Positions 1 through 64,000 of a stretch of DNA of 64,000 nt are shown here, piece after piece. This stretch comes from a phage, in the sequence record PZ445489.1, one strand, 5' to 3'. How positions within the stretch are numbered: the first letter of the stretch is position 1; each line of letters opens with the position of its first letter. Both the position numbers and the translations under genes were made by a program. Below the pieces are notes generated by a model. The model searched no databases. It saw nothing but the letters and a program-made list of their open reading frames with translations, and was not told where the DNA came from.

Positions 1-573
1 ACTTTCGTTGATAGATGTAAATAAGAACTTGATTTGACCCTGAGTTACTTTAACATTAGATTCTAGTATTAAGTGCATTCGGATACCTGGTTTTAGCCCA
101 GCCGAAGATGACGCATGAGCGATAAACCCTGCATCAAGAGGAAACATATCCTCACTAATACTATTTAACATCCTAATAATATGTCGAGCCATGCCAACAA
201 GATCAAACTTGTTACAACCTCCTGTATCTACAATACCATCCACATCCATTGCGATTATATGACTTGGATTAGATACATTAAAGTTGCCCTTCTTACGTCG
301 CACATTATTTTTAGGTGCAAGACATCGACCTCGTACCGCAACGATATGAGGGTCAGACGTTAAACGTCTCATAAGAGGAAGCATTTCTACTAGGGTTTGA
401 GGATCAACTTCATCAATTACATCAAACTTGAAGGGCATTGAAGCTGGTTTACCTTCAGGATGCTTTGAGGAAAATCTTTTAGCAAAAAGATAATCTTCTG
501 CTTTAACTTCTCGCCAATTGCCTGTGGCTAAATCGCGATGAAATCCTGCATGACCTTGTAGGATTGAAAACAC
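1..573 (-). CDS. hypothetical protein, 3' end truncated by window edge
   Basis: Open minus-strand frame running off position 1; GTG at 571-573 with AGGAG 7 nt upstream; absent from ORF track because incomplete. Confidence 0.45.
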   Translation of the reverse strand, partial: MFSILQGHAGFHRDLATGNWREVKAEDYLFAKRFSSKHPEGKPASMPFKFDVIDEVDPQTLVEMLPLMRRLTSDPHIVAVRGRCLAPKNNVRRKKGNFNVSNPSHIIAMDVDGIVDTGGCNKFDLVGMARHIIRMLNSISEDMFPLDAGFIAHASSSAGLKPGIRMHLILESNVKVTQGQIKFLFTSINES

Positions 574-1059
574 AACAATACTCCTGTATTGGAAATGAAA
601 TAAGTTTTCTTTAGGACTATTCAGAAAGAATAGAACAACTGTTACTGTCAATTTCTCAACAAATTAATCGCAAATACTGAAGGGGGGTGGCAACTTCCCC
701 TTTCACGCTACACTGCCGCTTCACTATACCGCACAAATCCTTGAGGATGGCCGCTAAGCCAGATTTGCTCACCTAATGCTTCATGTACTAGCTCATACTA
801 GATGTAGTATACCTTACGTCATCACTTCTCAGAGTTTTTCACTCTTCCCGTCTCACTTCACAACCACCTCACACTAGGTTGCTTCGAGGCCTTACCAGGG
901 TTCCTACGGGATGTAGATCGCTAAGTATTCTATTAACTATTTGTTTAAAAACTAACACGTAACAGTTAAAACAACCCTTAATGGGGCAGCCTAACTGTTC
1001 CGTATCGCGGATTGTAAACAAGAAAAATTAGCAAAATCAATTTTTACTAATGTCTCTCA

Positions 1060-1112
1060 ATTCAATATAAATATTATATCAAGATTTTGGGCATCATGCA
1101 AGTAAAATTTTC
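1060..1112 (-). promoter_or_regulatory. T5-type sigma70 promoter, minus strand
   Basis: On minus strand: TTGCAT (1096-1101), 17-nt spacer, TATAAT (1073-1078), conserved leader. Confidence 0.5.
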
Positions 1113-1139
1113 CGGATGGTGCTATCATTGGTCTTGAGT

Positions 1140-1172
1140 ACGGATAAAACCGAGCCAAAATGACTCGGTTAT
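1140..1172 (-). terminator. hairpin terminator downstream of 1178..1375
   Basis: Minus-strand hairpin aaccgagtcattttggctcggtt followed by T-rich run. Confidence 0.4.
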
Positions 1173-1177
1173 GTGGA

Positions 1178-1375
1178 TTAGACACTTAAAATACTTCTAA
1201 TCTCTTCTATATACTTATCTACTTTTTTAGCATCTACTTTATTTAGTTTTCCTATATCAAAACTAGGATCAGTAAACATTCTAGCTATCTCTATCTCTAG
1301 AGACTTACTAATTTTCCCTGTAGTATTCCACTTAGAAATCTTACCTTTTATTTTCCAAAATTCCTTATTCATCAT
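1178..1375 (-). CDS. hypothetical protein (65 aa)
   Basis: ORF; start overlaps stop of upstream gene (translational coupling). Confidence 0.4.
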   Translation of the reverse strand: MMNKEFWKIKGKISKWNTTGKISKSLEIEIARMFTDPSFDIGKLNKVDAKKVDKYIEEIRSILSV

Positions 1376-1757
1376 TTAATCCCGGAACATATATCCCAAC
1401 ACGGTTTAATTGTTCTTTAGCTTCTTTGAGAATATCTGGAGTGTACTCCCAAATATCATCTTCCACCTGTAAAAGATGGGGCGAACAACCATCATCAGGC
1501 ACACGACATATGGCAAAACCACGTGGATGGAACAAAGAGAAATTTAGTGCAACAATTAAACCCATAGCAGACAATTCATTCCAATCCAATTCCCATTCCC
1601 CAGCGTAGCCTGATAGGCAAACACCAATACAGGGATCGTCTATTTGCTGCTCCGGAAAAGTGAAGGAGACTTGTCTTACTCCCAACCAACGTTGTAGCAG
1701 CTTCTCCGCACGTTTCACCAAACTAGGGTCAATCTGACGCCAATATACTTGTTCCAT
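1365..1757 (-). CDS. hypothetical protein (130 aa), paralog of 1767..2195
   Basis: Shares motifs with neighbour: SF.F....ID.PCIG, W.EL..MGL..ALN..LF.P, G..IPGL. Confidence 0.55.
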   Translation of the reverse strand: MEQVYWRQIDPSLVKRAEKLLQRWLGVRQVSFTFPEQQIDDPCIGVCLSGYAGEWELDWNELSAMGLIVALNFSLFHPRGFAICRVPDDGCSPHLLQVEDDIWEYTPDILKEAKEQLNRVGIYVPGLNDE

Positions 1758-1766
1758 TCTGCCTCC

Positions 1767-2195
1767 TTAAGCAGTTAAACCTGGGATCATATACCCGAAA
1801 CGTCGAAGTTTCTGAATCCCCTCATTTACTTCTTCCGGTGAGTAAGACCAACCATAACGTTCATTAACCTGAAAACCAGGAGATTCACTAGTTTTATAGT
1901 TAACAACGAGGCGATGCTTAGCAGGCATAAACAGCTTATAGTTTAACGCAAAAACTAAGCCCATTTCATCTAACTCTTTCCAGCCAACAATTTCTTCAAG
2001 ACCATCTTCTACCTGCACAATTAAACCAATACAGGGGGCCTCATCAATATCATCTTTAAAAGCAAAGGAGATTTCATTATTCTCACACCATATTTTCAGA
2101 GCATTAATAGCCTCATTGTACAGGTTGGCTGGAAGAGTATGCCAAAAATTAACCAATATTGGGTTAGCTTCTTTAGAGAATACATTATTGAACAT
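1767..2195 (-). CDS. hypothetical protein (142 aa), paralog of 1365..1757
   Basis: Tandem duplicate of downstream gene by shared motifs. Confidence 0.55.
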   Translation of the reverse strand: MFNNVFSKEANPILVNFWHTLPANLYNEAINALKIWCENNEISFAFKDDIDEAPCIGLIVQVEDGLEEIVGWKELDEMGLVFALNYKLFMPAKHRLVVNYKTSESPGFQVNERYGWSYSPEEVNEGIQKLRRFGYMIPGLTA

Positions 2196-2197
2196 AT

Positions 2198-2704
2198 TTA
2201 CACCTTAAATTGTTGTAAGGATTTACACATTTCAAGATCTGGGCTAAATTCTAGCATATAGCTAACAGCTTTTAAATCTTGAAGATTTATTCCAGTTCTA
2301 CCATTGACTATAACTGTTGGATACTGATACATCATAGCACCAGCGTCATCCAGTACACACCAATGTTTGAGCTTATGCTTTTCAACGAAGCGAAGAACAG
2401 AATTACCCCTAGATAGCCCACCACCAGTAAAATCCGTTGTACCAAGAAAACGATCGATAAGACCTAATCCGGTCATAATCTGAACGTTCTCCATCTCATT
2501 CCTGACAGAGAACCATGAGGATACTCCAACAATCATTATCGGAGAAGGACGAATAAAGTCCTGAAAAGCCTTGAGAAGCGGTTTGAAAACCCAGTCACTT
2601 CCAAAGAAAATCTTTTCATCATCAGGTGCATGATGGTGGGAGATGCTCGAATTGAGCACCCCATCAATGTCTAGAAAAATAATTGGAGTATTACTTATTT
2701 CCAT
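2198..2704 (-). CDS. HAD-superfamily phosphatase-like protein
   Basis: N-terminal IIFLDIDGVLN resembles HAD motif I (DxDGT/V). Confidence 0.5.
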   Translation of the reverse strand: MEISNTPIIFLDIDGVLNSSISHHHAPDDEKIFFGSDWVFKPLLKAFQDFIRPSPIMIVGVSSWFSVRNEMENVQIMTGLGLIDRFLGTTDFTGGGLSRGNSVLRFVEKHKLKHWCVLDDAGAMMYQYPTVIVNGRTGINLQDLKAVSYMLEFSPDLEMCKSLQQFKV

Positions 2705-2873
2705 TTTTGTTCCTTTCTAAGAACGTATCATACTCAACCGTATTCACATATATAACACCATAGTCATCGGATTTATAGTCCATTTCCCACAACTCACAGC
2801 GATAGTACCAACTACCGTCCGCCCATACAAATATATCATCAGGGTGTGTATACACAGATTTAATTATGGACAT
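2691..2873 (-). CDS. hypothetical protein (60 aa)
   Basis: ORF with start/stop overlaps to neighbours in operon. Confidence 0.35.
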   Translation of the reverse strand: MSIIKSVYTHPDDIFVWADGSWYYRCELWEMDYKSDDYGVIYVNTVEYDTFLERNKNGNK

Positions 2874-3688
2874 ATTTGTTTCCCTGGCATATAAGGTCTA
2901 CCCTCTAGATGAGCTTCTACACGAGCAATAAAATCAGGGTCACTAAAAGCATCTACCGCACCTTTACTCCAGTAAGGAATACCACGATCTTCCAACTGGT
3001 ACATCTCACTACGAGTCATACCTTGATAGCCCGGTTCTGCCGCTAGGGCACTATCGTAGTAGTTAACTACCATTAATTTGGCAGCAGTCAAATTAAGAAC
3101 AGGAAATAATTCCCAGTAGAAGTTAATTACTTGGTTAGAACAACCAACCACAATGATCATATCTTGACTGGTAATATCATCAAAAACATTGTACATTTCT
3201 GTATATGCTGGAGCATGCTCACCAAAGAAGATTACATTAGGTTTAACCCATTTATAATCATCTGGGTCAATAGAGCTATACCCAACATCAATAATTCGTT
3301 TATTACTACTATTGTAGCTGTCAGCTACAACAACCTCTTTTAAATATCCGTGAATGTGCAGAATGTCACTATGTGGAACGCCAGCACGTTCAATAAGGTC
3401 ATCAACATTGGTAGTCAAGTTTACTACTTGACCTGGATATTGTTTATACCATTCACCAATACGCAAATGTGCAAGATTGGGTTCAACAGTTTTTAGCTCT
3501 TCACGACGCTTGTTGTAAAACATATGGGTTTTATGATAAAAATTACCACGAAAGGCATGAATATTACATACTTCTTCTAGATTATAATCATCCCACAATG
3601 CTTTACCACTAGCAGTATCAGTACGAAAAGCTCGTACACCACTTTCAACACTCAAACCCGCACCGCTAATAATAATTAATCTACGCAT
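2864..3688 (-). CDS. Sir2-family (sirtuin-like) NAD-dependent protein
   Basis: Motifs SGAGLSVESGVRAFR, TTNVDDLIERAG, ILHIHG, IVVGCS match sirtuin signatures. Confidence 0.7.
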   Translation of the reverse strand: MRRLIIISGAGLSVESGVRAFRTDTASGKALWDDYNLEEVCNIHAFRGNFYHKTHMFYNKRREELKTVEPNLAHLRIGEWYKQYPGQVVNLTTNVDDLIERAGVPHSDILHIHGYLKEVVVADSYNSSNKRIIDVGYSSIDPDDYKWVKPNVIFFGEHAPAYTEMYNVFDDITSQDMIIVVGCSNQVINFYWELFPVLNLTAAKLMVVNYYDSALAAEPGYQGMTRSEMYQLEDRGIPYWSKGAVDAFSDPDFIARVEAHLEGRPYMPGKQICP

Positions 3689-3902
3689 TTTTCACCTGTT
3701 CTCTGAAGTTTTGCCCAATACTGTCTAATAGCTCAGCTAATTCTTTATTGCCTTTCTCCATTAAGGTGTTAGCAATAACTTCTAGCATAGTAGCGCAGGA
3801 TTCAACCCCATCCTTATAGCCAGTTTCCCAGTGCTGCATTAATGCGTTTTCCAAAGCGGCGTTTAAACCCTTATCTGGTAGCATCGGCTTCGAGAATGCC
3901 AT
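3681..3902 (-). CDS. hypothetical protein (73 aa)
   Basis: ORF, overlapping start/stop in operon. Confidence 0.4.
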   Translation of the reverse strand: MAFSKPMLPDKGLNAALENALMQHWETGYKDGVESCATMLEVIANTLMEKGNKELAELLDSIGQNFREQVKNA

Positions 3903-4074
3903 AAAGTTTCTCCTCTAGTTCCATAACACGATTTTCATAAGAGGCACGCAACTTTTCAATTGCCAGTGCACGCACTGTAACCTCATTAGAATTAATAGCT
4001 AACTGGGCCAGATCTTCTGTTTCCATACGTCCGTTGTAAATTAAGCGATATTTAAGATGTTTTACGTTTTTCAT
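3871..4074 (-). CDS. hypothetical protein (67 aa)
   Basis: ORF in operon. Confidence 0.4.
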   Translation of the reverse strand: MKNVKHLKYRLIYNGRMETEDLAQLAINSNEVTVRALAIEKLRASYENRVMELEEKLYGILEADATR

Positions 4075-4083
4075 TCTTGTTCC

Positions 4084-4365
4084 TTAGTTCTGTACTGTAA
4101 ATTCATTCTTATCACAGTGAGCATAATAATACCCATACATACGATAAATTTTCACAGCCTTAGTAGACCCCTTCGATTCTTCATAATCAATCCAGAGCCA
4201 CTTGTCTTTACCTACATAATGTACCCGAAACTTCTTAGCTTTCTTATCATTCCATGTTGCAACAACACGACGATAATCAAATCCGCCCAACCAATCTAGA
4301 GCCTTACGTTCTTCACTAGGCTCTCCAAGATGGGAGACATCTACTTTAGGAAGCAATTCGCTCAT
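4084..4365 (-). CDS. hypothetical protein (93 aa)
   Basis: ORF immediately downstream of nrdD; no radical-SAM CxxxCxxC motif. Confidence 0.45.
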   Translation of the reverse strand: MSELLPKVDVSHLGEPSEERKALDWLGGFDYRRVVATWNDKKAKKFRVHYVGKDKWLWIDYEESKGSTKAVKIYRMYGYYYAHCDKNEFTVQN

Positions 4366-4399
4366 AGCTTTCTCCTCTCAAATTTATAAATCTATTATA

Positions 4400-4450
4400 T
4401 ATAAATTTTTGGCTGAAAGCAAATAAAATAAAAGCCAGGTCGACTAGCAA
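4400..4450 (-). terminator. candidate hairpin after nrdD
   Basis: Imperfect hairpin agccgggttgc..ctggct followed by T-rich run on minus strand. Confidence 0.35.
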
Positions 4451-4464
4451 CCCGGCTGATTAGC

Positions 4465-6339
4465 TTACTTAGCTCGAATATCCTGATGCTTCACTCTACC
4501 CATCACCTCGTGCTGTTTGCCAGGGTTAAATGGACGAGCACCCGGATTTCCAAGATACCCACAAACTCGACGAGTTACTTCAAGAGTTTCGGGGTCATGA
4601 TTACCACAGATAGGACACTTAAACCCATCTTCGGATGCTATTGTTTCACCTAAGAATCCGCATTTACCGCAAGAATCCACTGGAGTATTAATACCGAAGT
4701 AATGAACTTTACTAGCAGCATAATTAATAACCCATTCCAGTGCATCTGGGAATCGTTTCATATCCGGTAGTTCTACATAGGAAATGCACCCACCAGAAGC
4801 AATAGGCGTAAAGTTAGATTCATAATCAAATTTCACGTTAGGAGCAACTTTACGCTCTACATCAAGGTGGTGCGAGTTAGTGTAGTATCCTTTAGACAGA
4901 ATATCTTCATGCTCTGGGAAATATTCACGGTCTAAACGGCAAAACCTATCACATAGGGACTCTGACGGTGTAGCATACAGGCTATAACCTAACTTAGTCT
5001 CTTCCTTCTTCTGATCGACTCTATCTCGCATGTACTGCAATACACGCTGAACAAACTTGATGCAGGTCTCTGACATTGTGTCTACATCTTTGCCAAACAT
5101 GAACTGTAGCATTTCATGGCAACCAATATACCCTAGAGATACAGAAGCACGGTTATAGAAATGATCGAATACATATTCATCAGGCTCCAAGCGTAACCCA
5201 AAGGCTCCTGACATATAGAGGATGGGTGCAGCTTTAGCTTGGATGTATTTTAAGCGATCAACTCTCCACTCCAATGCTTTTAACGCTGTATCCACACGTA
5301 GCTCAAGCAAATCAAAGAATAGATCAATATTTCCTTCAGCTTCGATAGCAATTCTAGGCAAGTTTACAGAAACAACACCTAAGTTATTACGGCCAGCAGT
5401 TTCACCATCTTCTGCAGCAGCTAGGAATGAACGGCAGCCCATAGAAACTTTATAGTCTCCAGTAACTTCTACAACCTTGTCATAGCTGATATAATCTGGA
5501 TACATACGTTCAGCAGTACATTTCATAGCTAACTTCTTGATGTCATAATTAACATCTCCTGGTTTCATATTTACGCCATCGCGAAGTACAAATACCAGTT
5601 TCGGGAAGATAGCTGTACGTTTATTGATACCTAAACCATCCATGCGTACTTTCAGTATTGCTTTCTGTACTAGACGTGCTTCCCAGGAAGTTCCTAGACC
5701 AAAACCAAAGGTAATAAATGGACTCTGACCATTAGAGTTGAACATGGTATTGATTTCATATTCTAAACCCTGACAAGCGTCATAGACTTCTTTTTCAGTC
5801 ATCTCCGTAGCCATTACTGATGCTTTGGCTTCATCCTTAGTCCAACGTTTTGCAAACGCATGATTTTTGTCATAGGATTTACGAACATAAGGGGCTAATA
5901 CTTCATCAAGGCGATCTACAGAAGTACCACCGTACTGATGGGAGCTAACCTGAGTGATAATCTGAGCAGTAATAGCCGCCGCAGTAGTGATAGAGTTTGG
6001 AGTGCTAATTTCAGCATTACCAACCTTCATACCATTCTTCAACATATCTTCCAAAGCTACCAGACAACAGTTAGTCATGCCTAATGCAGCATAATCAGCA
6101 TCGTGGAAATGAATATCCCCAATCATATGAGCATTTCGAATCTGAATAGGCATTTCTTCTAGAATTAGATACTTACTCAATTCACCTGCAAGCATATCCC
6201 TTTGTGTAGGGAAACGTTCTGAGGGTTTATTGGCATTATTAAACAGCAGCTCTTCATCTGCTGACCCTTCGATAATCTCTTTGCAGTTTCTAATTAACGC
6301 CTGCATTTCTTTATACTTTAGTTCTTCATTACGATTCAT
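4465..6339 (-). CDS. nrdD: anaerobic ribonucleoside-triphosphate reductase (class III)
   Basis: 624 aa; C-terminal glycyl-radical motif RVCGYLG and Zn-ribbon CGKCG..CPICG. Confidence 0.9.
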   Translation of the reverse strand: MNRNEELKYKEMQALIRNCKEIIEGSADEELLFNNANKPSERFPTQRDMLAGELSKYLILEEMPIQIRNAHMIGDIHFHDADYAALGMTNCCLVALEDMLKNGMKVGNAEISTPNSITTAAAITAQIITQVSSHQYGGTSVDRLDEVLAPYVRKSYDKNHAFAKRWTKDEAKASVMATEMTEKEVYDACQGLEYEINTMFNSNGQSPFITFGFGLGTSWEARLVQKAILKVRMDGLGINKRTAIFPKLVFVLRDGVNMKPGDVNYDIKKLAMKCTAERMYPDYISYDKVVEVTGDYKVSMGCRSFLAAAEDGETAGRNNLGVVSVNLPRIAIEAEGNIDLFFDLLELRVDTALKALEWRVDRLKYIQAKAAPILYMSGAFGLRLEPDEYVFDHFYNRASVSLGYIGCHEMLQFMFGKDVDTMSETCIKFVQRVLQYMRDRVDQKKEETKLGYSLYATPSESLCDRFCRLDREYFPEHEDILSKGYYTNSHHLDVERKVAPNVKFDYESNFTPIASGGCISYVELPDMKRFPDALEWVINYAASKVHYFGINTPVDSCGKCGFLGETIASEDGFKCPICGNHDPETLEVTRRVCGYLGNPGARPFNPGKQHEVMGRVKHQDIRAK

Positions 6340-6426
6340 TATACTCTCCTTCTCTAACTAAGACTACTATTATAACTCATTCGAGGGCGGATGTCAACAA
6401 TATTTTACTATAAAGTTCTGTAACAT

Positions 6427-6480
6427 GATCTGAGTCAAAAAATTTTATTTGCCAATCTCTATTAAAAATTGTATAATCAC
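6427..6480 (+). promoter_or_regulatory. T5-type early promoter
   Basis: TTGCCA 6439-6444, 17-nt spacer, TATAAT 6462-6467. Confidence 0.6.
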
Positions 6481-6576
6481 GCACTCGTGCACGCGATATA
6501 AAATGATTATCTAGTATCACACATCTCACGTTAAAAGCAAGCAAATTTTTTATTTAAATGCAATATCATAGGCTTA

Positions 6577-6630
6577 TTTAAAATTGTAGTTGCTTTTTAC
6601 TGTATATATTGGTATAATATATTTGTAAGT
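6577..6630 (+). promoter_or_regulatory. T5-type early promoter
   Basis: TTGCTT 6589-6594, 17-nt spacer, TATAAT 6612-6617. Confidence 0.65.
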
Positions 6631-6691
6631 TGATAAACAAGATCTTTTTGTTGATCCTCTGTTAGCGAAGTACACTATAGGAGTGTTATTT

Positions 6692-7444
6692 ATGGGAAAA
6701 GCACGTCAAAAAAGAGAGAACCGCAATGGTTCAAGAAAGCGTGGCAACAAATATGAGAATAACGTAATTCAGGCTGATTTTTCTAATGATTACGCTAACC
6801 CAGTTGCTAAATCCCTAGTAGGTAAAAACCGCGAGCAAAAATCATATATCAATATGATCAAGAACAACACAGTGACTGTGGGTATCGGTGAGCCAGGTAC
6901 TGGTAAAACCTTTATTCCGTCCGTTCTTGCAGCTCAGGAACTAGTAGACATTCACTCAGATATTGAGCAAGTGATTCTCGTACGTCCTAATGAACCTCTA
7001 GGTAAGTCTCTTGGTATGCTTCCTGGTGATCTAGCGGAAAAGCTAGAGCCTTGGTTGGAGCCAATAGCTGATGGTATGAAATGGGCCATCGGCGATCATG
7101 CATATAAAGGATATGTCGAACGTCAGAAAATTAAATTTTTGGCTATCGAACATGCTCGTGGCAGAACTTTCAACAACTCCTATGTAATTGTCGACGAAGC
7201 TCAGAATATTTCCGTTGAGGCAATGATTTGTCTCCTAACTCGTGTAGGGCAAGACTGCCGTTTAATTATCTGCGGAGATATAGCTCAGAAAGACATTAAA
7301 GGTGACTCAGGTCTAGCACTCCTTCTGGAAGTCTATGAGAAATATGAAAATGCCCCATTCTCAATGATCGAATTGATTGATAACGTTCGTTCTGTTGAGT
7401 CTAAAGCATTCTATGACATTTTTAAAGACATGGGGAAGGTGTAA
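6692..7444 (+). CDS. phoH: PhoH-like ATPase
   Basis: Walker A GEPGTGKTF, Walker B VIVDEAQN; ATG 6692 after AGGAG (track start 6683 is GTG). Confidence 0.85.
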   Translation: MGKARQKRENRNGSRKRGNKYENNVIQADFSNDYANPVAKSLVGKNREQKSYINMIKNNTVTVGIGEPGTGKTFIPSVLAAQELVDIHSDIEQVILVRPNEPLGKSLGMLPGDLAEKLEPWLEPIADGMKWAIGDHAYKGYVERQKIKFLAIEHARGRTFNNSYVIVDEAQNISVEAMICLLTRVGQDCRLIICGDIAQKDIKGDSGLALLLEVYEKYENAPFSMIELIDNVRSVESKAFYDIFKDMGKV

Positions 7445-7445
7445 T

Positions 7446-7667
7446 ATGGGAAACGTCGTTCATCTGAGCCGTAAAACTAAAATACATCGTACTTCACTGA
7501 GTGCTGCTAATATGATTACACGTAAGGAAGGGGAAGAAAGTCCTAAGACAACCCTAGCGTGGAAAATTGTAACCTCAAACCCAAATAAACCATTCAATTA
7601 TAACGAGCTGAGCACCTCCATAGATATTCTATTAAAAGAAGTAGCTAGAGCTAAAGTAATTGAATAA
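7446..7667 (+). CDS. hypothetical protein (73 aa)
   Basis: ATG overlaps phoH stop (TAATATG); track start 7377 lies inside phoH. Confidence 0.45.
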   Translation: MGNVVHLSRKTKIHRTSLSAANMITRKEGEESPKTTLAWKIVTSNPNKPFNYNELSTSIDILLKEVARAKVIE

Positions 7668-7729
7668 GCTAAAAAGCTAGACTGGTAATATACAGGCCTG
7701 GGTATGAAAATACTCGGGCCTTTTCTATC

Positions 7730-7783
7730 AGAAAATTTTATTTGCCTAATGACCAATAATAATGTAGAATATTCCTTAAATCC
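7730..7783 (+). promoter_or_regulatory. T5-type promoter upstream of nrdA
   Basis: TTGCCT 7742-7747, 17-nt spacer, TAGAAT 7765-7770. Confidence 0.55.
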
Positions 7784-7808
7784 TGATAACTATAAAAAGG
7801 AAAGCCAA

Positions 7809-10139
7809 ATGAGCCATCGCATTGAAAAAGTAATTAAACGTGACGGTACTGTAGAAGACTTTGCTCCTGAAAAACTCAATGGTTGGGCAGAGTATGGTTG
7901 CAAAACAGTTGATGTAAGTTGGTCAGCCATTACTATGGCTGCTCAAAAAACTCTACCTAAAGGGGTTGTAGATTCCGACACTCTGATGGACGCATTAATT
8001 AAAGCTGCTGAAAGTCTTATCAAAGATAATCCAGCATACGATGTGCCAGCAAAGGAATTACGTCTTGCGCAAATGCGTAAACGCCTTTATGATTCTTTCG
8101 AACCACCCTCTCTACGCTTCTTCCATGACCATATGGTTAGCGTAGGTGCATGGGAAGACATGAGTGCATGGATTACCGATGAGCAATTTGAAGCTCTGAA
8201 TCAGGTTATAGACCACGATCGTGACCGTCTTTTTACTAGTGGTGGACTGAAGCAGTTCTTTGATAAGTATTCCCGTCGTAACATAGCCACTGGTGAAATT
8301 TACGAAACCCCGCAGTTTGCCTACATGGGTATGGCAATGGCGATGTTATCTCAACCTAACTGGACAATTCTAGATGCAATCGACCTCTACAACGCAATGT
8401 CACTCCACAAAATCAACGTTCCTACGCCGCCACTGGTTGGTCTGCGCTCTAGTGACCGTGGATTTGCTAGTTGCTGCCTCGTGGATTCCACTGACACGTT
8501 GGATTCAATCGACACCGCCGAGCACATCGTCTTCAAAATGGTCGCAGCCAGAGCGGGAATCGGGTATCATCTTGAAAGCCGATCAATTGCTGATCCGGTG
8601 CGAAATGGGGCATTCCCACATTCCGGAAAACTGCCATATTATCGACACATTGACCGCTCAGTAAAGGCCAATACTCAGCAAACTCGTGGTGGTTCTGCCA
8701 CAGTGTCTTATCCATACTTCGACCCTGAAATCATTCAATTGATGCAGGTTAAGCAACAACGTGCTACAGATGAGAATAAAATCGATAAGATGGATTATTC
8801 TCTGAGCTTTAACAATCTTTTGTTAAAACGTTATCTTAAAAACGAGGATATTACGCTAATGTCATACTTCTATGCTCCAGAAGTTCATGAAGCGTTTTAT
8901 AGTGATGACGAGGCTAAATTTGAAGAAATCTACGTGGCAGCGGAGAAACGTGTGGCATCTCTTACAAAGATCGACCACGAAGGAAAAACAGTTCCTGCAG
9001 CTCCTAAAGTCTCTGCAAAAGAAATCCTAGATACTTGGCTACGTATCCGAATGGAAACAGGACGTATGTATGCTCATCACATCGGGGAATCTAATCGTCA
9101 CGGTAACTTCCTTGATCCAATCCGTATGACAAACCTTTGTGTTGAAATTACTCAGCCTACGCGCCCGTTCCATCATATCACAGAACTGTATAAGACAAAA
9201 GAGCAGCTTGATCAAATGAAGCCGGAGGATATTGGTGAAGTATCTCTGTGTAACTTAGGTGGTGTTGTACTGGGGCGCATGGAATCTCTGGCTGAGTGGG
9301 AAAAAACTTGCTACATCCTCCTGAAATTCGTTGATACAATTATTGAAATTCAGGATTATCCGTTCCCAACTATGGAATATACGGCTAAGAAACGTCGTAA
9401 TGTTGGTATTGGCCTAATGAACGCAGCAGGTGCAATGGCAGCAGAAGGTCTGGCTTATGAAGGTATTGAAGCCCGTAACTGGATTCACCGTGAGGCTGAA
9501 AAACTGTCCTACTTCCTGCATAAAGCCTCTGTACGCCTAGCTAAAGAACAGGGTGCATGTGAGTGGTTTGATCGTACTAAACCATCTAAAGGAATTCTGG
9601 TAATCGACACGTACAAGAAAACTGTTGATGAACTGGTATCCGTAGGTCTAGAAATGGATTGGGAGTCTCTGCGTGCAGATATTCTGAAATACGGTATGCG
9701 TAACTCTGTTCTGACTGCTCAGATGCCAGGAGAAAGTTCTTCTGTTCTGTTAGGTGTTACTAATTCTATTGAACCGCCTCGTAAGATTGTATCTATCAAG
9801 GGTAGTGCAGTGAATAAAGTAATTGCAATTGCTCCGGGTGCAACCGATTGGGAAACGTTAATGAGCTATAAACTGGCTTATGATGTAGATCGTATCGAGT
9901 GGATCAAATGGGTAGCAACTATGCAGAAATTCTTCAGTCAGTCTATCAGTACGAATATGTACTATGACTACACCAAGTTTGAGAATGAAATCATTCCTGG
10001 TCCAGTAGTAGTTCGTGATTTCATGACTGCTGTTAAGTATGGGTGGAAGACTTTCTACTACGCAAACTTCAACACCGCTAATGGTGGTGGTGCAGGGGAA
10101 GAATCCGCAGGCTGCGCTTCTGGTGGTTGTACCATCTAA
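7809..10139 (+). CDS. nrdA: ribonucleoside-diphosphate reductase alpha subunit (class Ia)
   Basis: ATP-cone HRIEKVIKRDGT, NLCVEI active-site region, C-terminal CASGGC; start chosen at ATG 7809 after promoter and RBS. Confidence 0.9.
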   Translation: MSHRIEKVIKRDGTVEDFAPEKLNGWAEYGCKTVDVSWSAITMAAQKTLPKGVVDSDTLMDALIKAAESLIKDNPAYDVPAKELRLAQMRKRLYDSFEPPSLRFFHDHMVSVGAWEDMSAWITDEQFEALNQVIDHDRDRLFTSGGLKQFFDKYSRRNIATGEIYETPQFAYMGMAMAMLSQPNWTILDAIDLYNAMSLHKINVPTPPLVGLRSSDRGFASCCLVDSTDTLDSIDTAEHIVFKMVAARAGIGYHLESRSIADPVRNGAFPHSGKLPYYRHIDRSVKANTQQTRGGSATVSYPYFDPEIIQLMQVKQQRATDENKIDKMDYSLSFNNLLLKRYLKNEDITLMSYFYAPEVHEAFYSDDEAKFEEIYVAAEKRVASLTKIDHEGKTVPAAPKVSAKEILDTWLRIRMETGRMYAHHIGESNRHGNFLDPIRMTNLCVEITQPTRPFHHITELYKTKEQLDQMKPEDIGEVSLCNLGGVVLGRMESLAEWEKTCYILLKFVDTIIEIQDYPFPTMEYTAKKRRNVGIGLMNAAGAMAAEGLAYEGIEARNWIHREAEKLSYFLHKASVRLAKEQGACEWFDRTKPSKGILVIDTYKKTVDELVSVGLEMDWESLRADILKYGMRNSVLTAQMPGESSSVLLGVTNSIEPPRKIVSIKGSAVNKVIAIAPGATDWETLMSYKLAYDVDRIEWIKWVATMQKFFSQSISTNMYYDYTKFENEIIPGPVVVRDFMTAVKYGWKTFYYANFNTANGGGAGEESAGCASGGCTI

Positions 10140-10198
10140 TATTAACAAGGGGACATACGTCCCCTTTATTAGACCTTCTATGGCTGTAATTTTAAATT

Positions 10199-10681
10199 AT
10201 GGAAGAAAAATACAAAGAAATAGTGGGGTTATTTGATTATAATCCAGAAACAGGGATATTTACCCATAAAGCTAGAGAAGATAAATCCTTCAATACTAGA
10301 TTTGCTGGCAAAGAAGCTGGTTCTCTAGAAAAATGCTCTGGATATATTGTAATGCAAGTAAAAGGCACTAAGTATTACGCGCATATCCTAGCATTCCTTA
10401 TCGTTAATGGGTATATTCCAAAGGAAGTAGATCACGATAATAGAATACGGCACGATAACCGAGCTATTAATTTAAAGGCCTCTGACAGACACAGTAATGG
10501 TAAAAATGTCGGGGCGCACAAAGATAATAAATTAGGTATTAAAAATATTCACCAAAAAGCGAGTGGATCTTACCAGGTACAGATAGCCCGTAAAGGTGTA
10601 AAATATACTAAAACATTCAAAGAACTTGAGGATGCTATAGAGTGGCGCGATATGAAACTATTGGAGCTTGATAGTTTATAA
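10199..10681 (+). CDS. HNH homing endonuclease
   Basis: HNH-like VDHDNRIRHDNRAINL plus C-terminal AP2-like DNA-binding region; sits between nrdA and nrdB. Confidence 0.7.
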   Translation: MEEKYKEIVGLFDYNPETGIFTHKAREDKSFNTRFAGKEAGSLEKCSGYIVMQVKGTKYYAHILAFLIVNGYIPKEVDHDNRIRHDNRAINLKASDRHSNGKNVGAHKDNKLGIKNIHQKASGSYQVQIARKGVKYTKTFKELEDAIEWRDMKLLELDSL

Positions 10682-10729
10682 TTTTACTTGCTAATCGCTA
10701 CCAGATTTGCTATAATATTCCTGAAATAG
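10676..10729 (+). promoter_or_regulatory. T5-type early promoter
   Basis: TTGCTA 10688-10693, 17-nt spacer, TATAAT 10711-10716. Confidence 0.6.
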
Positions 10730-10747
10730 TGAGAAAGAGGAAAATCA

Positions 10748-11893
10748 ATGACTACTTTACTAAACCTGAATTGGGATCATACTAATGCTGACCTTTTCCT
10801 GGGAGATTCTCTCGGTATCGCAGATTATGTACGTGTAGCACATCCAGAACTAGAACGTCTGGCACTTCTGCAACGCTCTCAATTTTGGACTGAAACTGAG
10901 ATCAGTCTGGAAGCAGATAAGAAACAATGGCCTAACCTCCCACGGGAAATTCAGGAAATTACACTCCTGAACTTAGCATGGCAGACTCAAACAGACTCCT
11001 TTATCAGTCGTGCTCCTGAAGCAGCTATTATGCCACTTGTAAGTCGTCCAGAATTGGAAGGTATGCTCAAACAGTGGAGCTATTTTGAAGACCTGCATAG
11101 TCGTGCTTATAGCAATATTATTCGTAATGTGCTGACTGACCCAGCAGAATTTATTGATTCTGTAACCAAAAACCAAGAAGCATTCGCACGCATCGCTGAT
11201 TCTGTTGAACTATTCGATGAACTGTACCTGTTAGGTCAGTATTTCATTGCAGTACGCGATCATCGTGGCGACAATACATACCCAGAAACTGAGTTCCCTG
11301 AAGTTAAACGTGAAACTCAGGCTAAACTATTAGACGCTTACTTTGCGATCTACGGTCTGGAAGCAATGCAGTTTTACGCATCCTTTGCATGTACCTTTGC
11401 ATTAGCAGAGAATGATATTCTGCAAGGTATTGCTAAAAATCTGCAATTAATCGCTAAAGATGAAGCTCTGCATACTCAGATGTCCAAAGCAATCATCCAG
11501 ATTATGTTTCAGCAATTTGACAAAGATCTGGTAGATGAAGCAGTGGCTAAAGCACCAGCACAGCTCCTGAAAACTCTGAAAACTGAAATTGAATGGGGTC
11601 ATTTCATTTTCAAAGGTCGTAGTCTGATTGGCTTGAACGCAGAACTTCTAGAAGAATATCTGTACTTTGTGGGGCGTAATGCATTTATGCACATTGGTGT
11701 AGAATGGCCTAGTCACTTACCAGTAATCACCAAAAACCCTATTCCGTGGATCATGAACTGGTTGGATACTACTTCTCTACAGCCTGCTCCACAAGAAATT
11801 CAGATTGGTGCAGCTTACCGTGTAGGTCAGGTAACTGAGACATCTACTGATACTCTGAAAGATCTGGGTAATGAATTTGGAGATTTCTTATGA
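10748..11893 (+). CDS. nrdB: ribonucleoside-diphosphate reductase beta subunit
   Basis: 381 aa; di-iron ligand motifs EDLHSRAY and EALHTQ. Confidence 0.9.
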   Translation: MTTLLNLNWDHTNADLFLGDSLGIADYVRVAHPELERLALLQRSQFWTETEISLEADKKQWPNLPREIQEITLLNLAWQTQTDSFISRAPEAAIMPLVSRPELEGMLKQWSYFEDLHSRAYSNIIRNVLTDPAEFIDSVTKNQEAFARIADSVELFDELYLLGQYFIAVRDHRGDNTYPETEFPEVKRETQAKLLDAYFAIYGLEAMQFYASFACTFALAENDILQGIAKNLQLIAKDEALHTQMSKAIIQIMFQQFDKDLVDEAVAKAPAQLLKTLKTEIEWGHFIFKGRSLIGLNAELLEEYLYFVGRNAFMHIGVEWPSHLPVITKNPIPWIMNWLDTTSLQPAPQEIQIGAAYRVGQVTETSTDTLKDLGNEFGDFL

Positions 11894-12423
11894 TTACAGC
11901 AATGTATGCAGTTGGGCCGAATGGGGAGTTCGGCCTCCGCGGTAAACTTCCATGGGGTTCCTTCAAAGAAGAACTAGATGCTTTCTATTCTCAACTGGAC
12001 GTGTTGAATCCAGATAACATCATCATTGGTGCGGGTACTTATTTAGCTCTTCCATACGCCGTTAGAGAACGTATGATTGGAGCTTCTGACCTATTTATTC
12101 GTGCTGATCGTCCACTGCCAGACGATATTACACATGATATTTACACTCCAATTTCTAAGATTGGGGATGCTTTACCTACATTTCTGAAAGATCAGCAGAC
12201 AGTAGTTCTAGGTGGGGCTAACCTTCTTCTAGAAATGTATATTCATGGACATATTGAAAGTGCTTTTGTATCCACAATCTTTAGTGATCAAAAACTAGAG
12301 GCAGATGTACATCTGGATAATACGATTCTAGATTACAACTACGAATCTACTCGTTTAGTTTACGCAACTGGCGCAAACAGTGATAACAGCCTGCGATTTG
12401 TACAGGAATTGGTTACTTATTAA
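11890..12423 (+). CDS. frd: dihydrofolate reductase
   Basis: 177 aa; N-terminal motif ending LPW; position between nrdB and thyA. Confidence 0.7.
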   Translation: MITAMYAVGPNGEFGLRGKLPWGSFKEELDAFYSQLDVLNPDNIIIGAGTYLALPYAVRERMIGASDLFIRADRPLPDDITHDIYTPISKIGDALPTFLKDQQTVVLGGANLLLEMYIHGHIESAFVSTIFSDQKLEADVHLDNTILDYNYESTRLVYATGANSDNSLRFVQELVTY

Positions 12424-13262
12424 TGCAACAATACTTAAAAATTTTGACAGATGTAACTTTACTAGGTGAACCCCGTAATGACCGTACAGGAACGGGCACA
12501 GTTTCAATTTTTGATTCCTATGCTAAGTTCGACCTACGTGAGGGATTCCCGGCTGTAACTACTAAACGCCTGGCCTGGAAATCAGTAGTAGGAGAACTCT
12601 TATGGTTCTTGTCTGGTTCCACAAATCTCCATGATCTACGTGTATTCACATTTGGTCGTGACGAAGGACAGTGGACCATCTGGACTCCAAATTATGAAGA
12701 CCAAGCTATAAGTATGGGGTATGATAAGGGTAATCTAGGACCAGTATATGGTAAACAGTGGCGCAACTTTGGTGGGCGAGATCAGATTCTAGAACTTATT
12801 GAAGGACTCAAGAATAATCCTCATGGCCGCAGACATCTAGTTTCTGCATGGAACGTAGCTGAACTTGATAAAATGGCATTACCACCCTGTCACTACGGCT
12901 TCCAGTGCTATGTAAGCAACGATGGATACCTAGATCTTAAATGGACACAACGTTCTGTAGACTGTTTTCTAGGCCTACCTTTCAATATTGCTAGTTATGC
13001 TTTATTAACACATATCCTGGCAAAACTGACCGGGTTAAAACCTCGCTACCTTATCTTTAGTGGCGGTGATACTCATATCTATAATGACCATATGGAACAG
13101 GTAGAAGAACAGGTAAAACGTAAACCTCGTTCTTTACCAACTCTAGTAATGCCAGAATTTGTAGATCTCTACGATTTACTGGAGAATAATACTGCAGCTT
13201 GGTCATTCCATTTAGAGGGGTACGATCCTCACCCAGCTCTTAAAGCTAAGATGTCTTCTTAA
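12423..13262 (+). CDS. thyA: thymidylate synthase
   Basis: Active-site LPPCHYGFQ and GGDTHIYNDH. Confidence 0.9.
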   Translation: MQQYLKILTDVTLLGEPRNDRTGTGTVSIFDSYAKFDLREGFPAVTTKRLAWKSVVGELLWFLSGSTNLHDLRVFTFGRDEGQWTIWTPNYEDQAISMGYDKGNLGPVYGKQWRNFGGRDQILELIEGLKNNPHGRRHLVSAWNVAELDKMALPPCHYGFQCYVSNDGYLDLKWTQRSVDCFLGLPFNIASYALLTHILAKLTGLKPRYLIFSGGDTHIYNDHMEQVEEQVKRKPRSLPTLVMPEFVDLYDLLENNTAAWSFHLEGYDPHPALKAKMSS

Positions 13263-13267
13263 CTCAA

Positions 13268-13295
13268 ATAGCCCTTTCGGGGGCTATTATATTTA
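13268..13295 (+). terminator. hairpin terminator after thyA
   Basis: tagccctttcgggggcta hairpin then AT-rich run. Confidence 0.45.
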
Positions 13296-13345
13296 AATTT
13301 CATTTGCTTATTTAGTGAAATTTAAATATAATATATTTTATAAAT
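13292..13345 (+). promoter_or_regulatory. T5-type early promoter
   Basis: TTGCTT 13304-13309, 17-nt spacer, TATAAT 13327-13332. Confidence 0.6.
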
Positions 13346-13357
13346 TGGAGGTATACA

Positions 13358-13639
13358 ATGATTTCAGCCAAAGAAGCCCAAGAACTTGCAGGATTAACAG
13401 AAGTACCCGCATTTCTAAAGTTTATAGAAGAAAAGATTGTAGAAGCTGCTAAGTCTGGAAATACAGAAGTAATTATTCGAGATAATCCTTACGCTAGGTG
13501 GCTATATAATCCTAGAGAAATGCCAGGAGCAGCTAAATCGGTACTAAAAACCTTATCGGATAAGGGGTATCATCTCTCACAATACTACCGAGAAGCCGCC
13601 TTTGTAGACATGGGTCTTAAAATTAGTTGGGAGGTATAA
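13358..13639 (+). CDS. hypothetical protein (93 aa)
   Basis: ORF with GGAGG RBS after promoter. Confidence 0.5.
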   Translation: MISAKEAQELAGLTEVPAFLKFIEEKIVEAAKSGNTEVIIRDNPYARWLYNPREMPGAAKSVLKTLSDKGYHLSQYYREAAFVDMGLKISWEV

Positions 13640-14115
13640 TGTCGGTTTTCCACATTTATACAGATGGTGCTTGTAAGTCTAACCCAGGTCCAGGTGCCTG
13701 GGGTTTTATTGTCTATGATGATAACGACGATCGTTTAGGTTCTAAATCTGGTTATAATCCTAAAACTACAAATAATGAGATGGAACTCACAGCTATCGTA
13801 GAAGCCCTACGTTGGTCTGTTAAAAAAGATAATAGACCAATTGCTATCTATACTGACTCTGCTTATTGCAAAAATGGTATGGAAAGTTGGATGTTTTCTT
13901 GGCAAAGGAAAGGCTGGAAGAAAGCAGATGGTGAAGTTCCTCTTAATCTAGAACTTTGGCAGGAAGCATTTAAATTAACACAGCAGTATATCAACTTTCA
14001 TAATACTAATCCTACCTTTATTAAGGTTAAAGGACATTCTGGTATTAGTGGTAATGAAGCTGTAGATGCATTGTGTAACACAGTTATTACTGAGCAAGAA
14101 CTTGCCGAGATGTGA
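13639..14115 (+). CDS. rnhA: ribonuclease H
   Basis: YTDGACKSNPGPGAWG, TNNEMEL, DSAY motifs; ATG 13639 after GGGAGG (track start 13627 is TTG). Confidence 0.8.
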   Translation: MSVFHIYTDGACKSNPGPGAWGFIVYDDNDDRLGSKSGYNPKTTNNEMELTAIVEALRWSVKKDNRPIAIYTDSAYCKNGMESWMFSWQRKGWKKADGEVPLNLELWQEAFKLTQQYINFHNTNPTFIKVKGHSGISGNEAVDALCNTVITEQELAEM

Positions 14116-14123
14116 TAAATAAA

Positions 14124-14177
14124 TTAAAAATCTTCTTGCTTAAAGCCCTCTAATTTAGTATAATATTCGTATTGAAA
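14124..14177 (+). promoter_or_regulatory. T5-type early promoter
   Basis: TTGCTT 14136-14141, 17-nt spacer, TATAAT 14159-14164. Confidence 0.6.
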
Positions 14178-14191
14178 GTGAGGAGGGCTTT

Positions 14192-14470
14192 ATGCGAATT
14201 TATAACTCAAATTCATTAGGATTTAAACCGTTGAGAAAACGTGCACAATCACCTCGTCAAATAAGAAAGGCTAATATTGGTGAGCCAGAGACACGTCTTC
14301 CGCCTCCTCCAGAACAACGTTTAGTTTATCTGGACGAAGAGTTAGCTGAACGCGAAAGAAAAGCTCAAGAAGAGATTGAGCGTAAGAAAATGTGTACTGC
14401 TCCAGCGTATAATAAAGGAGCGTATCAATATGTTTCCGACGCAGAACAAGCTAAGATGGTTGGTAGATAA
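14192..14470 (+). CDS. hypothetical protein (92 aa)
   Basis: ORF with GAGGAGG RBS. Confidence 0.5.
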   Translation: MRIYNSNSLGFKPLRKRAQSPRQIRKANIGEPETRLPPPPEQRLVYLDEELAERERKAQEEIERKKMCTAPAYNKGAYQYVSDAEQAKMVGR

Positions 14471-14471
14471 T

Positions 14472-14535
14472 TTTTAAAAAATTCATTTGCTAAACGCTTC
14501 AAATTCTTGTATAATATACTTCATAAATTGATAAA
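14472..14535 (+). promoter_or_regulatory. T5-type early promoter
   Basis: TTGCTA 14487-14492, 17-nt spacer, TATAAT 14510-14515, leader CATAAATTGATAAAC. Confidence 0.7.
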
Positions 14536-14553
14536 CAAAAAGGAAAACAAATA

Positions 14554-15069
14554 ATGGCTAAGCAGAAAAACGCAAAAACTCAAGCAGCTACTACAGTTAA
14601 AACTTTCCCGCAGACTGAGGCTAACCGCAAAGCTCGTCTGGAACGCCACCTGCGCAAGCACCCTACTGATGCTCAAGCTGCACAGGCACTGAATCGTCCG
14701 GCTCCGATTCGTCAAAAGCCGAAGGCTAAGAACGCTACTCGTTCTGTAGCCCGCCTTGTGACCTATGTACAAGGTTATGGTCACAAATCTGTTCCAGTAA
14801 CACTGAGTTTCAATGCTGGTGCAGAATTGTTCCCTCGTAATGGCATGGCCATGAAAGATTACGAGAAAGCAGTTAACCAGAAACGCAAACCAACGGCAGA
14901 TGTACTGCGTGATGCTCGTGGACAGTTTGGTTCTGTTAAGCCAAATATCTTCGGTGTAGAGTATAGCAAAGATAACGTTCGTGCTCTGTGTTACGGTGTA
15001 GGCATTAAGTTCACGGGTGATTCTGCTCGTAAATCTGCTAAACCAGCTCGCAAGCGTAAAGCGAAGTAA
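14554..15069 (+). CDS. basic Lys/Arg-rich protein, possible nucleic-acid binding (171 aa)
   Basis: Lys/Arg/Ala-rich composition, host-like codon usage. Confidence 0.5.
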   Translation: MAKQKNAKTQAATTVKTFPQTEANRKARLERHLRKHPTDAQAAQALNRPAPIRQKPKAKNATRSVARLVTYVQGYGHKSVPVTLSFNAGAELFPRNGMAMKDYEKAVNQKRKPTADVLRDARGQFGSVKPNIFGVEYSKDNVRALCYGVGIKFTGDSARKSAKPARKRKAK

Positions 15070-15072
15070 TAG

Positions 15073-15100
15073 ATAAGTAGGGGCGAAAGCCCCTACAATC
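15073..15100 (+). terminator. hairpin gtaggggcgaaagcccctac
   Basis: GC-stem hairpin right after stop; weak T-run. Confidence 0.4.
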
Positions 15101-15133
15101 TACTAATTCTCTAACTAATCAAGGATATTTTTT

Positions 15134-15349
15134 ATGTTCTCTAAGAAACCACGTTCTGTTACTGAAATCGTTGCTTCCTTTACCACTATCACTGATGAGC
15201 TTCAAGCTCGTATTGAGGCTGATCAAAAAATCGCAGCTGATATTCAGAAACAGCAGGAAGAACTCGCTTTAAAGTTGGCTGAAACTAACAAGAGTGAAAA
15301 GTCTGCCCAAACTATTATGGAAAATATCCTTAAACTGCTGGGCAAGTGA
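15134..15349 (+). CDS. hypothetical protein (71 aa)
   Basis: ORF. Confidence 0.45.
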   Translation: MFSKKPRSVTEIVASFTTITDELQARIEADQKIAADIQKQQEELALKLAETNKSEKSAQTIMENILKLLGK

Positions 15350-15355
15350 TTTAAA

Positions 15356-15385
15356 TCAGGGGGCGAAAGCCCCTCTTATTTGGAG
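15356..15385 (+). terminator. hairpin agggggcgaaagccccct
   Basis: Hairpin right after stop, followed by TTATTT. Confidence 0.4.
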
Positions 15386-15390
15386 AAACT

Positions 15391-15627
15391 ATGCGTAATT
15401 TTGTAGCAAAGAATGATTTTAACCGTGCTAGCACCCATAAGTCCACTAGAGATTATACACGACTTTCTAGTCATGAGGTAATGGATACCTGTTATGAAGA
15501 GCTGGAAGGTAGCTGGAATGAATGGCCTGACTTTTCTATGGAAGAGAACTGGGATGTCAGTGAGGATATGCTTCCTGGTTTTAAAGACCCCAAGAAGTGG
15601 GAGTCTATTAAAGAGACAGCTCTTTAA
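15391..15627 (+). CDS. hypothetical acidic protein (78 aa)
   Basis: ORF. Confidence 0.45.
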   Translation: MRNFVAKNDFNRASTHKSTRDYTRLSSHEVMDTCYEELEGSWNEWPDFSMEENWDVSEDMLPGFKDPKKWESIKETAL

Positions 15628-15655
15628 TAGTTTTCTACACAATAAAGGATAAGTT

Positions 15656-16357
15656 ATGAAAGTAAAACCATTTGGTATGCTAGATATTGAATCTCTAGGA
15701 ACTCCGGGAGATTGTGGTACTACTCATATTGTAATGCCTTCTTTCGCTTTTGTGGCTATGCATGGGATTGATAAAGACCCTGATCTAGTGTTTGTTACTT
15801 TAGATGTACAAGATCAGCTTAATTCTGGAGCTAAAGTTACGGCATCTACTCTAGCATTCTGGATGGATCAAGCTAAACATAGCCCGTCTGCTATCCACAT
15901 TATGGAAGCTATGAAGGAACGTAATCCAAAACTGATTGCCTTCCAAAATGGTAAACATCATTGCACTAATAAACTCGGCTCTAACTATGCTGCCTTCTCT
16001 ATGGCTAAAAACATTATGGAATTGGCTCTAGGCGACAATGCTTTGTACTATGGCAATGGCCCAGAGTTTGATATGACTATCTACTCTGCAAATACGTTCC
16101 ATGCTGGAACCAATGAAGAGGTAGTTCCGTGGAAATTCTGGAATTTGGGCAATGTTCGATCTCTTCGTAATCTCTGGATGCAAGCTGGATACAGTTATAA
16201 GGCTCTAGAGACCGAAGGTATTAGCTGGGCAATAGCTAAAATGGAGAAGATGGACACTATTCGTTATGGGATCTATCCGGTTAAGCATGATCCTGCATTT
16301 GATGCCTTAGTTGAAAGCTATTGTGTTGCAGCTATGATCGAAAAAATGAAAATTTGA
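15656..16357 (+). CDS. DEDD-type 3'-5' exonuclease-like protein
   Basis: N-terminal LDIESLG (DxE) and C-terminal HDPAFDAL resemble DnaQ-like exonuclease motifs; weak. Confidence 0.4.
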   Translation: MKVKPFGMLDIESLGTPGDCGTTHIVMPSFAFVAMHGIDKDPDLVFVTLDVQDQLNSGAKVTASTLAFWMDQAKHSPSAIHIMEAMKERNPKLIAFQNGKHHCTNKLGSNYAAFSMAKNIMELALGDNALYYGNGPEFDMTIYSANTFHAGTNEEVVPWKFWNLGNVRSLRNLWMQAGYSYKALETEGISWAIAKMEKMDTIRYGIYPVKHDPAFDALVESYCVAAMIEKMKI

Positions 16358-16405
16358 TTTGCTTCCGGCCCCAAAATTCTGTATAATATATTCATAAATT
16401 TGAGA
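16345..16405 (+). promoter_or_regulatory. T5-type early promoter (overlaps 3' end of previous CDS)
   Basis: TTGCTT 16359-16364, 17-nt spacer, TATAAT 16382-16387. Confidence 0.6.
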
Positions 16406-16427
16406 AAACAATAAAAGGAAAACAAAT

Positions 16428-16610
16428 ATGCCAGTATCTAAAAATGTTCGTAAAAATGGTAAGAAAGCTACTCGTAATCTGGGTATCCGTCGTATGGCTG
16501 AACGTCAATCAGGTATCCAGAAAATCTTTGATCTGCTAAATCGTGCTAATCCTAAAATTGATAACAGTAACGATACTGTTCTGCGCACTCTGCTGGCAAT
16601 TGGTCTGTAA
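16428..16610 (+). CDS. hypothetical basic protein (60 aa)
   Basis: ORF after promoter. Confidence 0.4.
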   Translation: MPVSKNVRKNGKKATRNLGIRRMAERQSGIQKIFDLLNRANPKIDNSNDTVLRTLLAIGL

Positions 16611-16663
16611 TAGACCAAATTTAAACAAATTCAAATCTCAAACTTCATATAAGGAAGCAAATA

Positions 16664-17302
16664 ATGACTACTCGTATCTCTAAAACTCGCGCTCTGGCAA
16701 CTATCAAATCTCTGGAAGCTAAAATCCGTAAAGCTACTGAACAACAGCTTCTGATCGCTGTTGGTGAAGGTAAGGATAAAAATAAGGTTGTAGTTGGCGC
16801 TGCAATCGAAGTAGACGATCTATCTGCTCGTATTAAGGCAGATTTCCAGTCTCTGCTGGATATGATGTCCCAGCGTGATCGTATCAAAGCTGCTCTGATT
16901 AAGAGCAATGCGGAAACAATCGTTGAGATTGGCTCTCGTAAGATGACTGTTGCGGAAGCAATTGAAGCTAAGCGTTCTATGGAACTTAAAGCTCAACTGC
17001 TGGCTAACATGCGTAAGCAGTTCCATGCTGCTACGGTTAAGTTTAACACGCAGAAAGTACAGTTTGATGCTAAATATGAGCGTTTGCAGGATAGCATGGC
17101 TACCCGCGATAAGAAAACTTCCGAAGATGAAGTTAAAATGCAGCTCAACCTGCTGGAACTCAAGAATACTCCATTCTTGATTGATCCGCTGGAACTGGAG
17201 AAGCTGATTAAGCAGCATGACGAGGAATATCAGGACTTTGCAACAAATGTTGACTTTGTTCTGTCCGAGTCTAACGCCTCTACCTTCATTGAAGTAGAGT
17301 AA
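16664..17302 (+). CDS. hypothetical coiled-coil protein (212 aa)
   Basis: ORF with host-like codon usage. Confidence 0.55.
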   Translation: MTTRISKTRALATIKSLEAKIRKATEQQLLIAVGEGKDKNKVVVGAAIEVDDLSARIKADFQSLLDMMSQRDRIKAALIKSNAETIVEIGSRKMTVAEAIEAKRSMELKAQLLANMRKQFHAATVKFNTQKVQFDAKYERLQDSMATRDKKTSEDEVKMQLNLLELKNTPFLIDPLELEKLIKQHDEEYQDFATNVDFVLSESNASTFIEVE

Positions 17303-17671
17303 TAATTTAAAAGCTAGTAAATCGGTAGACGAAAGCCCAAGCATCTTACCTCGCAGCAGCGGTTGAAATACGAGGTTAAATAAGACCGCTGACCATACTA
17401 TAAGGTATAATCTATTGGAGATTATGTTTATTACATCAGACATTTAATCTGACACGTAAAAACAAAGCGTCGTTGATATTACCGACACAACTTCAAAGAT
17501 CAACATTTAAGTATGAAAGCTGAAAAGTTTAAAGAACTCAAACTTCTAAACTTCTAAAGCTAAAAGATGCAAAGTATTCGTTGATGATTCAAACCCTAGA
17601 TCAAAGGTACATGGCTCATAAGATATGGCCTGTGGCGCCTCTAGGCTGTTTATCGGTTTACTAGTTTCACA

Positions 17672-17732
17672 ATTTAAAAATGTATTTGCTAATTTACTAA
17701 ATTATATGTATAATATATTTTTAAATTGATGA
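17672..17732 (+). promoter_or_regulatory. T5-type early promoter
   Basis: TTGCTA 17686-17691, 17-nt spacer, TATAAT 17709-17714. Confidence 0.65.
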
Positions 17733-17744
17733 AACGAGGCTATT

Positions 17745-18062
17745 ATGACTTTTCATATTTTGATTGATGATGTGCGTAATCTTCACGGAATGGACATTAT
17801 CATTCGAACCCCAGAAGCCGCTGTCGAGTTTCTGAATAAAACTGATACCACAGGCCACTTCGTTTATATGGATAATGACTTGGCTGTAGATGGTATGGAA
17901 GGTTATCAAATTCTTCGTTTACTCTTAGAATTTGGGCAGAGACCAAAGAAAGTGGTACTAGTAACCTCGAACCCAGTAGCTAAGCAACATATGCGTAATG
18001 ATTTGCTTGACTTAGGGTACAAAGAAAACCCCAATCGTGTTGAATATGATTGGCAGGAGTAA
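17745..18062 (+). CDS. hypothetical protein (105 aa)
   Basis: ORF after promoter. Confidence 0.5.
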   Translation: MTFHILIDDVRNLHGMDIIIRTPEAAVEFLNKTDTTGHFVYMDNDLAVDGMEGYQILRLLLEFGQRPKKVVLVTSNPVAKQHMRNDLLDLGYKENPNRVEYDWQE

Positions 18063-18067
18063 AAAGA

Positions 18068-18517
18068 ATGAAGGCAGCTTTGCTTTTAGTAGCTGCCCTT
18101 ACCTTCAGCTTTAGTAGTCAGGCATCGCACGATGCAAAAGAAATAGATTGCATTGCTAAAAATATCTATTTCGAAAGTCGTGGTGAGGGCATAAAGGGAA
18201 TGACGGCGATTGCACACGTTACTAAAAACCGTGTAAACTCCGGTAAATTCCCAGATTCCTACTGTAAAGTAGTATATCAGTCTAACCAGTTCTCTTGGGT
18301 ATCTAAGAGACCAAAAGTTGATAAAACTGATGAGGCTTGGCAAACCGCTAAGAATTTAGCTAGAGTGATATACTACGTTGATTTACCACAAGATCCTACA
18401 CATGGAGCACTATACTTCCATAGTGGTAAAGATAAACCTTACTGGACAAAGAAGTTTAAGAAAACAACTAAGATTAAGGGACATACGTTTTATAAACCTG
18501 TTGTCACTAAAACTTAA
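18068..18517 (+). CDS. secreted cell-wall hydrolase (SleB/CwlJ-like)
   Basis: Signal peptide MKAALLLVAALTFSFSSQA, then hydrolase-like region IAKNIYFESRGEG..AIAHVTKNR. Confidence 0.6.
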   Translation: MKAALLLVAALTFSFSSQASHDAKEIDCIAKNIYFESRGEGIKGMTAIAHVTKNRVNSGKFPDSYCKVVYQSNQFSWVSKRPKVDKTDEAWQTAKNLARVIYYVDLPQDPTHGALYFHSGKDKPYWTKKFKKTTKIKGHTFYKPVVTKT

Positions 18518-18572
18518 AAATTTACTTGCTTAAATACTTAAATTTCCGTATAATACTTCCATAAATTAATGA
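18512..18572 (+). promoter_or_regulatory. T5-type early promoter
   Basis: TTGCTT 18525-18530, 18-nt spacer, TATAAT 18549-18554. Confidence 0.6.
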
Positions 18573-18585
18573 GAGGAAGCGAAAT

Positions 18586-18756
18586 ATGAAATCAGTTGTA
18601 ATTATTGGTGTTAACACTCGCGGTATTCGTACTACGAAAATTGTTAAAACTTCTAACGTTGCTGAGATCACTACGAACCCTAAAAAGTTTGATTTCGCCA
18701 AAGTCTCAGCAGTTATGACAGAACAATCTTTTAACCAAGCGTTAGGAATGAAATAA
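18586..18756 (+). CDS. hypothetical protein (56 aa)
   Basis: Small ORF with GAGAGGAAG RBS after promoter; below ORF-track cutoff. Confidence 0.4.
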   Translation: MKSVVIIGVNTRGIRTTKIVKTSNVAEITTNPKKFDFAKVSAVMTEQSFNQALGMK

Positions 18757-19199
18757 TGGAAGAGAATATTTTAGATGTTTTGCGTAGAGCTTTGCAGGAT
18801 TCTAAGTTTAATGGTTCTGATAAAGAAGTCGCTAAAAGCTATCAGACCATAATCGGGGATCTTCAGCGTATTAATAAAGATTTCATCACTTCTGAACAAT
18901 TTGTGTCTTATCTCAAAGCTCAACTAAAAAGCATTAACCAGATGAAAGCTAAACTTCATGGTCAAGATCTTGATAGTTATAGCTTGCAGTCCGCTCAGTA
19001 TGAGTACATTCTAAATAAGTGGTTGCAGGAGTATCTGCCCCCTCAGTTATCTGATACTGAGATTCGTAAATACTTTGCAGAATTAGTTAAGCTAAACCCT
19101 GGAATTACAAAAGGTATGCTGATGAAAGCGATTAAGGAAGAATTTCCTGGGCGTTATGATGGTGGTACTGCTGCTCAGATTGCTGGTGAATTTAATTAA
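18756..19199 (+). CDS. GatB/YqeY-domain protein
   Basis: C-terminal EIRKYFAELVKLNPGITKGMLMKAIKEEFPGRYDG resembles YqeY domain. Confidence 0.5.
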   Translation: MEENILDVLRRALQDSKFNGSDKEVAKSYQTIIGDLQRINKDFITSEQFVSYLKAQLKSINQMKAKLHGQDLDSYSLQSAQYEYILNKWLQEYLPPQLSDTEIRKYFAELVKLNPGITKGMLMKAIKEEFPGRYDGGTAAQIAGEFN

Positions 19200-19254
19200 A
19201 AATTTATTTGCTAAATGCTTATAAATTCTGTATAATATATTCATAAATTAGAGA
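19196..19254 (+). promoter_or_regulatory. T5-type early promoter
   Basis: TTGCTA 19208-19213, 17-nt spacer, TATAAT 19231-19236. Confidence 0.65.
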
Positions 19255-19255
19255 A

Positions 19256-20048
19256 CAGCGAGCCGATTACGCTGAACTTGTCTTAATGTAAGATGCGTCG
19301 AGCACTAAGATTCGTTGAATAGAGTCGGTAGGTTAGTTGTAAAACTAGTACACAGGGGGCGGCAATCCCGGTTAGTGGCTAGAACGTGTAAAATGAGGCG
19401 TCTGAAACCTCTCCCCTAAACTCTTCTCTAATTTATAAATAGTGGGGTGTGGAAATCACTTATGTAGTAACACTGCCGTCCTAGTATAATTGGTATTATC
19501 AAGCCGTAACTGGTGGAAGATATAGATTCGAATCCTACGGTCGGTAAGAACTGGATAACTGATGCTTTTAACGTAAAAGCTTCCGAGGTTAGTTGCGCAC
19601 TGCCTAAACCACGCGGTAGTTGGTTCCAGGCTAACCAACCAGTCTGCTGAATAGTTTTATTACGATTTAACTATGTCCAGGCTAAAGAAGAACTTTAGAA
19701 GGTATTCTAGGATAGTGAAGTTTTTTCTCCATATCGGAGTAGTTTTTCAAGCTATCCACAAAGTGGGAAATGCTGACATGAGAGATGTCACTAATGGTGC
19801 ACAATAGCACAGGTAATTCGCGATAACTCCTGTTGAGTAGCAGCAAAAGGCGGGAAGTCATGACCCCAAGCCTAACCGAGTCCTCAATATACCGCAGGAC
19901 ATAACCACTAAGTCACCCTGACTTAAACTGGAAAATAATAGACGTTACTGTATTTTGTCTTGAAATACTTAATGAGTGAGACTTATGACTCTCCCGGTAT
20001 CGTCTGTATTTTTAAGAGTTTTTACGAGAGTTCTTAAAAATATTTAAA
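19256..20048 (+). ncRNA. promoter-driven ORF-free structured region (function unknown)
   Basis: About 790 nt with no ORF over 10 codons with RBS on + strand; hairpins and a T-loop-like GATTCGAATCC; precedes tRNA-Arg. Confidence 0.3.
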
Positions 20049-20123
20049 CGGGGTGTAGTCTAAGGGAGAGGCAGGAGTCTTCTAAATTCCTTTATGCAGG
20101 TTCGAATCCTGTCACCTCGGCCA
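20049..20123 (+). tRNA. tRNA-Arg (anticodon TCT)
   Basis: Hand-folded cloverleaf: acceptor cggggtg/cacctcg, anticodon loop CTTCTAA, T-loop TTCGAAT, encoded CCA. Confidence 0.7.
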
Positions 20124-20157
20124 ATTTTATTAACTGTAACTAAAACAAAGGAAATAT

Positions 20158-21105
20158 ATGTTTAATACTAAAAATATGAAAGAACTGACTTCTGAGCAGA
20201 AAGTAATTCGTACTATTAAACGTTGGGGTATTGGTGCTGTAGTTGGTTTAGCAGGCTTGATTCTAGCCTTTAATTCATATACTATTGTTTCTGATGGTAC
20301 GGTTAAAACCCAAACATTTCTGGGTAAAGTAGATCCTAACCCAGTATTACCAGGTTTCCATCTTGTAAACCCATTTGCATCTTTCGACACTTTTAGTACA
20401 AAAGATATTGCTGTAAAATTAGATAAACTTCAGGTTCCTAGCCAGGATAAGTTTAAATCCACTGTTGACCTGACTGTTATGTTGCAGTTTGATGGTTCTA
20501 AGGCACCAATTAACCGTATTAACGCAGGTACTCAGGATCAAGCGTTAGACAAATATGTAACTGAAAAATTACTGTCTACTATTCGTGAGTTTGGTAAGTC
20601 TGTACCTAAAGCACAAGATTTGTTTGATGCTAAAATTCAGGCTCAATTGCAAACTGCAATTCAACAGGAAGTTGAAGAGTATGCACGCCCATATGGTTAC
20701 ACAGTTAAGCAGGTATTCCTTCAGGATATTACTTTGCCACCGGTAATCATGGAACAGGTACAGAATACCAAAGTTCGTGAAGAACAGGTTAATGCTGCTA
20801 AAGCTGAATTAGCTCGTGTTGAACAGGAAGCACAGCAAAAAGTTAAACAAGCAGAAGCAGATCGTGAAGCTCGCAACAACCAAGCTATCGCTAATGAACG
20901 TGACGCAGATGCTAAACTGTACGCAGCTAAGAAAGAAGCTGAAGCTAACGCCGCACTGCAACGTACCATTACTCCTGAGATGATTCGTTGGAAACAACTG
21001 GAAGTCGAAATGATTCGTGCTCAGAAATATCAAGGTGGTGTACCACAGACTGTGGTAGGTACTGGCTACGATGGTCAAATGATCATGGATATGCGTAATA
21101 AATAA
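20158..21105 (+). CDS. SPFH/band-7 (prohibitin/HflC-like) membrane protein
   Basis: N-terminal TM helix then SPFH-like region and Ala/Gln/Glu-rich coiled coil. Confidence 0.7.
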   Translation: MFNTKNMKELTSEQKVIRTIKRWGIGAVVGLAGLILAFNSYTIVSDGTVKTQTFLGKVDPNPVLPGFHLVNPFASFDTFSTKDIAVKLDKLQVPSQDKFKSTVDLTVMLQFDGSKAPINRINAGTQDQALDKYVTEKLLSTIREFGKSVPKAQDLFDAKIQAQLQTAIQQEVEEYARPYGYTVKQVFLQDITLPPVIMEQVQNTKVREEQVNAAKAELARVEQEAQQKVKQAEADREARNNQAIANERDADAKLYAAKKEAEANAALQRTITPEMIRWKQLEVEMIRAQKYQGGVPQTVVGTGYDGQMIMDMRNK

Positions 21106-21127
21106 TATCCGCATGTAACATCTGAAG

Positions 21128-21170
21128 TAAGCCCTGCGTTCCCTGGAGAGCGCAGGGCTTTTCTTTTATC
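21128..21170. terminator. rho-independent terminator
   Basis: agccctgcg..cgcagggct stem followed by TTTTCTTTT. Confidence 0.6.
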
Positions 21171-21180
21171 TTAAATACAG

Positions 21181-21220
21181 AAAAGCCCCTAAGTCTTTCG
21201 ACTAGGGGCTTTATTGTTTG
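21181..21220. terminator. rho-independent terminator between convergent genes
   Basis: aaaagcccctag..ctaggggcttt stem with A/T runs on both sides. Confidence 0.6.
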
Positions 21221-21225
21221 GTTCT

Positions 21226-21420
21226 TCAGAACCACACTCTCGGTGTACAGCAACCACCCATACGGGAGGCCAATCTTGACTGAAAATCTACTCTAGGGGG
21301 CAGGATAAGAGTAGGCTTAAAGGCAAAGGGATTGAACGCCGGTATTTGTGTAAACATTGCTGGAGAGCAACAACGTGCTACAGGCATTGGGCAGCACGAA
21401 ACAGGTTTTCTGCAACACAT
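21226..21420 (-). CDS. Cys-rich small protein (64 aa)
   Basis: Strong RBS AAGGAG 5 nt before ATG; four CC pairs. Confidence 0.4.
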   Translation of the reverse strand: MCCRKPVSCCPMPVARCCSPAMFTQIPAFNPFAFKPTLILPPRVDFQSRLASRMGGCCTPRVWF

Positions 21421-21429
21421 AATTTCTCC

Positions 21430-21846
21430 TTAGGAGTTATTACCACCATTTTGAGCTTTTGCAACTTGGCTTTGGCAGAAGCTATTAAACTTACCCATAA
21501 GTGATACAAGCTGCTTCCCATCCTCTGTCTTTGCGAAGTCTTCGAAAAGGGCTAGTACTGCCTGTCCTTCCGCAGAAACCTGCGGTTGTTGGGTTTGCTG
21601 CTGAACTTGCTGCTGCGGCATCTGTTGTTGCATTTGTTGAGGCATTTGCGACTGCCCGCTCATTTGCTGCATCATTTGCATAGGACTCACACTTCCAGGG
21701 TTTTGCTGGAGTTGTTGTTGCATCTGTTGCGCTTCTGCTAAACGCTGTTGCAATTGTTGTAAGTAGGGGTTATCCAGACCCGGAATGGGCTGCTGGGAGC
21801 CCATACTTTGATTAAGTCCGTTATTTACAAAACCATATTTACTCAT
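21430..21846 (-). CDS. Gln-rich low-complexity protein (138 aa)
   Basis: ORF with poly-Q/M repeats and structured C-terminal segment. Confidence 0.5.
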   Translation of the reverse strand: MSKYGFVNNGLNQSMGSQQPIPGLDNPYLQQLQQRLAEAQQMQQQLQQNPGSVSPMQMMQQMSGQSQMPQQMQQQMPQQQVQQQTQQPQVSAEGQAVLALFEDFAKTEDGKQLVSLMGKFNSFCQSQVAKAQNGGNNS

Positions 21847-21867
21847 AATGGGCTCCTCCCCTTAATA

Positions 21868-22860
21868 TTAAGCCGGCAGTTTAGCCTGCAGACCAGCCAG
21901 AGTCTGAGTGATAGCACCAAGACTTACAGCGATTTGATTAATTACCTGACCGTTAGCACCGTTACCCGCAGCGATTGCTTCACGTAGGCGACATGCATCT
22001 AACTCATCCTGAATACGAGCAGTAGTTACACCAGCGATAGCAGTCTGAAGTTCACAGCAACATTCAGCGATCTGACGTTCCAGAGAGTTCTGGTTAGCAC
22101 ACATCTGAGCCTGAACAGCGGCAAACTGGTTATTAGTTTGTAAAGTCTGCTGGAAAGCGATCTGTGCAGAATCAAACTTATCTTGTGCACGAGCTATCTG
22201 ATTAGCTGCGAAAGATTGATCAATCTGGCGAGAAAGATCGAACTGACCCTGAATAACGTTGCGAGTTTCCTGACAGATCTGATTAGACAGATTAGCACCT
22301 GTACCATAGATCGTAGTTAGTACAGACTGAGTATCACGGCTCTGGTTTTGGGATGTCTGGCTAAACCCATTGTTAACTGCGCTTAAAACAGCTCCAGTAC
22401 CCTGGTTAGCTTCTGTACGAGTAGTGTTAATAGCTGCTAGAATACTAGCGGTATCTTGGTTCTGAAGTACTGCATCAACTGCGGTACCATCACCAACTAC
22501 ACCACGTCCACCGAATCCACCGAAACCACCGAATCCGCCTGTTAATAGAGCACCGATTAGGATAGCTCCGAATAGTCCCATACCTTCACCACCGAAAGCA
22601 CCTGCGTTTGCTGGGTAACCACCCAGTAGGCCAGGGAAGCCACTAGTAAATACGTTTACTGGTTCTTGCATTTTATGTTTTCCATATTTATGACAATGTT
22701 CATCGTCATCTTCTTCATCATCGTGTTCACGATGTTTTTCTTCGTAGGCTCTGACCTTCTCCCACTTTTTCTTATCTGATTCCTCGTGACGGTGCAGTTC
22801 TGCTGCAACGCTAGCGACGGTCTCAGGACTCTTAGCTACTTCTTCTGTCATTTTTGACAC
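21868..22860 (-). CDS. membrane protein with His/acidic N-terminus, Gly-zipper TM segment and Q/N/T-rich domain
   Basis: GLFGAILIGALLTGGFGGFGGFGG hydrophobic Gly-rich segment; ECCCELQ cluster; RBS GGAGG. Confidence 0.55.
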   Translation of the reverse strand: MSKMTEEVAKSPETVASVAAELHRHEESDKKKWEKVRAYEEKHREHDDEEDDDEHCHKYGKHKMQEPVNVFTSGFPGLLGGYPANAGAFGGEGMGLFGAILIGALLTGGFGGFGGFGGRGVVGDGTAVDAVLQNQDTASILAAINTTRTEANQGTGAVLSAVNNGFSQTSQNQSRDTQSVLTTIYGTGANLSNQICQETRNVIQGQFDLSRQIDQSFAANQIARAQDKFDSAQIAFQQTLQTNNQFAAVQAQMCANQNSLERQIAECCCELQTAIAGVTTARIQDELDACRLREAIAAGNGANGQVINQIAVSLGAITQTLAGLQAKLPA

Positions 22861-22912
22861 CTCCTAGTATATAGAAAATGTGTGTCTCTTTGATCACTCA
22901 TCCATAACATAT

Positions 22913-22942
22913 ACTTTACACTACCCCAGCGAAAATGTCAAG
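22913..22942 (-). promoter_or_regulatory. candidate sigma70 promoter for leftward operon
   Basis: Minus strand TTGACA (22936-22941), 16-nt spacer, TAAAGT (22914-22919); not the T5 early consensus. Confidence 0.3.
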
Positions 22943-23043
22943 GGGTCTTTAAAAATTGCCCCTGAATTTTTAGTGGGGTCACAAATTTTGGTCCTCACCA
23001 CTTATCTGCTATCCTTAAGTGCCCTATGATTTTCCTCTAAAAA

Positions 23044-23104
23044 GTTAAAAAATTTGATTGCTTGAATGCTAAATTCTCTGTATAATATATCTATAAATTT
23101 GAAA
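23044..23104 (+). promoter_or_regulatory. T5-type early promoter
   Basis: TTGCTT 23058-23063, 17-nt spacer, TATAAT 23081-23086. Confidence 0.65.
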
Positions 23105-23116
23105 GAGGAACCAAAT

Positions 23117-23635
23117 ATGAATGTTGATGAGCTAACACAGCACCTCTTATCTAGAGGATTTGATACAGATAAATATCATTGCTGGTTAAGTCCGGAAGGA
23201 TGGCTAACAGTCCCGTTGTATGACTTCTCTGGGATGTTGAGGGGCTATCAAACTTATAATCCTTCTGCTCCAAAAGGTCATGGTAAGTGCCCCTTTGAAG
23301 CTAAATACTTTACTTATTCTACTACCCAGTGTGTATGGGGACTAGAAACTCTCAATGGAGATGAAAAAGTAGTATTGATTGCTGAATCTGTATTTAAGGC
23401 AGTTGCGTTACATAATGCTGGTTATCCAGCCCTAGCAATGTTGGGTTCTTCTCCAGGAAAAGCGTTATTAAAGCAACTGAAATTACTACCTTTTAAATTG
23501 GTAGCTGTCGGAGATAATGATCCTGCGGGTGAAAAATTTGCTAGAAAATTAAACGGCTTTGTTTCTCCCGTAGATGTGGATGAGATGTCTACCGAAAACT
23601 TGAAAAATTTTCTTGCTATGAAGCTAAATTTCTAA
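23117..23635 (+). CDS. Toprim-domain-like protein (172 aa)
   Basis: VVLIAESVFKAVAL..LVAVGDNDPAGEKFARKL resembles Toprim acidic motifs; ATG 23117 after GAAAGAGG. Confidence 0.45.
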   Translation: MNVDELTQHLLSRGFDTDKYHCWLSPEGWLTVPLYDFSGMLRGYQTYNPSAPKGHGKCPFEAKYFTYSTTQCVWGLETLNGDEKVVLIAESVFKAVALHNAGYPALAMLGSSPGKALLKQLKLLPFKLVAVGDNDPAGEKFARKLNGFVSPVDVDEMSTENLKNFLAMKLNF

Positions 23636-23655
23636 TATAATATATCTTATAAATT
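23600..23655 (+). promoter_or_regulatory. T5-type promoter inside 3' end of CDS, upstream of tRNAs
   Basis: TTGCTA 23613-23618, 17-nt spacer, TATAAT 23636-23641. Confidence 0.55.
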
Positions 23656-23656
23656 C

Positions 23657-23745
23657 GGAAGAATAGCATAACGGTATTGCAGCAGATTGCTAATCTGTCG
23701 GTTTGAAATATAGCCTTGTGGGTTCGATTCCCGCTTCTTCCGCCA
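23657..23745 (+). tRNA. tRNA-Ser (anticodon GCT)
   Basis: Acceptor ggaagaa/ttcttcc, anticodon loop TTGCTAA, 19-nt variable arm, T-loop TTCGATT, CCA. Confidence 0.7.
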
Positions 23746-23751
23746 AATTCT

Positions 23752-23829
23752 GGTTCTCAAGCTCATATGGTATGAGCACCCGGCTCATAACCGGAAGGTA
23801 CGTAGGTTCGAATCCTCGGGGAGCCACCA
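23752..23829 (+). tRNA. tRNA with anticodon CAT (Met, fMet or Ile2 undetermined)
   Basis: Acceptor ggttctc/gggagcc (2 G-U), anticodon loop CTCATAA, T-loop TTCGAAT, CCA; T-stem has 2 mismatches. Confidence 0.55.
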
Positions 23830-23848
23830 AATTAAATAGAGGTCACAA

Positions 23849-24037
23849 ATGGATCTATATATAGTTTATGTTGTGTTTATCCAAGATAGAGAATACCCGG
23901 ATGAATATAAAAAAGGATATAGGTTAGCCAGAGCTACCTCTGAAGCCCAAGCTATGGATAAAGTGGCAGATTATATGATTACGGTAGAAAACATACACTA
24001 TATCGACTACCTTGAAGCCTCAAAAGTAATTGACTAA
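23849..24037 (+). CDS. hypothetical protein (62 aa)
   Basis: ORF with GAGG RBS. Confidence 0.4.
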   Translation: MDLYIVYVVFIQDREYPDEYKKGYRLARATSEAQAMDKVADYMITVENIHYIDYLEASKVID

Positions 24038-24046
24038 GGAGACTAT

Positions 24047-24232
24047 ATGTCTAAGTTTCAAGAACTCAAGCAAGAGCTAGAAGAATGTGCCTGCCCTGAG
24101 TGTAGAGGAATTGGTGAAAGTTCTGATGCAGAAGCAGGAGATACTTTTTGCAATATCTGGGTTTGCCCAAATTGCAATGGTACAGGTATTAATCCTAACT
24201 GTGGTATTTCCCTAGATATTGAACGAGGATAA
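24047..24232 (+). CDS. Cys-rich zinc-ribbon-like protein (61 aa)
   Basis: CACPECRG...CPNCNG paired CxxC motifs. Confidence 0.4.
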   Translation: MSKFQELKQELEECACPECRGIGESSDAEAGDTFCNIWVCPNCNGTGINPNCGISLDIERG

Positions 24233-24333
24233 TACCTGTAAAACTAAAAGATTATTATATTGGTTGGTTTGTGGGACTAGTAGTAGGATTTTCACTAGGC
24301 TATAATATGTATCAACTAATAAACTGATTACAC

Positions 24334-24410
24334 GGGGGTGTAATCGAATTGGCATAGGTACTGGACTTAAAATTCAGGTTTTGTGGGTTCGAATCCCACC
24401 ACCCCTACCA
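24334..24410 (+). tRNA. tRNA, anticodon TAA (Leu codon UUA) with short variable loop
   Basis: Acceptor gggggtg/cacccct, anticodon stem ctgga/ttcag, loop CTTAAAA, T-loop TTCGAAT, CCA. Confidence 0.55.
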
Positions 24411-24425
24411 AACTAAGGAAATAAG

Positions 24426-24593
24426 ATGTATAGACATCCACCTCCGCCAACACGTCGTTCTAGAGAAGTTATCCTCATGGAATTGACTAAAAACTTCAAG
24501 GCAACTCTTGAAGATAGAGATCTAGGTACAGATGAAGACGTTGATTTCATTTGTAAACTATTAAAAATGAAGCTGGAGAAACATCATGGCTAA
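24426..24593 (+). CDS. hypothetical protein (55 aa)
   Basis: ORF with AAGGAA RBS; stop overlaps next start. Confidence 0.4.
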   Translation: MYRHPPPPTRRSREVILMELTKNFKATLEDRDLGTDEDVDFICKLLKMKLEKHHG

Positions 24594-24792
24594 CCGTGAA
24601 ATTACTATGCAACGAATCATGACTAAAGGCATGATAGCCGAGGCAGGTATTGAACAAGAAGTAAAAGGCTATTACGAACAGATTAAGACTATTATAGACT
24701 CTGCTAAAAACACCGGAGAAAAAGAACACGGTGCAGCAATTATGGCTATAACTCTTATTAGCCTAGACTTAGCTGAAGAATCTGGAGTTTAG
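24586..24792 (+). CDS. hypothetical protein (68 aa)
   Basis: ORF, ATGGCTAA overlap with upstream ORF. Confidence 0.45.
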   Translation: MANREITMQRIMTKGMIAEAGIEQEVKGYYEQIKTIIDSAKNTGEKEHGAAIMAITLISLDLAEESGV

Positions 24793-24809
24793 CTCCTCCA
24801 AACAGAATT

Positions 24810-24868
24810 TTTAAAAATGTACTTGCCTTTTGCTTTAAATTTCTGATATAATAGTTGTATAAATTGAT
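24810..24868 (+). promoter_or_regulatory. T5-type early promoter
   Basis: TTGCCT 24823-24828, 18-nt spacer, TATAAT 24847-24852. Confidence 0.6.
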
Positions 24869-24882
24869 GAAGGAGTTAACGA

Positions 24883-25158
24883 ATGCAAAATCGTGTTGTA
24901 GCAACTGGTATTGAAAGTGCAATCTGCAAATCCTGGGAAGACTGGGAAGGTGAGATTGAGTGGCTCTATCTCTATAACGTAGATCTTCTACCGGAGGTTA
25001 AAGCTAAATGTATTGAAGCTGGCATGGCTCCAGATGCAAAAGCTGATATTGATATTTCAATGTCTGAACTTAAAGGTCGTGTAATTACTGTTAGTGATGA
25101 GGGCGAAGAAGTTTTCGAACTTCCGTTCTCCTTAACTGTCACTCCTAAGTTCGACTAA
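24883..25158 (+). CDS. hypothetical protein (91 aa)
   Basis: ORF with AAGGAG RBS. Confidence 0.5.
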   Translation: MQNRVVATGIESAICKSWEDWEGEIEWLYLYNVDLLPEVKAKCIEAGMAPDAKADIDISMSELKGRVITVSDEGEEVFELPFSLTVTPKFD

Positions 25159-25181
25159 CTAATACAGCACTGAGCAAGTTC

Positions 25182-25238
25182 TTTAAAATTTGACTTGCTC
25201 AGTGCCTTAAAACTTGGTATAATATTTACCTAATTTGG
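25182..25238 (+). promoter_or_regulatory. T5-type promoter upstream of tRNA block
   Basis: TTGCTC 25195-25200, 16-nt spacer, TATAAT 25217-25222. Confidence 0.55.
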
Positions 25239-25288
25239 AAACATATTTAAAAGTGTTTAAATGAGAATTTTTGAATACTTCTAAATAT

Positions 25289-25379
25289 GTTGGATTAGTA
25301 TCGTAGAGGTAGCGAAGCAGACTGTAAATCTGCCGACTCGGAAGGGTCTCGGGTGGTTCGACTCCATCATCCAACACCA
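25289..25379 (+). tRNA. tRNA-Tyr (anticodon GTA)
   Basis: Acceptor gttggat/atccaac, anticodon stem gcaga/tctgc, loop CTGTAAA, 18-nt variable arm, T-loop TTCGACT, CCA. Confidence 0.7.
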
Positions 25380-25386
25380 AATTTAA

Positions 25387-25463
25387 GTCCTGTTAGACAA
25401 ACTGGTAAAGTCACTACCCTTTCAAGGTAGGATTTGCGGGTTCGATCCCCGCACAGGACGCCA
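25387..25463 (+). tRNA. tRNA-Glu (anticodon TTC)
   Basis: Acceptor gtcctgt/acaggac, anticodon stem ctacc/ggtag, loop CTTTCAA, T-loop TTCGATC, CCA. Confidence 0.7.
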
Positions 25464-25471
25464 ATTTCTGC

Positions 25472-25548
25472 ATTCCTAGAGTGTTACTGGACAGCATGTC
25501 GGTCTCCAAAACCGTACGGTCTAGGTTCGAGTCCTAGTAGGTTTGCCA
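25472..25548 (+). tRNA. tRNA-Trp (anticodon CCA), possibly degenerate
   Basis: Perfect T-arm ctagg-TTCGAGT-cctag, anticodon loop CTCCAAA, CCA; acceptor stem has two U-U mismatches. Confidence 0.5.
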
Positions 25549-25554
25549 AAATTT

Positions 25555-25629
25555 GCACCTTTAGCTGAGATGGATTAGCGCTTGCCTGAAGAGCTTGAGA
25601 GGTTCGTTCGATACGAACAGGGTGCACCA
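25555..25629 (+). tRNA. tRNA-Phe (anticodon GAA)
   Basis: Acceptor gcacctt/agggtgc, T-arm gttcg-TTCGATA-cgaac, loop CTGAAGA; anticodon stem has 2 mismatches. Confidence 0.5.
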
Positions 25630-25646
25630 AATTGAAGGAGCTGCTG

Positions 25647-25919
25647 ATGCATCCTGAAAACTTCTTTATTTACTGCGCTGATAAGTCGCTAAAACGTAGA
25701 ATTAACAAAGTCTACCATTATCGTGCTAGTCAACAGCCTTATGTATATGCTTTTGACGGTGATCACATTCCATTAGAACAATTATCTTGTGATTACATGA
25801 TATTAAAGAACTTTGACGAGACGAAGATCTCAAGCGTTCACAATCGGCAGAATCCATTAACGTGGAAATATAAGAAGAAAAAGAAAGGCATCAAATTCTT
25901 AAAAAATATAGTTGCTTAG
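25647..25919 (+). CDS. hypothetical protein (90 aa)
   Basis: ATG 25647 after AAGGAG RBS (track start 25632 is TTG). Confidence 0.5.
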   Translation: MHPENFFIYCADKSLKRRINKVYHYRASQQPYVYAFDGDHIPLEQLSCDYMILKNFDETKISSVHNRQNPLTWKYKKKKKGIKFLKNIVA

Positions 25920-25955
25920 TTTCCAAAAGTTCTGTATAATAATTACATAAATTGA
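25898..25955 (+). promoter_or_regulatory. T5-type promoter
   Basis: TTGCTT 25912-25917, 17-nt spacer, TATAAT 25935-25940. Confidence 0.55.
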
Positions 25956-25988
25956 ACTGGAGAAGCAACATGACAGAACAAGATAAAC

Positions 25989-26064
25989 CGACCGTTGGCT
26001 GAATGGCTTAGGCGAAGGATTGCAAATCCTTTTTATGTGAGTTCAAATCTCATGCGGTCGTCCA
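25989..26064 (+). tRNA. tRNA-Cys (anticodon GCA)
   Basis: Acceptor cgaccgt/gcggtcg, anticodon stem aagga/tcctt, loop TTGCAAA, T-loop TTCAAAT, CCA. Confidence 0.65.
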
Positions 26065-26071
26065 AATTTTA

Positions 26072-26154
26072 GGGTCGTTAGCCAAGCGGTTTGGCGGTGG
26101 ACTGTTAATCCATGTCGAAAGACAACGTAGGTTCGAATCCTACACGGCCCGCCA
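26072..26154 (+). tRNA. tRNA-Asn (anticodon GTT) with 13-nt variable hairpin
   Basis: Acceptor gggtcgt/acggccc, D-stem gcca/tggc, anticodon loop CTGTTAA, variable gtcGAAAgac, T-arm gtagg-TTCGAAT-cctac, CCA. Confidence 0.6.
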
Positions 26155-26256
26155 AATTCTGTGTAGAGTTAAGTAAACCGGTAGCCAACCAGCTATCATT
26201 GCTGACATCGAATTCAGCCACAGATACCATTTTCATTAATAACTGAGGAAACAAGC

Positions 26257-26442
26257 ATGTCCAAGAATGTAATTGCGCAGCTAGAAGTTCATCGTGATAG
26301 CACTATCAACAATATTGAAGTTGAAAAGAAATACATCGAAGAACTTAAACATGATATACTAGTGAGTCTCAACCGTCTTAATGTACGAAAAGAGTTTCTT
26401 AAAGAACTTAATGCAGCTATTGAAAAACTCAAAGCTGAGTAA
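26257..26442 (+). CDS. hypothetical protein (61 aa)
   Basis: ORF with GAGGAA RBS. Confidence 0.45.
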   Translation: MSKNVIAQLEVHRDSTINNIEVEKKYIEELKHDILVSLNRLNVRKEFLKELNAAIEKLKAE

Positions 26443-26451
26443 ATGAATTAT

Positions 26452-26528
26452 GCGACCGGGGCTGGCTTGGTAATGGTACTCCCCTGTCACGGGAGAGAAT
26501 GTGGGTTCAAATCCCATCGGTCGCGCCA
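26452..26528 (+). tRNA. tRNA-Asp (anticodon GTC)
   Basis: Perfect acceptor gcgaccg/cggtcgc, anticodon stem ctccc/gggag, loop CTGTCAC, T-loop TTCAAAT, CCA. Confidence 0.75.
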
Positions 26529-26554
26529 AATTAATTTAGTATGAGAAATATGCT

Positions 26555-26902
26555 ATGATTAATGCTAAAGAAGAATTGTTACTTGCCCTAAAGAATACTA
26601 ATTCTGAAGTTAAGTGTATTAAGATAGAATTCGGTTATTATGGAGACAAAGAAGTTTGGGTATTACCCGTAGGTTATACAGAAAAAGATATTGAAGATTT
26701 TCTAAATAATCTAGACTTTAAATATGATTCTGGTTTCGGTGGACAATTGCTTTATGGTAACGTATGGTTTACTGATGGAACTTGGTTAGAACGTGGTGAA
26801 TATGATGGTTCTGAATGGTGGGAATATAAGACTACACCAGCAATTCCAGAGGAATGCCGAACAATTAATGGTGAAGTAGATCGTACTTTACTATTAAATT
26901 AA
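26555..26902 (+). CDS. hypothetical protein (115 aa)
   Basis: ORF. Confidence 0.5.
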   Translation: MINAKEELLLALKNTNSEVKCIKIEFGYYGDKEVWVLPVGYTEKDIEDFLNNLDFKYDSGFGGQLLYGNVWFTDGTWLERGEYDGSEWWEYKTTPAIPEECRTINGEVDRTLLLN

Positions 26903-27024
26903 CAAAATCTCAGTGCAGAACACGGAGCTAGCAATTCGGAAGTGCTGACTCATGATAAGCTGCCTATGTACTTGCGAAGCGGTCGTGTCCAAGACTCGGA
27001 CTCTTGCACTGAAAACAATCAAAC

Positions 27025-27145
27025 ATTCTAGCGTGGTTGATGGGGAAACCAGCTTGGCTAGGGCAGAAGCTCGTTCGATTCGAGTGAAAGAATGGTTCTC
27101 GTAAGTCCGCACAAGTGATAGCAGGTTCGAGTCCTGTCTAGAATG
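27025..27145 (+). ncRNA. tRNA-like RNA with about 50-nt internal expansion (about 121 nt)
   Basis: Perfect 7-bp acceptor pairing attctag/ctagaat 113 nt apart, canonical T-arm gcagg-TTCGAGT-cctgt, D-arm-like hairpin; no normal anticodon arm. Confidence 0.35.
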
Positions 27146-27334
27146 ACATATTCTGGAGGTTTTGTGAATTACAAAGAATTAGATCTTTTAGCAAATAAAT
27201 TCACAGAGCTATCTGATAACGTTGTATCAAAGGACTCCAACATAGATAATTTTATTACTGAATATCGTGATGGTATAATCTCTAAACAAGAGTTGTTAGA
27301 TAAAACGTATAAATATTTAAAGGGGTTCAGCTAA
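27143..27334 (+). CDS. hypothetical protein (63 aa)
   Basis: ORF; start overlaps end of tRNA-like element; weak RBS. Confidence 0.35.
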   Translation: MTYSGGFVNYKELDLLANKFTELSDNVVSKDSNIDNFITEYRDGIISKQELLDKTYKYLKGFS

Positions 27335-27631
27335 ACGGTTAAGCACTGTCCTACTTCGGACAGAGGGAGTAACACGTAGTCTCCCAAACTCCCCCAAATT
27401 TAGATTTCTGCTTCCTAGAGAACGGACTTCTGAATAAACAAGGCGATGAAGTTTCCGGCCGGTTCTAGTCGCTAAAGTCCCTCTAACGGGGCGTAAGTAA
27501 ATGAAAGTTTACTTATTATGTAGGTTCCGATAGATCGGCGGGTCTATTCTGGCATTTAAGAGAGGTCTCGCAAACTTCTTTGTCAGCCGTGGGGTTGGTA
27601 GCCTCCAGGTGGCCTACACAATAAGTAAATT

Positions 27632-27692
27632 TATTAAAAATTCATTTGCTATTCTGCTATATTATCTGTATAATATATTTTATAAAGTGAAG
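27632..27692 (+). promoter_or_regulatory. T5-type early promoter
   Basis: TTGCTA 27646-27651, 17-nt spacer, TATAAT 27669-27674. Confidence 0.65.
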
Positions 27693-27706
27693 AGAAGGAA
27701 AGCAAA

Positions 27707-27865
27707 ATGAAACACAAGATAGCTCAAGTTTTTATGACATTATGGTGTATGCCAATAGCTATAACAGCATTTAATCTAGATACTTTTACTATAGAAGAAA
27801 AATGTATCGGATTAGTTAGCGGCTTTAGTATGCTGGGCTTATCTTTGTTGTGGTTGAAGAAATAA
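27707..27865 (+). CDS. small hydrophobic membrane protein (52 aa)
   Basis: ATG after GAAGGAAAG RBS and promoter; below ORF-track cutoff. Confidence 0.4.
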   Translation: MKHKIAQVFMTLWCMPIAITAFNLDTFTIEEKCIGLVSGFSMLGLSLLWLKK

Positions 27866-27868
27866 TAT

Positions 27869-27946
27869 TCTCCGTGTAGCTCAGTTTGGCCAGAGCGTTT
27901 CGTTTGGGGCGATAGGGTCGGGGGTTCAAATCCTCCCACGGAGACC
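27869..27946 (+). tRNA. tRNA-Pro (anticodon TGG)
   Basis: Acceptor ctccgtg/cacggag, D-arm TAGCTCAGTTTGGCCAGAGC, loop TTTGGGG, T-loop TTCAAAT, CCA. Confidence 0.65.
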
Positions 27947-27952
27947 AAACAA

Positions 27953-28030
27953 TTGCGGGTTAGATCTCTGGTAGAGATCGCTAGTCTCATAAGCTAGAAA
28001 GAGGTAGGTTCGATTCCTGCACCCGCTTCC
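27953..28030 (+). tRNA. tRNA with anticodon CAT (Met, fMet or Ile2 undetermined)
   Basis: D-stem gatc/gatc, anticodon stem ctagt/gctag, loop CTCATAA, T-loop TTCGATT, CCA; position 1:72 is U-U. Confidence 0.6.
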
Positions 28031-28220
28031 ACTTTAATAGAGGATTTCGAAATGAAAGTATTTCGATTAGTAGTAAGTGACAAACGTTTAGGTAATAATA
28101 CCTCAAGATCCTTACTTGCACATTATGGTAAAAATTGGGATGAAGTAATGGCAGAGTTTAATACTAATCACCCTTACTTGAAAGTTCACTCTATTAAAGA
28201 GGTATATAATGGTTACTAAT

Positions 28221-28298
28221 AGATCGCTAGCTCAACTGGATAAGAGTAGCGGACCTTTAATCCGTCAGTTCTGGGTTCGAATCCCAGGCGATCTACCA
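28221..28298 (+). tRNA. tRNA-Lys (anticodon TTT)
   Basis: Acceptor agatcgc/gcgatct, D-arm GCTCAACTGGATAAGAGT, loop CCTTTAA, T-arm ctggg-TTCGAAT-cccag, CCA. Confidence 0.65.
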
Positions 28299-28302
28299 AA
28301 TT

Positions 28303-28376
28303 GCTCGGTTAGTTTAATGGGAGAACCCCGTCTTTACACGGCGGTTGTGATAGTTCGATTCTATCACCGAGTACCA
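28303..28376 (+). tRNA. tRNA-Val (anticodon TAC)
   Basis: Acceptor gctcggt/accgagt, anticodon stem ccgtc/ggcgg, loop TTTACAC, T-arm gatag-TTCGATT-ctatc, CCA. Confidence 0.65.
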
Positions 28377-28395
28377 ATTAACTCAAAATAAGGAA

Positions 28396-28764
28396 TTGCA
28401 AATGCAATTATCAAACAAGATTCAAGGTTATTTCGGTCATGTGACAATGGAGTTCGCATTGCAGCATGGCTGGGATATGGAAAAAGATCTATCGGAATTT
28501 TATGAGTCTCATAAAGAGATTGATCTTAGTTCTGTCTATTTGGGATTATCTACTGGTCAAGAACTTACAGAATATGATGTATTCAAGGCAAGTCAAGGTG
28601 AGATAACACCTAGTTTTGCCGAGTTCTGGCTAGGAATTACCTTGAAGGATAATGCACCAGATGAAGGTGTGGTTATGCAAAGTATGCACTCTGGAAGCTC
28701 TGATTACCTTTACGTTCGTGATGTAAAGGAACTACAGGAAATCGCTAAAAATGTACTTGCTTAA
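28396..28764 (+). CDS. hypothetical protein (122 aa)
   Basis: ORF with AAGGAA RBS. Confidence 0.5.
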   Translation: MQMQLSNKIQGYFGHVTMEFALQHGWDMEKDLSEFYESHKEIDLSSVYLGLSTGQELTEYDVFKASQGEITPSFAEFWLGITLKDNAPDEGVVMQSMHSGSSDYLYVRDVKELQEIAKNVLA

Positions 28765-28803
28765 TGCTTAATTTCTTGTTATAATATTTATATAAATTGA
28801 TGC
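28743..28803 (+). promoter_or_regulatory. T5-type promoter (overlaps 3' end of CDS)
   Basis: TTGCTT 28757-28762, 17-nt spacer, TATAAT 28780-28785. Confidence 0.6.
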
Positions 28804-29124
28804 GAAAATAGCTGCCTAGATACCAGGTGTATGACGTCTACACTAGCAGAGCTACCGAAAAAGAGATCCTCAGGATAAACGTCGTAGCAAAATTAGTCTG
28901 GTATCCATCAATTTAGTTCACTAAGGTATTAGCTCGACCTAGGACTGGCTGCCAAAAAGCACGATCCCTACAATTCGGGAGAAGTTCTAGATTAGTCCAC
29001 TAGATTCAGCGGCAACTGAATAGTGTATCGGGTTTGCGAGATGACGCAGTTCCTTCCGCTCGAAGCGAAGGTGCTGTAGTTACGCCGAGCTAATAGCCTT
29101 AGTAAACTTACAGGGGTTAACGCA

Positions 29125-29511
29125 GTGTGTACAAAAACATGTAGAGCCTGTGGGAATGAATATCCGTTAACAACCGAATATTTTTATTCGAATGGATTTA
29201 CTCCTAATGGCACAAAGAAGTGGAAGCCAACATGTAAAGCATGTGAAAAAGCTGAACGAGTAGCTGGACATGAAGAATTAATTAAAGAAGTATTTCCTGT
29301 ATTAGAATGTAGTATTTGTGGATATAATAGGTGTAAACAAGCCCTAGATTTCCACCGTACTAATCCAGAAGAAAAGGAATACTCCATTGCAAGGTTTAGA
29401 ACTTCTCGTAGAAACAGAGAAGTAGTAATAGCAGAACTTAAAAAGTGCGTACTATTATGCTCTAACTGCCATAGAGAAGTACATGCTGGATTAATAAATT
29501 TGGGCGAATAG
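29125..29511 (+). CDS. HNH endonuclease
   Basis: C-terminal LLCSNCHREVHAG HNH motif plus CxxC pairs; GTG start; stop codon lies inside tRNA-Ala acceptor stem. Confidence 0.6.
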   Translation: MCTKTCRACGNEYPLTTEYFYSNGFTPNGTKKWKPTCKACEKAERVAGHEELIKEVFPVLECSICGYNRCKQALDFHRTNPEEKEYSIARFRTSRRNREVVIAELKKCVLLCSNCHREVHAGLINLGE

Positions 29512-29577
29512 TGTCAGCGGGAGCACACCAGACTTGCAATCTGGTAGGGAGGGTTCGAGTCCCTCTTTGTCCACCAA
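29503..29577 (+). tRNA. tRNA-Ala (anticodon TGC)
   Basis: Acceptor gggcgaa/tttgtcc (2 G-U), anticodon stem ccaga/tctgg, loop CTTGCAA, T-arm gaggg-TTCGAGT-ccctc, CCA. Confidence 0.7.
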
Positions 29578-29582
29578 ATACG

Positions 29583-29659
29583 CGTGATTGATGGAATTGG
29601 CATACATACCGTCCTTAGAAGTCGGGTTTTGAGGGTTCGAATCCCTTGTCACGCACCAA
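29583..29659 (+). tRNA. tRNA, anticodon TAG (Leu codon CUA) with short variable loop
   Basis: Acceptor gcgtgat/gtcacgc, D-loop AATTGGCAT shared with tRNA at 24334, loop CTTAGAA, T-loop TTCGAAT, CCA. Confidence 0.55.
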
Positions 29660-29771
29660 ATTTGATGGTCAGAGTAAATTAAACCTACTATCTCGGTTGA
29701 GCTGTTTTAATGGGTTCGAATCCCAGCGAGGCGTAACTGCCTGGTGTGATAGAGGCATCATCTTATTATTG

Positions 29772-29862
29772 GAAGAGCAAATCGAATTGGCGACGAAAAC
29801 CGCTTGGAAAGTGGCTGACTGGTAAAACGGCTTGAGAGTTCAAATCTCTCCTCTTCCGCCAA
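29772..29862 (+). tRNA. tRNA-Ser (anticodon GGA)
   Basis: Acceptor ggaagag/ctcttcc, anticodon loop TTGGAAA, 18-nt variable arm, T-arm gagag-TTCAAAT-ctctc, CCA; architecture parallels E. coli tRNA-Ser. Confidence 0.65.
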
Positions 29863-29868
29863 ATAATA

Positions 29869-29958
29869 GAAGATAGGACGTAGTGGTACGTAACTGGTCT
29901 TGAAAACCAGCCCGCTGTAGCGATACGGTGATGGTTCGACTCCATTATCTTCTGCCAA
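29869..29958 (+). tRNA. tRNA-Ser (anticodon TGA)
   Basis: Acceptor agaagat/atcttct, perfect anticodon stem ctggt/accag, loop CTTGAAA, 19-nt variable arm, T-loop TTCGACT, CCA. Confidence 0.7.
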
Positions 29959-29977
29959 TTAGCTATAAGGAAACCTT

Positions 29978-30151
29978 ATGAGCAAAACAGTTACTGTAAC
30001 AATGAAGGATGGCAAAAAATTTAAAGCATGTCTTCATGAAACAGATAAGGGATGGATGGCTTACTTGCCACACCTAGATTCCACCGGGTATGGAATGACC
30101 CAACGTGAAGCTATTGTTGATGCTTTAAATGAGGCTTCTGCTGGTTTATAA
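29978..30151 (+). CDS. small protein (57 aa), possible HicB-like fold
   Basis: ATG after AAGGAAACC RBS; KDGKKFKACLHETDKGWMAYLPHLDSTGYG loosely recalls HicB-type antitoxin N-termini; unverified. Confidence 0.3.
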   Translation: MSKTVTVTMKDGKKFKACLHETDKGWMAYLPHLDSTGYGMTQREAIVDALNEASAGL

Positions 30152-30520
30152 AAAATTCTTGAAGTATGCCGGAATCGGTAGACGGGGCTGCCTAAAAGGT
30201 TTATAGGGAACATCCACTCCCTGCAACATACCTCATAAAGCGGCTGAGATAAATGGTCTATCTCGTGAAGGTTCAAGTCCTTCTGCTTCTTGATACATCT
30301 ATGGCTCAAAGTGTAACGGTGCTATTTGATGCTCTTGGTAAGACTTCCCCGACATGCGTTCGGGAGTAAGCTGCTAAGACTAGAGTAGAAGAGTTTCTGA
30401 GAGCCGCCACAATTGAAAATTCGTACTCGTCTTGAGCTGCGTGCAATAGGAGATAACTTGATTAGTATTCTAGAACATGCTAATTGAGGAAGGTTTCGCT
30501 AACCCTGCGAGTTTTCAATT

Positions 30521-30597
30521 GTGGCTATATCATAATTGGTTAATGATCCTGATTGTGAATCAGGCCTATGTGGATTCGAATTCCACTAGCCACCCCA
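30521..30597 (+). tRNA. tRNA-His (anticodon GTG)
   Basis: Acceptor gtggcta/tagccac, D-stem tcat/atga, perfect anticodon stem cctga/tcagg, loop TTGTGAA, T-arm gtgga-TTCGAAT-tccac, CCA. Confidence 0.75.
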
Positions 30598-30622
30598 AAT
30601 TAACTTAAATAGGAAATAAAAT

Positions 30623-30829
30623 ATGGCTGATTTCTGCAAACAATGCTCCATTGATATGTGGGGCAGAGATACTGGTGATCTTTCTGGTTTGATTACAGAA
30701 GCTGAGGTCAAAGAAGGTTATGGTGTAGTTGTGGTTTGCGAAGGGTGCGGAGTTATTCGAGTAGATCATGAAGGCAAACGTTTAGAAGATCCAAAAAGTA
30801 TTAAGAAGAAGGTTAGCCAAGTCGGTTAA
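30623..30829 (+). CDS. Cys-rich small protein (68 aa)
   Basis: CKQCS...CEGCG motifs; 3' end overlaps tRNA-Gln by about 23 nt. Confidence 0.4.
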   Translation: MADFCKQCSIDMWGRDTGDLSGLITEAEVKEGYGVVVVCEGCGVIRVDHEGKRLEDPKSIKKKVSQVG

Positions 30830-30882
30830 GGCTGGGGTCTCTGAAACCCCGATCAGTGGTTCGAACCCACTACCTTCTGCCA
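30807..30882 (+). tRNA. tRNA-Gln (anticodon CTG)
   Basis: Acceptor agaaggt/accttct, perfect anticodon stem ggggt/acccc, loop CTCTGAA, T-arm agtgg-TTCGAAC-ccact, CCA. Confidence 0.7.
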
Positions 30883-30888
30883 AACAGT

Positions 30889-30966
30889 TGGGGATTAGCT
30901 TAGCCTGGTCTAAAGCTTCGGCCTTTGAAGTCGAGATCATTGGTTCAAATCCAATATCCCCTGCCA
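30889..30966 (+). tRNA. tRNA-Gln (anticodon TTG)
   Basis: D-stem gctt/aagc, anticodon loop CTTTGAA, T-arm attgg-TTCAAAT-ccaat, CCA; position 1:72 is U-U. Confidence 0.6.
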
Positions 30967-30974
30967 AACAATAA

Positions 30975-31050
30975 GCGGTTAAGCACACGGGTTGTGTCGC
31001 AGGCCTTCCAAGCCTCGCTGAGTAGGGTTCGATTCCCTCTAGCCGCTCCA
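30975..31050 (+). tRNA. tRNA-Gly (anticodon TCC)
   Basis: Acceptor gcggtta/tagccgc, anticodon loop CTTCCAA, T-loop TTCGATT, CCA. Confidence 0.6.
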
Positions 31051-31066
31051 ACTTTAAGGGAACATT

Positions 31067-31288
31067 ATGCACGTTTTTGAGTTTCGTAATAAAAGTACTG
31101 ATAAACGAGTTATTGTTATTGGGGAAACATACCGAGCATACGAACAAACTGACGGTTCTGTTATCCTGAATGATGAGAAAGGAGGTTTTAGCTTTTATCC
31201 CAAAGAAACTTACGAAGAATTTCGTACAAAGTTTCTTCTACCAGACTGGCTAGAAGTAGCGCAGCAACGAGAACCCGAAGATGGCTGA
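31067..31288 (+). CDS. hypothetical protein (73 aa)
   Basis: ORF. Confidence 0.45.
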   Translation: MHVFEFRNKSTDKRVIVIGETYRAYEQTDGSVILNDEKGGFSFYPKETYEEFRTKFLLPDWLEVAQQREPEDG

Positions 31289-31445
31289 CAACCTAAAAGT
31301 CAAGATCGATAAACAAAAGAAACGTGTAGAAGTAGAGATTGGTGAAGAACGTGTAGCCTTCACCTTTGAATTTCTACAACAAATGGCAATGACAGTTATG
31401 ACTGATAAGTCTCCTGTTATTGAAAAAGAAATCCCGTTGAAATAA
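31281..31445 (+). CDS. hypothetical protein (54 aa)
   Basis: ATGGCTGA overlap with upstream stop; below ORF-track cutoff. Confidence 0.3.
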   Translation: MADNLKVKIDKQKKRVEVEIGEERVAFTFEFLQQMAMTVMTDKSPVIEKEIPLK

Positions 31446-31455
31446 CGGGATCATC

Positions 31456-31530
31456 GCTCCTAAAGCATTGCTGGCGATGCAGTTGCCTTGTAAGCATCTG
31501 AACCGGGTTCGATTCCTGGTGGGAGCACCA
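31456..31530 (+). tRNA. tRNA-Thr (anticodon TGT)
   Basis: Acceptor gctccta/tgggagc, D-stem gcat/atgc, anticodon loop CTTGTAA, T-loop TTCGATT, CCA. Confidence 0.65.
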
Positions 31531-31531
31531 A

Positions 31532-31592
31532 ATTTAAAAATTCATTTGCCTTCTCTCTTATTTCTTGTTATAATATCTATATAAATTAATGA
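31532..31592 (+). promoter_or_regulatory. T5-type early promoter
   Basis: TTGCCT 31546-31551, 17-nt spacer, TATAAT 31569-31574. Confidence 0.65.
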
Positions 31593-31604
31593 GAGGGAAA
31601 CCAA

Positions 31605-31895
31605 ATGAAACGTTATCTTTCTGTAGTATTCCAAACTGGTGGTCAAAGATATACCTATGAATTTCCATCTTCTTGGAAAATCAAAGAAGGTGATCAAGTA
31701 GTAGTGTTAACACCGCGTGAAGGATATAAAGTAGTAACGGTTAAACAAGTATTCCCAAAAGATCATGAACCAGCTAAAGGCATTCGCTATAAGATGATTC
31801 ATGGTGTGGTTCGTCAAGTACCACGAACTGAGGTAGAAGTAGATAAGACTGGAGAAGCTAAATTCCATTATACTTCTTACTTAGACAGTGTATGA
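31605..31895 (+). CDS. hypothetical protein (96 aa)
   Basis: ORF with GAGAGGGAAA RBS. Confidence 0.5.
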   Translation: MKRYLSVVFQTGGQRYTYEFPSSWKIKEGDQVVVLTPREGYKVVTVKQVFPKDHEPAKGIRYKMIHGVVRQVPRTEVEVDKTGEAKFHYTSYLDSV

Positions 31896-31910
31896 TGTAA
31901 ATATTCTAAT

Positions 31911-31987
31911 ACTTCGGTAGCTTAGCGATCTAAAGCACTCGGCTGATAACCGAGAGATCGGGGGTTTAAATCCCTCCCGGAGTACCA
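31911..31987 (+). tRNA. tRNA-Ile (anticodon GAT)
   Basis: Acceptor acttcgg/ccggagt, D-stem gctt/aagc, perfect anticodon stem ctcgg/ccgag, loop CTGATAA, T-loop TTTAAAT (atypical), CCA. Confidence 0.65.
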
Positions 31988-32083
31988 AATCTAGGAATTA
32001 AGACTATGCGTCCAGGAAAGTTTAAAAAAGCTAATTGGTCTAAAGAGTATAAAGAATACTTACTTAGTCTAGTAAAACATAAC

Positions 32084-32159
32084 AGTTAGTTGGCAGAGTG
32101 GTTATGCACCTCCTTCATACGGAGCGACTACAGTGGTTCAAATCCACTACTAACTACCA
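32084..32159 (+). tRNA. tRNA with anticodon CAT (Met, fMet or Ile2 undetermined)
   Basis: Perfect acceptor agttagt/actaact, anticodon loop TTCATAC, T-arm agtgg-TTCAAAT-ccact, CCA. Confidence 0.6.
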
Positions 32160-32196
32160 TTAAAAGAGCTAGAGATAGCTAAATATAGGAGCAATT

Positions 32197-32391
32197 ATGT
32201 TAACAGTTAAAATAATGTCCACTGATGGTGGTGAGCAGATTCATGTTGGTAAAAGCGTAGGGTTTAATCCCAGAAATAAAAGCATAGCTATTTCTGGAAT
32301 AGATCAAGCAATCTTCTTAAAAGAAGATGAAGTAGCATACGTTATGAACCAAACTGGTAAGACAGTTTCTGTATATCGTGGTAAACTATAG
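32197..32391 (+). CDS. hypothetical protein (64 aa)
   Basis: ORF with AGGAG RBS. Confidence 0.4.
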   Translation: MLTVKIMSTDGGEQIHVGKSVGFNPRNKSIAISGIDQAIFLKEDEVAYVMNQTGKTVSVYRGKL

Positions 32392-32433
32392 ACAATAAAG
32401 AGCTGAGCCAAATTCTAACATCAGGGAGATCTA

Positions 32434-32802
32434 ATGAAAGCATATCAAAATCTTAAGTCTGGCGTAATTAACCTTGTTCATGAAAATCAGATTATTCAGC
32501 TATACTCCGACAATGGTGAACTTAAACAGAAAGTTCTAGTTGAAGATCTAGAAGGTATCACACCACAATTCGATCCCGAAGCCTTCCGTGAAGTTAAGGT
32601 GGAAGTCGCCCCTCAAATCGAAGGTGGTCAGCACCTAAATGTCAATGTGTTAAGCCGTGATCAGCTTTTGGATGCGCAGAAACATCCTGAAAAATATCCT
32701 CAGTTGACCATCCGTGTCTCTGGCTACGCTGTTCGATTTAATGCACTGACTCGTGAACAACAGAACGACGTTATTAGTCGTACATTTACTCAGGCGATGT
32801 AA
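32434..32802 (+). CDS. grcA: autonomous glycyl-radical cofactor (GrcA/YfiD-like)
   Basis: C-terminal [34 protein letters not shown] closely matches the E. coli GrcA glycyl-radical region as I recall it. Confidence 0.8.
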
Positions 32803-32883
32803 TGGGGTTTGGATACGATTTCTCCCAGCTACGCAAGGTAGTCGAGCAAACTCCGTTTATCTCCCAAGTTTTAGGAGAAATGT

Positions 32884-33198
32884 GTGGATCGAGCATTAAG
32901 ACGCCATCACCGGCAACGTGTGAAGAACAACCGCAAGAAGTATTGGACAGTCTTCCCACATGAAGAAAGCCCTAAGCGGTTAGGTATTATCACTACTACT
33001 CCTTGCATCTGTTCTTGTTGGATGTGCGGGAACCCTCGCAAATATTATAAGAATAGTAAAGCAGGCATGAAAATTTCGGAGATTAGGAAAATGGAAGCAA
33101 TGATTATGGGCATCTCAAATGATGAATTTGATGGCTTTGTAGGATTCGGAGAAGGAATTAGCTCAGGCTGTTTCGAAGATGAACGCCCCGATCTGTAA
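32884..33198 (+). CDS. hypothetical Cys-containing basic protein (104 aa)
   Basis: ORF. Confidence 0.4.
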   Translation: MDRALRRHHRQRVKNNRKKYWTVFPHEESPKRLGIITTTPCICSCWMCGNPRKYYKNSKAGMKISEIRKMEAMIMGISNDEFDGFVGFGEGISSGCFEDERPDL

Positions 33199-33202
33199 TT
33201 AA

Positions 33203-33243
33203 TAACAAACCCCAGCTATTGAATAAGTAGTCTGGGGTTTTTC
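33203..33243 (+). terminator. rho-independent terminator
   Basis: ccccag...ctgggg stem followed by TTTTTCTG. Confidence 0.55.
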
Positions 33244-33319
33244 TGTATAAAGGTACATAATATATGTATAACAAAATTCATCCACATTAGGTTAATTTAA
33301 AAGACTTAATGGAGGTAAT

Positions 33320-33667
33320 ATGAGCCGTACTTATCGTAAACAATCTGGTGATCAGTGGTGGAAGTCTAAAGAACAATTCTCTCAAGAATATTCTTTCATC
33401 AAAGAAAATGGCTACTGGATTCGTGTTATTTATGCTAAATCCTGGGATGATGTAGAACAGGAAATGAAGGAAGCAACCATTCGTAATGAGAAAAAGGATG
33501 GTTATAACTGGAATTCTATTAGTAAGAATGTTAAGTGGCATTCTAATAAAATGGTTCGTCAAGGGAATCGTCAAGAACTCCACCGCGTGATGAAAGATCC
33601 AGAAAATTATGATTATAATCGCGATCATGACATGCGTAAGCGTGGATTATGGTGGTGCTATGACTAA
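33320..33667 (+). CDS. hypothetical Trp-rich protein (115 aa)
   Basis: ORF with GGAGG RBS. Confidence 0.5.
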   Translation: MSRTYRKQSGDQWWKSKEQFSQEYSFIKENGYWIRVIYAKSWDDVEQEMKEATIRNEKKDGYNWNSISKNVKWHSNKMVRQGNRQELHRVMKDPENYDYNRDHDMRKRGLWWCYD

Positions 33668-33670
33668 ATT

Positions 33671-33731
33671 CTGAAATAATTCATTTGCTAAACCTCTCTT
33701 TTCTTGCTATAATATATTTATAAATTGATGA
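33671..33731 (+). promoter_or_regulatory. T5-type early promoter
   Basis: TTGCTA 33685-33690, 17-nt spacer, TATAAT 33708-33713. Confidence 0.65.
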
Positions 33732-33743
33732 GAGAGGTTTGAA

Positions 33744-34025
33744 ATGAAAACTCGTCTAGACTGTGCTGTTCATGTTCTTGAACATGATGTTGTGGGAACC
33801 TGTATGTCTTATCACGAAGCAGGTCGTTTAATTAAAGAACGTGTGGCAGATGTGTGCGGATTGAAGATTACTGCTGAGGAAGCTGATGATCTTTTAGGTC
33901 AAGCACTAGAGAAAACCGAAATGTTTCTCTGCGATTCTTGTTCTTGGTGGTGTGAAGCTCACGAACGTTCTTTCAACGATTATGATGTATGTCGTGATTG
34001 TAGTGGGGAGGATGAAGATGAATAA
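33744..34025 (+). CDS. Cys-rich acidic protein (93 aa)
   Basis: CDSCSWWCEAHE..CRDCSG motifs. Confidence 0.5.
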   Translation: MKTRLDCAVHVLEHDVVGTCMSYHEAGRLIKERVADVCGLKITAEEADDLLGQALEKTEMFLCDSCSWWCEAHERSFNDYDVCRDCSGEDEDE

Positions 34026-34317
34026 GTTTATTATTGCACTGATGATCTCCACAGTTAGTTTCGGTTCTCTGGCATCTATCAAAGTTTCTATGAAAAATGG
34101 TAATGTTAAAGTCCAACAGAACGGCATTATTACCGAGTATGGTAAAGTTCGTGATGTTAAGGAACGTAATGGTAAAGTAGAAATATATACTAATAAAAAC
34201 TTCTCTACTCCAGCCGTTACTATTAGCAAACGCGGTGAAATAACCACTCAACGTACTAATAGCTCCAGTTCTTTTACTTGTCGTTATGATTGCGACTTTG
34301 AAGGTGAAGATGAATAA
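34018..34317 (+). CDS. secreted small protein (99 aa)
   Basis: Signal-peptide-like MNKFIIALMISTVSFGSLAS; ATG overlaps upstream stop. Confidence 0.45.
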   Translation: MNKFIIALMISTVSFGSLASIKVSMKNGNVKVQQNGIITEYGKVRDVKERNGKVEIYTNKNFSTPAVTISKRGEITTQRTNSSSSFTCRYDCDFEGEDE

Positions 34318-34729
34318 TTTAGACCCTAGAATTAAATTTGCAATTACAGAAATCCAAGATCAAATTGATGAGGATTTCACTGTTTGGTCAAGATCTGGTA
34401 ATGGAGAATATTGCCAGCTTTATAGCATGAAAATGGGTATCTCAATTGATCTTAATATCAACTCTGAAGGTAGAGTGGAAGCCCAACCCATGTTCAGTGT
34501 TCCAGGCTTCTCTGGATTTGTTGCAGGTATAAAATTGTGTCTACCAAATAACCATCTTCATCGAGTTATTTGTCAGCTAGAGACTATTAAGCATTTCTTG
34601 CCAGAAGGTAACATTAATGACTACTACCATGAAGTTGTAGCAGCTCATATGATGAAAGAATGCAAACGTAGGAGAGAAGAACGTGAAAAAGCTAAACATC
34701 AACAGCACGGTGCAGATTCCAGCAACTAA
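34310..34729 (+). CDS. hypothetical protein (139 aa)
   Basis: ATG overlapping upstream stop. Confidence 0.45.
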   Translation: MNNLDPRIKFAITEIQDQIDEDFTVWSRSGNGEYCQLYSMKMGISIDLNINSEGRVEAQPMFSVPGFSGFVAGIKLCLPNNHLHRVICQLETIKHFLPEGNINDYYHEVVAAHMMKECKRRREEREKAKHQQHGADSSN

Positions 34730-34979
34730 GGATGTTTTAACATTCCTACGTAGTGAGAATACCCAGTTTTGGCATGACTATATTCAGGAAAATAAAAATA
34801 ATCCAGATGTAGTTGCCTTTGCCAAAAAACGTATCGAAGAATATAAAGATCCAGAGATTAAAGATGGGATGATCACTATGCAGCTGTGGGTAGCTATGAA
34901 TACGTTTGGACCTGCTATGAGTCTAGGGGTTATTCCACTGTTTACTAATATTCTAATTAATGAAAAGGATCTGAAATGA
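34683..34979 (+). CDS. hypothetical protein (98 aa)
   Basis: ORF. Confidence 0.45.
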   Translation: MKKLNINSTVQIPATKDVLTFLRSENTQFWHDYIQENKNNPDVVAFAKKRIEEYKDPEIKDGMITMQLWVAMNTFGPAMSLGVIPLFTNILINEKDLK

Positions 34980-35260
34980 TTATCTCTCCATTTGCTCTTT
35001 GGTTCGTCATTGGATCTATAGTAGCTATTTACAGCTTGGTTGATGATCTGTATATTTCTAAGAATAAAGATGTAATATTATACGTTATACATAAAACTCG
35101 ACCGTTAGATCTGCCTCCTCTTGATGATAAAACATTACTCAGATGTGCTAGATCTATGATATTTATTGTGGATATTCTTCTAGGCCCAACATCTGTGTTT
35201 TTCTTTTATAGAAAGACTCGTAATATGAAAAAATTTAAAGCTGAAATGCAGAATACCTAA
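34976..35260 (+). CDS. small membrane protein (94 aa)
   Basis: Hydrophobic N-terminus; ATGA overlap with upstream gene. Confidence 0.45.
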   Translation: MIISPFALWFVIGSIVAIYSLVDDLYISKNKDVILYVIHKTRPLDLPPLDDKTLLRCARSMIFIVDILLGPTSVFFFYRKTRNMKKFKAEMQNT

Positions 35261-35370
35261 AGAACTCGCGTAGGACCGAGTTGCGTCACCTGCAACTGTT
35301 ACGGATAAGGGAGTCGTGCCCCTTAGTGCGGTAAGTGGTGAGTTGGTCGCTGACCTTAACTGGAGATTAT

Positions 35371-35715
35371 ATGACTATAATACTAATTCTTGTTACCACT
35401 TGGTTTTTAATTGGCGCTGGGTATGCAGTAGCTATACTTAGACACTTAGATGAATATTCTGCTGAATGGTTCATTAAACACCTTCGTATAGACAACAAGG
35501 AGCACGAGTTTGAAAACGAAAAACAAAGAAAAGCAGTTGAAGAAATGACAGGCGAAGAATGCTTGTTCTATATGCGTGCAATAGGATTCTTAGGGTTATT
35601 TAGTGCTGGCCCACTAGGTTTTACCATAGCTCCTTATAAAGAAACAGTAGACGATATTAAGTTATGGAGAAATGCAGGGGTACTACGCAAAGCTAGAGAA
35701 ACTAATATTACATAA
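35371..35715 (+). CDS. membrane protein (114 aa)
   Basis: ATG after GGAG RBS; two hydrophobic segments. Confidence 0.45.
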   Translation: MTIILILVTTWFLIGAGYAVAILRHLDEYSAEWFIKHLRIDNKEHEFENEKQRKAVEEMTGEECLFYMRAIGFLGLFSAGPLGFTIAPYKETVDDIKLWRNAGVLRKARETNIT

Positions 35716-35754
35716 GATTGACACTAAGTCAACTTACTAGCAAAAGCAAATAAT

Positions 35755-35795
35755 GACAAAGCCCAGCACGCACTTTTGCGACTGGGCTATTTTTA
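35755..35795 (+). terminator. rho-independent terminator
   Basis: gcccag...ctgggc stem followed by TATTTTTAT. Confidence 0.55.
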
Positions 35796-35856
35796 TAATA
35801 AAATTTTAGTTGCTTAGATGCCCAAACTTTTGTATAATATGTTTATAGATTGAGGC
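35796..35856 (+). promoter_or_regulatory. T5-type early promoter
   Basis: TTGCTT 35810-35815, 17-nt spacer, TATAAT 35833-35838. Confidence 0.65.
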
Positions 35857-35869
35857 AAGAGGATTAAAT

Positions 35870-36568
35870 ATGAGGATTATTTCTAAGTTCGCCGATGTGT
35901 ATGATTTGCAGAACAGTTTGTTCGACCCCGATCGTGTTTGGGAGCGTAAAACTGAAGAGCTACTGGTTAAGGTAACTGATGATGCAGAAAAGAACATTGT
36001 GCATACTCGCCAAGTATTTCGGGATGGTTCACTATCTTTCCGTGGCGACTTCGAATACTTTGTAAACCCACTGTTTGTTGCAGGTGAAGTTTACTGGTTA
36101 CACGAGCTGTACTGCTGGCATCCAGCATTTAGCTTCAAAACGTTTAATCTCGACACTATGTTTGATAAAATGGAAGAGATGGGATTACATGCTCGCTCTT
36201 ACTTAATGGATAAGAGTCGTGGAGATGTTCGTGAAACAATGCGTGATCTGCTCGCTGAAGCAAAACCTAAAGCAGAACGTATCTTATCCGAACTGCGTGT
36301 ACCAATTGCATATGTGAAAGGTATTAAAAAGAACGATAACGATGATGTTCGTAACTTCGTAATTCAGACTAACATTCGTTTCCATCAGTCCGGTATTCCG
36401 TGGCAGGAAATTGAAAGTAACTTATACCGTTTACACCAAGTTCTCGAACAGTATATCTTCGGTGTACTAGGAACTGGTGAGCCTGATATGATTAAAGTAT
36501 CAGATAAAGACAGGTTAGCAGCGCATGGATTTGATACAAAAACTTCTTTCAGGAATATGGCACGGTAA
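35870..36568 (+). CDS. hypothetical protein (232 aa)
   Basis: ORF with GAGGATT RBS and host-like codon usage. Confidence 0.55.
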   Translation: MRIISKFADVYDLQNSLFDPDRVWERKTEELLVKVTDDAEKNIVHTRQVFRDGSLSFRGDFEYFVNPLFVAGEVYWLHELYCWHPAFSFKTFNLDTMFDKMEEMGLHARSYLMDKSRGDVRETMRDLLAEAKPKAERILSELRVPIAYVKGIKKNDNDDVRNFVIQTNIRFHQSGIPWQEIESNLYRLHQVLEQYIFGVLGTGEPDMIKVSDKDRLAAHGFDTKTSFRNMAR

Positions 36569-36974
36569 GTGGTGTATCCTGGGAGCAGGTCTAGCGATAG
36601 GCATCGGGTTCGGTGCTTATCACTTAGTAGATAAAGTGGAGACTTTAGCGGGTGATCTTGCGGTAGCTACTAAAAAGATCTCTTCTCTAGAAACTTCCTT
36701 GAATAATGTAAAAGTTGAGAGTGAACGTCGTGAGACACGCATGAATCAATATTTTACACTGAATAATGTATCTCAAGCAGATCTAGACAAAAAGATTAAG
36801 CAGCTAGATAAAGCTCTTAGTCGCCAAGATGTTATCGCTGCAAAGCCTGGATTGGTAACATTAATTGCTAAAAAGCAGAATAAAGAGTTCGAGGAAAGAT
36901 TAGCGTGTTTAACTGGAAACTTGGAGTACTGCTCGCAGCCACAATCACAATCACAGGCTGTGCAGAAGAAATAA
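36525..36974 (+). CDS. membrane-anchored coiled-coil protein (149 aa)
   Basis: N-terminal hydrophobic segment then heptad-like region. Confidence 0.45.
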   Translation: MDLIQKLLSGIWHGKWCILGAGLAIGIGFGAYHLVDKVETLAGDLAVATKKISSLETSLNNVKVESERRETRMNQYFTLNNVSQADLDKKIKQLDKALSRQDVIAAKPGLVTLIAKKQNKEFEERLACLTGNLEYCSQPQSQSQAVQKK

Positions 36975-37258
36975 AACCAGAGCCATCTCATGAGTTAAAG
37001 CAAGCTCATGTAGACTGGCCTAAAGGACTTCAACCTTGTAGCTTTGACTTTAAGTTTGAAAAGAAATTAGCTACAAATGGAGAAGATGGCGTAGTAGTTG
37101 TTGTACCGTATAAAGATTGGAATGCAAAAGCAAAATGTGAGGAAGCAGTTTACTCTTACATTTCACGACTGACTGGTATGGTTTGCTTCTATCGCCAAGA
37201 TTTACAAGAAAAACGTTGCTTAGTTTACTATCCACCAATTAACAATAGGAAAGATTAA
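36905..37258 (+). CDS. putative lipoprotein (117 aa)
   Basis: Signal peptide with lipobox-like ITGC; GTG start. Confidence 0.45.
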   Translation: MFNWKLGVLLAATITITGCAEEIKPEPSHELKQAHVDWPKGLQPCSFDFKFEKKLATNGEDGVVVVVPYKDWNAKAKCEEAVYSYISRLTGMVCFYRQDLQEKRCLVYYPPINNRKD

Positions 37259-38010
37259 TGTCAGTATTAGTCGGTTTACATGGTGAAGCTGGTTCGGGAA
37301 AAGATACCGTTGCAAAATTAATTATCGATTGGTGTAATGACACGTATCCAACGTGTTTATCCCGTCGTTATAGTTTTGCTAAGCCCGTTTATGAACTTGC
37401 ATCCGTAATCCTCGGTGTAACTCCAGAGTTTTTAGGAGAGCGCAGGGGAAAAGAGATTGACCAATGGTTTACGGTCACACAATCTCAATTGGAGCGAGCC
37501 AGAGATGTGTGGTTTAAGTACGGTATCGATAAGTTTGAAGACTTCTCGTACGTTTGGCCTATTTTTGAGGAAAAATATCTTAATCCTCAACAACTTATCT
37601 CAGAGAATAAAGAAGACGGACTTTATAGTTTATTTAGTTCTCCGAGAAAAATGTTACAGCTCATAGGGACAGAGCTAGGAAGGCAGCTGGTGCATGAACG
37701 CATTTGGCTCATAATTCTGGAGCAATCCATCGCTAAAGACGACCCAGACGTCGCCGTAATAACAGATGTTAGATTCCCCAATGAAGGAGAGTTACTCAGA
37801 GAAACAAACCATTTAGATATGGATTCTTTGATAGTAAATGTAGTACCCGCTGAGCAGAAGTTCACTATTAAATCAGATCATCCATCTGAAAGTGGTATTC
37901 CTGCAAAATATATTACTCACGAATTAGTTAATAAATTCGATGGTATCAATAACCTTAAACTAGAAGTTTATAACTTCTGTGACTTAGAGCTAGAACCACT
38001 AGTTGGATAA
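37258..38010 (+). CDS. dnk: deoxynucleoside monophosphate kinase-like P-loop protein
   Basis: P-loop GEAGSGKDT near N-terminus; 250 aa matches the T5 dNMP kinase size as I recall it. Confidence 0.6.
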   Translation: MSVLVGLHGEAGSGKDTVAKLIIDWCNDTYPTCLSRRYSFAKPVYELASVILGVTPEFLGERRGKEIDQWFTVTQSQLERARDVWFKYGIDKFEDFSYVWPIFEEKYLNPQQLISENKEDGLYSLFSSPRKMLQLIGTELGRQLVHERIWLIILEQSIAKDDPDVAVITDVRFPNEGELLRETNHLDMDSLIVNVVPAEQKFTIKSDHPSESGIPAKYITHELVNKFDGINNLKLEVYNFCDLELEPLVG

Positions 38011-38022
38011 TCAAGGATCGCT

Positions 38023-38622
38023 ATGACTAATAAAAAAGAAGAAAAGACTAACCTGTTTCACTCCATTCGCCAATCTAATGAGTATACCTTTTTCTTTGAT
38101 GAAGAATTAGGCCCGCCGGATGAATACCGTGATTTATCAATGGTACTTATGCAAGCAAATGAGGACGACGAAATTAATCTGATGATTAATGGCCCGGGTG
38201 GTTATGTTGATACTGCTGCACAGTTATCTAACTTAATTGCTAATTGCCGTGGAACAGTTATAGGGCATCTGATTGGTCCTAGTGCTTCTGCTTACTGCAC
38301 AATTTTCCTATCTTGCCATGGATGGGTAGTACATCCACATGCTACGCTAATGGGACACACGTTCTCTGGCGGGTTCTGTGAGAAAGGTCAAGAAATCAAG
38401 AAAGCCTATGAATCTTACAACAAGTTTGTAGAAGATATGATGCTAGATGTCTACTATCCGTTCTTCTCAATAGATGAAATCGACGAGATGGTAAAAGACA
38501 ACAAAAATATCTATCTAGATAGCAAGGAAATCCGTAAGCGTATTGAAATCTTGGCAAAATATCGATCTGAGCAATATAATAAAGCCCAGTTACCTCAATC
38601 AGAGGAGCATAACGAAGAGTAA
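38023..38622 (+). CDS. ClpP-like serine peptidase
   Basis: INGPGGYVDTAAQL resembles the ClpP INSPGG motif region. Confidence 0.5.
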   Translation: MTNKKEEKTNLFHSIRQSNEYTFFFDEELGPPDEYRDLSMVLMQANEDDEINLMINGPGGYVDTAAQLSNLIANCRGTVIGHLIGPSASAYCTIFLSCHGWVVHPHATLMGHTFSGGFCEKGQEIKKAYESYNKFVEDMMLDVYYPFFSIDEIDEMVKDNKNIYLDSKEIRKRIEILAKYRSEQYNKAQLPQSEEHNEE

Positions 38623-38624
38623 GT

Positions 38625-38660
38625 AATTTTAAGCCAGGGTTTAACGACCCTGGCTTTTCT
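38625..38660 (+). terminator. rho-independent terminator
   Basis: agccagggt...accctggct stem followed by TTTCTTTTAT. Confidence 0.55.
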
Positions 38661-38713
38661 TTTATCTAAAATTCTTCTTGACAACGACAAAATTTTATGC
38701 TCCAGAAGTGATC

Positions 38714-38768
38714 TTTAAAAACACATTGTAATTTTCCTCCAAAATTAGTATAATGGTATTGGTTAGAG
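38714..38768 (+). promoter_or_regulatory. sigma70 promoter upstream of lysis genes
   Basis: TTGTAA 38726-38731, 17-nt spacer, TATAAT 38749-38754; an additional TTGACA at 38678. Confidence 0.5.
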
Positions 38769-38778
38769 GAGGTTACAA

Positions 38779-39435
38779 TTGGAAAAGTTCTTACAATTAT
38801 TAACGGTACTGCTCCAAGAAGCGAAAGATCCAGCATCGCTTCTTAAACGTCTGCTAACTATCTTAGTTGCTGTCATTATTTTCTTATTTGTTAGTAATAC
38901 TAGCGAGGTGATGTCATTCTTAAAGACTTTCTCCACGTCTGCGGTTCTACAGGATGTTCAAACTCAAAGGATAGATAACTTTCCTAATGTAGCTAGAGAA
39001 AAGAGCATGGTACTCTTTTCTCAAACGGGTGCGGATGCTGTTTTTGTCGTCAAGTATAAACCCGATGCCATTAATGATTATTCTAACATTATTGCATGGG
39101 AAAGCAATGCGCAATTAGATAGGGCTGACTTGGCCGATAAAGCGGTAAATAAAACGTCTGAGCTATATAGACGTCACTTGGAAGGCTTTAACTACGCATC
39201 GGATTTAAGTGTAAAAGTAAATAAATACATGGGGTTAAATATACCTGCGTTTAAGAACGTTACTTTTAATTACATATACACTTGTCCGTATTTCAATCTA
39301 AACAATATCTATGCTGGATATATTGGTATTGCTTGGAAAGATAACCCTGTAGATGCAGCCGATTCTGAGAAATTTAAGGAATATTTAACAAAGCTCTGTT
39401 CACCACAACAGAGATCTTTAGGTAGATCAATATGA
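38779..39435 (+). CDS. putative holin (218 aa)
   Basis: N-terminal TM helix LLTILVAVIIFLFV; sits directly upstream of endolysin with 4-nt overlap; TTG start after AGAGGAGG. Confidence 0.45.
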   Translation: MEKFLQLLTVLLQEAKDPASLLKRLLTILVAVIIFLFVSNTSEVMSFLKTFSTSAVLQDVQTQRIDNFPNVAREKSMVLFSQTGADAVFVVKYKPDAINDYSNIIAWESNAQLDRADLADKAVNKTSELYRRHLEGFNYASDLSVKVNKYMGLNIPAFKNVTFNYIYTCPYFNLNNIYAGYIGIAWKDNPVDAADSEKFKEYLTKLCSPQQRSLGRSI

Positions 39436-39845
39436 GTTTTAAATTTGGTAAAAATAGCGAAAAACAATTAGCTACCGTCAAGCCAGAGCTACAAAAAGTA
39501 GCTCGTAGAGCTTTAGAATTATCTCCATATGATTTTACGATCGTACAGGGTATTCGTACAGTAGCACAAAGTGCCCAGAATATTGCTAATGGTACTTCAT
39601 TTTTAAAAGATCCTAGTAAAAGTAAGCATATTACTGGGGATGCTCTTGATTTTGCTCCATACATTAATGGCAAAATTGATTGGAATGATTTAGAAGCATT
39701 TTGGGCAGTTAAGAAGGCTTTTGAACAAGCTGGTAAAGAGCTAGGCATTAAACTTCGTTTTGGTGCTGATTGGAATGCTTCGGGAGACTATCACGATGAA
39801 ATAAAACGTGGTACCTATGATGGCGGTCATGTCGAACTAGTTTAA
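39432..39845 (+). CDS. lys: endolysin, L-alanyl-D-glutamate peptidase (M15-like)
   Basis: 137 aa; HITGDALDF ... DGGHVEL zinc-peptidase motifs; same size as the T5 endolysin as I recall it. Confidence 0.8.
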   Translation: MSFKFGKNSEKQLATVKPELQKVARRALELSPYDFTIVQGIRTVAQSAQNIANGTSFLKDPSKSKHITGDALDFAPYINGKIDWNDLEAFWAVKKAFEQAGKELGIKLRFGADWNASGDYHDEIKRGTYDGGHVELV

Positions 39846-39851
39846 TTAATA

Positions 39852-39880
39852 ACTTAGGCGGGAGTATTCCCGCCTTTTTA
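39852..39880 (+). terminator. rho-independent terminator
   Basis: ggcgggagtattcccgcc hairpin followed by TTTTTAGG. Confidence 0.55.
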
Positions 39881-39923
39881 GGCAAAGGGGGCTTTAATAA
39901 TTTTTTGAAGATAGGAGAAAGCC

Positions 39924-40340
39924 ATGTTTGCAGAACTATTCACTATGATGCTGCTAGGTATCTGGAAAATAAGTCTAGTAGTATTCGTTTTAATGATAGT
40001 CTTTACTATCATTGCATTAACTACCCGAAATAGCTTATTAATAAAGGTTATTCACGGACTAGAGTATATAATTATGGGTTCATTCGGCGTTTGTAAATGC
40101 AATTGCCATAGAGATACGAAATATTGTTGGTTATGGATGGAACTAGAGAATCCTATATCCATAGCTTTGGCTGTTTCATTCGGCATGATTCTTATGGCCC
40201 TTACTCTAGCATTAATACCTTTGATGTTAGCTGGGGGAGTTACAGCGTATTTCACCCTTTTCTCCCCGATACTTATGTACTCAATTTACCCAATAACTAT
40301 GTATCTAGTTAGGAAAAGATTTATACATGCAGTAGATTAA
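39924..40340 (+). CDS. polytopic membrane protein (138 aa)
   Basis: Four hydrophobic segments; just downstream of lysis genes. Confidence 0.45.
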   Translation: MFAELFTMMLLGIWKISLVVFVLMIVFTIIALTTRNSLLIKVIHGLEYIIMGSFGVCKCNCHRDTKYCWLWMELENPISIALAVSFGMILMALTLALIPLMLAGGVTAYFTLFSPILMYSIYPITMYLVRKRFIHAVD

Positions 40341-40400
40341 GATAAAAAAGTAGTTGACTTTTAGCCCTAGTTATTATATAATATATACATAAATTAGTTA
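40341..40400 (+). promoter_or_regulatory. T5-type early promoter
   Basis: TTGACT 40354-40359, 17-nt spacer, TATAAT 40377-40382. Confidence 0.6.
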
Positions 40401-40415
40401 AGAGAGGTATATAAT

Positions 40416-40847
40416 ATGTCTGATCGTTTCTACACTCAAATGGCGGAACATTTTCGTATACCACATTACGAGCTAAACATTGCACTCCGCGATCATGACT
40501 CTCCTGAGTACAAAAAGCTCGAAAAGAAAGCGGAAAAATCTATTGATACAAAGGTAGGTGCATCTATGTCTAAGGGCAAAAAGTTAACTCGTCTTGATCT
40601 TAATAAAATTTTAACTGAACTTTTGGGTACTGATATTGAGGGTGCTAAATTACCGCTTCTTGTACTAGAGACTATGATTAAAAAGGTCAAAAATAAAGAA
40701 TATAAGAAGGTAGAAGTCCCAGAAGGCAGATTAAAGGCTCCTTATCAGGAAGCATTAACCGAGTGTTTGGGTGTAAATCTTGATCTGAGCACCGCAACCG
40801 TAAAAACTATGAAAAACTTCTTAGAGGCCATTAATAACTATGAGTAA
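40416..40847 (+). CDS. hypothetical protein (143 aa)
   Basis: ORF with GAGAGG RBS. Confidence 0.5.
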   Translation: MSDRFYTQMAEHFRIPHYELNIALRDHDSPEYKKLEKKAEKSIDTKVGASMSKGKKLTRLDLNKILTELLGTDIEGAKLPLLVLETMIKKVKNKEYKKVEVPEGRLKAPYQEALTECLGVNLDLSTATVKTMKNFLEAINNYE

Positions 40848-41130
40848 ATTAGTATATCTATTGAAAGGTTCTACTTGCAATCCTTGCAAAATGTTTGAGC
40901 CAGTATTTGATAAAGTAGTCAATGACTATAATTTGGAAGTCCATAAAGAGACTGATAATACAGAATTAATGCAGAAATTTGGTGTACGCCAAGTTCCTGT
41001 AGTAGTTCTAGCGGATCGCTTACCTAATGGTCGAGTAGAAGCTAATCATATTTTGATTGGACGCCAGCTTCGTAAAGAAACTATGCACGAAGCTATTAAA
41101 AATTTCCTGGATGATAATCCAGAGGATTAA
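40840..41130 (+). CDS. thioredoxin/glutaredoxin-like protein
   Basis: CNPC CxxC motif near N-terminus and RQVPVVVL beta-strand typical of the Trx fold. Confidence 0.5.
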   Translation: MSKLVYLLKGSTCNPCKMFEPVFDKVVNDYNLEVHKETDNTELMQKFGVRQVPVVVLADRLPNGRVEANHILIGRQLRKETMHEAIKNFLDDNPED

Positions 41131-41137
41131 TAAACCA

Positions 41138-41168
41138 AGCCTGATCTTAGCGGATCAGGCTTTTATTT
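41138..41168 (+). terminator. rho-independent terminator
   Basis: agcctgatc..gatcaggct stem followed by TTTTATTTT. Confidence 0.55.
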
Positions 41169-41218
41169 TACTTGCTTTTTGCTAAAAATTTTGGTATAAT
41201 AATTATATAAATTGATAA
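41160..41218 (+). promoter_or_regulatory. T5-type early promoter
   Basis: TTGCTT 41172-41177, 17-nt spacer, TATAAT 41195-41200. Confidence 0.6.
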
Positions 41219-41257
41219 GAAGGCTATCTACACACTACAAGAAATAGGGGTATTCCA

Positions 41258-41635
41258 ATGAACTATGCATATCTAATTATTAATAATAACGTAGTTTGTG
41301 GTACTCGCGCTGTTGAGATGGGTATTACAGAAGAAAAGTATAAGTCACTTCCAGAAAAGGAACAACAATATTATGTTGAAGAAGCTGCTTGGGAGTATGC
41401 TGAGGTTTATCCCGAAGAACGTGAAGATTGTCTTACTCTTGTTGTGTCTCTGGGTTTGGTTGGCTGTGATACCGAAGTTGATACAGACCTAGAGACTTTA
41501 GAGGAGTGGGAAGAGTTAGATATTTCAGCTAAAAACTCCTTAATCCGTGAAGCCTTTTGGGAAGCTGTAGATTGCCACGTAGTATTTGAACCTAATGATG
41601 AAGAGGCTGAAAAACATACTAACCATTGGGGATAA
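41258..41635 (+). CDS. acidic protein (125 aa)
   Basis: ORF; Glu/Asp-rich. Confidence 0.45.
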   Translation: MNYAYLIINNNVVCGTRAVEMGITEEKYKSLPEKEQQYYVEEAAWEYAEVYPEEREDCLTLVVSLGLVGCDTEVDTDLETLEEWEELDISAKNSLIREAFWEAVDCHVVFEPNDEEAEKHTNHWG

Positions 41636-41639
41636 TTAA

Positions 41640-41885
41640 ATGTTAGCAGAACAAGCAAAACGTTTAGCTAGAATAAATAGAGCTGCACTCCTTAAGAGCC
41701 GAAAGAAGCCGTATAGATACGTTAAAAGACGGATTCTAGCTTCTGTAGAGGCTGGGGGTTCTTTTATACAATTTAATCGTGATGAAATTAGTTATGAAGC
41801 TATAAAAGCCCTCTATAAAGATGGTTATACTCTAAAACTATCAAATAATTATGGTACAACTATTTTAAATGTTATTTGGGAATAA
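41640..41885 (+). CDS. hypothetical protein (81 aa)
   Basis: ORF. Confidence 0.4.
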   Translation: MLAEQAKRLARINRAALLKSRKKPYRYVKRRILASVEAGGSFIQFNRDEISYEAIKALYKDGYTLKLSNNYGTTILNVIWE

Positions 41886-41887
41886 TT

Positions 41888-42751
41888 ATGAAAAAAGAAT
41901 TTAATGTGCATAAAACACTAGTAGTACCTGATGACGTTAATTTATTCTTTGTTGGTGATATTCATGGATGCAACGATTTACTAGAAGATGCACTACAATT
42001 AGCTGGCTATAACGGCAAGAAAGACTGCGTTGTATGCGTGGGGGATTTAATTGATCGAGGCACGCAGAACCTACAAGTTTTAGCCAAATTCCTGTATAAT
42101 CCACGCTTTATCAGTGTCCGTGGTAATCATGACCAATTTATGATTGTGGGAGATTGGGCTAACTGGATGTATAACGGTGGTATGTGGGCCATGAATGAAC
42201 TAGATGCAGATACCATTAAAAATATTGCTGAAGACATGGCTGAAAAAATGCCAGTATTTCTGACTGTATTGCATCGTGGTAAAAAGTATGGTGTTGTTCA
42301 TGGTGGTGTACCTTTTACGTACAAAGAATGCGGTAACGAAGTAGAAACCCCAGTATGGGATAGTCTTATTGCACAAGTAGAAGCAGCTAAGGAAGACCCC
42401 CATGACCATCCTGGATACCATGTTGAGCCATACTTATGGGATCGAGATGTAATCCAAGAAATAGGTTTTCACTTAGCTAAAAATGGTGAAGAACACTCAT
42501 ATTTCCAGCGTTATGCAGGGTTTAAAGAGAAATACATGGTAGAAGTACCTCCAGTTAAAGGTGTAGATTTCGTGTTTCACGGACATACTGGAGTTCCTTA
42601 CCCACTTCTTTATAAGAACCGTGTTTATCTTGATACTGGCGGTGTTTTCAACGGGCAGTTGACGGTTGCGCAGGTTAACGATGAAACTGGCAAAATCACC
42701 ACATTTACCACAGACAAAAATGATAGCTGCGGTGTACAGAGGATCCTTTAA
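41888..42751 (+). CDS. Ser/Thr protein phosphatase (PPP family, calcineurin-like)
   Basis: GDIHGC, GDLIDRG, RGNHD signature motifs; ATG 41888 (track start 41876 is TTG). Confidence 0.8.
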   Translation: MKKEFNVHKTLVVPDDVNLFFVGDIHGCNDLLEDALQLAGYNGKKDCVVCVGDLIDRGTQNLQVLAKFLYNPRFISVRGNHDQFMIVGDWANWMYNGGMWAMNELDADTIKNIAEDMAEKMPVFLTVLHRGKKYGVVHGGVPFTYKECGNEVETPVWDSLIAQVEAAKEDPHDHPGYHVEPYLWDRDVIQEIGFHLAKNGEEHSYFQRYAGFKEKYMVEVPPVKGVDFVFHGHTGVPYPLLYKNRVYLDTGGVFNGQLTVAQVNDETGKITTFTTDKNDSCGVQRIL

Positions 42752-43050
42752 TGAATGATAGAATGAAAGAAGTACAAGAAGAATTACGAGCAATGCGTAT
42801 TGATGCCCTTCGTTGGAGGGCATTAGTTAATGCTTTCGTCAAAGGAGACACCGGAGTAATATATTCTGGAATAGCAGTCAATTTTTGTTTTAATTCTCCT
42901 GCTGAAATAGAGATAGAAACAAGGCTTACTACCTACCTTAATGAGGTAGATCTTAAGGAAGGAGAGACTCCCGAGGAGTTTAAAACCAAAGTGTTAACCT
43001 CTTGGGTTGATAGTTTAATACAGAATAAGGAAAAGAGTAATGAAAGTTAA
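42751..43050 (+). CDS. hypothetical protein (99 aa)
   Basis: ORF. Confidence 0.45.
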   Translation: MNDRMKEVQEELRAMRIDALRWRALVNAFVKGDTGVIYSGIAVNFCFNSPAEIEIETRLTTYLNEVDLKEGETPEEFKTKVLTSWVDSLIQNKEKSNES

Positions 43051-43630
43051 ATTCTGGTCAGACTTGCATCTAGACCACCCTGGAGCGTTACGTTTCCGTC
43101 CGTGGTTTAAGAACATGAAAGAGCACGATGAGTATATTCTAGATACTTTGTCTAAGCATATTGGTAAACGAACAAAACTTATTTTGCTAGGAGATATTGC
43201 AGTAGGTCGTGAAGGTCTAACCAAATTAAAGTCGGTTATCCACAATGTCCCTAATCAACTTATTATGGGTAATCATGATGCGGAACGTCAAGGACTGAGC
43301 ATCAGGGATTTAGCGGAAGTTTATGACGATATCCAGGCTCTAGGTAAACAGACTGGAGGCGGCAAAAAGTTTTGGCTATCTCACTGCCCTTTGCACCCTA
43401 ATGAACTTCGTGGCAAACTAAATATTCACGGACATGTACATACTACTTCTCTACGTGATCCACGTTATATTAATGTCTCATTTGAAATGAGTAAAACTCC
43501 AATCCCACTGGAGGATATTGTATCTGGTAAGTTTACTAGCTATGATAGAGTAGTTAATTGTACTACCGGCGAAGTATTACAAATAGGGGAAGATGTAGCT
43601 GCCGTATTGCGTGGAGATATAAATGTCTAA
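43040..43630 (+). CDS. metallophosphoesterase
   Basis: DLHLDHP, LGDIAVGREG, MGNHD motifs. Confidence 0.6.
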   Translation: MKVKFWSDLHLDHPGALRFRPWFKNMKEHDEYILDTLSKHIGKRTKLILLGDIAVGREGLTKLKSVIHNVPNQLIMGNHDAERQGLSIRDLAEVYDDIQALGKQTGGGKKFWLSHCPLHPNELRGKLNIHGHVHTTSLRDPRYINVSFEMSKTPIPLEDIVSGKFTSYDRVVNCTTGEVLQIGEDVAAVLRGDINV

Positions 43631-43716
43631 GTATATAGCTGAGGCTATTATTAAACGAATCATACAAACAGTAGCAATACTTATAATCATTTGTATTGCT
43701 ATTGGCACAGGATTAG

Positions 43717-43777
43717 GCATTTTAACTAAAAGTTTTATTTGCTAAAATGCTTAAGTTTCTGTATAATTACTTTATAA
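43717..43777 (+). promoter_or_regulatory. T5-type early promoter
   Basis: TTGCTA 43731-43736, 17-nt spacer, TATAAT 43754-43759. Confidence 0.65.
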
Positions 43778-43797
43778 ATTGATGAGAAGGAATCAAA

Positions 43798-44229
43798 ATG
43801 AACAAAGTTGATAAAGCTCTAGTTTTCGCAGCAGCAGATAAGTTTGAACAAGTTAAGGCAACTTTCCGAACCCTGTTTCAGTCTTACGTTCAGGATAAGT
43901 CTAATCCTATTTCTGAACGCTTGATGGTTTGGGAGTGTCATGCTTGCAATGCCCTATTAATTGCGGATTATCGTAGCGATATAGATAAAGATCTTTGTGA
44001 AATCCTTATCCCCGAGGAAGCAGAACGTTATCAGCTAATCTCTTTCCAAGATTTGGCGGAGCACATCATCCCCGATGATCTTTGGGATAAATACTATGGT
44101 GATCCTGAAGATGAAGGAATGACTCCAGAAGCATGCATTGAGCTGATCTGCAAAGATCATCCTGAAATTACAGAGAAATTTGAAAAAGTTTTTGCTTCTG
44201 AGTTCTCCGGCGTTGTTAATGATTGGTAA
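43798..44229 (+). CDS. hypothetical protein (143 aa)
   Basis: ORF. Confidence 0.5.
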   Translation: MNKVDKALVFAAADKFEQVKATFRTLFQSYVQDKSNPISERLMVWECHACNALLIADYRSDIDKDLCEILIPEEAERYQLISFQDLAEHIIPDDLWDKYYGDPEDEGMTPEACIELICKDHPEITEKFEKVFASEFSGVVNDW

Positions 44230-44232
44230 GTA

Positions 44233-44293
44233 ATTAAAAAATTCAGTTGCTTTAAGCCTTAAAATTCTGTATAATAAGTTCATAAATTAATGA
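44233..44293 (+). promoter_or_regulatory. T5-type early promoter
   Basis: TTGCTT 44247-44252, 17-nt spacer, TATAAT 44270-44275. Confidence 0.65.
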
Positions 44294-44307
44294 GAGAGGA
44301 AATTCTA

Positions 44308-44559
44308 ATGGAAAACATGACTAAAAATGAAATGGCTAACGTTCTGGCAATTCTCCTCGACATGCAGGGTTTTGAGGGTCAGCTCATGAAGATGTCTATT
44401 CCGGCAATGAAAAAGATGTATGATTCTCTGAATAAGAATGCTATGGCATTCAACCTTGCAAAACAGGAAGCACGTTTTGCTAAAGAGCATCAAGCGACTG
44501 CCGAACGTCGTGCAGCATCTTTTGAGCGTGAAGTTAAGCAACTGAAAGGTAAGAAATAA
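44308..44559 (+). CDS. hypothetical protein (83 aa)
   Basis: ATG 44308 after GAGAGAGG; track start 44290 lies in promoter leader. Confidence 0.5.
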   Translation: MENMTKNEMANVLAILLDMQGFEGQLMKMSIPAMKKMYDSLNKNAMAFNLAKQEARFAKEHQATAERRAASFEREVKQLKGKK

Positions 44560-44723
44560 TGGAAAGAGTATCAATTTCAATACTGTCATTCCTTATAGGA
44601 ATACTAATATATAATATGGTTTCTCTTAACATACGCTTAACTGAAGTAGACAAGTCTCTTCATGAGCTAAACGTAGAGATTTGCAAAGTAACGCCAAATA
44701 ACGAAAAATGTAGGGGCATTTAA
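44559..44723 (+). CDS. small membrane protein (54 aa)
   Basis: TAATG overlap with upstream gene; hydrophobic; below ORF-track cutoff. Confidence 0.35.
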   Translation: MERVSISILSFLIGILIYNMVSLNIRLTEVDKSLHELNVEICKVTPNNEKCRGI

Positions 44724-45004
44724 TGTTAACTGAAATTCTCATTGGATTGCTAGTGCTTATGACACTAGTAGCGATTGGCGGGATTATTGGTATTGTAAGC
44801 ATGCGAAAAAATATAGAGAGTATGCTTACTACTAATAGTGGACTTCACTGCCGCTTAATAGAACAAGAACAAGATATTGAACTAGCACAGAGACGCTCAG
44901 ATATTCTAAAAGAAAAACTAAATAATATTGAAGCAATAGCTGGGAATACAAAATTACCTAATAAAGTAATGCGTGCACAGATAATTACGGAGATTAAAAA
45001 ATGA
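44723..45004 (+). CDS. membrane-anchored protein (93 aa)
   Basis: TAATG overlap; N-terminal TM segment. Confidence 0.45.
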   Translation: MLTEILIGLLVLMTLVAIGGIIGIVSMRKNIESMLTTNSGLHCRLIEQEQDIELAQRRSDILKEKLNNIEAIAGNTKLPNKVMRAQIITEIKK

Positions 45005-45246
45005 TGATGTTTATTCTAGCGTTTTATCTAATTGTGGTTGGTGTACTGGTTACCAAGTACCACACATGGACGCCAAAGAATGTTGTTAAGGTAGCTTTAT
45101 TTGTTATTCCAGTCCCACTTATTATATTTTCTATGTTACTGGTGATGTTAATCGGTAGAGTGACGAAGACCGATATTAAGCGCATTGCTGACGAATTGCA
45201 ACAGTCCTGTGATATGGTTGAGGATATTCTTAAAGATGAAGCTTAA
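45001..45246 (+). CDS. membrane protein (81 aa)
   Basis: ATGA overlap; two hydrophobic segments. Confidence 0.45.
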   Translation: MMMFILAFYLIVVGVLVTKYHTWTPKNVVKVALFVIPVPLIIFSMLLVMLIGRVTKTDIKRIADELQQSCDMVEDILKDEA

Positions 45247-45562
45247 TTTTAATGAATTAAATACCTTACATGAGATATTACAGTTTGTGAATAATAATAT
45301 TAGTATTCCAGATGATACACTAGAAGTCCTCATGGTAATCGAGAAAAAGGTAGGAATTGAGATTGAGGACTTCTGGAAACCGCTTTCTGTATTAACACCT
45401 CTTAATATGAAAGTGATAGTTAAAAATATCGATACTGGTGAAGAATGTAAGATGATTCGTAAAGAGCTAGCTGATAGCTATTCACCAAAGTCTGTAGTAA
45501 TGTATCATGATGACACACCTAAGGTTCTACAGACAGCTAATTACGTATGGCGTCTCCCATGA
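45236..45562 (+). CDS. hypothetical protein (108 aa)
   Basis: ATG overlapping upstream stop; track start 45185 is upstream in-frame. Confidence 0.45.
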   Translation: MKLNFNELNTLHEILQFVNNNISIPDDTLEVLMVIEKKVGIEIEDFWKPLSVLTPLNMKVIVKNIDTGEECKMIRKELADSYSPKSVVMYHDDTPKVLQTANYVWRLP

Positions 45563-45661
45563 TTGATTTAGTACCAATTACTGCGGGGCTAATAGCACTA
45601 TTAGTGCTCGCAGTTTTCATTATTGTGGAGCAGGCCAAAGTAATAAGGAGACTTAAAAACA

Positions 45662-45862
45662 ATGATAAAACGTCTTGTTTATCGGGCACCAAAGATTGTA
45701 ACTGAGTATTTTGTATTACTGCCCCAGATTGTATTTCTAACAGCATTATTTAATATACTTTTTCGACATCTAGGAATAACGGAAAATATCTTCTACACTT
45801 CTGAACTACTTCCTTTTATGTATGAAGGCATCATCGTGGCAATTAACGGAGTTCGTAAATGA
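45662..45862 (+). CDS. hypothetical protein (66 aa)
   Basis: ATG after AAGGAG RBS. Confidence 0.45.
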   Translation: MIKRLVYRAPKIVTEYFVLLPQIVFLTALFNILFRHLGITENIFYTSELLPFMYEGIIVAINGVRK

Positions 45863-46320
45863 CAGCACTACAACAACTACAGAATTACTGGTTTGATAAC
45901 CAATTTAACGATCTTTTCATCCAGTTGTTTGTCGAAACGAACGGACGCTTCAACTACCGATTCTTTAATAAGTTTCACGAAACAAAATTCTCGCATACAG
46001 AAATTAATGCAGCGATCCAAGACCTAACTGGTTCTAAAGTAGTTCAATATCGTGAAGTAGACTTTACACCAGATTGTTTTGGGTTTGAATTGTTTAAGAA
46101 AGCATATAAATTTGGTAAGTTTGAGGATGCTCGTCAATGGGTTCATGATTTCTGGTACAACACTGATATTGTTCCTAGTCGTGTACTGATTCTTAGCTGG
46201 ATTGCTAAACAACATCCGCCTAAAGCTCAATCATCCTTCTTACCGACTGACACAGGAAACCTCTACCATGACAGAAAAGAAAAATCCATTATTGGAGCAG
46301 ATGAAGGAGTGGGAGAGTAA
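45859..46320 (+). CDS. hypothetical protein (153 aa)
   Basis: ORF, ATGA overlap. Confidence 0.5.
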   Translation: MTALQQLQNYWFDNQFNDLFIQLFVETNGRFNYRFFNKFHETKFSHTEINAAIQDLTGSKVVQYREVDFTPDCFGFELFKKAYKFGKFEDARQWVHDFWYNTDIVPSRVLILSWIAKQHPPKAQSSFLPTDTGNLYHDRKEKSIIGADEGVGE

Positions 46321-46639
46321 TATTGAATCTGGTCTAATAGATGGTGAAGATATTGTTAACTCCATGCTAGAAGTAACAGTAGATAATATTAATCCTATTC
46401 TGGCTGGAGAAACCTCAGATCTTATAGGACTCTCTAGCACATTTGATTCTTTGGCTAAATTAGCCTTAGACGATGAAGAGATAACCAAAGAAGATCTCGC
46501 TACAGCTATGAATATGGCTATTAACGCTTACATTGGTAAACGTACCGATGAACTCGGTAAACAGATCAATAAGCGTGATACTACGCTAGGTCTTATGGAA
46601 ACGGCCACTATGTTAAGAAGTGGTAAACAACTTCATTAA
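46268..46639 (+). CDS. hypothetical acidic protein (123 aa)
   Basis: Internal ATG chosen to minimise overlap with upstream ORF. Confidence 0.45.
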   Translation: MTEKKNPLLEQMKEWESNIESGLIDGEDIVNSMLEVTVDNINPILAGETSDLIGLSSTFDSLAKLALDDEEITKEDLATAMNMAINAYIGKRTDELGKQINKRDTTLGLMETATMLRSGKQLH

Positions 46640-46641
46640 TT

Positions 46642-46680
46642 TTAAGGGGCCAGGACTTAGTTGTTCTGGCCTTTTGTGCT
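46642..46680 (+). terminator. rho-independent terminator
   Basis: ggccag...ctggcc stem followed by TTTTGTG. Confidence 0.5.
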
Positions 46681-46694
46681 TCAAGGAACTTCAA

Positions 46695-46898
46695 ATGCAA
46701 GTATATGTCCTTACTAGAGATATAAATGAGTATAATCAGGATGGTGAGTATTTTGTAAAAGTATTCGCTGAAAAGCCAAGTAAACAACAATTATTAGATG
46801 CTGGAGTACCGGAAGACCAAGCTAAGTGTTTACTGCAGGATAAAGAGTTTACTGGGGATGCTTACGAATGTTTCTACCTTAACTGTGAGACTATTTAA
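46695..46898 (+). CDS. hypothetical protein (67 aa)
   Basis: ATG after AAGGAA; follows terminator. Confidence 0.45.
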   Translation: MQVYVLTRDINEYNQDGEYFVKVFAEKPSKQQLLDAGVPEDQAKCLLQDKEFTGDAYECFYLNCETI

Positions 46899-46899
46899 T

Positions 46900-47346
46900 A
46901 TGAGAGAGAAAGTAAATGAATTATTAATCGAGGAAGCTAACAACTTTCCAATAAATAGGTTCATTAAATCGGATGGATCTATTAATAGAACTAAGATTAA
47001 GCAGCTACACCCCGACTTTCAACAAGAAGCACTAAACCTTATATTTATCAAGAAAGCCGTTGCAGCTCACGGGGCTTTCTTCGGATATGAGCGTGTAAAT
47101 TATAAAACAATGCAGCAGCAAGTCGAGATTTATTGTCCAGATCATGATGGTTATTACTGGCAGACTGCTAGATCTCATTTAGAAGGGCATGGTTGTCGAC
47201 TGTGTGCACACAAGGTTGTGCAGCGCGTCACGGATTATGGAACTTATACCGTACCAGCATGTTACCATAAATTTGTGATTGACGATAATCATATAGTTTG
47301 GTATAATAAGTTTTCAAAGCTAAGAATGGAGATAAATAGTGAGTAG
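46900..47346 (+). CDS. hypothetical Cys/His-containing protein (148 aa)
   Basis: CPDHDGYYWQ..HGCRLCAH cluster suggests metal binding. Confidence 0.45.
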   Translation: MREKVNELLIEEANNFPINRFIKSDGSINRTKIKQLHPDFQQEALNLIFIKKAVAAHGAFFGYERVNYKTMQQQVEIYCPDHDGYYWQTARSHLEGHGCRLCAHKVVQRVTDYGTYTVPACYHKFVIDDNHIVWYNKFSKLRMEINSE

Positions 47347-47629
47347 CTATATTGTATGGTCAAACCCACTAGCAGCACTTAGTAACAAACTATTTAAAAC
47401 AACGTGGGGATATAATGAGATAGACTTAGGTAGTCGCCCAATACCAAACAAACACCCCTTAGTTCCAGAGCTGTATAGGGTAGTAATAAATGGCGCAGAG
47501 TATTTGGTTGATAAATTTGACAGAAAACGTTTACTAGAGGGTATCTACGATAATTCTACATCAATAAATGAATTAGTAGAACATGCTCAAATATATGATA
47601 AAAGCTGGATGTTAATATGGAGATCATAG
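47339..47629 (+). CDS. hypothetical protein (96 aa)
   Basis: ORF; GTG start. Confidence 0.45.
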   Translation: MSSYIVWSNPLAALSNKLFKTTWGYNEIDLGSRPIPNKHPLVPELYRVVINGAEYLVDKFDRKRLLEGIYDNSTSINELVEHAQIYDKSWMLIWRS

Positions 47630-47850
47630 TAATTATTTTAGCAGTTATGTTATTTATTGTAACATTTGTATCATTTGCTATTATGCGCAGAGCTAGAGAA
47701 CTAGCGGAAGATATAACAAAATTACGTGGTGAGTTAGCTGCTCTTAAATTACAGCGTGAGGCTTTAAAGTTGTTTGTGGTTCAGGGTAGCGTAGAACATA
47801 CAACAGAAGACTTCATCACGTATCTCAAACGTTACATGGGAATTAAATAA
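47617..47850 (+). CDS. membrane-anchored protein (77 aa)
   Basis: N-terminal TM segment. Confidence 0.45.
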   Translation: MEIIVIILAVMLFIVTFVSFAIMRRARELAEDITKLRGELAALKLQREALKLFVVQGSVEHTTEDFITYLKRYMGIK

Positions 47851-48035
47851 TGGAAACTCTTTTTCTTTTAATGCTCGTAGGTTCCCTGCTAGTTATACTA
47901 GCACTTCTACTAATCTGTAATATTCTTAATAATAAGAATTTAGAGTTAAAGTGTGAGAACCAAATCCTTAACCGTGAACTTAAACAATATAACCTAGCAG
48001 CTCATAAGCTGTTAGACAAACTGGAGAATAAATAA
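47850..48035 (+). CDS. membrane-anchored protein (61 aa)
   Basis: N-terminal TM segment; ATGG overlap. Confidence 0.45.
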   Translation: METLFLLMLVGSLLVILALLLICNILNNKNLELKCENQILNRELKQYNLAAHKLLDKLENK

Positions 48036-48655
48036 TGACTTTATATGCACAACAATCTATTCAAGTAGTACCAGAGCATGAACTGAATACATGGGATTAT
48101 AGCTTTAAAGATTTAACTGCTACTGTACAATTCAAATCTATGAAGCTAACCTTTGCACACACTAGTATTAAAGCATGTAAAGATCTTGAAGGTAAGCTCG
48201 AAGATGCTCGCAAGATTTTTGGTACGGCTCGCATCCCGGCGGATAACCTGATTAATGCACTGATCGATGCAGGGTACAAACTTGTGAAGACTGAGGTGAA
48301 CCGCCCCAGTACTCCAGTGACTATTAGAGATCCGTGGCAGTCAGGGACAATCTCAATGCTGAATAACTCCGATAAAAGATTAATGTCGGATATGCACAAT
48401 GTTCCTTGTGGGGGTGTGGTAAGTAGTACGAAGTCATATAAGTTTGGGGAAGATTACGGCCCTTCTGTACAGTTGAAACATACCCAAGAAGCTTTTGAAT
48501 CTGATATGCGAAGCGTAGCACCTGTGGATGCTGGAGTTTCTAGGAGTTCTGTTTGTACTATTCATTTTAATAATCCTAGTAAACATGGAAGTCTAGAAGA
48601 TGCAATTATGGAAGCACTGGGAGCTGTTATTAATGAAGATAAGAGGGGTAATTAA
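48035..48655 (+). CDS. hypothetical protein (206 aa)
   Basis: ORF. Confidence 0.5.
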   Translation: MTLYAQQSIQVVPEHELNTWDYSFKDLTATVQFKSMKLTFAHTSIKACKDLEGKLEDARKIFGTARIPADNLINALIDAGYKLVKTEVNRPSTPVTIRDPWQSGTISMLNNSDKRLMSDMHNVPCGGVVSSTKSYKFGEDYGPSVQLKHTQEAFESDMRSVAPVDAGVSRSSVCTIHFNNPSKHGSLEDAIMEALGAVINEDKRGN

Positions 48656-49386
48656 TGAAAGATTTGGCAGTAAAATTTAAGAATATTCTAGCCCTCGCTA
48701 AGGGGGCTGATCATCGCTGTTTCTCTGATCTAACTGCTCAAGAGAAACATGCAGTAATGTTTGTTTGTGAGATGTTCCCAGCTAGGTGGGAAGGTGGTAA
48801 GATTAAGTATGATAACAAAGCTGCAAAAGCTGACCTTGCTTACTCTTATGTTGATATGAATAAACTTCTCAAGTCTTTAGATCCAACTGCTAAAGGTCAC
48901 ATGGGAAACTATATTCATGTTATTATTGATGAACCTCTCCCAGCGTATAGAGAAACATCCGCTAGAGAAGCGTTAGAAGCGTATCCTGAGCAACTTCTTA
49001 TCCCACCTAAGAAATGTAAGTTCGATCATCTTCCAGCATTAGCTTTTGAAACTAGCATTACGTTTGAAGATATTTATAGAACGATTGGAGCTGTAGTAGC
49101 ACGGATTGCAGTGGCACATCATCGTGATATAGAACTAACTACAGCGGAAGATTACATTCTATATGCTATCCACGATGAAAAGGACTCCTTCAAACGTTTA
49201 ATGGATGCGCTAGGATTAGGTAGTCTCACTGCACTTGTGCTTAACCAGGCTCCTAGAACTAAGCGTTATGCAAAAGGATCTATTACTCTTGAAGAAACAG
49301 GATCTACATCTTCATTCCTTGCTACGTATATTTATCTAGCATCTAAAGGAATCTATCTAAAGGCTAGAAAGAATGTCACTATATAA
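48655..49386 (+). CDS. hypothetical protein (243 aa)
   Basis: ORF. Confidence 0.5.
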   Translation: MKDLAVKFKNILALAKGADHRCFSDLTAQEKHAVMFVCEMFPARWEGGKIKYDNKAAKADLAYSYVDMNKLLKSLDPTAKGHMGNYIHVIIDEPLPAYRETSAREALEAYPEQLLIPPKKCKFDHLPALAFETSITFEDIYRTIGAVVARIAVAHHRDIELTTAEDYILYAIHDEKDSFKRLMDALGLGSLTALVLNQAPRTKRYAKGSITLEETGSTSSFLATYIYLASKGIYLKARKNVTI

Positions 49387-49729
49387 AGTATATATTCTTG
49401 CAAATAGGGATCTGACGAAGATCCCTAAGAGAACAAAGATCGGTATTAGTATGAATCCACATAATAGGATTCAAACACTAAACTTAGATAAGATAGTTTA
49501 TCGTGGTTTTGACGATTTATACGTGTATGGGATCTATGAAACCCATAATCCTAGAGATCTAGAAGCCGCTGCACATATCTACTTTAAGAAATACCGCTGT
49601 AATTTAAAGGGATTCGAAGGATGCACAGAGTTCTTTGATATTCACCCACAACTTGCAGAACGATTCCTATTAAATACAGGAGCCAAGAAGATTTACGACC
49701 CCAATATCAATCTCGAAGGAGATGTATAA
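49373..49729 (+). CDS. GIY-YIG-like nuclease domain protein (118 aa)
   Basis: YKVYIL...KIGISMNPHNRIQTL resembles the GIY-(N10)-YIG-..R..N pattern; weak. Confidence 0.4.
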   Translation: MSLYKVYILANRDLTKIPKRTKIGISMNPHNRIQTLNLDKIVYRGFDDLYVYGIYETHNPRDLEAAAHIYFKKYRCNLKGFEGCTEFFDIHPQLAERFLLNTGAKKIYDPNINLEGDV

Positions 49730-49734
49730 ACGTT

Positions 49735-49790
49735 AACAAAATCTTCTTGACAACTCATTGCGGAACATGTTATAATAATCTCATAGATTA
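49735..49790 (+). promoter_or_regulatory. near-consensus sigma70 promoter with no downstream ORF
   Basis: TTGACA 49747-49752, 18-nt spacer, TATAAT 49771-49776. Confidence 0.5.
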
Positions 49791-49815
49791 AAAACAACTC
49801 TTGTTTTGAACTCTA

Positions 49816-49911
49816 GGGGCGATGATTATTACACTTAGTATTACGTCTATACGTTGCGACAGCACGAGTATAGATCTAATTACTAAGTCTTCCGTAATAC
49901 TCACGCGCCCC
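49816..49911. repeat. imperfect nested palindrome (about 95 bp)
   Basis: ggggcg..gtattacg..ctatac..gtatag..cgtaatac..cgcccc. Confidence 0.5.
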
Positions 49912-50224
49912 ACGAGGAATCTCACATGAAATGGGGGTATATTTACTTTTAAATAACTAAAAATATTTAAAGGCAATATCTGTGTTCAAGATGATACACC
50001 TGTTGCCGCTCATCTGCTAGGATGGCACAACACTTTCTAGTAGACTCCTAAGTTTCTAGGAATAGTTGAGCACTAACTCTAGAGTTTACATTAAACTTTA
50101 AATCTGTTTCTCTAGCCAACTCAGGCGGTTTTCATTGTTCCTAGAAACTCTAGCAATAGGCGGTTATAGGGAGGGCGGTTATTTCTAGAAGACATTTTTT
50201 GAAAACACATTTCCAGAAATTACT

Positions 50225-50825
50225 GTCGGATTTGCACACTGCATTTCTAGAAATTTATGGTCGGATTTGCACAAACGCCTAAGTTTTTAGGGACACATAA
50301 TCTCCTGAAAATAGCAGCATTATTTCGGGCCGAAGGCCCATGATTGCCTGAGTTTTTAGAGCCACAGAAATTTTCACTTGTCAAGCTATTTTGCCCCGTT
50401 TAGCTAATAAAATTTTACTTTTTCTGCACCTATCTCAAATTAACCCAAATTATCTCACATCTTCCCCAAAATCCCCGCAAATCAGGTGCTCCGCACCAAA
50501 CATGCGCCCCATCCTTCTAGCCTCCCAAATTTCTCTCACTCTCTCATCTTCTCCTCAAACCCACACAATCACACACCCTCCAATCGAAGTCACAAAAATC
50601 TTGTCGGATTCGCACAAATAAACCCATGTCGGATTTGCACATATTCTAGCTAATTCCACAGGATTGATGCGCAGCATCGGATTGCTGGAGTTTTTGGGAA
50701 AATTCATTGTCGGATTTGCACACTATAAAAATTTTTCGGGTCGGATTTGCACACTACCAAAAATTGTCGGATTCGCACATACATGCCCGCACGTAACACC
50801 CGTGGAGCAATGTCGGATTTGCACA
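50225..50825 (+). repeat. eight direct copies of 14-bp box GTCGGATT(T/C)GCACA
   Basis: Copies at 50225, 50260, 50603, 50628, 50709, 50740, 50766, 50812, all same orientation. Confidence 0.8.
50510..50585 (+). other. G-free C/T/A tract on + strand (about 75 nt)
   Basis: cctcccaaatttctctcactctctcatcttctcctcaaacccacacaatcacacaccctc has no G. Confidence 0.7.
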
Positions 50826-50871
50826 AAAGCGCAGGGCAATTGCCCTGCTAGCCTGAATGCGAATGATAATA

Positions 50872-51000
50872 AGAATCATTATCATTTAAAAAGCGAAATG
50901 AGAACTATTCAAAAAGTGAAATGATTCTCATTTAGGAAAGGAAATGATTATCGGTTAGAAAGTGAAATGCGAATGAGAATAATTCTCATTTAAGAATGGA
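50872..51000. promoter_or_regulatory. cluster of palindromic AATGAGAAT-N-ATTCTCATT-type operator-like boxes
   Basis: Palindromes at 50872-50896, 50928-50943, 50982-51000 plus GAAATGA half-site repeats. Confidence 0.55.
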
Positions 51001-51023
51001 AGTGAGAAACACTGTTATTTAAG

Positions 51024-51105
51024 TTATCCACAGACTTATTAACAGCACGATTTGACTTGACAGAATCCTAGCCATTTTGAGGCGTTATTAACAGACTTAT
51101 CCACA
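51024..51105 (+). promoter_or_regulatory. two DnaA-box-like TTATCCACA sites
   Basis: TTATCCACA at 51024-51032 and 51097-51105. Confidence 0.5.
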
Positions 51106-51129
51106 GCTTATCCTACTGTATAAATATAC
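51094..51129. repeat. 36-bp inverted repeat, left copy (partner 54637-54672)
   Basis: gacttatccacagcttatcctactgtataaatatac; 34 of 36 match reverse complement of right copy. Confidence 0.7.
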
Positions 51130-51327
51130 AGTATTCCTACGTAGTGAATAATTCTAATATACCGCTAAAACGTCCTAGATCGCATTCTAACGCGTTTAAT
51201 TTTGGTGGGGATACTAAAACAAGGGCAAAATTGGAGGAGGCTTAAAAATTAGTTAGCCCGCTAACGATCACACAAGTCGACACGTAACACCCTAATCATT
51301 AGCAGGCTAACCATCGCGGGCGCGCTC

Positions 51328-51348
51328 AAATGAGAATGATTCTCATTT
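51328..51348. promoter_or_regulatory. palindromic operator-like box AAATGAGAATGATTCTCATTT
   Basis: 10-bp arms, same family as the 50.9-kb boxes; just beyond 3' end of leftward operon. Confidence 0.5.
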
Positions 51349-51389
51349 GAGAATTGGGGGCACTCCCTGGTAGTTGCGCCCCGTTATTA

Positions 51390-51584
51390 TTAATCCGGTA
51401 ATTGATGCGTGATCTTCTCCTCTTCCCCATAGGAATCGACCAAATGCTGATAATAACCATCGGCATCATAAATAACGCTATCATATTCCCCCCGCTCGAC
51501 CGCTTGCCGGTTTTCCGGCGTATCGGGCACGTAAAAAACATCAACCATTGTACTGATTTTGGTTACAACAATTTTATTGCTCAT
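51390..51584 (-). CDS. hypothetical pre-early protein (64 aa)
   Basis: ORF, last gene of leftward operon; ATGA overlap with upstream gene. Confidence 0.45.
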   Translation of the reverse strand: MSNKIVVTKISTMVDVFYVPDTPENRQAVERGEYDSVIYDADGYYQHLVDSYGEEEKITHQLPD

Positions 51585-51925
51585 TGCGCCACCTTTCGAA
51601 ACGCTGTTTCAATACTATCCGCAGTGGATTGAATATACGCGCCTTTCATTACTAGGCGCTCGGTGCATACCTTGCGGAAAATATTAATAAAATCATCTTC
51701 ATTTTCTGCAATTAATGCTTCACCCATAACCTGAACGTCACAAGATGCAAAGGTCAAAAATTGAAACGCTAGTTCACGGGCAACGACCGCATTAATCTTA
51801 TAATGCGCTTTGCCCTCATAAATATTAATAACGCCCTTATAAGCTGGTGAAAGCTGGTTTAAATAGTTTGCTAACAATGCCGGGCGGCAATTAGCAACAA
51901 AGCGGTTGCCCTCATAAATAACCAT
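51581..51925 (-). CDS. hypothetical pre-early protein (114 aa)
   Basis: ATG after GGGAGG RBS (track start 51940 is upstream in-frame). Confidence 0.5.
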   Translation of the reverse strand: MVIYEGNRFVANCRPALLANYLNQLSPAYKGVINIYEGKAHYKINAVVARELAFQFLTFASCDVQVMGEALIAENEDDFINIFRKVCTERLVMKGAYIQSTADSIETAFRKVAQ

Positions 51926-51926
51926 T

Positions 51927-52052
51927 TTATAACCTCCCAATCAGATAGCCAGATAAAAGCATAAAAACCCCCAGTAAAAGGGGATCATTCTTAAATAGGG
52001 TGGCGGTAAAACCGCCAACCATTGCAAGGATAATAATAATAACGCTTTTCAT
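51927..52052 (-). CDS. small hydrophobic membrane peptide (41 aa)
   Basis: Single TM helix; stop overlaps next start; below ORF-track cutoff. Confidence 0.3.
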   Translation of the reverse strand: MKSVIIIILAMVGGFTATLFKNDPLLLGVFMLLSGYLIGRL

Positions 52053-52261
52053 AGTACCCCACGAAACGCAGCGTAAAAGGTGGCAAAGTGTTTAACCGTT
52101 TCAGCGATCACGTTGCCGCGCTTGTCAAATTTCTTTTCTGTAACACGAAAGGCATTCTTATTACGTGCTACATATTCGATTTTACAATCTTCACGCTCGA
52201 ACGTGTTAACATCCACCAGCTTAAAGCCTTTCGAACGGGCAAGGGAAACATTGCGGATCAT
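52049..52261 (-). CDS. hypothetical pre-early protein (70 aa)
   Basis: ATG after AAGGAG RBS. Confidence 0.5.
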   Translation of the reverse strand: MIRNVSLARSKGFKLVDVNTFEREDCKIEYVARNKNAFRVTEKKFDKRGNVIAETVKHFATFYAAFRGVL

Positions 52262-52263
52262 TT

Positions 52264-52419
52264 TTATTCTCCTTTACTAGTCATGCAGCCCAGCAGATAA
52301 GAAAATGCAGCGATACCTGCGCCAATAATAACCGCGTGAACGCCGAAAGCTATTGCAAACAACGATAAAATAGCGCCCAAGATACCCGCTAAAATAGCTC
52401 GAAAAATAACCATTTTCAT
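52264..52419 (-). CDS. small hydrophobic membrane peptide (51 aa)
   Basis: Single TM helix; below ORF-track cutoff. Confidence 0.3.
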   Translation of the reverse strand: MKMVIFRAILAGILGAILSLFAIAFGVHAVIIGAGIAAFSYLLGCMTSKGE

Positions 52420-52460
52420 TCCCCCTAGTTAGTGGGGCGAAAATAACGCCCCGTTATTAA

Positions 52461-52769
52461 TTACATTAAAACAATTTTAGCCGCTTGTTTTTTGGTGCAA
52501 TGTTCTGCTTTCAGGGTATCCAGCAAAAAGCCCGCCGTTTGCTGATCGATTTGATCATTATCATAAAGCGCCTGAATGGTAGTGTATGTTTTAGCAATGC
52601 CATATTCTTGCACCATTTCGTGAATAATAACGCGGTTAGATACCCAGCCTTGAGCGGTGAACAGATGACTAGCAGAAGAATAAGCAACCATTTTAAGCCT
52701 CCAATTTTTGGGAAAATTTTCAACCGTCCTCAAACGGTGTAAAGGCATTATAACAAAAAAGGCCACCAT
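52461..52769 (-). CDS. hypothetical pre-early protein (102 aa)
   Basis: ORF. Confidence 0.5.
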   Translation of the reverse strand: MVAFFVIMPLHRLRTVENFPKNWRLKMVAYSSASHLFTAQGWVSNRVIIHEMVQEYGIAKTYTTIQALYDNDQIDQQTAGFLLDTLKAEHCTKKQAAKIVLM

Positions 52770-52796
52770 AAAAGGCGACCTTTACAAAACTTTACA

Positions 52797-53291
52797 TTAG
52801 ACTACTTGTAGGGATTCAATATTGAAACATCGTTTCAATTCGTCATGCAAAACAGCATATTCATCCCATCGGGTACTATCAGGAATATAAACAAGCTGTT
52901 TTAATCGATTTGCGTATATTACCGCTTTGTTACCAACTATCTCGACGCCACCATATTTAATAATTAATCTCATGACGGAATTAATAGGATCGCCGCCGTT
53001 TACATATGTGCCGGATTTACTTAATTGATAATGATAAAGGCTTGCATATACGTTTTCATTTTCATACCATTCGCCAGTTTCTTCGTCTTCGTAACCATCG
53101 CTACCAAAACGAGAAGCATTATCAATAGCCATTTCCTGAGCGAAAGCGTCCAGATTACAGCCAGCTGGAACAAAATGTTCCTCCGTCCAACCTTCCCCGC
53201 AATAGCCAGTATGACAATCGACCAAAATGATCATATCATGTTTTGCCATGCTCACTTCTCCCAGTGAGAAGCCATATTTTTCATCAGCCAT
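52797..53291 (-). CDS. hypothetical pre-early protein (164 aa)
   Basis: ORF with GGAGG RBS. Confidence 0.55.
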   Translation of the reverse strand: MADEKYGFSLGEVSMAKHDMIILVDCHTGYCGEGWTEEHFVPAGCNLDAFAQEMAIDNASRFGSDGYEDEETGEWYENENVYASLYHYQLSKSGTYVNGGDPINSVMRLIIKYGGVEIVGNKAVIYANRLKQLVYIPDSTRWDEYAVLHDELKRCFNIESLQVV

Positions 53292-53356
53292 TTATTAGCC
53301 TCCTATTAATTAACAAGGGAATACTAAAGCGGGGTAACAATCCCCGCTTAGTATTA

Positions 53357-54367
53357 TTACTCGCTTTCGGTGTTAGTAGTAAAAGTAGAAATATCAATAC
53401 CTTTTACCATTTCATCAATCATTTCAGCGATGTTAAAACTTTGCACCATTTCTAACATAGCCGCTTCCATAGCCGCGCCTGCTACCGCTTTCGCTTTCTG
53501 GTTACTCGGGGCATACTGGTCAACCGCTACACTCAGCAGGTTGGCAATCACTACCCGACCAATCGGTGTATCAATATAACCTTTGATCATAAACGGTGCT
53601 TTTTTAGCCGCTACTTTCGTGATTTGAGTCAATGCAATTTTACCTGCTTCCAGTTTTGCAGCATTTACAACAGCGGATTTATTAGCGGCAACAATATTAG
53701 CGATCTTGGTCATGGTGTTTTTTCCTTTGTTTTCAGTAGTTTGAATTTTAACGCTTTGAGTGTTAGAATTTACAGCATGGTTTTCTACGCTGTCAATAAT
53801 CTGATCTTCATCTTTCCAGAAAGAAAAACCAGCGCTTTCTATATCCCCATCATAAATATATGGGTATAGCTCCCGTGGTAACAAAAAATTACCGTCGCCA
53901 TCAAAAGCCATTATACCGGTATATTGAGATCCGTCGTTATCCGGCTTATGCCATCCAGCCGGTAAATACTTCCAGATAACATCTAAAAATCCCTCAATAC
54001 TAGAAAGTCCGTTTATCAGATCAAGCCCAATAAGCTCAAAACCATTTATATTAAATGATTGACGGCCTGAATTGCTATGATACGCAACAATATTATTACC
54101 CTGTGCAACAATAAAATCGGTATCCGGCCCCGCTCCCCTGCCAGTAAAGATATGGCAATCACGGTTATATAAAACTAGCGTTGCCCCGTACTTATATAAT
54201 GGCAAAAAACCTTCCATATCATAGGCGTCATAGTCATCAAAAAAGTTTTGATGAATAGTTTCAGCCTTGTTAATAAAATGTTTAATGCTGGTTGACTTGC
54301 TACCGTCCAGCAGGTTACGCAGCGCACCTTTTAAGACGGTAGCATTATCAGGTTTATACAGCCTCAT
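53357..54367 (-). CDS. hypothetical pre-early protein (336 aa)
   Basis: First and largest gene of leftward operon; RBS GGAGG. Confidence 0.55.
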   Translation of the reverse strand: MRLYKPDNATVLKGALRNLLDGSKSTSIKHFINKAETIHQNFFDDYDAYDMEGFLPLYKYGATLVLYNRDCHIFTGRGAGPDTDFIVAQGNNIVAYHSNSGRQSFNINGFELIGLDLINGLSSIEGFLDVIWKYLPAGWHKPDNDGSQYTGIMAFDGDGNFLLPRELYPYIYDGDIESAGFSFWKDEDQIIDSVENHAVNSNTQSVKIQTTENKGKNTMTKIANIVAANKSAVVNAAKLEAGKIALTQITKVAAKKAPFMIKGYIDTPIGRVVIANLLSVAVDQYAPSNQKAKAVAGAAMEAAMLEMVQSFNIAEMIDEMVKGIDISTFTTNTESE

Positions 54368-54636
54368 TTGTTCGGCCTCCCTCGTTAATCGGTGAGTGAA
54401 TGATATAGATATTTTCTTTCTAGGGGCAAATATTATTTTACCTTTTTATTTTCCTTGCCTAGCGCCTAGTTTTATGCTAACCGCGCAGCGGTGCAATAAA
54501 GAGCAAAACACGGCGAAGCCCCCAGGGCGACGGGTGAAGGCTTTACTTTAATATTACCCCACCGCATTTAGCTCGTTAGAAAGCGTTTTAGGCCGCTTAA
54601 AATTGATTGCAGTTGTTAACACTACCTTTTTACCTT

Positions 54637-54672
54637 GTATATTTATACAGTAGGATAACATGTGGATAAGTC
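54637..54672. repeat. 36-bp inverted repeat, right copy (partner 51094-51129)
   Basis: gtatatttatacagtaggataacatgtggataagtc. Confidence 0.7.
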
Positions 54673-54742
54673 TGTGGATAAGCCCTTATATCGCCGCCTA
54701 TTGTGTCAAATCATTTTGTGCTGTGGATAACGTTGTGGATAA
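54661..54742 (-). promoter_or_regulatory. cluster of four DnaA-box-like sites
   Basis: TGTGGATAA on + strand at 54661, 54673, 54722, 54734 (TTATCCACA on minus). Confidence 0.55.
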
Positions 54743-55025
54743 CTTAAATGATAGTGGTTCTCACTTAGGCCGATAGTTTCTTATAGTTATTATTTCTATT
54801 GGTTACGATTTCTTATAATTATTATTTCTCATTAATTTATATGTATATTATATATCATGAAATAGTTAGTTGGCTAATGAGATTTTCCGTGATTAATAGT
54901 CTGCTAATAATTTAAGCCGTTACAATCCACCAGCACGATTATCATCCTAGCAATTATAAGCCTGCTATTCTCCCAATACACACTAACAAACAAAAGTCAA
55001 TTAATTTATTTCATAAAATAAGTAG

Positions 55026-55058
55026 TTATCCACTGGAAAATAAAAGTCAAGTGGATAA
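55026..55058. promoter_or_regulatory. inverted pair of DnaA-box-like sites
   Basis: agttatccact and agtggataact, 11-bp arms 14 nt apart. Confidence 0.5.
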
Positions 55059-55459
55059 CTAGGAAAATTTCATTTTTGCTTTTTGGGGATAAGTTATCAA
55101 CAAGGCTAGAATGCGCCTAAAACGCCCTAGAACGCGATGAAAGTTTTAGCCATGCCATTGCATTGCCTACCCTCGTTTATCGCTGCCACGAGCTTTTTAA
55201 GTTTTGTCAATACCCCCAAAGCAAATATAGATGAAAAAATTACTTGCCAACCTGCTGGGTTTTATGGTATTCGCGCGCCCGTTTCTTTTAATTTTAGTGC
55301 GGCGCGCCCAGGTCGCCGCACGCCGTCCGGTTAATCGTGTCTTTACGTTTCTTTACAAAAATAAGGTTGCGCCATTTTTGGTATTTGCTATTATTTACCA
55401 CGTAGGGCGGCAATGACGAACTACACGGCGGGAAGTTTACCGCCGCGCTCTTTAAAAAT

Positions 55460-55483
55460 TGGGTACATCTTAAAGCCTATCGG
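55460..55483. repeat. 24-bp perfect inverted repeat, left arm
   Basis: tgggtacatcttaaagcctatcgg; exact reverse complement at 55729-55752. Confidence 0.8.
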
Positions 55484-55516
55484 CGGTAAACTTATTCATT
55501 ATAAGGAATCGACGAT

Positions 55517-55720
55517 ATGAAACAAACTTTATTGATCACTGGTAAACCTAGCAAGGCACTGGACAGCAAAACAAAAAATTTGTTGACAGTAGCGCAAAGA
55601 TCGGTAAAATATCGATTTAAGCAGTACAAGAAAGGCCGCCAGCAAGGTCTGGAAATGATCTGGCGTAATATTATGATTGACTTAAAAGAAAATCATAAAA
55701 AACTGCAAAAAATTGTTTGA
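55517..55720 (+). CDS. small basic protein (67 aa) bracketed by 24-bp inverted repeat
   Basis: ATG with weak purine-rich RBS (GGAATCGACGAT upstream); Lys/Arg-rich. Confidence 0.45.
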   Translation: MKQTLLITGKPSKALDSKTKNLLTVAQRSVKYRFKQYKKGRQQGLEMIWRNIMIDLKENHKKLQKIV

Positions 55721-55728
55721 CACCCTAG

Positions 55729-55752
55729 CCGATAGGCTTTAAGATGTACCCA
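55729..55752. repeat. 24-bp perfect inverted repeat, right arm
   Basis: ccgataggctttaagatgtaccca. Confidence 0.8.
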
Positions 55753-55947
55753 GTTCGATAAGAGCGATAACTTGATAAAATTTGACGGTCGGCACTTACC
55801 ATAATGTGCCCCGCCCCCTAACTGGGATATAGCGGCCTGCGTGGAGTTCTTTAAATTGATTATATTGGCGAGCGGATTGTTGCTTATTACCTGCTAGAAA
55901 GTAGCAGGTAATGCGGAACAATCCCCTAAATAACTGGAGTTTATACT

Positions 55948-56199
55948 ATGCAAAACGTTATCATTACGCCGAAAGTTGGTCAATCCGTTTTTATTCCTTT
56001 CGTTACTAAAACGGATGAATTAACCGGAAAGGCCGAACGCATTAAAGGCGCGGCGCTTATGCCGTTCGATACAATCGACGCGGTATACGCTGAAACGGAA
56101 CGGAGTAACAACGGCAAAACCGTTTTTAGCGTTCGCGTTAAATCCGGCGACGTTGTAAAGGTTGTCCAGCGTAACGAAAAATGGGAAGCTGTAGCGTAA
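55948..56199 (+). CDS. hypothetical pre-early protein (83 aa)
   Basis: ATG after GGAG RBS. Confidence 0.5.
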   Translation: MQNVIITPKVGQSVFIPFVTKTDELTGKAERIKGAALMPFDTIDAVYAETERSNNGKTVFSVRVKSGDVVKVVQRNEKWEAVA

Positions 56200-56300
56200 T
56201 ATAGTGTTAACTTTATATTCCTCTGAAATATGGGGAATATAATGATTAACATTAAGTTAATCATTAAATCCCTTAAATTAAACTAACAGGAGCTACAATC

Positions 56301-56708
56301 ATGACTAACGTTAAAACCGCAAAATTCTCATGGAATGAAGAAAACACCCAAAAAGCTGTTACCATGTACCAGCAGTTAATTAATGAAAACGGTTTAGATT
56401 TCGCAAATAGCGACGGCCTGAAAGAGATTGCAAAAGCAGTTGGCGCGGCCTCCCCCGTGTCCGTTCGCTCAAAATTGACCAGCGCGAAAGCGTATCAGAA
56501 AAGCGATAAGCCGCGCAAAGTTGGCGGCGGTAGCTCAATCCGCAAAGCGCATTATGTGCGCGTTATTGCAAAACACGCTATCGATTCCGGCATTATCAAA
56601 GACGCCGACGATCTGGCATCACTGGAAAGCGCAAAACTGGAAACGCTGGACGCCGTGGCGCAACTGTTAGGCGTTGCCGATGAAGTGAAACAAGCCGCAG
56701 GCGAATAA
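56301..56708 (+). CDS. A2: pre-early protein, A2-like by size and position
   Basis: 135 aa, AGGAG RBS, directly upstream of A1-like gene; assignment by synteny and size only. Confidence 0.4.
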   Translation: MTNVKTAKFSWNEENTQKAVTMYQQLINENGLDFANSDGLKEIAKAVGAASPVSVRSKLTSAKAYQKSDKPRKVGGGSSIRKAHYVRVIAKHAIDSGIIKDADDLASLESAKLETLDAVAQLLGVADEVKQAAGE

Positions 56709-56765
56709 ATTTAATTAGTGGGGAATATTCCCCACTATAATTTCCCTTTGACTGGAGTTATTAAA

Positions 56766-56963
56766 ATGATCTTTTACCCTACTGAATCCTTAATTCTAGG
56801 CTTATTTATTATGGCGGCCTCATTACTATTCGCTTATTTTCAAAATGATTTAGATTCATATTATTTTAAACGTAAATCTAAGTTAGCAAAGCGTTTAGGT
56901 CTGATTTGTTTTATTGCCGCCGTTGTTTGTGGTGTTAGTTCTAGCCTTATGCCTTTAAATTAA
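56766..56963 (+). CDS. small membrane protein (65 aa)
   Basis: ATG after GGAG RBS; two hydrophobic segments (track start 56718 is upstream). Confidence 0.45.
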   Translation: MIFYPTESLILGLFIMAASLLFAYFQNDLDSYYFKRKSKLAKRLGLICFIAAVVCGVSSSLMPLN

Positions 56964-57060
56964 TGTTGCAAATTATAACGCCTCAAATAATAGGCGTTAT
57001 ATTTGGCAATATTTGCCAATAACAAACGTTTTTTAATCCCTTTAATGGAGTTTTATTACT

Positions 57061-58725
57061 ATGATTATTTCCGCAGAAAAACAAACCGTTATCCTGAAAA
57101 TGGCCGCTGACTTTAATTTCTACGGTAAACGTCTGCGCGCTACTAAACTGGAGGTCTGCGACGATATATCAAAAGCGGTTTACGATACTCCAAAACATTC
57201 CACCGCTATTTGTGATTGGCTGGAAGCAAATAAACCAGCGAAACCGAAAGCGGCGAAAGTAGCAAAAGCCATTAAAAACGATGAGCGCCCAGAAGCGGCG
57301 GGGATTGTTTCTAGCACGGTGGAAAGCTGGGAAGTAAAACAAGGCAAACGCTTTATTATTACATCGATTCAGAATAATACGTTCCCGCATAAAAACTTTT
57401 TAGCCTCACTGGAGCAATTTGCTAAATATATCGGCGCTGATTTGCTGGTTAGCAAGTATATTTATAATAAAAACGGATTCCAAAATGGCGAGGGCGCGGA
57501 TGGAATAAAATATGATTCCGCGTTCGATAAATATATTTGCAGCAAAAACGTGTTTTTGAATAATCGCCGTTTTGCTTTCATGGCTGAAATTAATGTTTTG
57601 CCCACCGCAGATTATCCGCTTTCTGGATTCGCTGAAACTGCAACCGCGCTTAATCTGGAAGGTCTGGCAATTGGTCACGCTAAAATCACCGCCGAAAGCG
57701 TGCCAGCTTTAAAAGGTGAAGTAGTGCGCCGCATGTATTCAACTGGCACGGCAACGCTTAAAAATTACATCCAGCAGAAAGCAGGACAGAAAGCGGAAGC
57801 ACTGCATAACTTCGGTGCGCTGATTGTTGAGTTCGACGAAGACGGTGAGTTTTTTGTTCGCCAGCTTGAAACAATGGACGAAAGCGGGGTGTTTTATGAT
57901 CTGAATGTTTGCGCTACTCCCGCCGGATGCTATGAAACATCGGGGCATGTTTTAGGCTTACAATACGGCGATATTCACGCAGAAAAATTAGATGAAGAGT
58001 GCGCCGCCGCGTCATGGGCTGGCGAAAATAGCTTGCTTGATATTCTTAAACCAAAATATCAGTTTATCCATGACGTTCACGACTTTACATCACGCAACCA
58101 TCACAACCGCGCTTCGGGTGTATTCCTAGCAAAACAATACGCCGCCGGACGTGATAAAGTTCTGGATGATCTTATCGATACCGGTCGCGTGCTGGAATCA
58201 ATGGAACGTGATTTCTCGCAAACAATCATTGTTGAATCTAATCACGATCTGGCGCTATCCCGTTGGCTGGATGATCGTAATGCTAACATTAAAGACGACC
58301 CCGCAAACGCGGAACTATATCACCGCCTTAATGCCGCGATTTATGGCGCTATTGCAGAAAAAGACGATACTTTCAACGTGCTAGATTATGCGCTGCGTAA
58401 GGTTGCAGGTTGCGAGTTTAACGCCATTTTCCTAACGACTGACCAATCATTTAAAATTGCAGGCATTGAATGCGGCGTACACGGTCACAATGGCATAAAC
58501 GGCAGCCGTGGCAATCCGAAACAGTTTAAGAAATTGGGCAAATTAAACACGGGGCACACTCATACCGCCAGCATTTACGGCGGGGTATATACCGCTGGCG
58601 TGGCTGGTAGTCTGGACATGGGTTACAACGTTGGCGCGTCAAGCTGGACACAAACGCATTTAATTACCTATGCAAATGGTCAGCGTACTTTGATCGACTT
58701 TAAGAACGGTAAATTTTTTGCGTAA
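57061..58725 (+). CDS. A1: pre-early protein A1-like with calcineurin-like phosphoesterase motifs
   Basis: 554 aa; GDIHAE, ESNHD and GHTHTAS resemble Mre11/SbcD-type metallophosphoesterase motifs; size matches T5 A1 as I recall it. Confidence 0.55.
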   Translation: MIISAEKQTVILKMAADFNFYGKRLRATKLEVCDDISKAVYDTPKHSTAICDWLEANKPAKPKAAKVAKAIKNDERPEAAGIVSSTVESWEVKQGKRFIITSIQNNTFPHKNFLASLEQFAKYIGADLLVSKYIYNKNGFQNGEGADGIKYDSAFDKYICSKNVFLNNRRFAFMAEINVLPTADYPLSGFAETATALNLEGLAIGHAKITAESVPALKGEVVRRMYSTGTATLKNYIQQKAGQKAEALHNFGALIVEFDEDGEFFVRQLETMDESGVFYDLNVCATPAGCYETSGHVLGLQYGDIHAEKLDEECAAASWAGENSLLDILKPKYQFIHDVHDFTSRNHHNRASGVFLAKQYAAGRDKVLDDLIDTGRVLESMERDFSQTIIVESNHDLALSRWLDDRNANIKDDPANAELYHRLNAAIYGAIAEKDDTFNVLDYALRKVAGCEFNAIFLTTDQSFKIAGIECGVHGHNGINGSRGNPKQFKKLGKLNTGHTHTASIYGGVYTAGVAGSLDMGYNVGASSWTQTHLITYANGQRTLIDFKNGKFFA

Positions 58726-58781
58726 ATAATTAATACCCTAGCGGCTTGAAATATAGCCGCTATTATAGGAGCTAAATTAGA

Positions 58782-59039
58782 ATGAAAGTTACATTACCCA
58801 AAACGCTGGACGAAAAAGCATTTATTTCACCGGATGAAATGGAATCCGATAAAGTTTACAGCTTCGGGCCTATCCTAGCCGCCAAAACTAATACGGATGG
58901 GATTATTACGGTCGATTATCGTGATAATGATATTATCCCTTTTGACGATGATGACGCTTTTTATGAGTGGCTAAGCGATAATAATTTACCCGTAAATGGT
59001 GAATTAACGCCGTATCAAATGCAGATTATTATCAAGTAA
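58782..59039 (+). CDS. hypothetical pre-early protein (85 aa)
   Basis: ATG after AGGAG RBS. Confidence 0.5.
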   Translation: MKVTLPKTLDEKAFISPDEMESDKVYSFGPILAAKTNTDGIITVDYRDNDIIPFDDDDAFYEWLSDNNLPVNGELTPYQMQIIIK

Positions 59040-59079
59040 ATTAAATACCCTTTATTAAATTAATTGGAGTTTTATAAAT

Positions 59080-59472
59080 ATGAAAAAGCAAAATATCCCA
59101 TTCGATCGCGCTCAATCTTCCATTGTTCTGGTTTATTCTAATGGTGAACGTTACCACGTCGAGGCGGGGCACGTTATTGATGAGCTATTGGACTTTAACG
59201 ACGCTTTGCAGGTTACTACCTTTGCCTATACGCAAGGTAAACTAACTAGCCATATTAAAGCAAAAGGTGTTTATGTTGACACTGTGAAACAAGAAACGAT
59301 TATCATCGACGCCGTAAAATCCGGCCTAGCCTTTGCAGTTGTCGCGCCTTGCCCCGCTTGCCTCGATGATCAATTGACCAGCGCAAAGGTATATACCTGC
59401 GCGGGCATTCGTTCCGGTGTATCTGGTGAAGATATTAGTTTTATTGCTGATGCGTTGGCGTATGGTCTTTAA
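59080..59472 (+). CDS. hypothetical pre-early protein (130 aa)
   Basis: ATG after GGAG RBS. Confidence 0.5.
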   Translation: MKKQNIPFDRAQSSIVLVYSNGERYHVEAGHVIDELLDFNDALQVTTFAYTQGKLTSHIKAKGVYVDTVKQETIIIDAVKSGLAFAVVAPCPACLDDQLTSAKVYTCAGIRSGVSGEDISFIADALAYGL

Positions 59473-59552
59473 TAGTTAATTTATTATTACCCGCTTATAA
59501 ATAGCGGGTAATGCTGAATTAATCTAATCCCTTAAATGGAGAACGTAACAAA

Positions 59553-60287
59553 ATGAATCAAGTTAAAACGAATATTACCCGTAATTTCCCGCATATTTCC
59601 CGCGTCATGATTTGGGATCTGGACGGAACTATCATTAATTCTTTCCATCGCGTAGCGCCTTGCTTTGATAGCGAGGGCAATTTAGATTTAAATAAGTATA
59701 AAAATGAAGCATGTAAACATGATTTAATAATGCAAGATACACTATTGCCGCTTGTTACATATATGCGCCAGTGCATGAATGATGTTAGTACGTTAAACAT
59801 TATTTGCACCGCTCGACTGATGAGCAAGTCGGACTATTATTATTTGCGCAAACAAGGATTGCGAGGGCGTGGGGATAGTAATATCCGTGTATTTTCCCGC
59901 GATACACTACACAAATATTTTGAGGCTGATAAAGTTAGCGAGATATACCACAGCAAAGACGCTATTTATAAAAGCCATTACTTTGAGTTATTTAAACAAT
60001 TATATCCGAACGCTGATTTCACGATGATTGATGATCATAAAGGCGTGCTATCAGCGGCGGCGTCATACGGATTTAAAACGCTGGACGCGCAAGCCGTTAA
60101 CGATATTCTATCGATTGGGGTTACATTGATAGGTGAAACCTTTATCGATGAATCTCTTGAGGATGATAATGATTATCAGTTCCTAGCCGACCGCCTGCAA
60201 TTATGTTGGGAAGGTATGACCGAAGAAGAACGCGCAGAATATAGTTGCAGCCCGCAACAATATATTGAGAAATTAAAAGTTGCGTAA
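59553..60287 (+). CDS. dmp: HAD-family 5'-deoxyribonucleotidase-like protein (Dmp-like)
   Basis: 244 aa; HAD motif I IWDLDGTIIN; size and position match T5 dmp as I recall it. Confidence 0.55.
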   Translation: MNQVKTNITRNFPHISRVMIWDLDGTIINSFHRVAPCFDSEGNLDLNKYKNEACKHDLIMQDTLLPLVTYMRQCMNDVSTLNIICTARLMSKSDYYYLRKQGLRGRGDSNIRVFSRDTLHKYFEADKVSEIYHSKDAIYKSHYFELFKQLYPNADFTMIDDHKGVLSAAASYGFKTLDAQAVNDILSIGVTLIGETFIDESLEDDNDYQFLADRLQLCWEGMTEEERAEYSCSPQQYIEKLKVA

Positions 60288-60299
60288 TAATTAAAGTTG

Positions 60300-60345
60300 A
60301 AATAGTCACGGTGTGTAATGATAACATGCCGTGACTATTAGCCTG
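60300..60345 (+). terminator. hairpin after dmp-like gene
   Basis: agtcacggtgtgtaatgataacatgccgtgact stem-loop; no clear T-run. Confidence 0.35.
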
Positions 60346-60438
60346 CTAAGTACCGGGCGGTAATGAGACTCATTCTCATCTGGAGGGCCACTGGACACAC
60401 CTCCATGTGTAATCTTATGAAATTTGGCAAAAAGTCAA

Positions 60439-60684
60439 TTAGCGCATAGAAGGGTCATCAAAACGATGTTCAGGTTTAAACTCACGAAATCTCTTCCGCG
60501 ACGCCCGAGATCCATCCGACCATTCTCGCTCAAACTCCGCACGTTTCTCGTCAAACTTCCGCTCCCTATCCGCAATCTCCCGCGTCACTCCCGCAATATA
60601 TTTACGATGCTTGTTGATTGCCGCAGTTGTCCCGAAAACCCCCGCGAGTATCCCGATAATAAAAGCAATTACAATACTAAACAT
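60439..60684 (-). CDS. small membrane protein (81 aa)
   Basis: N-terminal TM helix then charged tail. Confidence 0.45.
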   Translation of the reverse strand: MFSIVIAFIIGILAGVFGTTAAINKHRKYIAGVTREIADRERKFDEKRAEFEREWSDGSRASRKRFREFKPEHRFDDPSMR

Positions 60685-60871
60685 CTAATTCCCTCTCAAT
60701 TTGCAGAATACGGGTACTATCACAACGTTGCAGTAGTGCTAGCTTTTCTAGAGTAACTTGTTGTTGTTTTACCTGAGCTTCTAGCGTTTTTAGGCGAACG
60801 TACACGGTGTAAGAAATAATGAAAACTGCCCAGACTAGTATTACTGTTAGTGTAGCTACTACCTCCATCAT
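60677..60871 (-). CDS. small membrane protein (64 aa)
   Basis: N-terminal TM helix; overlaps downstream gene start. Confidence 0.45.
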   Translation of the reverse strand: MMEVVATLTVILVWAVFIISYTVYVRLKTLEAQVKQQQVTLEKLALLQRCDSTRILQIERELDV

Positions 60872-60974
60872 TTACATTTCTCCGATAGTAAGGTTTCGAT
60901 TCTAGCTAAGTGATTATCTAAGATACATTGCCCAATAATCACAATCCCTAGTAATGCAATAATTACCCATTCCA

Positions 60975-61160
60975 TTAAATCCATCCCGCCATAGCTGCTA
61001 ACCAAAAACCTACGAAGATTAGGAATAATACAAAACCAAATCCGTAAATATTAATCCACTCTTCGTACACCTCTCCGCGTCTGTTCTTTCTTTTGTTGCC
61101 GTTTGACATGTCTTTCATACTCCCGTAAATGTGGTATTTGGAATATTCTAGCAATTGCAC
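60975..61160 (-). CDS. small membrane protein (61 aa)
   Basis: C-terminal TM helix. Confidence 0.4.
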   Translation of the reverse strand: MQLLEYSKYHIYGSMKDMSNGNKRKNRRGEVYEEWINIYGFGFVLFLIFVGFWLAAMAGWI

Positions 61161-61272
61161 AAGTCATAACATTTTATCTTATATGATGTTCTGAATGACC
61201 TCAATTGCATTGTGAACTAGTTTTGACCTAGGATCCACCCTAAGTGGCATGGGTTTATGGGAGGGATTCTCC

Positions 61273-61506
61273 TCAGAAAACTCCTTCACATGTATTCCCC
61301 TCGGTAAAGTAGCTTACTGGAGCCCAGAAAGATCCATAGGCCATGATTGGTGCCACCAGGAACATATCCCCTTTTCTATCAAAAACATTAGCCTTATATT
61401 TCACATGATCTTGTACATAGTAGGCCTCACATTTAATATCTTTAGGCCCAAAAGTAGAGCAAGCCGAAAGAAGTACCACTGCCATAGCTAAAAATAATTT
61501 TTTCAT
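61273..61506 (-). CDS. llp: lytic-conversion lipoprotein Llp-like
   Basis: 77 aa; signal peptide with lipobox LSAC; AGGAG RBS; divergent from pb5-like gene as in T5. Confidence 0.75.
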   Translation of the reverse strand: MKKLFLAMAVVLLSACSTFGPKDIKCEAYYVQDHVKYKANVFDRKGDMFLVAPIMAYGSFWAPVSYFTEGNTCEGVF

Positions 61507-61585
61507 TTACATTCTCCTCTGTTTAATTTATAATACTATTATACAGAATTATAGCAACATAAGCAATTAAATTTTTGGAGAACTT

Positions 61586-63508
61586 ATGAGTTTTTTCGCT
61601 GGCAAGCTAAATAACAAATCTATACTCTCTCTACGCAGGGGTAGTGGCGGAGATACTAATCAACATATTAATCCTGACTCTCAGACCATATTCCATTCAG
61701 ATATGCCCCATGTTATCATAACAGAAACTCACTCCACAGGGTTGAGGCTAGATCAAGGTGCTGGAGATTACTACTGGTCTGATATGCCTAGCAGAATTAC
61801 CCAGTTACATAATAATGATCCTAATAGGGTTGTGCTGACAGAGATTGAGTTCTCAGATGGCTCTAGACATATGCTATCTGGCATGTCTATGGGGGTAGGA
61901 GCTAAAGCGTATGGAATTATAAATCCGCAGGTCATGTCTCAAGGTGGTTTAAAAACACAAATAACAGCTAGTGCTGATCTATCTCTTGATGTAGGCTATT
62001 TTAATAGTGGTACTAGCGGTACGATCCCCCAGAAGCTTAGAGATGGTACTGGATGTCAGCATATGTTTGGAGCCTTTAGTGGGCGTAGAGGATTTGCATC
62101 TAGTGCAATGTACTTAGGCGGTGCCGCTCTTTACAAATCTGCCTGGGATGGTTCAGGATATGTAGTGCCGGATTCAGGAACTCTAACTATCCCTAGCGAC
62201 TACGTTAGGCATCCAGGAGCTAGAAACTTTGGATTTAACGCCATATATGTTCGTGGTAGGTCTTGTAATAGAGTTCTTTATGGTATGGAAGGGCCCAACT
62301 ACACCACTGCTGGAGCTGTACATGGGGCGTCGAGTTCAGGGGCTCTTAACTTTATGTCTAATCCTAGCAATCCCTCGGCTCCTAAGTACTCTGTAGGTTT
62401 CGCACGTGCTGATCCCACTAACTATGCGTATTGGGAAAGTATGGGTGATCCGAATGATGCTGCTAATGGGCCCATAGGTATATATAGTGAGCACCTCGGT
62501 ATTTATCCATCTAAAATTACCTGGTATGTTACTAACTTAGTGTATAATGGTTCAGGTTATAGTATTGATGCTGGATTATTTACAGGTAATGATATAAAAT
62601 TAAGCCCCACTGAATTTATTATTAAAGGTATTAACGTTAATAATACATCTTGGAAGTTTATCAACTTTGTTGAGAAAAACTTTAATGTAGGGAGCAGAGC
62701 TGATTTTCGTGATGTTGGGTGTAACTTGAGTATGGGTGGCCCCTCTACTGGGATCTCTGGCATAGCAACATTTGGACTACCAACCACAGAAAGCAATAAC
62801 GCACCAAGTATTAAGGGTGGTAACGTTGGTGGTTTAAATACTAATGTAGTTAGTATTTATAACTTTTTACCTTCAGCATCTTGGTATGTTTCTAGTAATC
62901 CTCCAAAAATAGGGAGTAATTATGGGGACGTTTGGAGTGAAAATCTTCTACCTTTAAGACTTCTAGGTGGTAGCGGAAGTACTGTACTATCTGGTAACAT
63001 AGTATTTCAGGGTAATGGTTCCGTGCATGTTGGTACCGTGGGACTAGATCTTAATAGTAGTAGAAATGGTGCAATTGTATGTACTATGGAGTTCCTAGAT
63101 GACACATGGTTGTCTGCAGGAGGTATTGGCTGCTTTAATCCTACGGAAATGCTATCTAAAGGCGCTGAATATGGCGATAGTAGGTTTAGAATGGGTGGCA
63201 ATACTATTGATAAAAAACTTCACCAAATATTGTCCCTACCTGCAGGAGAATATGTACCATTTTTTACTATTAAAGGTACTGTAGTAAATGCTTGTAAATT
63301 ACAGGCTGCTGGGTATACTCCAACTCCGTACTGGGTATCTGGGTTGCCAGGATCCGTAGGTCAAACGGGTTACTATACTCTAACATACTATATGAGAAAT
63401 GATGGAAATAATAATATCTCTATTTGGTTAGAATCCTCTATGAGCAATATAATTGGCATGAAAGCATGCTTACCAAATATTAAACTTATAATTCAACGCC
63501 TTACCTAA
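61586..63508 (+). CDS. oad: receptor-binding tail protein pb5-like
   Basis: 640 aa, the size of T5 pb5 as I recall it; Gly/Ser/Asn-rich; adjacent and divergent to llp-like gene. Confidence 0.65.
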
Positions 63509-63518
63509 AGGAGGAAAT

Positions 63519-64000
63519 ATGGCAAATGATGTATTAGTACCAGATCTTATGTCCCCTGAAGGGATGGATGTAATTGAAGCTTATTTACAGTGCGGCAGCG
63601 ATGTGCCTTCTGCCGCACGTAGTCTTGGAATGTCCGAAATTGCTTTCCGAGATATTATGAATCGTAGTGAGGTTAAGAACTACTTAAATGGTATTTTTAT
63701 GGAGAGTGGTTTCCGTAATAGGGATCGTTTATTTGGTGTTCTGGATGAAGTTATTAAGCGTAAGCTGGAGGAACTAGAAGAAACTGGCATGGGTTCTGAC
63801 CAGGATATTATGGATATTCTCTGGAAAGCACACAAAATGAAGATGGAAGAAATGAAGATGATGGTGGAGTTAGAAAAAGCTAAAGCTGCCATCCGAGCTC
63901 CTGCTAATCAGACTAATATCCAGAATAACATTATTGCTGGAGCCGGGGATCAAAACTACATGGATTTAATTACTTCCCTAGCTACTGGAGGTAAGAAGTA
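63519..64000 (+). CDS. late-region protein with HTH-like N-terminus, possibly terminase small subunit; 3' end beyond window
   Basis: Open frame from ATG 63519 to window end; RBS AGGAGG; [16 protein letters not shown] helix-turn-helix-like segment. Confidence 0.35.

What the first reader, a model, noticed from the sequence alone, without database searches (positions are those of the whole stretch)
27025..27145. 121-nt tRNA-like RNA with a perfect acceptor stem and T-arm but a roughly 50-nt internal expansion
attctag at 27025-27031 pairs perfectly with ctagaat at 27138-27144, next to a canonical T-arm (gcagg-TTCGAGT-cctgt) and followed by a discriminator base. A D-arm-like hairpin follows the 5' strand. 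The middle about 55 nt carries a second T-loop-like hairpin instead of a normal anticodon arm; a split anticodon stem gcttg/caagt can be drawn around it. It could be an intron-containing or expanded tRNA, or a tRNA-derived stable RNA.
Basis: seen in the sequence. Interest (0 to 1): 0.55.

Follow-up and report, generated by a model that had tools for sequence, protein, structure and literature searches.

The report
Phage T5 tRNA-like "RNA2" gene
This is the long-annotated but still unexplained "RNA2" gene of T5-like phages: a tRNA-shaped RNA whose anticodon loop is replaced by a conserved 55-base module, and the same module turns up in unrelated phages.

Summary
Window 27025-27145 (+) folds as a tRNA cloverleaf: a 7-bp acceptor stem, a D arm, a T arm and a 5-bp "anticodon" stem. 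That stem carries a 55-nt module instead of a 7-nt loop. It is the orthologue of "rna2 / RNA2, tRNA-like RNA with unknown functions", annotated in T5, BF23 and Salmonella phage 5, so the object itself is already known.

ARAGORN and Rfam do not call it, and its single-sequence folding energy is unremarkable. Comparison settles the structure. I found about 17 lineages: T5-like genera, T4-like Acinetobacter phages and environmental phage contigs. Every helix covaries, including the split anticodon stem and a new 2-bp helix inside the module.

The module is more conserved than the tRNA frame (67% against 42% pairwise identity). It contains a second true T arm, an invariant D-loop-like AAUGG, and UAA...UCC.

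It is not a decoding or intron-containing tRNA. There is no U33/R37 loop, and it lacks the encoded CCA that all 24 real tRNA genes here have.

Best reading: the tRNA frame is a processing and stability scaffold for an effector module. What that module acts on is unknown. T5 lacking this region is viable.

The parts
27025..27145 (+). Whole RNA2 orthologue: 121 nt from the first acceptor base to discriminator G27145. By coordinate offset, the homologous GenBank feature (125 nt) corresponds to about 27024-27148, which includes C-1 and ACA.
   Evidence: Covariance model R1 scores it 138.8 bits, against <=37 bits for ordinary tRNAs.
27025..27031 (+). Acceptor stem, 5' strand (AUUCUAG); pairs with 27138-27144.
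   Evidence: All 7 pairs show changes on both sides across lineages. Examples: UACGGGG/UCCCGUA in Sugarlandvirus, GACUUUG/CAAAGUC in L071.
27034..27051 (+). D arm: stem 27034-27038 with 27047-27051, loop GAUGGGGA containing the GG.
   Evidence: All 5 pairs covary. In several environmental lineages it is a canonical UAGCUYA..GGUAGAGC D arm.
27052..27056 (+). "Anticodon" stem, 5' strand (GCUUG); pairs with 27112-27116 (CAAGU).
   Evidence: All 5 pairs covary and 99% of cells are paired.
27057..27111 (+). Conserved 55-nt module that replaces the anticodon loop. In order: J1 27057-27060; P4 27061-27064 with 27105-27108; P5 27066-27067 with 27099-27100; inner T arm; J3; GUAA bulge 27101-27104; J4 27109-27111.
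   Evidence: Mean pairwise identity is 0.67, against 0.42 for the frame, over 16 lineages, with 16 invariant columns. P5 covaries and is 97.9% paired. In P4, C27064-G27105 alternates with U-A.
27070..27084 (+). Inner T arm: stem CUCG/CGAG with loop UUCGAUU at 27074-27080. The G53-U54-U55-C56-R57-A58...C61 pattern is kept.
   Evidence: The stem covaries (CUCG/CGAG, ACGG/CCGU, AUGG/CCAU, CCCG/CGGG, UUGG/CCAA). The loop varies only as tRNA T loops do (UUCRAUU, UUCGACU, UUCAAAU).
27091..27095 (+). Invariant AAUGG in single-stranded J3. It matches the consensus tRNA D-loop sequence and is the proposed partner of the inner T loop. The alternative is that UGG pairs with CCG at 27107-27109.
   Evidence: Invariant in all lineages. 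The alternative helix was proposed by RNAalifold and counted. The tertiary role is inference.
27112..27116 (+). "Anticodon" stem, 3' strand (CAAGU).
27121..27137 (+). Outer T arm: GCAGG-UUCGAGU-CCUGU.
   Evidence: 4 of 5 pairs covary.
27138..27144 (+). Acceptor stem, 3' strand (CUAGAAU). It is followed by discriminator G27145 and then ACA, not CCA.

Best explanation
This is the rna2 gene of a T5-like phage. It is a non-decoding RNA built on a tRNA frame.

How it is made. It lies in the phage tRNA cluster and is most likely transcribed as part of a polycistronic tRNA/small-ORF transcript. This is inferred: no promoter- or terminator-like site flanks it beyond chance.

Role of the frame. The acceptor stem, D arm and T arm are shown by covariation. 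I infer that they make the RNA a substrate for the host tRNA-maturation machinery, with RNase P cutting at A27025 and 3' trimming near G27145. I also infer that they give it tRNA-like stability. This is the same logic as the engineered "tRNA scaffold" used to express recombinant RNAs.

Role of the module. The functional part is the 55-nt module that replaces the anticodon loop. It lengthens the anticodon arm through helices P4 and P5 to a second genuine T arm. The invariant D-loop-like AAUGG strand probably caps that T loop, so the tip that would carry an anticodon instead looks like a second tRNA elbow, possibly with a small pseudoknot (inferred).

What it does. The module's sequence is held nearly constant while the frame drifts, in phages of very different hosts. 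I therefore think it binds a widely conserved tRNA-recognising partner as a mimic or decoy. That partner could be a tRNA-binding enzyme, a ribosome-associated factor or a tRNA-targeting defence nuclease. It does not act in decoding. The identity of the partner is not shown.
For: Identity:
- The region is 95-99.5% identical to T5-like genomes.
- The homologous stretch is annotated rna2/RNA2, "tRNA-like RNA with unknown functions", in AJ604531, AJ604530, AY692264 and AY543070.

Structure:
- Every helix covaries.
- RNAalifold independently recovers the five main helices.

Not a decoding tRNA:
- ARAGORN and Rfam give no call.
- All 24 real tRNA genes here are followed by CCA; RNA2 is followed by ACA.
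- The residual loop lacks U33/R37, and its pseudo-anticodon is inconsistent between lineages.

The module is the constrained part:
- Identity is 0.67 for the module against 0.42 for the frame, with 16 invariant columns.
- The same module sits in quite different frames. Some have a canonical D arm. Some have a G3.U70/A73 acceptor (L075, L084). In T4-like Acinetobacter phages the D stem is missing and the acceptor is weak or absent.
- In Acinetobacter phage 133 the element starts 5 nt after one tRNA, and only 4 nt separate its T arm from the next tRNA. Neighbour processing can release it there without an acceptor stem. This fits a scaffold role for the frame.

Family boundary:
- The covariance model gives 60-141 bits to family members and <=37 bits to ordinary tRNAs.

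No local promoter or terminator.
Against: - No expression, end-mapping or binding data could be examined here. The literature held says nothing about RNA2 function.
- The T5Mos strain lacks 30661-38625, which spans rna2 at about 32.96-33.09 kb. It still grows on E. coli without PARIS (PMC11464382). Any role is therefore conditional.
- The T-loop/AAUGG contact involves only invariant bases, so covariation cannot test it.
- Two inner foldings remain undecided: P4, or a UGG/CCG helix forming a pseudoknot with P5.
- No protein gene is consistently adjacent across lineages.
- A few copies do carry CCA (KKP_3711, SIY1lw, GlastoCabaret) or G3.U70 (L075, L084). Aminoacylation in some lineages is not excluded.
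Confidence: 0.6

Rival explanations
1. It is an intron-containing or otherwise expanded tRNA that becomes a decoding tRNA after the insert is removed. This was one of the first reader's options.
For: The frame is a good cloverleaf. After in-silico deletion of 27061-27108, ARAGORN accepts 9 of 24 family members as tRNAs. Exactly 4+3 nt are left between the stem strands.
Against: - The residual loop (GCUAGCA here) has C33 and C37 instead of U33 and R37, and the pseudo-anticodon varies (GAG, UAG, UAA, UUG, AGA).
- The window already encodes tRNAs for all 20 amino acids.
- The insert is 55 nt with no intron or ribozyme match in Rfam. Bacteria are only known to have group I tRNA introns of >200 nt (established knowledge).
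- The insert, not the frame, is the conserved part.
- There is no encoded CCA.
Confidence: 0.04
2. It is a degenerate pseudo-tRNA, for example a relic of a partial T-arm duplication, with no function of its own. At most it acts as an RNase P "punctuation" site separating the flanking small-ORF mRNAs.
For: - There are two T arms.
- In KKP_3711 and SIY1lw the first 70 nt are even called tRNA-Arg(CCG) by ARAGORN, using the inner T arm. This suggests an origin by duplication.
- The region is dispensable in T5Mos.
- It sits between two small ORFs.
Against: - A relic would not keep 16 invariant unpaired or paired module positions and compensatory changes in P4 and P5 across Demerecviridae, Straboviridae and environmental phages.
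- Punctuation needs only the frame, yet the frame is the less conserved part. It is partly lost in the Acinetobacter phages while the module is kept.
Confidence: 0.12
3. It is an aminoacylated, tmRNA-like or otherwise charged tRNA mimic that acts on the ribosome or in an aminoacyl-transfer reaction.
For: - L075 and L084 have a GGGGCG... acceptor with G3.U70 and A73, the alanine identity set that tmRNA shares (identity rule from established knowledge).
- Some copies encode CCA.
- The module has an invariant AUG and UAA.
Against: - The window copy has A1-U72, U2-A71, U3-A70 and ACA instead of CCA.
- The Acinetobacter copies lack a usable acceptor stem.
- AUG and UAA are out of frame in most lineages: 7 nt apart in the T5 type, and 6 or 9 nt only in four lineages (reading).
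- ARAGORN finds no tmRNA.
Confidence: 0.07
4. The stretch is protein-coding, or it is a cis-acting leader of the downstream ORF rather than a separate RNA.
For: - Mechanical ORFs overlap it: 26952-27104 (+), 50 aa, and 26894-27112 (-), 72 aa.
- The downstream ORF starts at 27143/27164.
- One genome annotates a hypothetical protein on the opposite strand.
Against: - Substitutions are compensatory in stems, and indels of 1-4 nt occur in J3.
- The downstream neighbour differs between phages: an ORF here, tRNA-Gly in BF23, RNAIV in T5.
- Acceptor and stem sequences change completely between lineages while staying paired.
Confidence: 0.02

Closest known systems
rna2 / RNA2 of phages T5, BF23 and Salmonella phage 5 (GenBank AY543070, AY692264, AJ604530, AJ604531)
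   Same: Same gene. Sequence identity is 95-100%, and it holds the same position after tRNA-Asp and ORF trn 2.10. It is annotated as a 125-nt "tRNA-like RNA with unknown functions".
   Different: Nothing material. Those records give no structure, no family and no function.
Phage T4 species 1 and species 2 stable RNAs (rnaC, rnaD)
   Same: They are stable RNAs of unknown function encoded inside a phage tRNA cluster. The 3' 92 nt of rnaC also pair an acceptor-like stem around a non-tRNA interior next to a T arm.
   Different: They are not homologous. Model R1 matches only the acceptor and T arm of rnaC (18 bits) and nothing in rnaD. The module is absent.
Engineered tRNA scaffold for recombinant RNA expression (anticodon arm replaced by a cargo RNA; recalled from memory: Ponchon and Dardel 2007)
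   Same: Same architecture: an intact acceptor, D and T frame, with the cargo grafted on the anticodon stem. The frame provides processing and stability.
   Different: That is an artificial design. Here the arrangement is natural and the cargo is a conserved phage module. The analogy is functional and was not tested.
tmRNA
   Same: A tRNA-like acceptor and T-arm domain joined to a non-tRNA functional domain. The D-stem-less Acinetobacter copies and the G3.U70 acceptor of L075/L084 recall its tRNA-like domain.
   Different: There is no ARAGORN tmRNA call, no tag reading frame and no pseudoknot series. The window copy has no G3.U70, and the insert sits on a normal anticodon stem.
Bacterial Y RNA YrlA (tRNA-mimicking Ro-binding RNA; recalled from memory)
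   Same: A non-coding RNA with a tRNA-like T-arm/D-arm domain. Some are encoded by phages.
   Different: The topology is opposite: in YrlA the RNA ends lie in the Ro-binding stem and the acceptor-like stem is closed by a loop. There is no Rfam match even at E<=10.

Membership tests
T5-group RNA2 (rna2) gene | Sequence homology and synteny with the annotated rna2 feature | tested here: met
   95-99.5% identity over 1 kb. The feature maps to about 27024-27148.
Canonical decoding tRNA | Cloverleaf with acceptor, D, anticodon and T stems | tested here: met
   All four stems are present and covary.
Canonical decoding tRNA | 7-nt anticodon loop with U33 and a purine at position 37 | tested here: not met
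   The loop is replaced by 55 nt. The residual flanks GCUA+GCA give C33 and C37, and they vary between lineages.
Canonical decoding tRNA | Recognised by tRNA finders or the Rfam tRNA model | tested here: not met
   No call by ARAGORN. No RF00005 hit at the gathering score or at E<=10.
Canonical decoding tRNA | Encoded 3' CCA, as in every tRNA gene of this genome | tested here: not met
   All 24 tRNA genes are followed by CCA; RNA2 has ACA.
Intron-containing bacterial tRNA (group I intron) | Group I intron core of hundreds of nt in the anticodon loop | tested here: not met
   The insert is 55 nt, and no Rfam intron or ribozyme family matches at E<=10.
tmRNA | tmRNA architecture with a tag reading frame; G3.U70 | tested here: not met
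   ARAGORN reports no tmRNA. The window acceptor is A-U, U-A, U-A. AUG and UAA are out of frame in most lineages.
YrlA / bacterial Y RNA | Match to the Rfam models; Ro-binding stem formed by the RNA ends | tested here: not met
   No Rfam match. The ends form an acceptor stem instead.
T4 rnaC / rnaD | Homology of the non-tRNA interior | tested here: not met
   R1 with filters off matches only the acceptor and T arm of rnaC, at 18 bits.
Stable, processed RNA (RNase P substrate) | Discrete transcript with mature 5' and 3' ends in infected cells | not testable with these tools
   Only the GenBank annotation is available, and no RNA data could be examined.

The most novel reading that the evidence does not exclude
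RNA2 is the founding member of a class of phage RNAs that has not been described as a family and that crosses phage families: Demerecviridae, T4-like Acinetobacter phages and several environmental phage lineages. In this class a tRNA body is only a processing and stability scaffold. The conserved module of about 50 nt, a second T-loop "elbow" or pseudoknot at the anticodon position, is an RNA effector. It would bind a universal bacterial tRNA-recognising factor or a tRNA-targeting immune nuclease, making it an RNA-based anti-defence or translation-control device.
Probability: 0.2. Interest if true: 0.8.

Novelty: already known. Interest (0 to 1): 0.45.

Why it matters
The gene has been annotated in GenBank records of T5, BF23 and phage 5 for about two decades as "tRNA-like RNA with unknown functions". 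No function is given in the records or in the literature I could search.

Phage tRNA clusters are now known to counter tRNA-cleaving defence systems such as PARIS, retron Eco7 and Schlafen nucleases. An abundant non-decoding RNA in the same cluster is therefore an obvious untested candidate.

This analysis adds a structure supported by covariation. It shows that the insert, not the tRNA frame, is the conserved part. It also shows that the same module occurs in unrelated phages. Together these define exactly which nucleotides to mutate and which RNA to use as bait.

Tried and rejected
1. Alternative fold: the 5' AUUCU pairing with AGAAU (27090-27094) to give a 70-nt tRNA plus a tail. Rejected because GAAAGAAUGG is conserved whatever the acceptor sequence is.

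2. Alternative D-like hairpin CGAG/CUCG (27081-27084 with 27098-27101). It works only in the T5 type; the partners do not covary elsewhere (reading).

3. Recent origin of the frame from one T5 tRNA. The best match is tRNA-Trp at 0.68 identity, inside the tRNA-versus-tRNA background (maximum 0.70).

4. Homology with T4 rnaC/rnaD. None beyond the generic acceptor and T arm. A 10-nt identity (UCGAUUCGAG) with the 5' end of rnaC falls in a different structural context.

5. Rfam, on the whole region and on the module alone, at E<=10. Only noise or nothing.

6. A conserved neighbouring protein. An all-against-all BLASTP of ORFs around 12 family members found none. The only exception is a YqeY-like ORF next to the L071 copy, with a YqeY-like ORF about 8 kb upstream in the window. 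YqeY-like genes are widespread in tRNA-rich phages and were not found in the Acinetobacter phages, so this is only a weak lead.

7. A mini-ORF reading of AUG...UAA. The frame is not conserved.

8. Literature searches for RNA2 function. Nothing was found in the held library, and the T5 genome paper is not held.

9. Pattern hits in bacterial genomes. 8 of 9 were chance or coding matches. The one true hit lies on a 167-kb contig that shares proteins with the T4-like Acinetobacter phages.

Full report
**What the window is**

The window carries a cluster of 24 tRNA genes (ARAGORN 23, Rfam 24). The 1 kb around the finding is 99.5% identical to Escherichia phage vB_EcoD-Elw and 95% identical to Salmonella phage 5. 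About 400 T5-like genomes match it. This is the tRNA region of a T5-like phage (Tequintavirus).

**Checking the observation**

| Element | Sequence | Coordinates |
|---|---|---|
| Acceptor stem | AUUCUAG / CUAGAAU | 27025-27031 / 27138-27144 |
| Discriminator | G | 27145 |
| D arm | UGGUU-GAUGGGGA-AACCA | 27034-27051 |
| Split stem | GCUUG / CAAGU | 27052-27056 / 27112-27116 |
| Internal hairpin | CUCG-UUCGAUU-CGAG | 27070-27084 |
| T arm | GCAGG-UUCGAGU-CCUGU | 27121-27137 |

Taken alone, the sequence is not convincing:
- The MFE structure is the cloverleaf, but its energy is ordinary (z = -0.41).
- Neither ARAGORN nor Rfam calls it, even at E<=10.

**It is a known gene**

The records of phage 5 (AJ604531), BF23 (AJ604530) and T5 (AY692264, AY543070) annotate the homologous 125 nt as rna2/RNA2, "tRNA-like RNA with unknown functions". 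The feature lies after tRNA-Asp and ORF trn 2.10. By coordinate offset it corresponds to about 27024-27148 in the window.

The same records annotate three other nearby RNAs: RNA3 (tRNA-like), RNAIV and RNA 2H (stable RNAs).

**A wider family**

BLASTN with the 141-nt region found 483 phage records. Besides T5-like genera, the internal part matched two Acinetobacter phages at 84-85% identity:
- phage 133, a T4-like member of Straboviridae;
- AB2I3.

Pattern scans built on the conserved core added more members:
- Acj9;
- a 167-kb contig that shares proteins with the T4-like Acinetobacter phages;
- a copy inside a 47-tRNA array on a 1.46-Mb metagenome contig;
- copies on contigs of 247, 164, 51, 46, 20 and 12 kb.

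In total there are about 17 distinct lineages.

A covariance model built from 26 sequences separates the family from ordinary tRNAs. Family members score 60-141 bits. Ordinary tRNAs match only the frame and score <=37 bits.

**Structure**

On alignments of 33 and 24 members, 92-95% of cells pair, against 63-74% in shuffles. Between 25 and 27 pairs have changes on both sides, and no shuffle out of 500 reaches the observed values. Shifting the partners by 1-3 columns destroys the signal.

Support for each helix:

| Helix | Pairs with changes on both sides |
|---|---|
| Acceptor stem | 7 of 7 |
| D stem | 5 of 5 |
| Long-range "anticodon" stem | 5 of 5 (99% of cells paired) |
| Inner hairpin | 3 of 4 |
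| Outer T arm | 4 of 5 |

RNAalifold recovers the same five helices on its own.

Inside the insert I found two further helices:
- **P5.** G27066-C27100 and A27067-U27099. It is 97.9% paired, with pair types GC/UA/AU and AU/UA/GU/CG/GC.
- **P4.** 27061-27064 with 27105-27108. Its inner pair alternates between C-G and U-A in closely related sequences, but it is U.U in four lineages.

An alternative inner helix is equally compatible with the data. In it, UGG (27093-27095) pairs with CCG (27107-27109) and forms a pseudoknot with P5.

**The insert is the conserved part**

Over 16 lineages, mean pairwise identity is 0.67 in the module and 0.42 in the frame. It is 0.37 in the frame if the outer T loop is left out.

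The invariant positions are:
- the GG of P4;
- the T-loop bases of the inner hairpin;
- AAUGG (27091-27095);
- UAA (27102-27104);
- UCC (27106-27108);
- A27111.

The inner hairpin keeps the full tRNA T-arm signature: a closing G-C pair and loop UUCRAUU. AAUGG matches the consensus tRNA D-loop sequence (seen in the Rfam tRNA consensus printed). I therefore propose that AAUGG caps the inner T loop like a second tRNA elbow. This is inference, because all the bases involved are invariant.

**The frame varies freely**

- In some lineages it is canonical: U8, UAGCUYA..GGUAGAGC.
- In the T5 group it is non-canonical: C8 and a 5-bp D stem.
- In L075 and L084 the acceptor carries G3.U70 and A73.
- In the T4-like Acinetobacter phages the D stem is gone and the acceptor stem is weak or absent.

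In phage 133 the element starts 5 nt after tRNA-Gly, and only 4 nt separate its T arm from tRNA-Cys. There, processing of the neighbouring tRNAs can release it. This is what one expects if the frame serves processing and stability while the module is the effector.

**It is not a decoding tRNA**

- All 24 tRNA genes of the window are followed by CCA. RNA2 is followed by ACA. CCA occurs in only a few family members.
- Deleting the module in silico leaves a 7-nt loop without U33 or R37.
- ARAGORN then accepts only 9 of 24 frames, and it assigns them inconsistent anticodons.
- The insert has no Rfam match, and at 55 nt it is far too small for a group I intron.
- AUG and UAA in the module are not in a conserved frame.

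**Context and dispensability**

No promoter- or terminator-like site flanks the gene beyond chance. The next promoter-like site, at 27646-27674, matches the annotated promoter P13a. RNA2 is therefore most likely cut out of a polycistronic transcript.

The published T5Mos strain lacks 30661-38625, which includes rna2, and it still grows on E. coli lacking PARIS (PMC11464382). RNA2 is thus dispensable under laboratory conditions.

No neighbouring protein is shared across lineages. One lead exists: a YqeY-like ORF directly upstream of the L071 copy, and a YqeY-like ORF at window 18756-19199. It is weak, because such genes are common in tRNA-rich phages and were not found in the Acinetobacter phages.

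**Comparison with known systems**

- The object is the known RNA2 gene.
- T4 rnaC and rnaD play an analogous positional role but are not homologous.
- tmRNA, YrlA and intron-bearing tRNAs each fail defining tests.
- The closest functional analogy is the artificial tRNA scaffold.

**Verdict**

New here are three things: the covariation-supported structure, the recognition that the insert is the constrained part, and its presence in unrelated phages. The function remains open. My preferred reading is a tRNA-scaffolded mimic or decoy RNA.

Noticed in passing
window 26158-26224 (+): A second tRNA-like RNA lies directly after tRNA-Asn. It has acceptor-like UCUGUG/CACAGA, a 6-bp stem with a 6-nt loop (GGUAGC-CAACCA-GCUAUC) and a T-arm-like GCUGA-CAUCGAAU-UCAGC. 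Folding z-score is -2.9. It corresponds to the annotated "RNA3, tRNA-like RNA with unknown functions". ARAGORN and Rfam do not call it.
   Followed up: partly
window 26903-27024 (+): An unannotated 120-nt spacer between ORF trn 2.10 and RNA2. It has a long closing stem (CAGUGCAAG... / ...CUUGCACUG, about 26910-26918 with 27005-27013). Folding z-score is only -1.2. It is conserved in the T5 group, but in Epseptimavirus and in KKP_3711/SIY1lw a tRNA-Lys precedes the element instead.
   Followed up: partly
window about 27517-27619 (+): By coordinate offset, the homologue of the annotated "RNAIV, stable RNA with unknown functions" lies here, just upstream of the promoter-like site at 27646-27674 (P13a). 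The sequence looks strongly structured.
   Followed up: no
window 23752-23826 (+): A tRNA found by Rfam (40.3 bits) but missed by ARAGORN. It is probably the tRNA-Gly that completes the set of 20 amino acids.
   Followed up: no
window 18756-19199 (+); L071 3005-3508 (+): YqeY-like (GatB C-terminal-like, tRNA-binding) ORFs. The L071 ORF (PF09424, 59 bits) ends about 200 nt upstream of its RNA2-like gene. The window ORF scores 25.4 bits, just under the cut-off, and is conserved in about 450 T5-like genomes. It is often annotated "tRNA amidotransferase".
   Followed up: partly
L050 1-8283 (contig Ga0308158_10000004, 1.46 Mb): 47 tRNA genes are packed into 8.3 kb, with the RNA2-like element (6023-6138) embedded among them. 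This is an unusually dense tRNA array on a very large contig.
   Followed up: no
L046 7053-7127 (-); L013 5451-5523 (-): tRNAs with a CUA anticodon (amber-suppressor type, labelled tRNA-Pyl by ARAGORN). In L046 this tRNA lies immediately upstream of the RNA2-like element. Acj9 has one in the same cluster.
   Followed up: no
L005 601-670, L006 603-672; L008 587-715 (-): Public annotations mislabel the element. Its first 70 nt are called tRNA-Arg(CCG) in Enterobacter phage KKP_3711; ARAGORN makes the same call there and in SIY1lw. In Klebsiella phage Boggle_ER46 a hypothetical protein is annotated on the opposite strand.
   Followed up: yes
L010 about 1084-1175 (+); L013, downstream of the element: A class II tRNA-Ser(GCU)-like sequence (GGAAAGU...GCUUUCCGCCA) directly follows the element in Acinetobacter phage AB2I3, and a similar GGAAAGU start follows it in Acj9. 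ARAGORN does not call it.
   Followed up: no
L075 about 982-1021 (-) and L084 about 5899-5938 (+): The 40 nt upstream of the two G3.U70-type copies are nearly identical (aagcccacttacagccg.gaggttg.atcgtgggaa). This may be another conserved element or the end of a shared gene.
   Followed up: no
L038 1410-1501 (-) (phage T4 rnaC): The 3' 92 nt of T4 species 1 RNA pair CGGAACG with CGUUUCG as an acceptor-like stem next to a perfect T arm, with a 54-nt non-tRNA interior. The layout is analogous to RNA2, without sequence homology.
   Followed up: partly

What the first reader, a model, noticed from the sequence alone, without database searches (positions are those of the whole stretch)
27335..27640. 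300-nt ORF-free structured stretch without tRNA signatures
Between ORF 27143-27334 and the next promoter, the sequence contains several stable hairpins (ctgtcc-tacttc-ggacag; taagtaaa-tgaaag-tttactta; gtagcc-tccaggt-ggcctac) but no T-loop motif and no ORF.
Basis: seen in the sequence. Interest (0 to 1): 0.35.

Follow-up and report, generated by a model that had tools for sequence, protein, structure and literature searches.

The report
tRNA mimic, spacer and RNA IV
The 300-base stretch is three adjacent non-coding pieces of a T5-type phage's tRNA gene cluster: an unannotated tRNA look-alike carrying the alanine identity mark, a conserved hairpin spacer, and the long-known stable 'RNA IV' whose function nobody knows.

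Summary
The window is a T5-like phage (Tequintavirus, 99.4% identical to phage vB_EcoD-Elw here). The flagged stretch is non-coding and structured on the + strand, but it is a mosaic of three modules.

- **A, 27322-27396.** A 75-nt tRNA-like gene whose first 13 nt overlap the upstream ORF. It has a cloverleaf and an encoded CCA. G1-C72, G2-C71 and G3·U70 are invariant while the rest of the acceptor stem covaries. The T-loop is a conserved but non-canonical 11 nt, and the "anticodon" arm varies in length. It is unannotated, absent from Rfam and missed by ARAGORN. It occurs in about 100 phage records from Demerecviridae and N4-like Schitoviridae.
- **B, 27397-27515.** A hairpin array with an invariant core hairpin. 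It is unannotated, and in BF23 and Epseptimavirus it lies between tRNA-Gly and RNA IV.
- **C, 27518-27620.** "RNA IV", annotated in T5, BF23 and phage 5 as a stable RNA of unknown function. It is a cloverleaf-like four-way junction closed by a long flanking helix.

Modules A and B are missing from T5 and most relatives, so they are dispensable cassettes. The window's copy of A carries a discriminator change (A73C) predicted to mis-register its acceptor stem.

The parts
27164..27334 (+). Small ORF 'trn 2.10.1' (56 aa from the GTG start; RBS GGAGG at 27155-27159). Context only: its last 13 nt are the 5' end of tRNA-like module A.
   Evidence: Annotated in AJ604531. 68% identical homologue in phiLLS and LVR16A. 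No Pfam hit, and only a marginal PHROG hit of unknown function.
27322..27396 (+). Module A: a 75-nt tRNA-like gene.
   Evidence: The cloverleaf is the MFE fold in relatives. Covariance model R1 scores the window copy 74.4 bits against 22 bits or less for true tRNAs. In 15 distinct homologues 97% of cells are paired, 11 of 20 pairs show compensatory changes, and 0 of 500 shuffles do as well; G1-C72, G2-C71 and G3·U70 are invariant. No Rfam or ARAGORN hit.
27398..27435 (+). Module B, hairpin B1. It starts 2 nt after the CCA at the conserved junction CCA|AAUUU.
   Evidence: RNAalifold consensus. The pair at alignment columns 10:35 is A-U in 4 sequences and G-C in 3. In JLBYU43 and INF11 the whole hairpin is replaced by an unrelated hairpin of similar size that itself covaries.
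27442..27473 (+). Module B, core hairpin B2 (GGCGAT...GTCGCT). The apical loop carries the palindrome CCGGCCGG (27455-27462). This is the most conserved part of B.
   Evidence: Invariant in 9 aligned sequences. Present in all Markadamsvirinae loci that carry B, including BF23, and in a variant form in phage 'phagemcphageface'. Absent from the Sugarlandvirus, My1 and N4-like loci.
27477..27492 (+). Module B, short hairpin B3 (GTCCC-TCTAAC-GGGGC).
   Evidence: Predicted. It is length-variable between clades, with one compensatory pair.
27494..27515 (+). Its 5' arm repeats the TAAGTAAA found 3' of RNA IV (27623-27630). Its 3' arm is shared with the RNA IV flanking helix.
   Evidence: T5 and FGS009 lack the 5' arm.
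27505..27517 (+). 5' arm of the 13-bp helix that flanks RNA IV (pairs with 27620-27632).
   Evidence: 13 pairs; 12 are invariant and paired in all 11 homologues and one is broken in one sequence. The arm is continuous with the RNA IV closing stem across a 2x2 internal loop.
27518..27620 (+). Module C: RNA IV (103 nt), a four-way junction. P1 pairs 27520-27528 with 27608-27617. P2 is hairpin 27529-27548 with loop GGCG. P3/P4 is hairpin 27549-27586 with the 7-nt loop CUCGCAA. P5 is hairpin 27591-27605.
   Evidence: Positional and sequence homologue of the 'rnaIV: stable RNA with unknown functions' feature in AJ604531, AY543070 and NC_042564. Structure is 99.3% paired, with 10 of 49 pairs compensatory and 0 of 500 shuffles as good.
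27620..27632 (+). 3' arm of the RNA IV flanking helix.
27646..27674 (+). Promoter P13a (TTGCTA-17-TATAAT). This is the right-hand boundary of the non-coding block and drives the next unit: a small membrane ORF, then tRNA-Pro and tRNA-fMet.
   Evidence: Consensus scan. Annotated as promoter P13a in phage 5, T5 and BF23.

Best explanation
The stretch is part of an early polycistronic tRNA-cluster transcript of a T5-like phage. That transcript is read on the + strand from upstream promoters of the P14b type, with no terminator before P13a. It carries three separate RNA cassettes.

(A) A non-decoding tRNA mimic. Shown: a covarying cloverleaf with an encoded CCA; an invariant G1-C72/G2-C71/G3·U70 end, with discriminator A73 in all copies except the window's; a conserved D-loop and a conserved 11-nt T-loop; and a length-variable arm with no conserved anticodon loop. 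Inferred: host RNase P and 3' trimming excise it like a tRNA, and host alanyl-tRNA synthetase charges it through G3·U70. It cannot read codons, so it would act in trans as a decoy or sponge, or as an alanyl carrier, for some tRNA-binding factor. The window's own allele (A73C, plus a C7·A66 mismatch shared by its clade) is predicted to mis-pair its acceptor end and may be crippled.

(B) A hairpin array that is the 3' trailer of whatever tRNA-type module lies upstream. Inferred: the conserved AU-rich CCA|AAUUU junction is the endonucleolytic 3'-processing site. B is then released as a fragment of about 100 nt, or degraded. Its invariant B2 hairpin suggests a sequence-specific partner.

(C) RNA IV, a known stable RNA. 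Shown: a cloverleaf-like four-way junction enclosed by a helix of about 22 bp formed by its flanks. Inferred: that helix is the double-strand-specific (RNase III-type) excision site. The annotated ends sit at its internal loop with a short 3' overhang.

Modules A and B are optional cassettes exchanged at tRNA 3' ends, in a locus that also collects homing-endonuclease genes.
For: Identity of the locus: 99.4% to phage Elw, and homologous to the curated tRNA-region records of phage 5, T5 and BF23.

Strand: structure is specific to the + strand, and all 23 tRNA genes are on the + strand.

Module A: covering 15 distinct sequences from 8 sequence types in Tequintavirus, Epseptimavirus, Sugarlandvirus, Myunavirus and two Schitoviridae genera. 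97% of cells are paired and 11 of 20 pairs are compensatory. Pairs 1:72, 2:71 and 3:70 never vary, whereas 4:69 to 7:66 show 3, 2, 4 and 2 standard pair types respectively. The T-stem covaries in K60PH164C1 while the T-loop stays identical. In Demerecviridae the element sits 6 nt after the CCA of a preceding tRNA. In N4-like phages it is a solitary element with no canonical tRNA nearby. Among the window's own tRNAs only tRNA-Ala has the same acceptor-end set.

Window allele: the slipped acceptor register is predicted at 78% probability against 7% for the canonical one, whereas the A73 allele of NBSal003 is 99% canonical.

Module B.

Module C.

Modularity.

Established knowledge, not tested here: G3·U70 with A73 is sufficient for alanylation of tRNAs, minihelices and tmRNA by AlaRS; RNase P processes tRNA-like folds; RNase III cuts helices of about 20 bp or longer with a staggered 2-nt overhang.
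Against: - There is no expression, processing or charging data for A or B in any phage. The curated BF23 and phage 5 records list the other stable RNAs of the region and annotate neither A nor B.
- A and B are absent from T5 and from most Tequintavirus records, so they are not needed for growth.
- In the window's clade all copies have a C7·A66 mismatch. Three of the four copies examined each carry one private, uncompensated change: window A73C, an Elw anticodon-stem A·C, and a phage 5 T-stem A·C. This is compatible with decay, though three changes are too few to test.
- The D-stem third pair is broken in 2 of 15 sequences.
- G3·U70 could be inherited from a tRNA-Ala ancestor rather than selected.
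- The proposed D-loop/T-loop pairing shows no covariation.
- B2 never varies, so its hairpin is unproven.
- The RNase III assignment rests only on geometry and on annotated ends.
Confidence: 0.6

Rival explanations
1. Evolutionary debris. A is a decaying tRNA-Ala-derived pseudogene and B is a neutral spacer. Both were carried into this phage by cassette exchange and have no function here. Only RNA IV is a real gene.
For: - A and B are missing from T5 and from most relatives.
- The window clade shows a shared acceptor mismatch plus private uncompensated changes, and the window allele is predicted to misfold.
- The expert-curated records do not annotate A or B.
Against: - A pseudogene would not keep 97% pairing through 11 compensatory pairs, nor an identical 11-nt T-loop and D-loop, across Demerecviridae subfamilies and unrelated N4-like phages.
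- In N4-like phages it is the only tRNA-type element in the loci examined.
- B2 is invariant while neighbouring hairpins change.
- The debris reading can still be true for this particular allele.
Confidence: 0.2
2. One single non-coding RNA of about 300 nt spans 27335-27640, which is what the first reader implied.
For: The whole stretch is ORF-free and its global fold has z = -2.86.
Against: - The three parts occur independently. RNA IV occurs alone in T5. B plus RNA IV occur without A in BF23 and Epseptimavirus. A occurs without B in Sugarland, My1 and N4-like phages.
- All supported helices are local to one module.
- The left boundary falls inside a cloverleaf.
Confidence: 0.03
3. The conserved sequences matter mainly as processing punctuation, or as DNA-level recombination and homing-endonuclease landmarks. 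Under this reading A is kept only as an RNase P cleavage signal that separates or inactivates the upstream mRNA. B and the CCA|AAUUU junction serve as cassette-exchange sites.
For: - A overlaps the last 13 nt of ORF trn 2.10.1. Cleavage at G27322 would remove that ORF's stop codon, an arrangement seen for other T5 ORF/tRNA overlaps in the annotations.
- All module junctions fall right after a CCA.
- HNH genes occupy this locus in phage 2-3, INF11 and phage 5.
Against: - RNase P punctuation does not require the invariant G3·U70, A73, D-loop or T-loop sequences.
- In N4-like phages A follows a terminator and abuts a convergent gene, so there is nothing to punctuate.
- A DNA-level role does not explain compensatory base-pair changes.
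Confidence: 0.12
4. A is a genuine decoding tRNA, for example a suppressor or frameshift-type tRNA with an odd anticodon loop, that gene finders miss.
For: Cloverleaf, CCA, acceptor identity set and position in a tRNA array. In My1 the arm has a 7-nt loop, UUGAAUC.
Against: - The arm between the D- and T-arms ranges from 18 to 31 nt, and its loops have different sizes and sequences. The window has a 6-nt loop, Sugarland a 30-nt bulged arm.
- There is no variable region of normal length.
- The T-loop has 11 nt instead of 7.
- The Rfam tRNA model gives no hit at E<=10.
Confidence: 0.03

Closest known systems
T5 / BF23 / phage 5 'RNA IV' (rnaIV; stable RNA with unknown functions; GenBank AY543070, NC_042564, AJ604531)
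   Same: Window 27518-27620 is this gene. It has the same position upstream of promoter P13a, is 103 nt long, and is near-identical in sequence.
   Different: Nothing for module C. The records give no structure. The covarying four-way junction and the 13-bp flanking helix were worked out here. Modules A and B are not part of that feature.
T5-family 'tRNA-like RNAs' RNA1, RNA2 and RNA3 (annotated by the same group)
   Same: Same kind of object as module A: tRNA-shaped, non-decoding, embedded in the tRNA array, function unknown.
   Different: No sequence relationship. nhmmer and BLAST find no paralogue of A in the window. Model R1 finds nothing in T5 or BF23 beyond weak hits to true tRNAs. A has an Ala-type acceptor end and an 11-nt T-loop, and it also occurs outside Demerecviridae.
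tRNA-like domain of tmRNA (SsrA)
   Same: A non-decoding RNA with G1-C72/G2-C71/G3·U70, A73 and CCA that AlaRS charges (established knowledge). Module A has the same acceptor-end set.
   Different: Module A has no mRNA-like reading frame or pseudoknots, both acceptor strands lie within 75-89 nt, and the T-loop is non-canonical. ARAGORN's tmRNA search finds nothing.
Aminoacylatable viral tRNA-like structures (e.g. the TYMV 3' TLS) and non-proteinogenic tRNAs with altered T-loops (e.g. Staphylococcus tRNA-Gly used for cell-wall synthesis)
   Same: All are RNAs that keep synthetase identity elements and a CCA end but are not used for normal decoding. This resemblance is recalled from memory and is a lead, not a test.
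   Different: Different hosts, sequences and architectures. No Rfam TLS or tRNA model matches. Charging of module A is untested.
tRNA precursor spacers that act as RNAs in their own right (E. coli 3'ETS of glyW-cysT-leuZ) and phage T4 species 1 / species 2 RNAs
   Same: Module B is a conserved 3' trailer of a tRNA-type gene. RNA IV, like the T4 species RNAs, is a stable by-product of a phage tRNA cluster with no known function. These analogies come from memory.
   Different: No sequence similarity was tested or expected. No partner RNA or protein is known for B.

Membership tests
T5-type RNA IV | Sequence homology to the annotated rnaIV feature, in the same position (downstream of RNA2 or tRNA-Gly, immediately upstream of promoter P13a) | tested here: met
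   Alignment with phage 5, T5 and BF23; the columns across 27504-27640 are almost all invariant.
T5-type RNA IV | Accumulates as a stable RNA of about 103 nt in infected cells | not testable with these tools
   Rests on the depositors' annotation ('stable RNA') in AY543070, NC_042564 and AJ604531.
Canonical tRNA (Rfam RF00005 / ARAGORN) | Cloverleaf with a 7-bp acceptor stem and a 3' CCA or discriminator | tested here: met
   Module A.
Canonical tRNA (Rfam RF00005 / ARAGORN) | 7-nt T-loop (T-Psi-C-R-A-N-N), 7-nt anticodon loop on a 5-bp stem, variable region of 4 nt or more, and a score above the model threshold | tested here: not met
   The T-loop is 11 nt (TAACACGTAGT). The arm is 18-31 nt with non-conserved loops. 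There is no RF00005 hit at E<=10 in the window or in four N4-like loci, and no ARAGORN call.
AlaRS substrates (tRNA-Ala, tmRNA, Ala minihelices) | G3·U70 wobble pair in the acceptor stem, with G1-C72, G2-C71 and A73 | tested here: met
   G1-C72, G2-C71 and G3·U70 in 15 of 15 distinct family members. A73 in 14 of 15; the window itself has C73.
AlaRS substrates (tRNA-Ala, tmRNA, Ala minihelices) | Is actually aminoacylated with alanine | not testable with these tools
   Needs an in vitro charging assay or acid-gel Northern blots.
tmRNA | Tag-peptide reading frame and pseudoknots between the two halves of the tRNA-like domain | tested here: not met
   ARAGORN finds no tmRNA. Module A is a compact 75-nt cloverleaf.
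Any curated RNA family (Rfam 15) | Covariance-model match | tested here: not met
   There is no match inside 27335-27640 at E<=10. The only two matches in the 26850-27750 scan (27116-27259 and 27238-27297) lie upstream in RNA2 and ORF trn 2.10.1 and are chance-level. At gathering thresholds the only matches in the whole window are tRNAs.
Protein-coding gene or leader peptide | Conserved reading frame | tested here: not met
   No ORF of 30 aa or more. The 9-aa ATG frame in B2 is shifted by an indel in Epseptimavirus and the ATG is lost in phage 5.
Intrinsic terminator | GC-rich hairpin followed by a U-run | tested here: not met
   No terminator-like site in 27335-27640.

The most novel reading that the evidence does not exclude
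Module A would define a previously undescribed family of phage-encoded, alanine-chargeable, non-decoding tRNA mimics. Their elbow would be built from a conserved D-loop / 11-nt T-loop pair, with a possible 6-bp loop-loop interaction between CGGUUA and UAAC-A-CG. The family has been spread horizontally between T5-like (Demerecviridae) and N4-like (Schitoviridae) phages of enterobacteria. It would work in trans, either as a decoy for a host tRNA-targeting defence or toxin or as a dedicated alanyl donor. That would extend the recently recognised counter-defence role of T5 tRNA genes to tRNA look-alikes.
Probability: 0.25. Interest if true: 0.75.

Novelty: new variant of a known kind. Interest (0 to 1): 0.45.

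Why it matters
T5-family tRNA clusters are now understood partly as counter-defence arsenals. Phage tRNAs are proposed to compensate for host tRNA-cleaving abortive-infection nucleases, and T5 tRNA-Tyr rescues the toxicity of retron Ec78 / Eco7 (PMC10644984, read; bioRxiv 10.1101/2023.03.15.532788, abstract). The same clusters carry several stable and tRNA-like RNAs whose functions have stayed unknown since they were first annotated.

This analysis adds a structure for RNA IV that covariation supports. It also finds two conserved elements that are annotated nowhere. One of them is a tRNA mimic with the alanine identity set and an unusual T-loop, and it also occurs as a solitary element in unrelated N4-like phages. 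That distribution, together with the invariant G3·U70, makes the mimic a concrete and cheaply testable candidate for a trans-acting phage RNA. Charging, RNase P cleavage and deletion phenotypes on defence-system panels are all straightforward assays.

For the window itself the result is more modest. One third is already known, and the window's own copy of the mimic may be defective.

Tried and rejected
- **Rfam.** Gathering thresholds on the whole window, and E<=10 on 26850-27750 and on four N4-like loci, gave nothing relevant.
- **ARAGORN.** The tRNA/tmRNA search on the window and on 10 loci never calls module A.
- **Paralogue search.** BLAST-short and nhmmer searches for copies of A, B or C inside the window found none.
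- **Collection scans with the T-arm motif.**
  - IMG/VR returned 4 hits, all known isolates.
  - Metagenomes returned 4 hits: 3 real (2 N4-like, 1 Klebsiella T5-like) and 1 chance match inside a coding-looking region.
  - The species-representative bacterial genomes returned 11 hits in unrelated taxa. My own estimate is that a 17-mer would give on the order of a hundred chance matches in 596 Gb, so these were treated as chance, with no sign of a host or prophage copy.
- **Coding potential of B.** Rejected because of the frame-shifting indel and the loss of the ATG.
Rejected by the comparative test.
- **D-loop/T-loop kissing helix.** Complementary in most sequences, but with no covariation, so it is kept only as a conjecture.
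- **Descent of A from the phage's own tRNA-Ala.** No special similarity; the best global alignment scores are to tRNA-Asn, tRNA-Met and tRNA-Gln.
- **A protein gene that travels with A.** The upstream ORFs of the T5-like and N4-like carriers are unrelated, and the adjacent ORFs have no family assignment.
- **Remote homologues of B2 outside Markadamsvirinae.** None in the held loci.
- **Literature.** Searches for T5 stable or tRNA-like RNAs, a T5 transcriptome, and phage tRNA-like decoys found nothing describing A, B or a function for RNA IV. The original 1980s papers are not in the searchable library.
Full report
**What the window is.** A 901-nt query around the finding matches 512 phage records. 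The best is Escherichia phage vB_EcoD-Elw (99.4%), and all the good matches are T5-like Demerecviridae. The finding lies inside the + strand tRNA array, where ARAGORN tRNAs and Rfam 24. Three expert-curated records of this region exist: phage 5 (AJ604531), T5 (AY543070) and BF23 (NC_042564). Besides tRNAs they annotate promoters, small ORFs, 'tRNA-like RNAs' (RNA1, RNA2, RNA3) and 'stable RNAs with unknown functions' (RNA I, III, IV, 2H, X).

**Checking the observation.**
- There is no ORF of 30 aa or more on either strand between 27335 and 27608.
- The + strand folds to -93.9 kcal/mol (z = -2.86), while the - strand gives z = -0.93.
- No Rfam family matches inside the stretch even at E<=10, and there is no terminator-like site.
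- The promoter at the right edge (27646-27674) is P13a.
- So the stretch is non-coding and structured on the transcribed strand, as described.

**It is a mosaic.** Pairwise comparison shows three configurations.
- T5, FGS009 and most Tequintavirus records jump from 27148 (the end of RNA2) straight to 27504.
- phiLLS and LVR16A keep the small ORF but lack 27325-27494.
- Only about six records (Elw, OSYSP, NBSal003, phage 5) carry everything.
- Window 27394-27480 is 92% identical to sequence lying immediately after the CCA end of tRNA-Gly(GCC) in more than 200 Epseptimavirus and BF23-type records.
- Window 27364-27398 recurs in 77 Klebsiella Sugarlandvirus records, in Pectobacterium phage My1, and in N4-like Schitoviridae.
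- I therefore treat the stretch as three modules.

**Module C (27518-27620) is RNA IV.**
- It aligns base for base with the rnaIV feature of phage 5, T5 and BF23.
- RNAalifold on 11 homologues gives a four-way junction made of a closing stem and three hairpins. One hairpin carries a 7-nt loop, CUCGCAA.
- The junction is enclosed by a further 13-bp helix between 27505-27517 and 27620-27632.
- The structure is 99.3% paired, 10 of 49 pairs show compensatory double changes, 0 of 500 shuffles do as well, and slid controls pair at 39-53%.
- The closing stem plus the flanking helix, separated by a 2x2 internal loop, form a duplex of about 22 bp. The annotated mature ends sit at that loop with a short 3' overhang.
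- I infer excision by RNase III-type cleavage. This is an inference from geometry.
It is only 74% paired across homologues and indistinguishable from shuffles, so it is rejected.

**Module A (27322-27396) is a tRNA-like gene that nobody has annotated.**
- *How it was found.* Reading the homologous places in other phages showed that the conserved 3' piece is a T-arm plus acceptor 3' strand plus CCA. The matching 5' strand, GGGGTTC, starts at 27322, inside the last four codons of ORF trn 2.10.1.
- *Fold.* The cloverleaf is the plain MFE fold of most family members.
- *Covariation.* A hand-built alignment of 13 sequences, and then a covariance-model alignment of 15 distinct sequences, give 95-97% paired cells. 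Eleven pairs show compensatory changes, 0 of 500 shuffles do as well, and slid controls pair at 31-55%.
- *What varies and what does not.*
  - Acceptor pairs 4:69 to 7:66 and all five outer pairs of the middle arm covary.
  - The T-stem covaries in K60PH164C1 (GUGGG/CCCAC against GGGAG/CUCCC).
  - G1-C72, G2-C71 and G3·U70 are identical in 15 of 15 sequences, and the discriminator is A in 14 of 15.
  - The D-arm (AGCUAAWCGGUUAAGC) and the 11-nt T-loop (UAACACGUAGU) are almost invariant.
  - The middle arm is 18-31 nt long, with unrelated loops, so there is no anticodon in any usual sense.
- *Distinctness.* Model R1 scores family members at 65-88 bits. The next best hits are genuine tRNAs at 22 bits or less, and there is no second copy in the window, T5 or BF23. 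The Rfam tRNA model and ARAGORN both miss it everywhere.
- *Genomic setting.* In Demerecviridae it sits 6 nt after the CCA of a preceding tRNA. In N4-like phages it is a lone element after a terminator, with no tRNA in the fetched loci.
- *Distribution.* Pattern scans found no copy in species-representative bacterial genomes beyond chance matches, and only a few further phage-like contigs in IMG/VR and metagenomes.

**How A most likely works.**
- *Shown:* a selected tRNA-shaped fold with a CCA end and the acceptor-end nucleotides that define alanine identity.
- *Established knowledge, from memory:* G3·U70 with A73 is sufficient for AlaRS to charge tRNAs, acceptor minihelices and tmRNA, independently of the anticodon.
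- *Inferred:* A is cut out by RNase P and 3' trimming like its tRNA neighbours, and is charged with alanine. It cannot decode. It therefore acts in trans as a decoy or sponge for a tRNA-binding host factor, or as an alanyl carrier.
- *Conjecture:* the D-loop CGGUUA and the T-loop UAAC-A-CG are complementary over 6 bp, which might replace the normal elbow contacts. Those positions never covary, so this stays a conjecture.
- *The window's own copy.* It shares a C7·A66 mismatch with its clade and uniquely has discriminator C73. That creates CUCCCCCA, and the thermodynamic model then puts 78% of the ensemble in a slipped acceptor register, against 99% canonical for the A73 allele. This particular copy may be impaired.

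**Module B (27397-27515).**
- RNAalifold on nine homologues predicts four hairpins.
- B1 covaries, and in JLBYU43 and INF11 it is swapped for a different hairpin that covaries in turn.
- B2 (GGCGAT...GTCGCT, with a loop containing CCGGCCGG) is invariant. It survives in modified form in phagemcphageface, with one possible compensatory change.
- B3 is short and variable.
Its 5' arm is a direct repeat of the TAAGTAAA that follows RNA IV. Its 3' arm belongs to the RNA IV flanking helix, so the two cannot form together. T5 lacks the 5' arm.
- B is not coding.
- In the loci held here it is confined to Markadamsvirinae, and it is unannotated even in the curated BF23 record (gap 5474-5620).
- In the loci examined it follows a CCA end at the junction CCA|AAU(U/C)U, or the remnant ACCAAAUC after the HNH ORF in INF11. 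It precedes RNA IV in every locus examined.
- I infer that it is the 3' trailer released when the upstream tRNA-type module is matured. The conserved B2 hairpin hints at a specific partner. This is the weakest part of the account.

**Transcription and modularity.**
- No promoter or terminator consensus lies between the upstream tRNA genes and P13a, and P14b is annotated upstream of tRNA-Cys. A, B and RNA IV are therefore most simply parts of one early precursor, together with tRNA-Cys, tRNA-Asn, RNA3, tRNA-Asp, RNA2 and the small ORFs.
- Modules are joined right after CCA ends.
- The same locus holds HNH homing-endonuclease genes in phage 2-3, INF11 and phage 5. That fits cassette exchange.
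- RNase P cleavage at G27322 would remove the stop codon of ORF trn 2.10.1. This is an inference. Similar overlaps between an ORF 3' end and a tRNA 5' end are annotated elsewhere in T5.

**Comparison with what is known, and novelty.**
- Module C is already known as a gene, though not as a structure or a function.
- Module A belongs to the known kind 'tRNA-like RNAs of T5-family tRNA clusters' but is unrelated to RNA1, RNA2 and RNA3. Its acceptor end resembles tRNA-Ala and tmRNA. It fails the tests for a canonical tRNA (T-loop, anticodon arm, model score) and for tmRNA.
- Module B has no known relative.
- Literature searches found no description of A or B and no function for RNA IV.
- The current view that T5 tRNAs counter tRNA-cleaving defences (PMC10644984; 10.1101/2023.03.15.532788) gives a plausible frame for a decoy role but is not evidence for it.

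**Verdict.** The region is an ordinary part of a T5-type tRNA cluster. One third is already annotated. It also contains a well-supported, undescribed tRNA-mimic family and a conserved spacer element. Interest is moderate (0.45). The most novel reading that the evidence does not exclude, a chargeable trans-acting alanine tRNA mimic shared by T5-like and N4-like phages, gets about 0.25 probability.

Noticed in passing
window 26903-27148: Between ORF trn 2.10 and ORF trn 2.10.1 lie an unannotated 121-nt non-coding piece (26903-27023) and the annotated tRNA-like RNA2 (27024-27148, T-arm CAGGTTCGAGTCCTG). In HMD-P2 this whole block directly follows the CCA of a module-A copy at 92% identity. The predicted fold has a long closing stem, CAGUGCAGA/UCUUGCACUG, but the overall z-score is unremarkable (+0.39).
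   Followed up: partly
L007 (Salmonella phage GSW6) 1108-1209: An element of about 100 nt with a perfect 7-bp acceptor stem (GTAGTGA/TCACTAC), a canonical T-arm (GTAGG-TTCGACT-CCTAC) and ACCA. It sits where tRNA-Gly or module A sits in other phages, directly upstream of module B. ARAGORN does not call it, so it is another unannotated long tRNA-like RNA.
   Followed up: no
window 20049-20123: As delimited by ARAGORN, the phage tRNA-Arg(UCU) has a G·T pair at acceptor position 3:70, with C1-G72 and discriminator G. That is unexpected for a non-alanine tRNA. The register was not checked against other phages.
   Followed up: no
window, whole tRNA array (20049-32159): ARAGORN calls no tRNA-Gly gene in the window's array, although T5, BF23 and the Epseptimaviruses carry one or two. 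In this phage module A occupies the slot that tRNA-Gly(GCC) has in BF23. Rfam calls a tRNA at 23752-23826 (40.3 bits) that ARAGORN omits; phage 5 annotates tRNA-Ile2 (CAU) at the homologous place.
   Followed up: partly
window 27495-27502 and 27623-27630: A direct repeat of TAAGTAAA flanks RNA IV. Both copies can pair with TTTACTTA (27508-27515). It looks like a duplication or recombination scar from the joining of module B to the RNA IV cassette.
   Followed up: partly
window 27707-27865: A 52-aa ORF (PHROG 18174, unknown function; annotated in T5 as containing two transmembrane domains) follows P13a. Phage 5 carries the homing endonuclease gene hegB (F-TflIII) in exactly this place, overlapping tRNA-Pro, so this is a second indel hot spot next to the finding.
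   Followed up: no
L010 (Klebsiella phage MY01) 424-503; L039 (Salmonella phage As2) 609-688; L038 (Klebsiella phage K60PH164C1) 602-679: In N4-like Schitoviridae the tRNA mimic stands alone. In MY01, As2 and two metagenome contigs it comes right after an intrinsic terminator and abuts the end of a convergent gene (the virion RNA polymerase gene in MY01). In K60PH164C1 it lies under a CDS annotated as a pseudogenised rIIB, which may be an annotation artefact.
   Followed up: partly
L012 (Pectobacterium phage My1) 1532-1770: My1 has a divergent RNA IV homologue with clear compensatory changes (for example GUAAAC/GUUUAC in P2). Where module B would be, it has an unrelated segment of about 150 nt closed by a long inverted repeat, TTAGTGTTAATAT / ATATTAACACTAA.
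   Followed up: no
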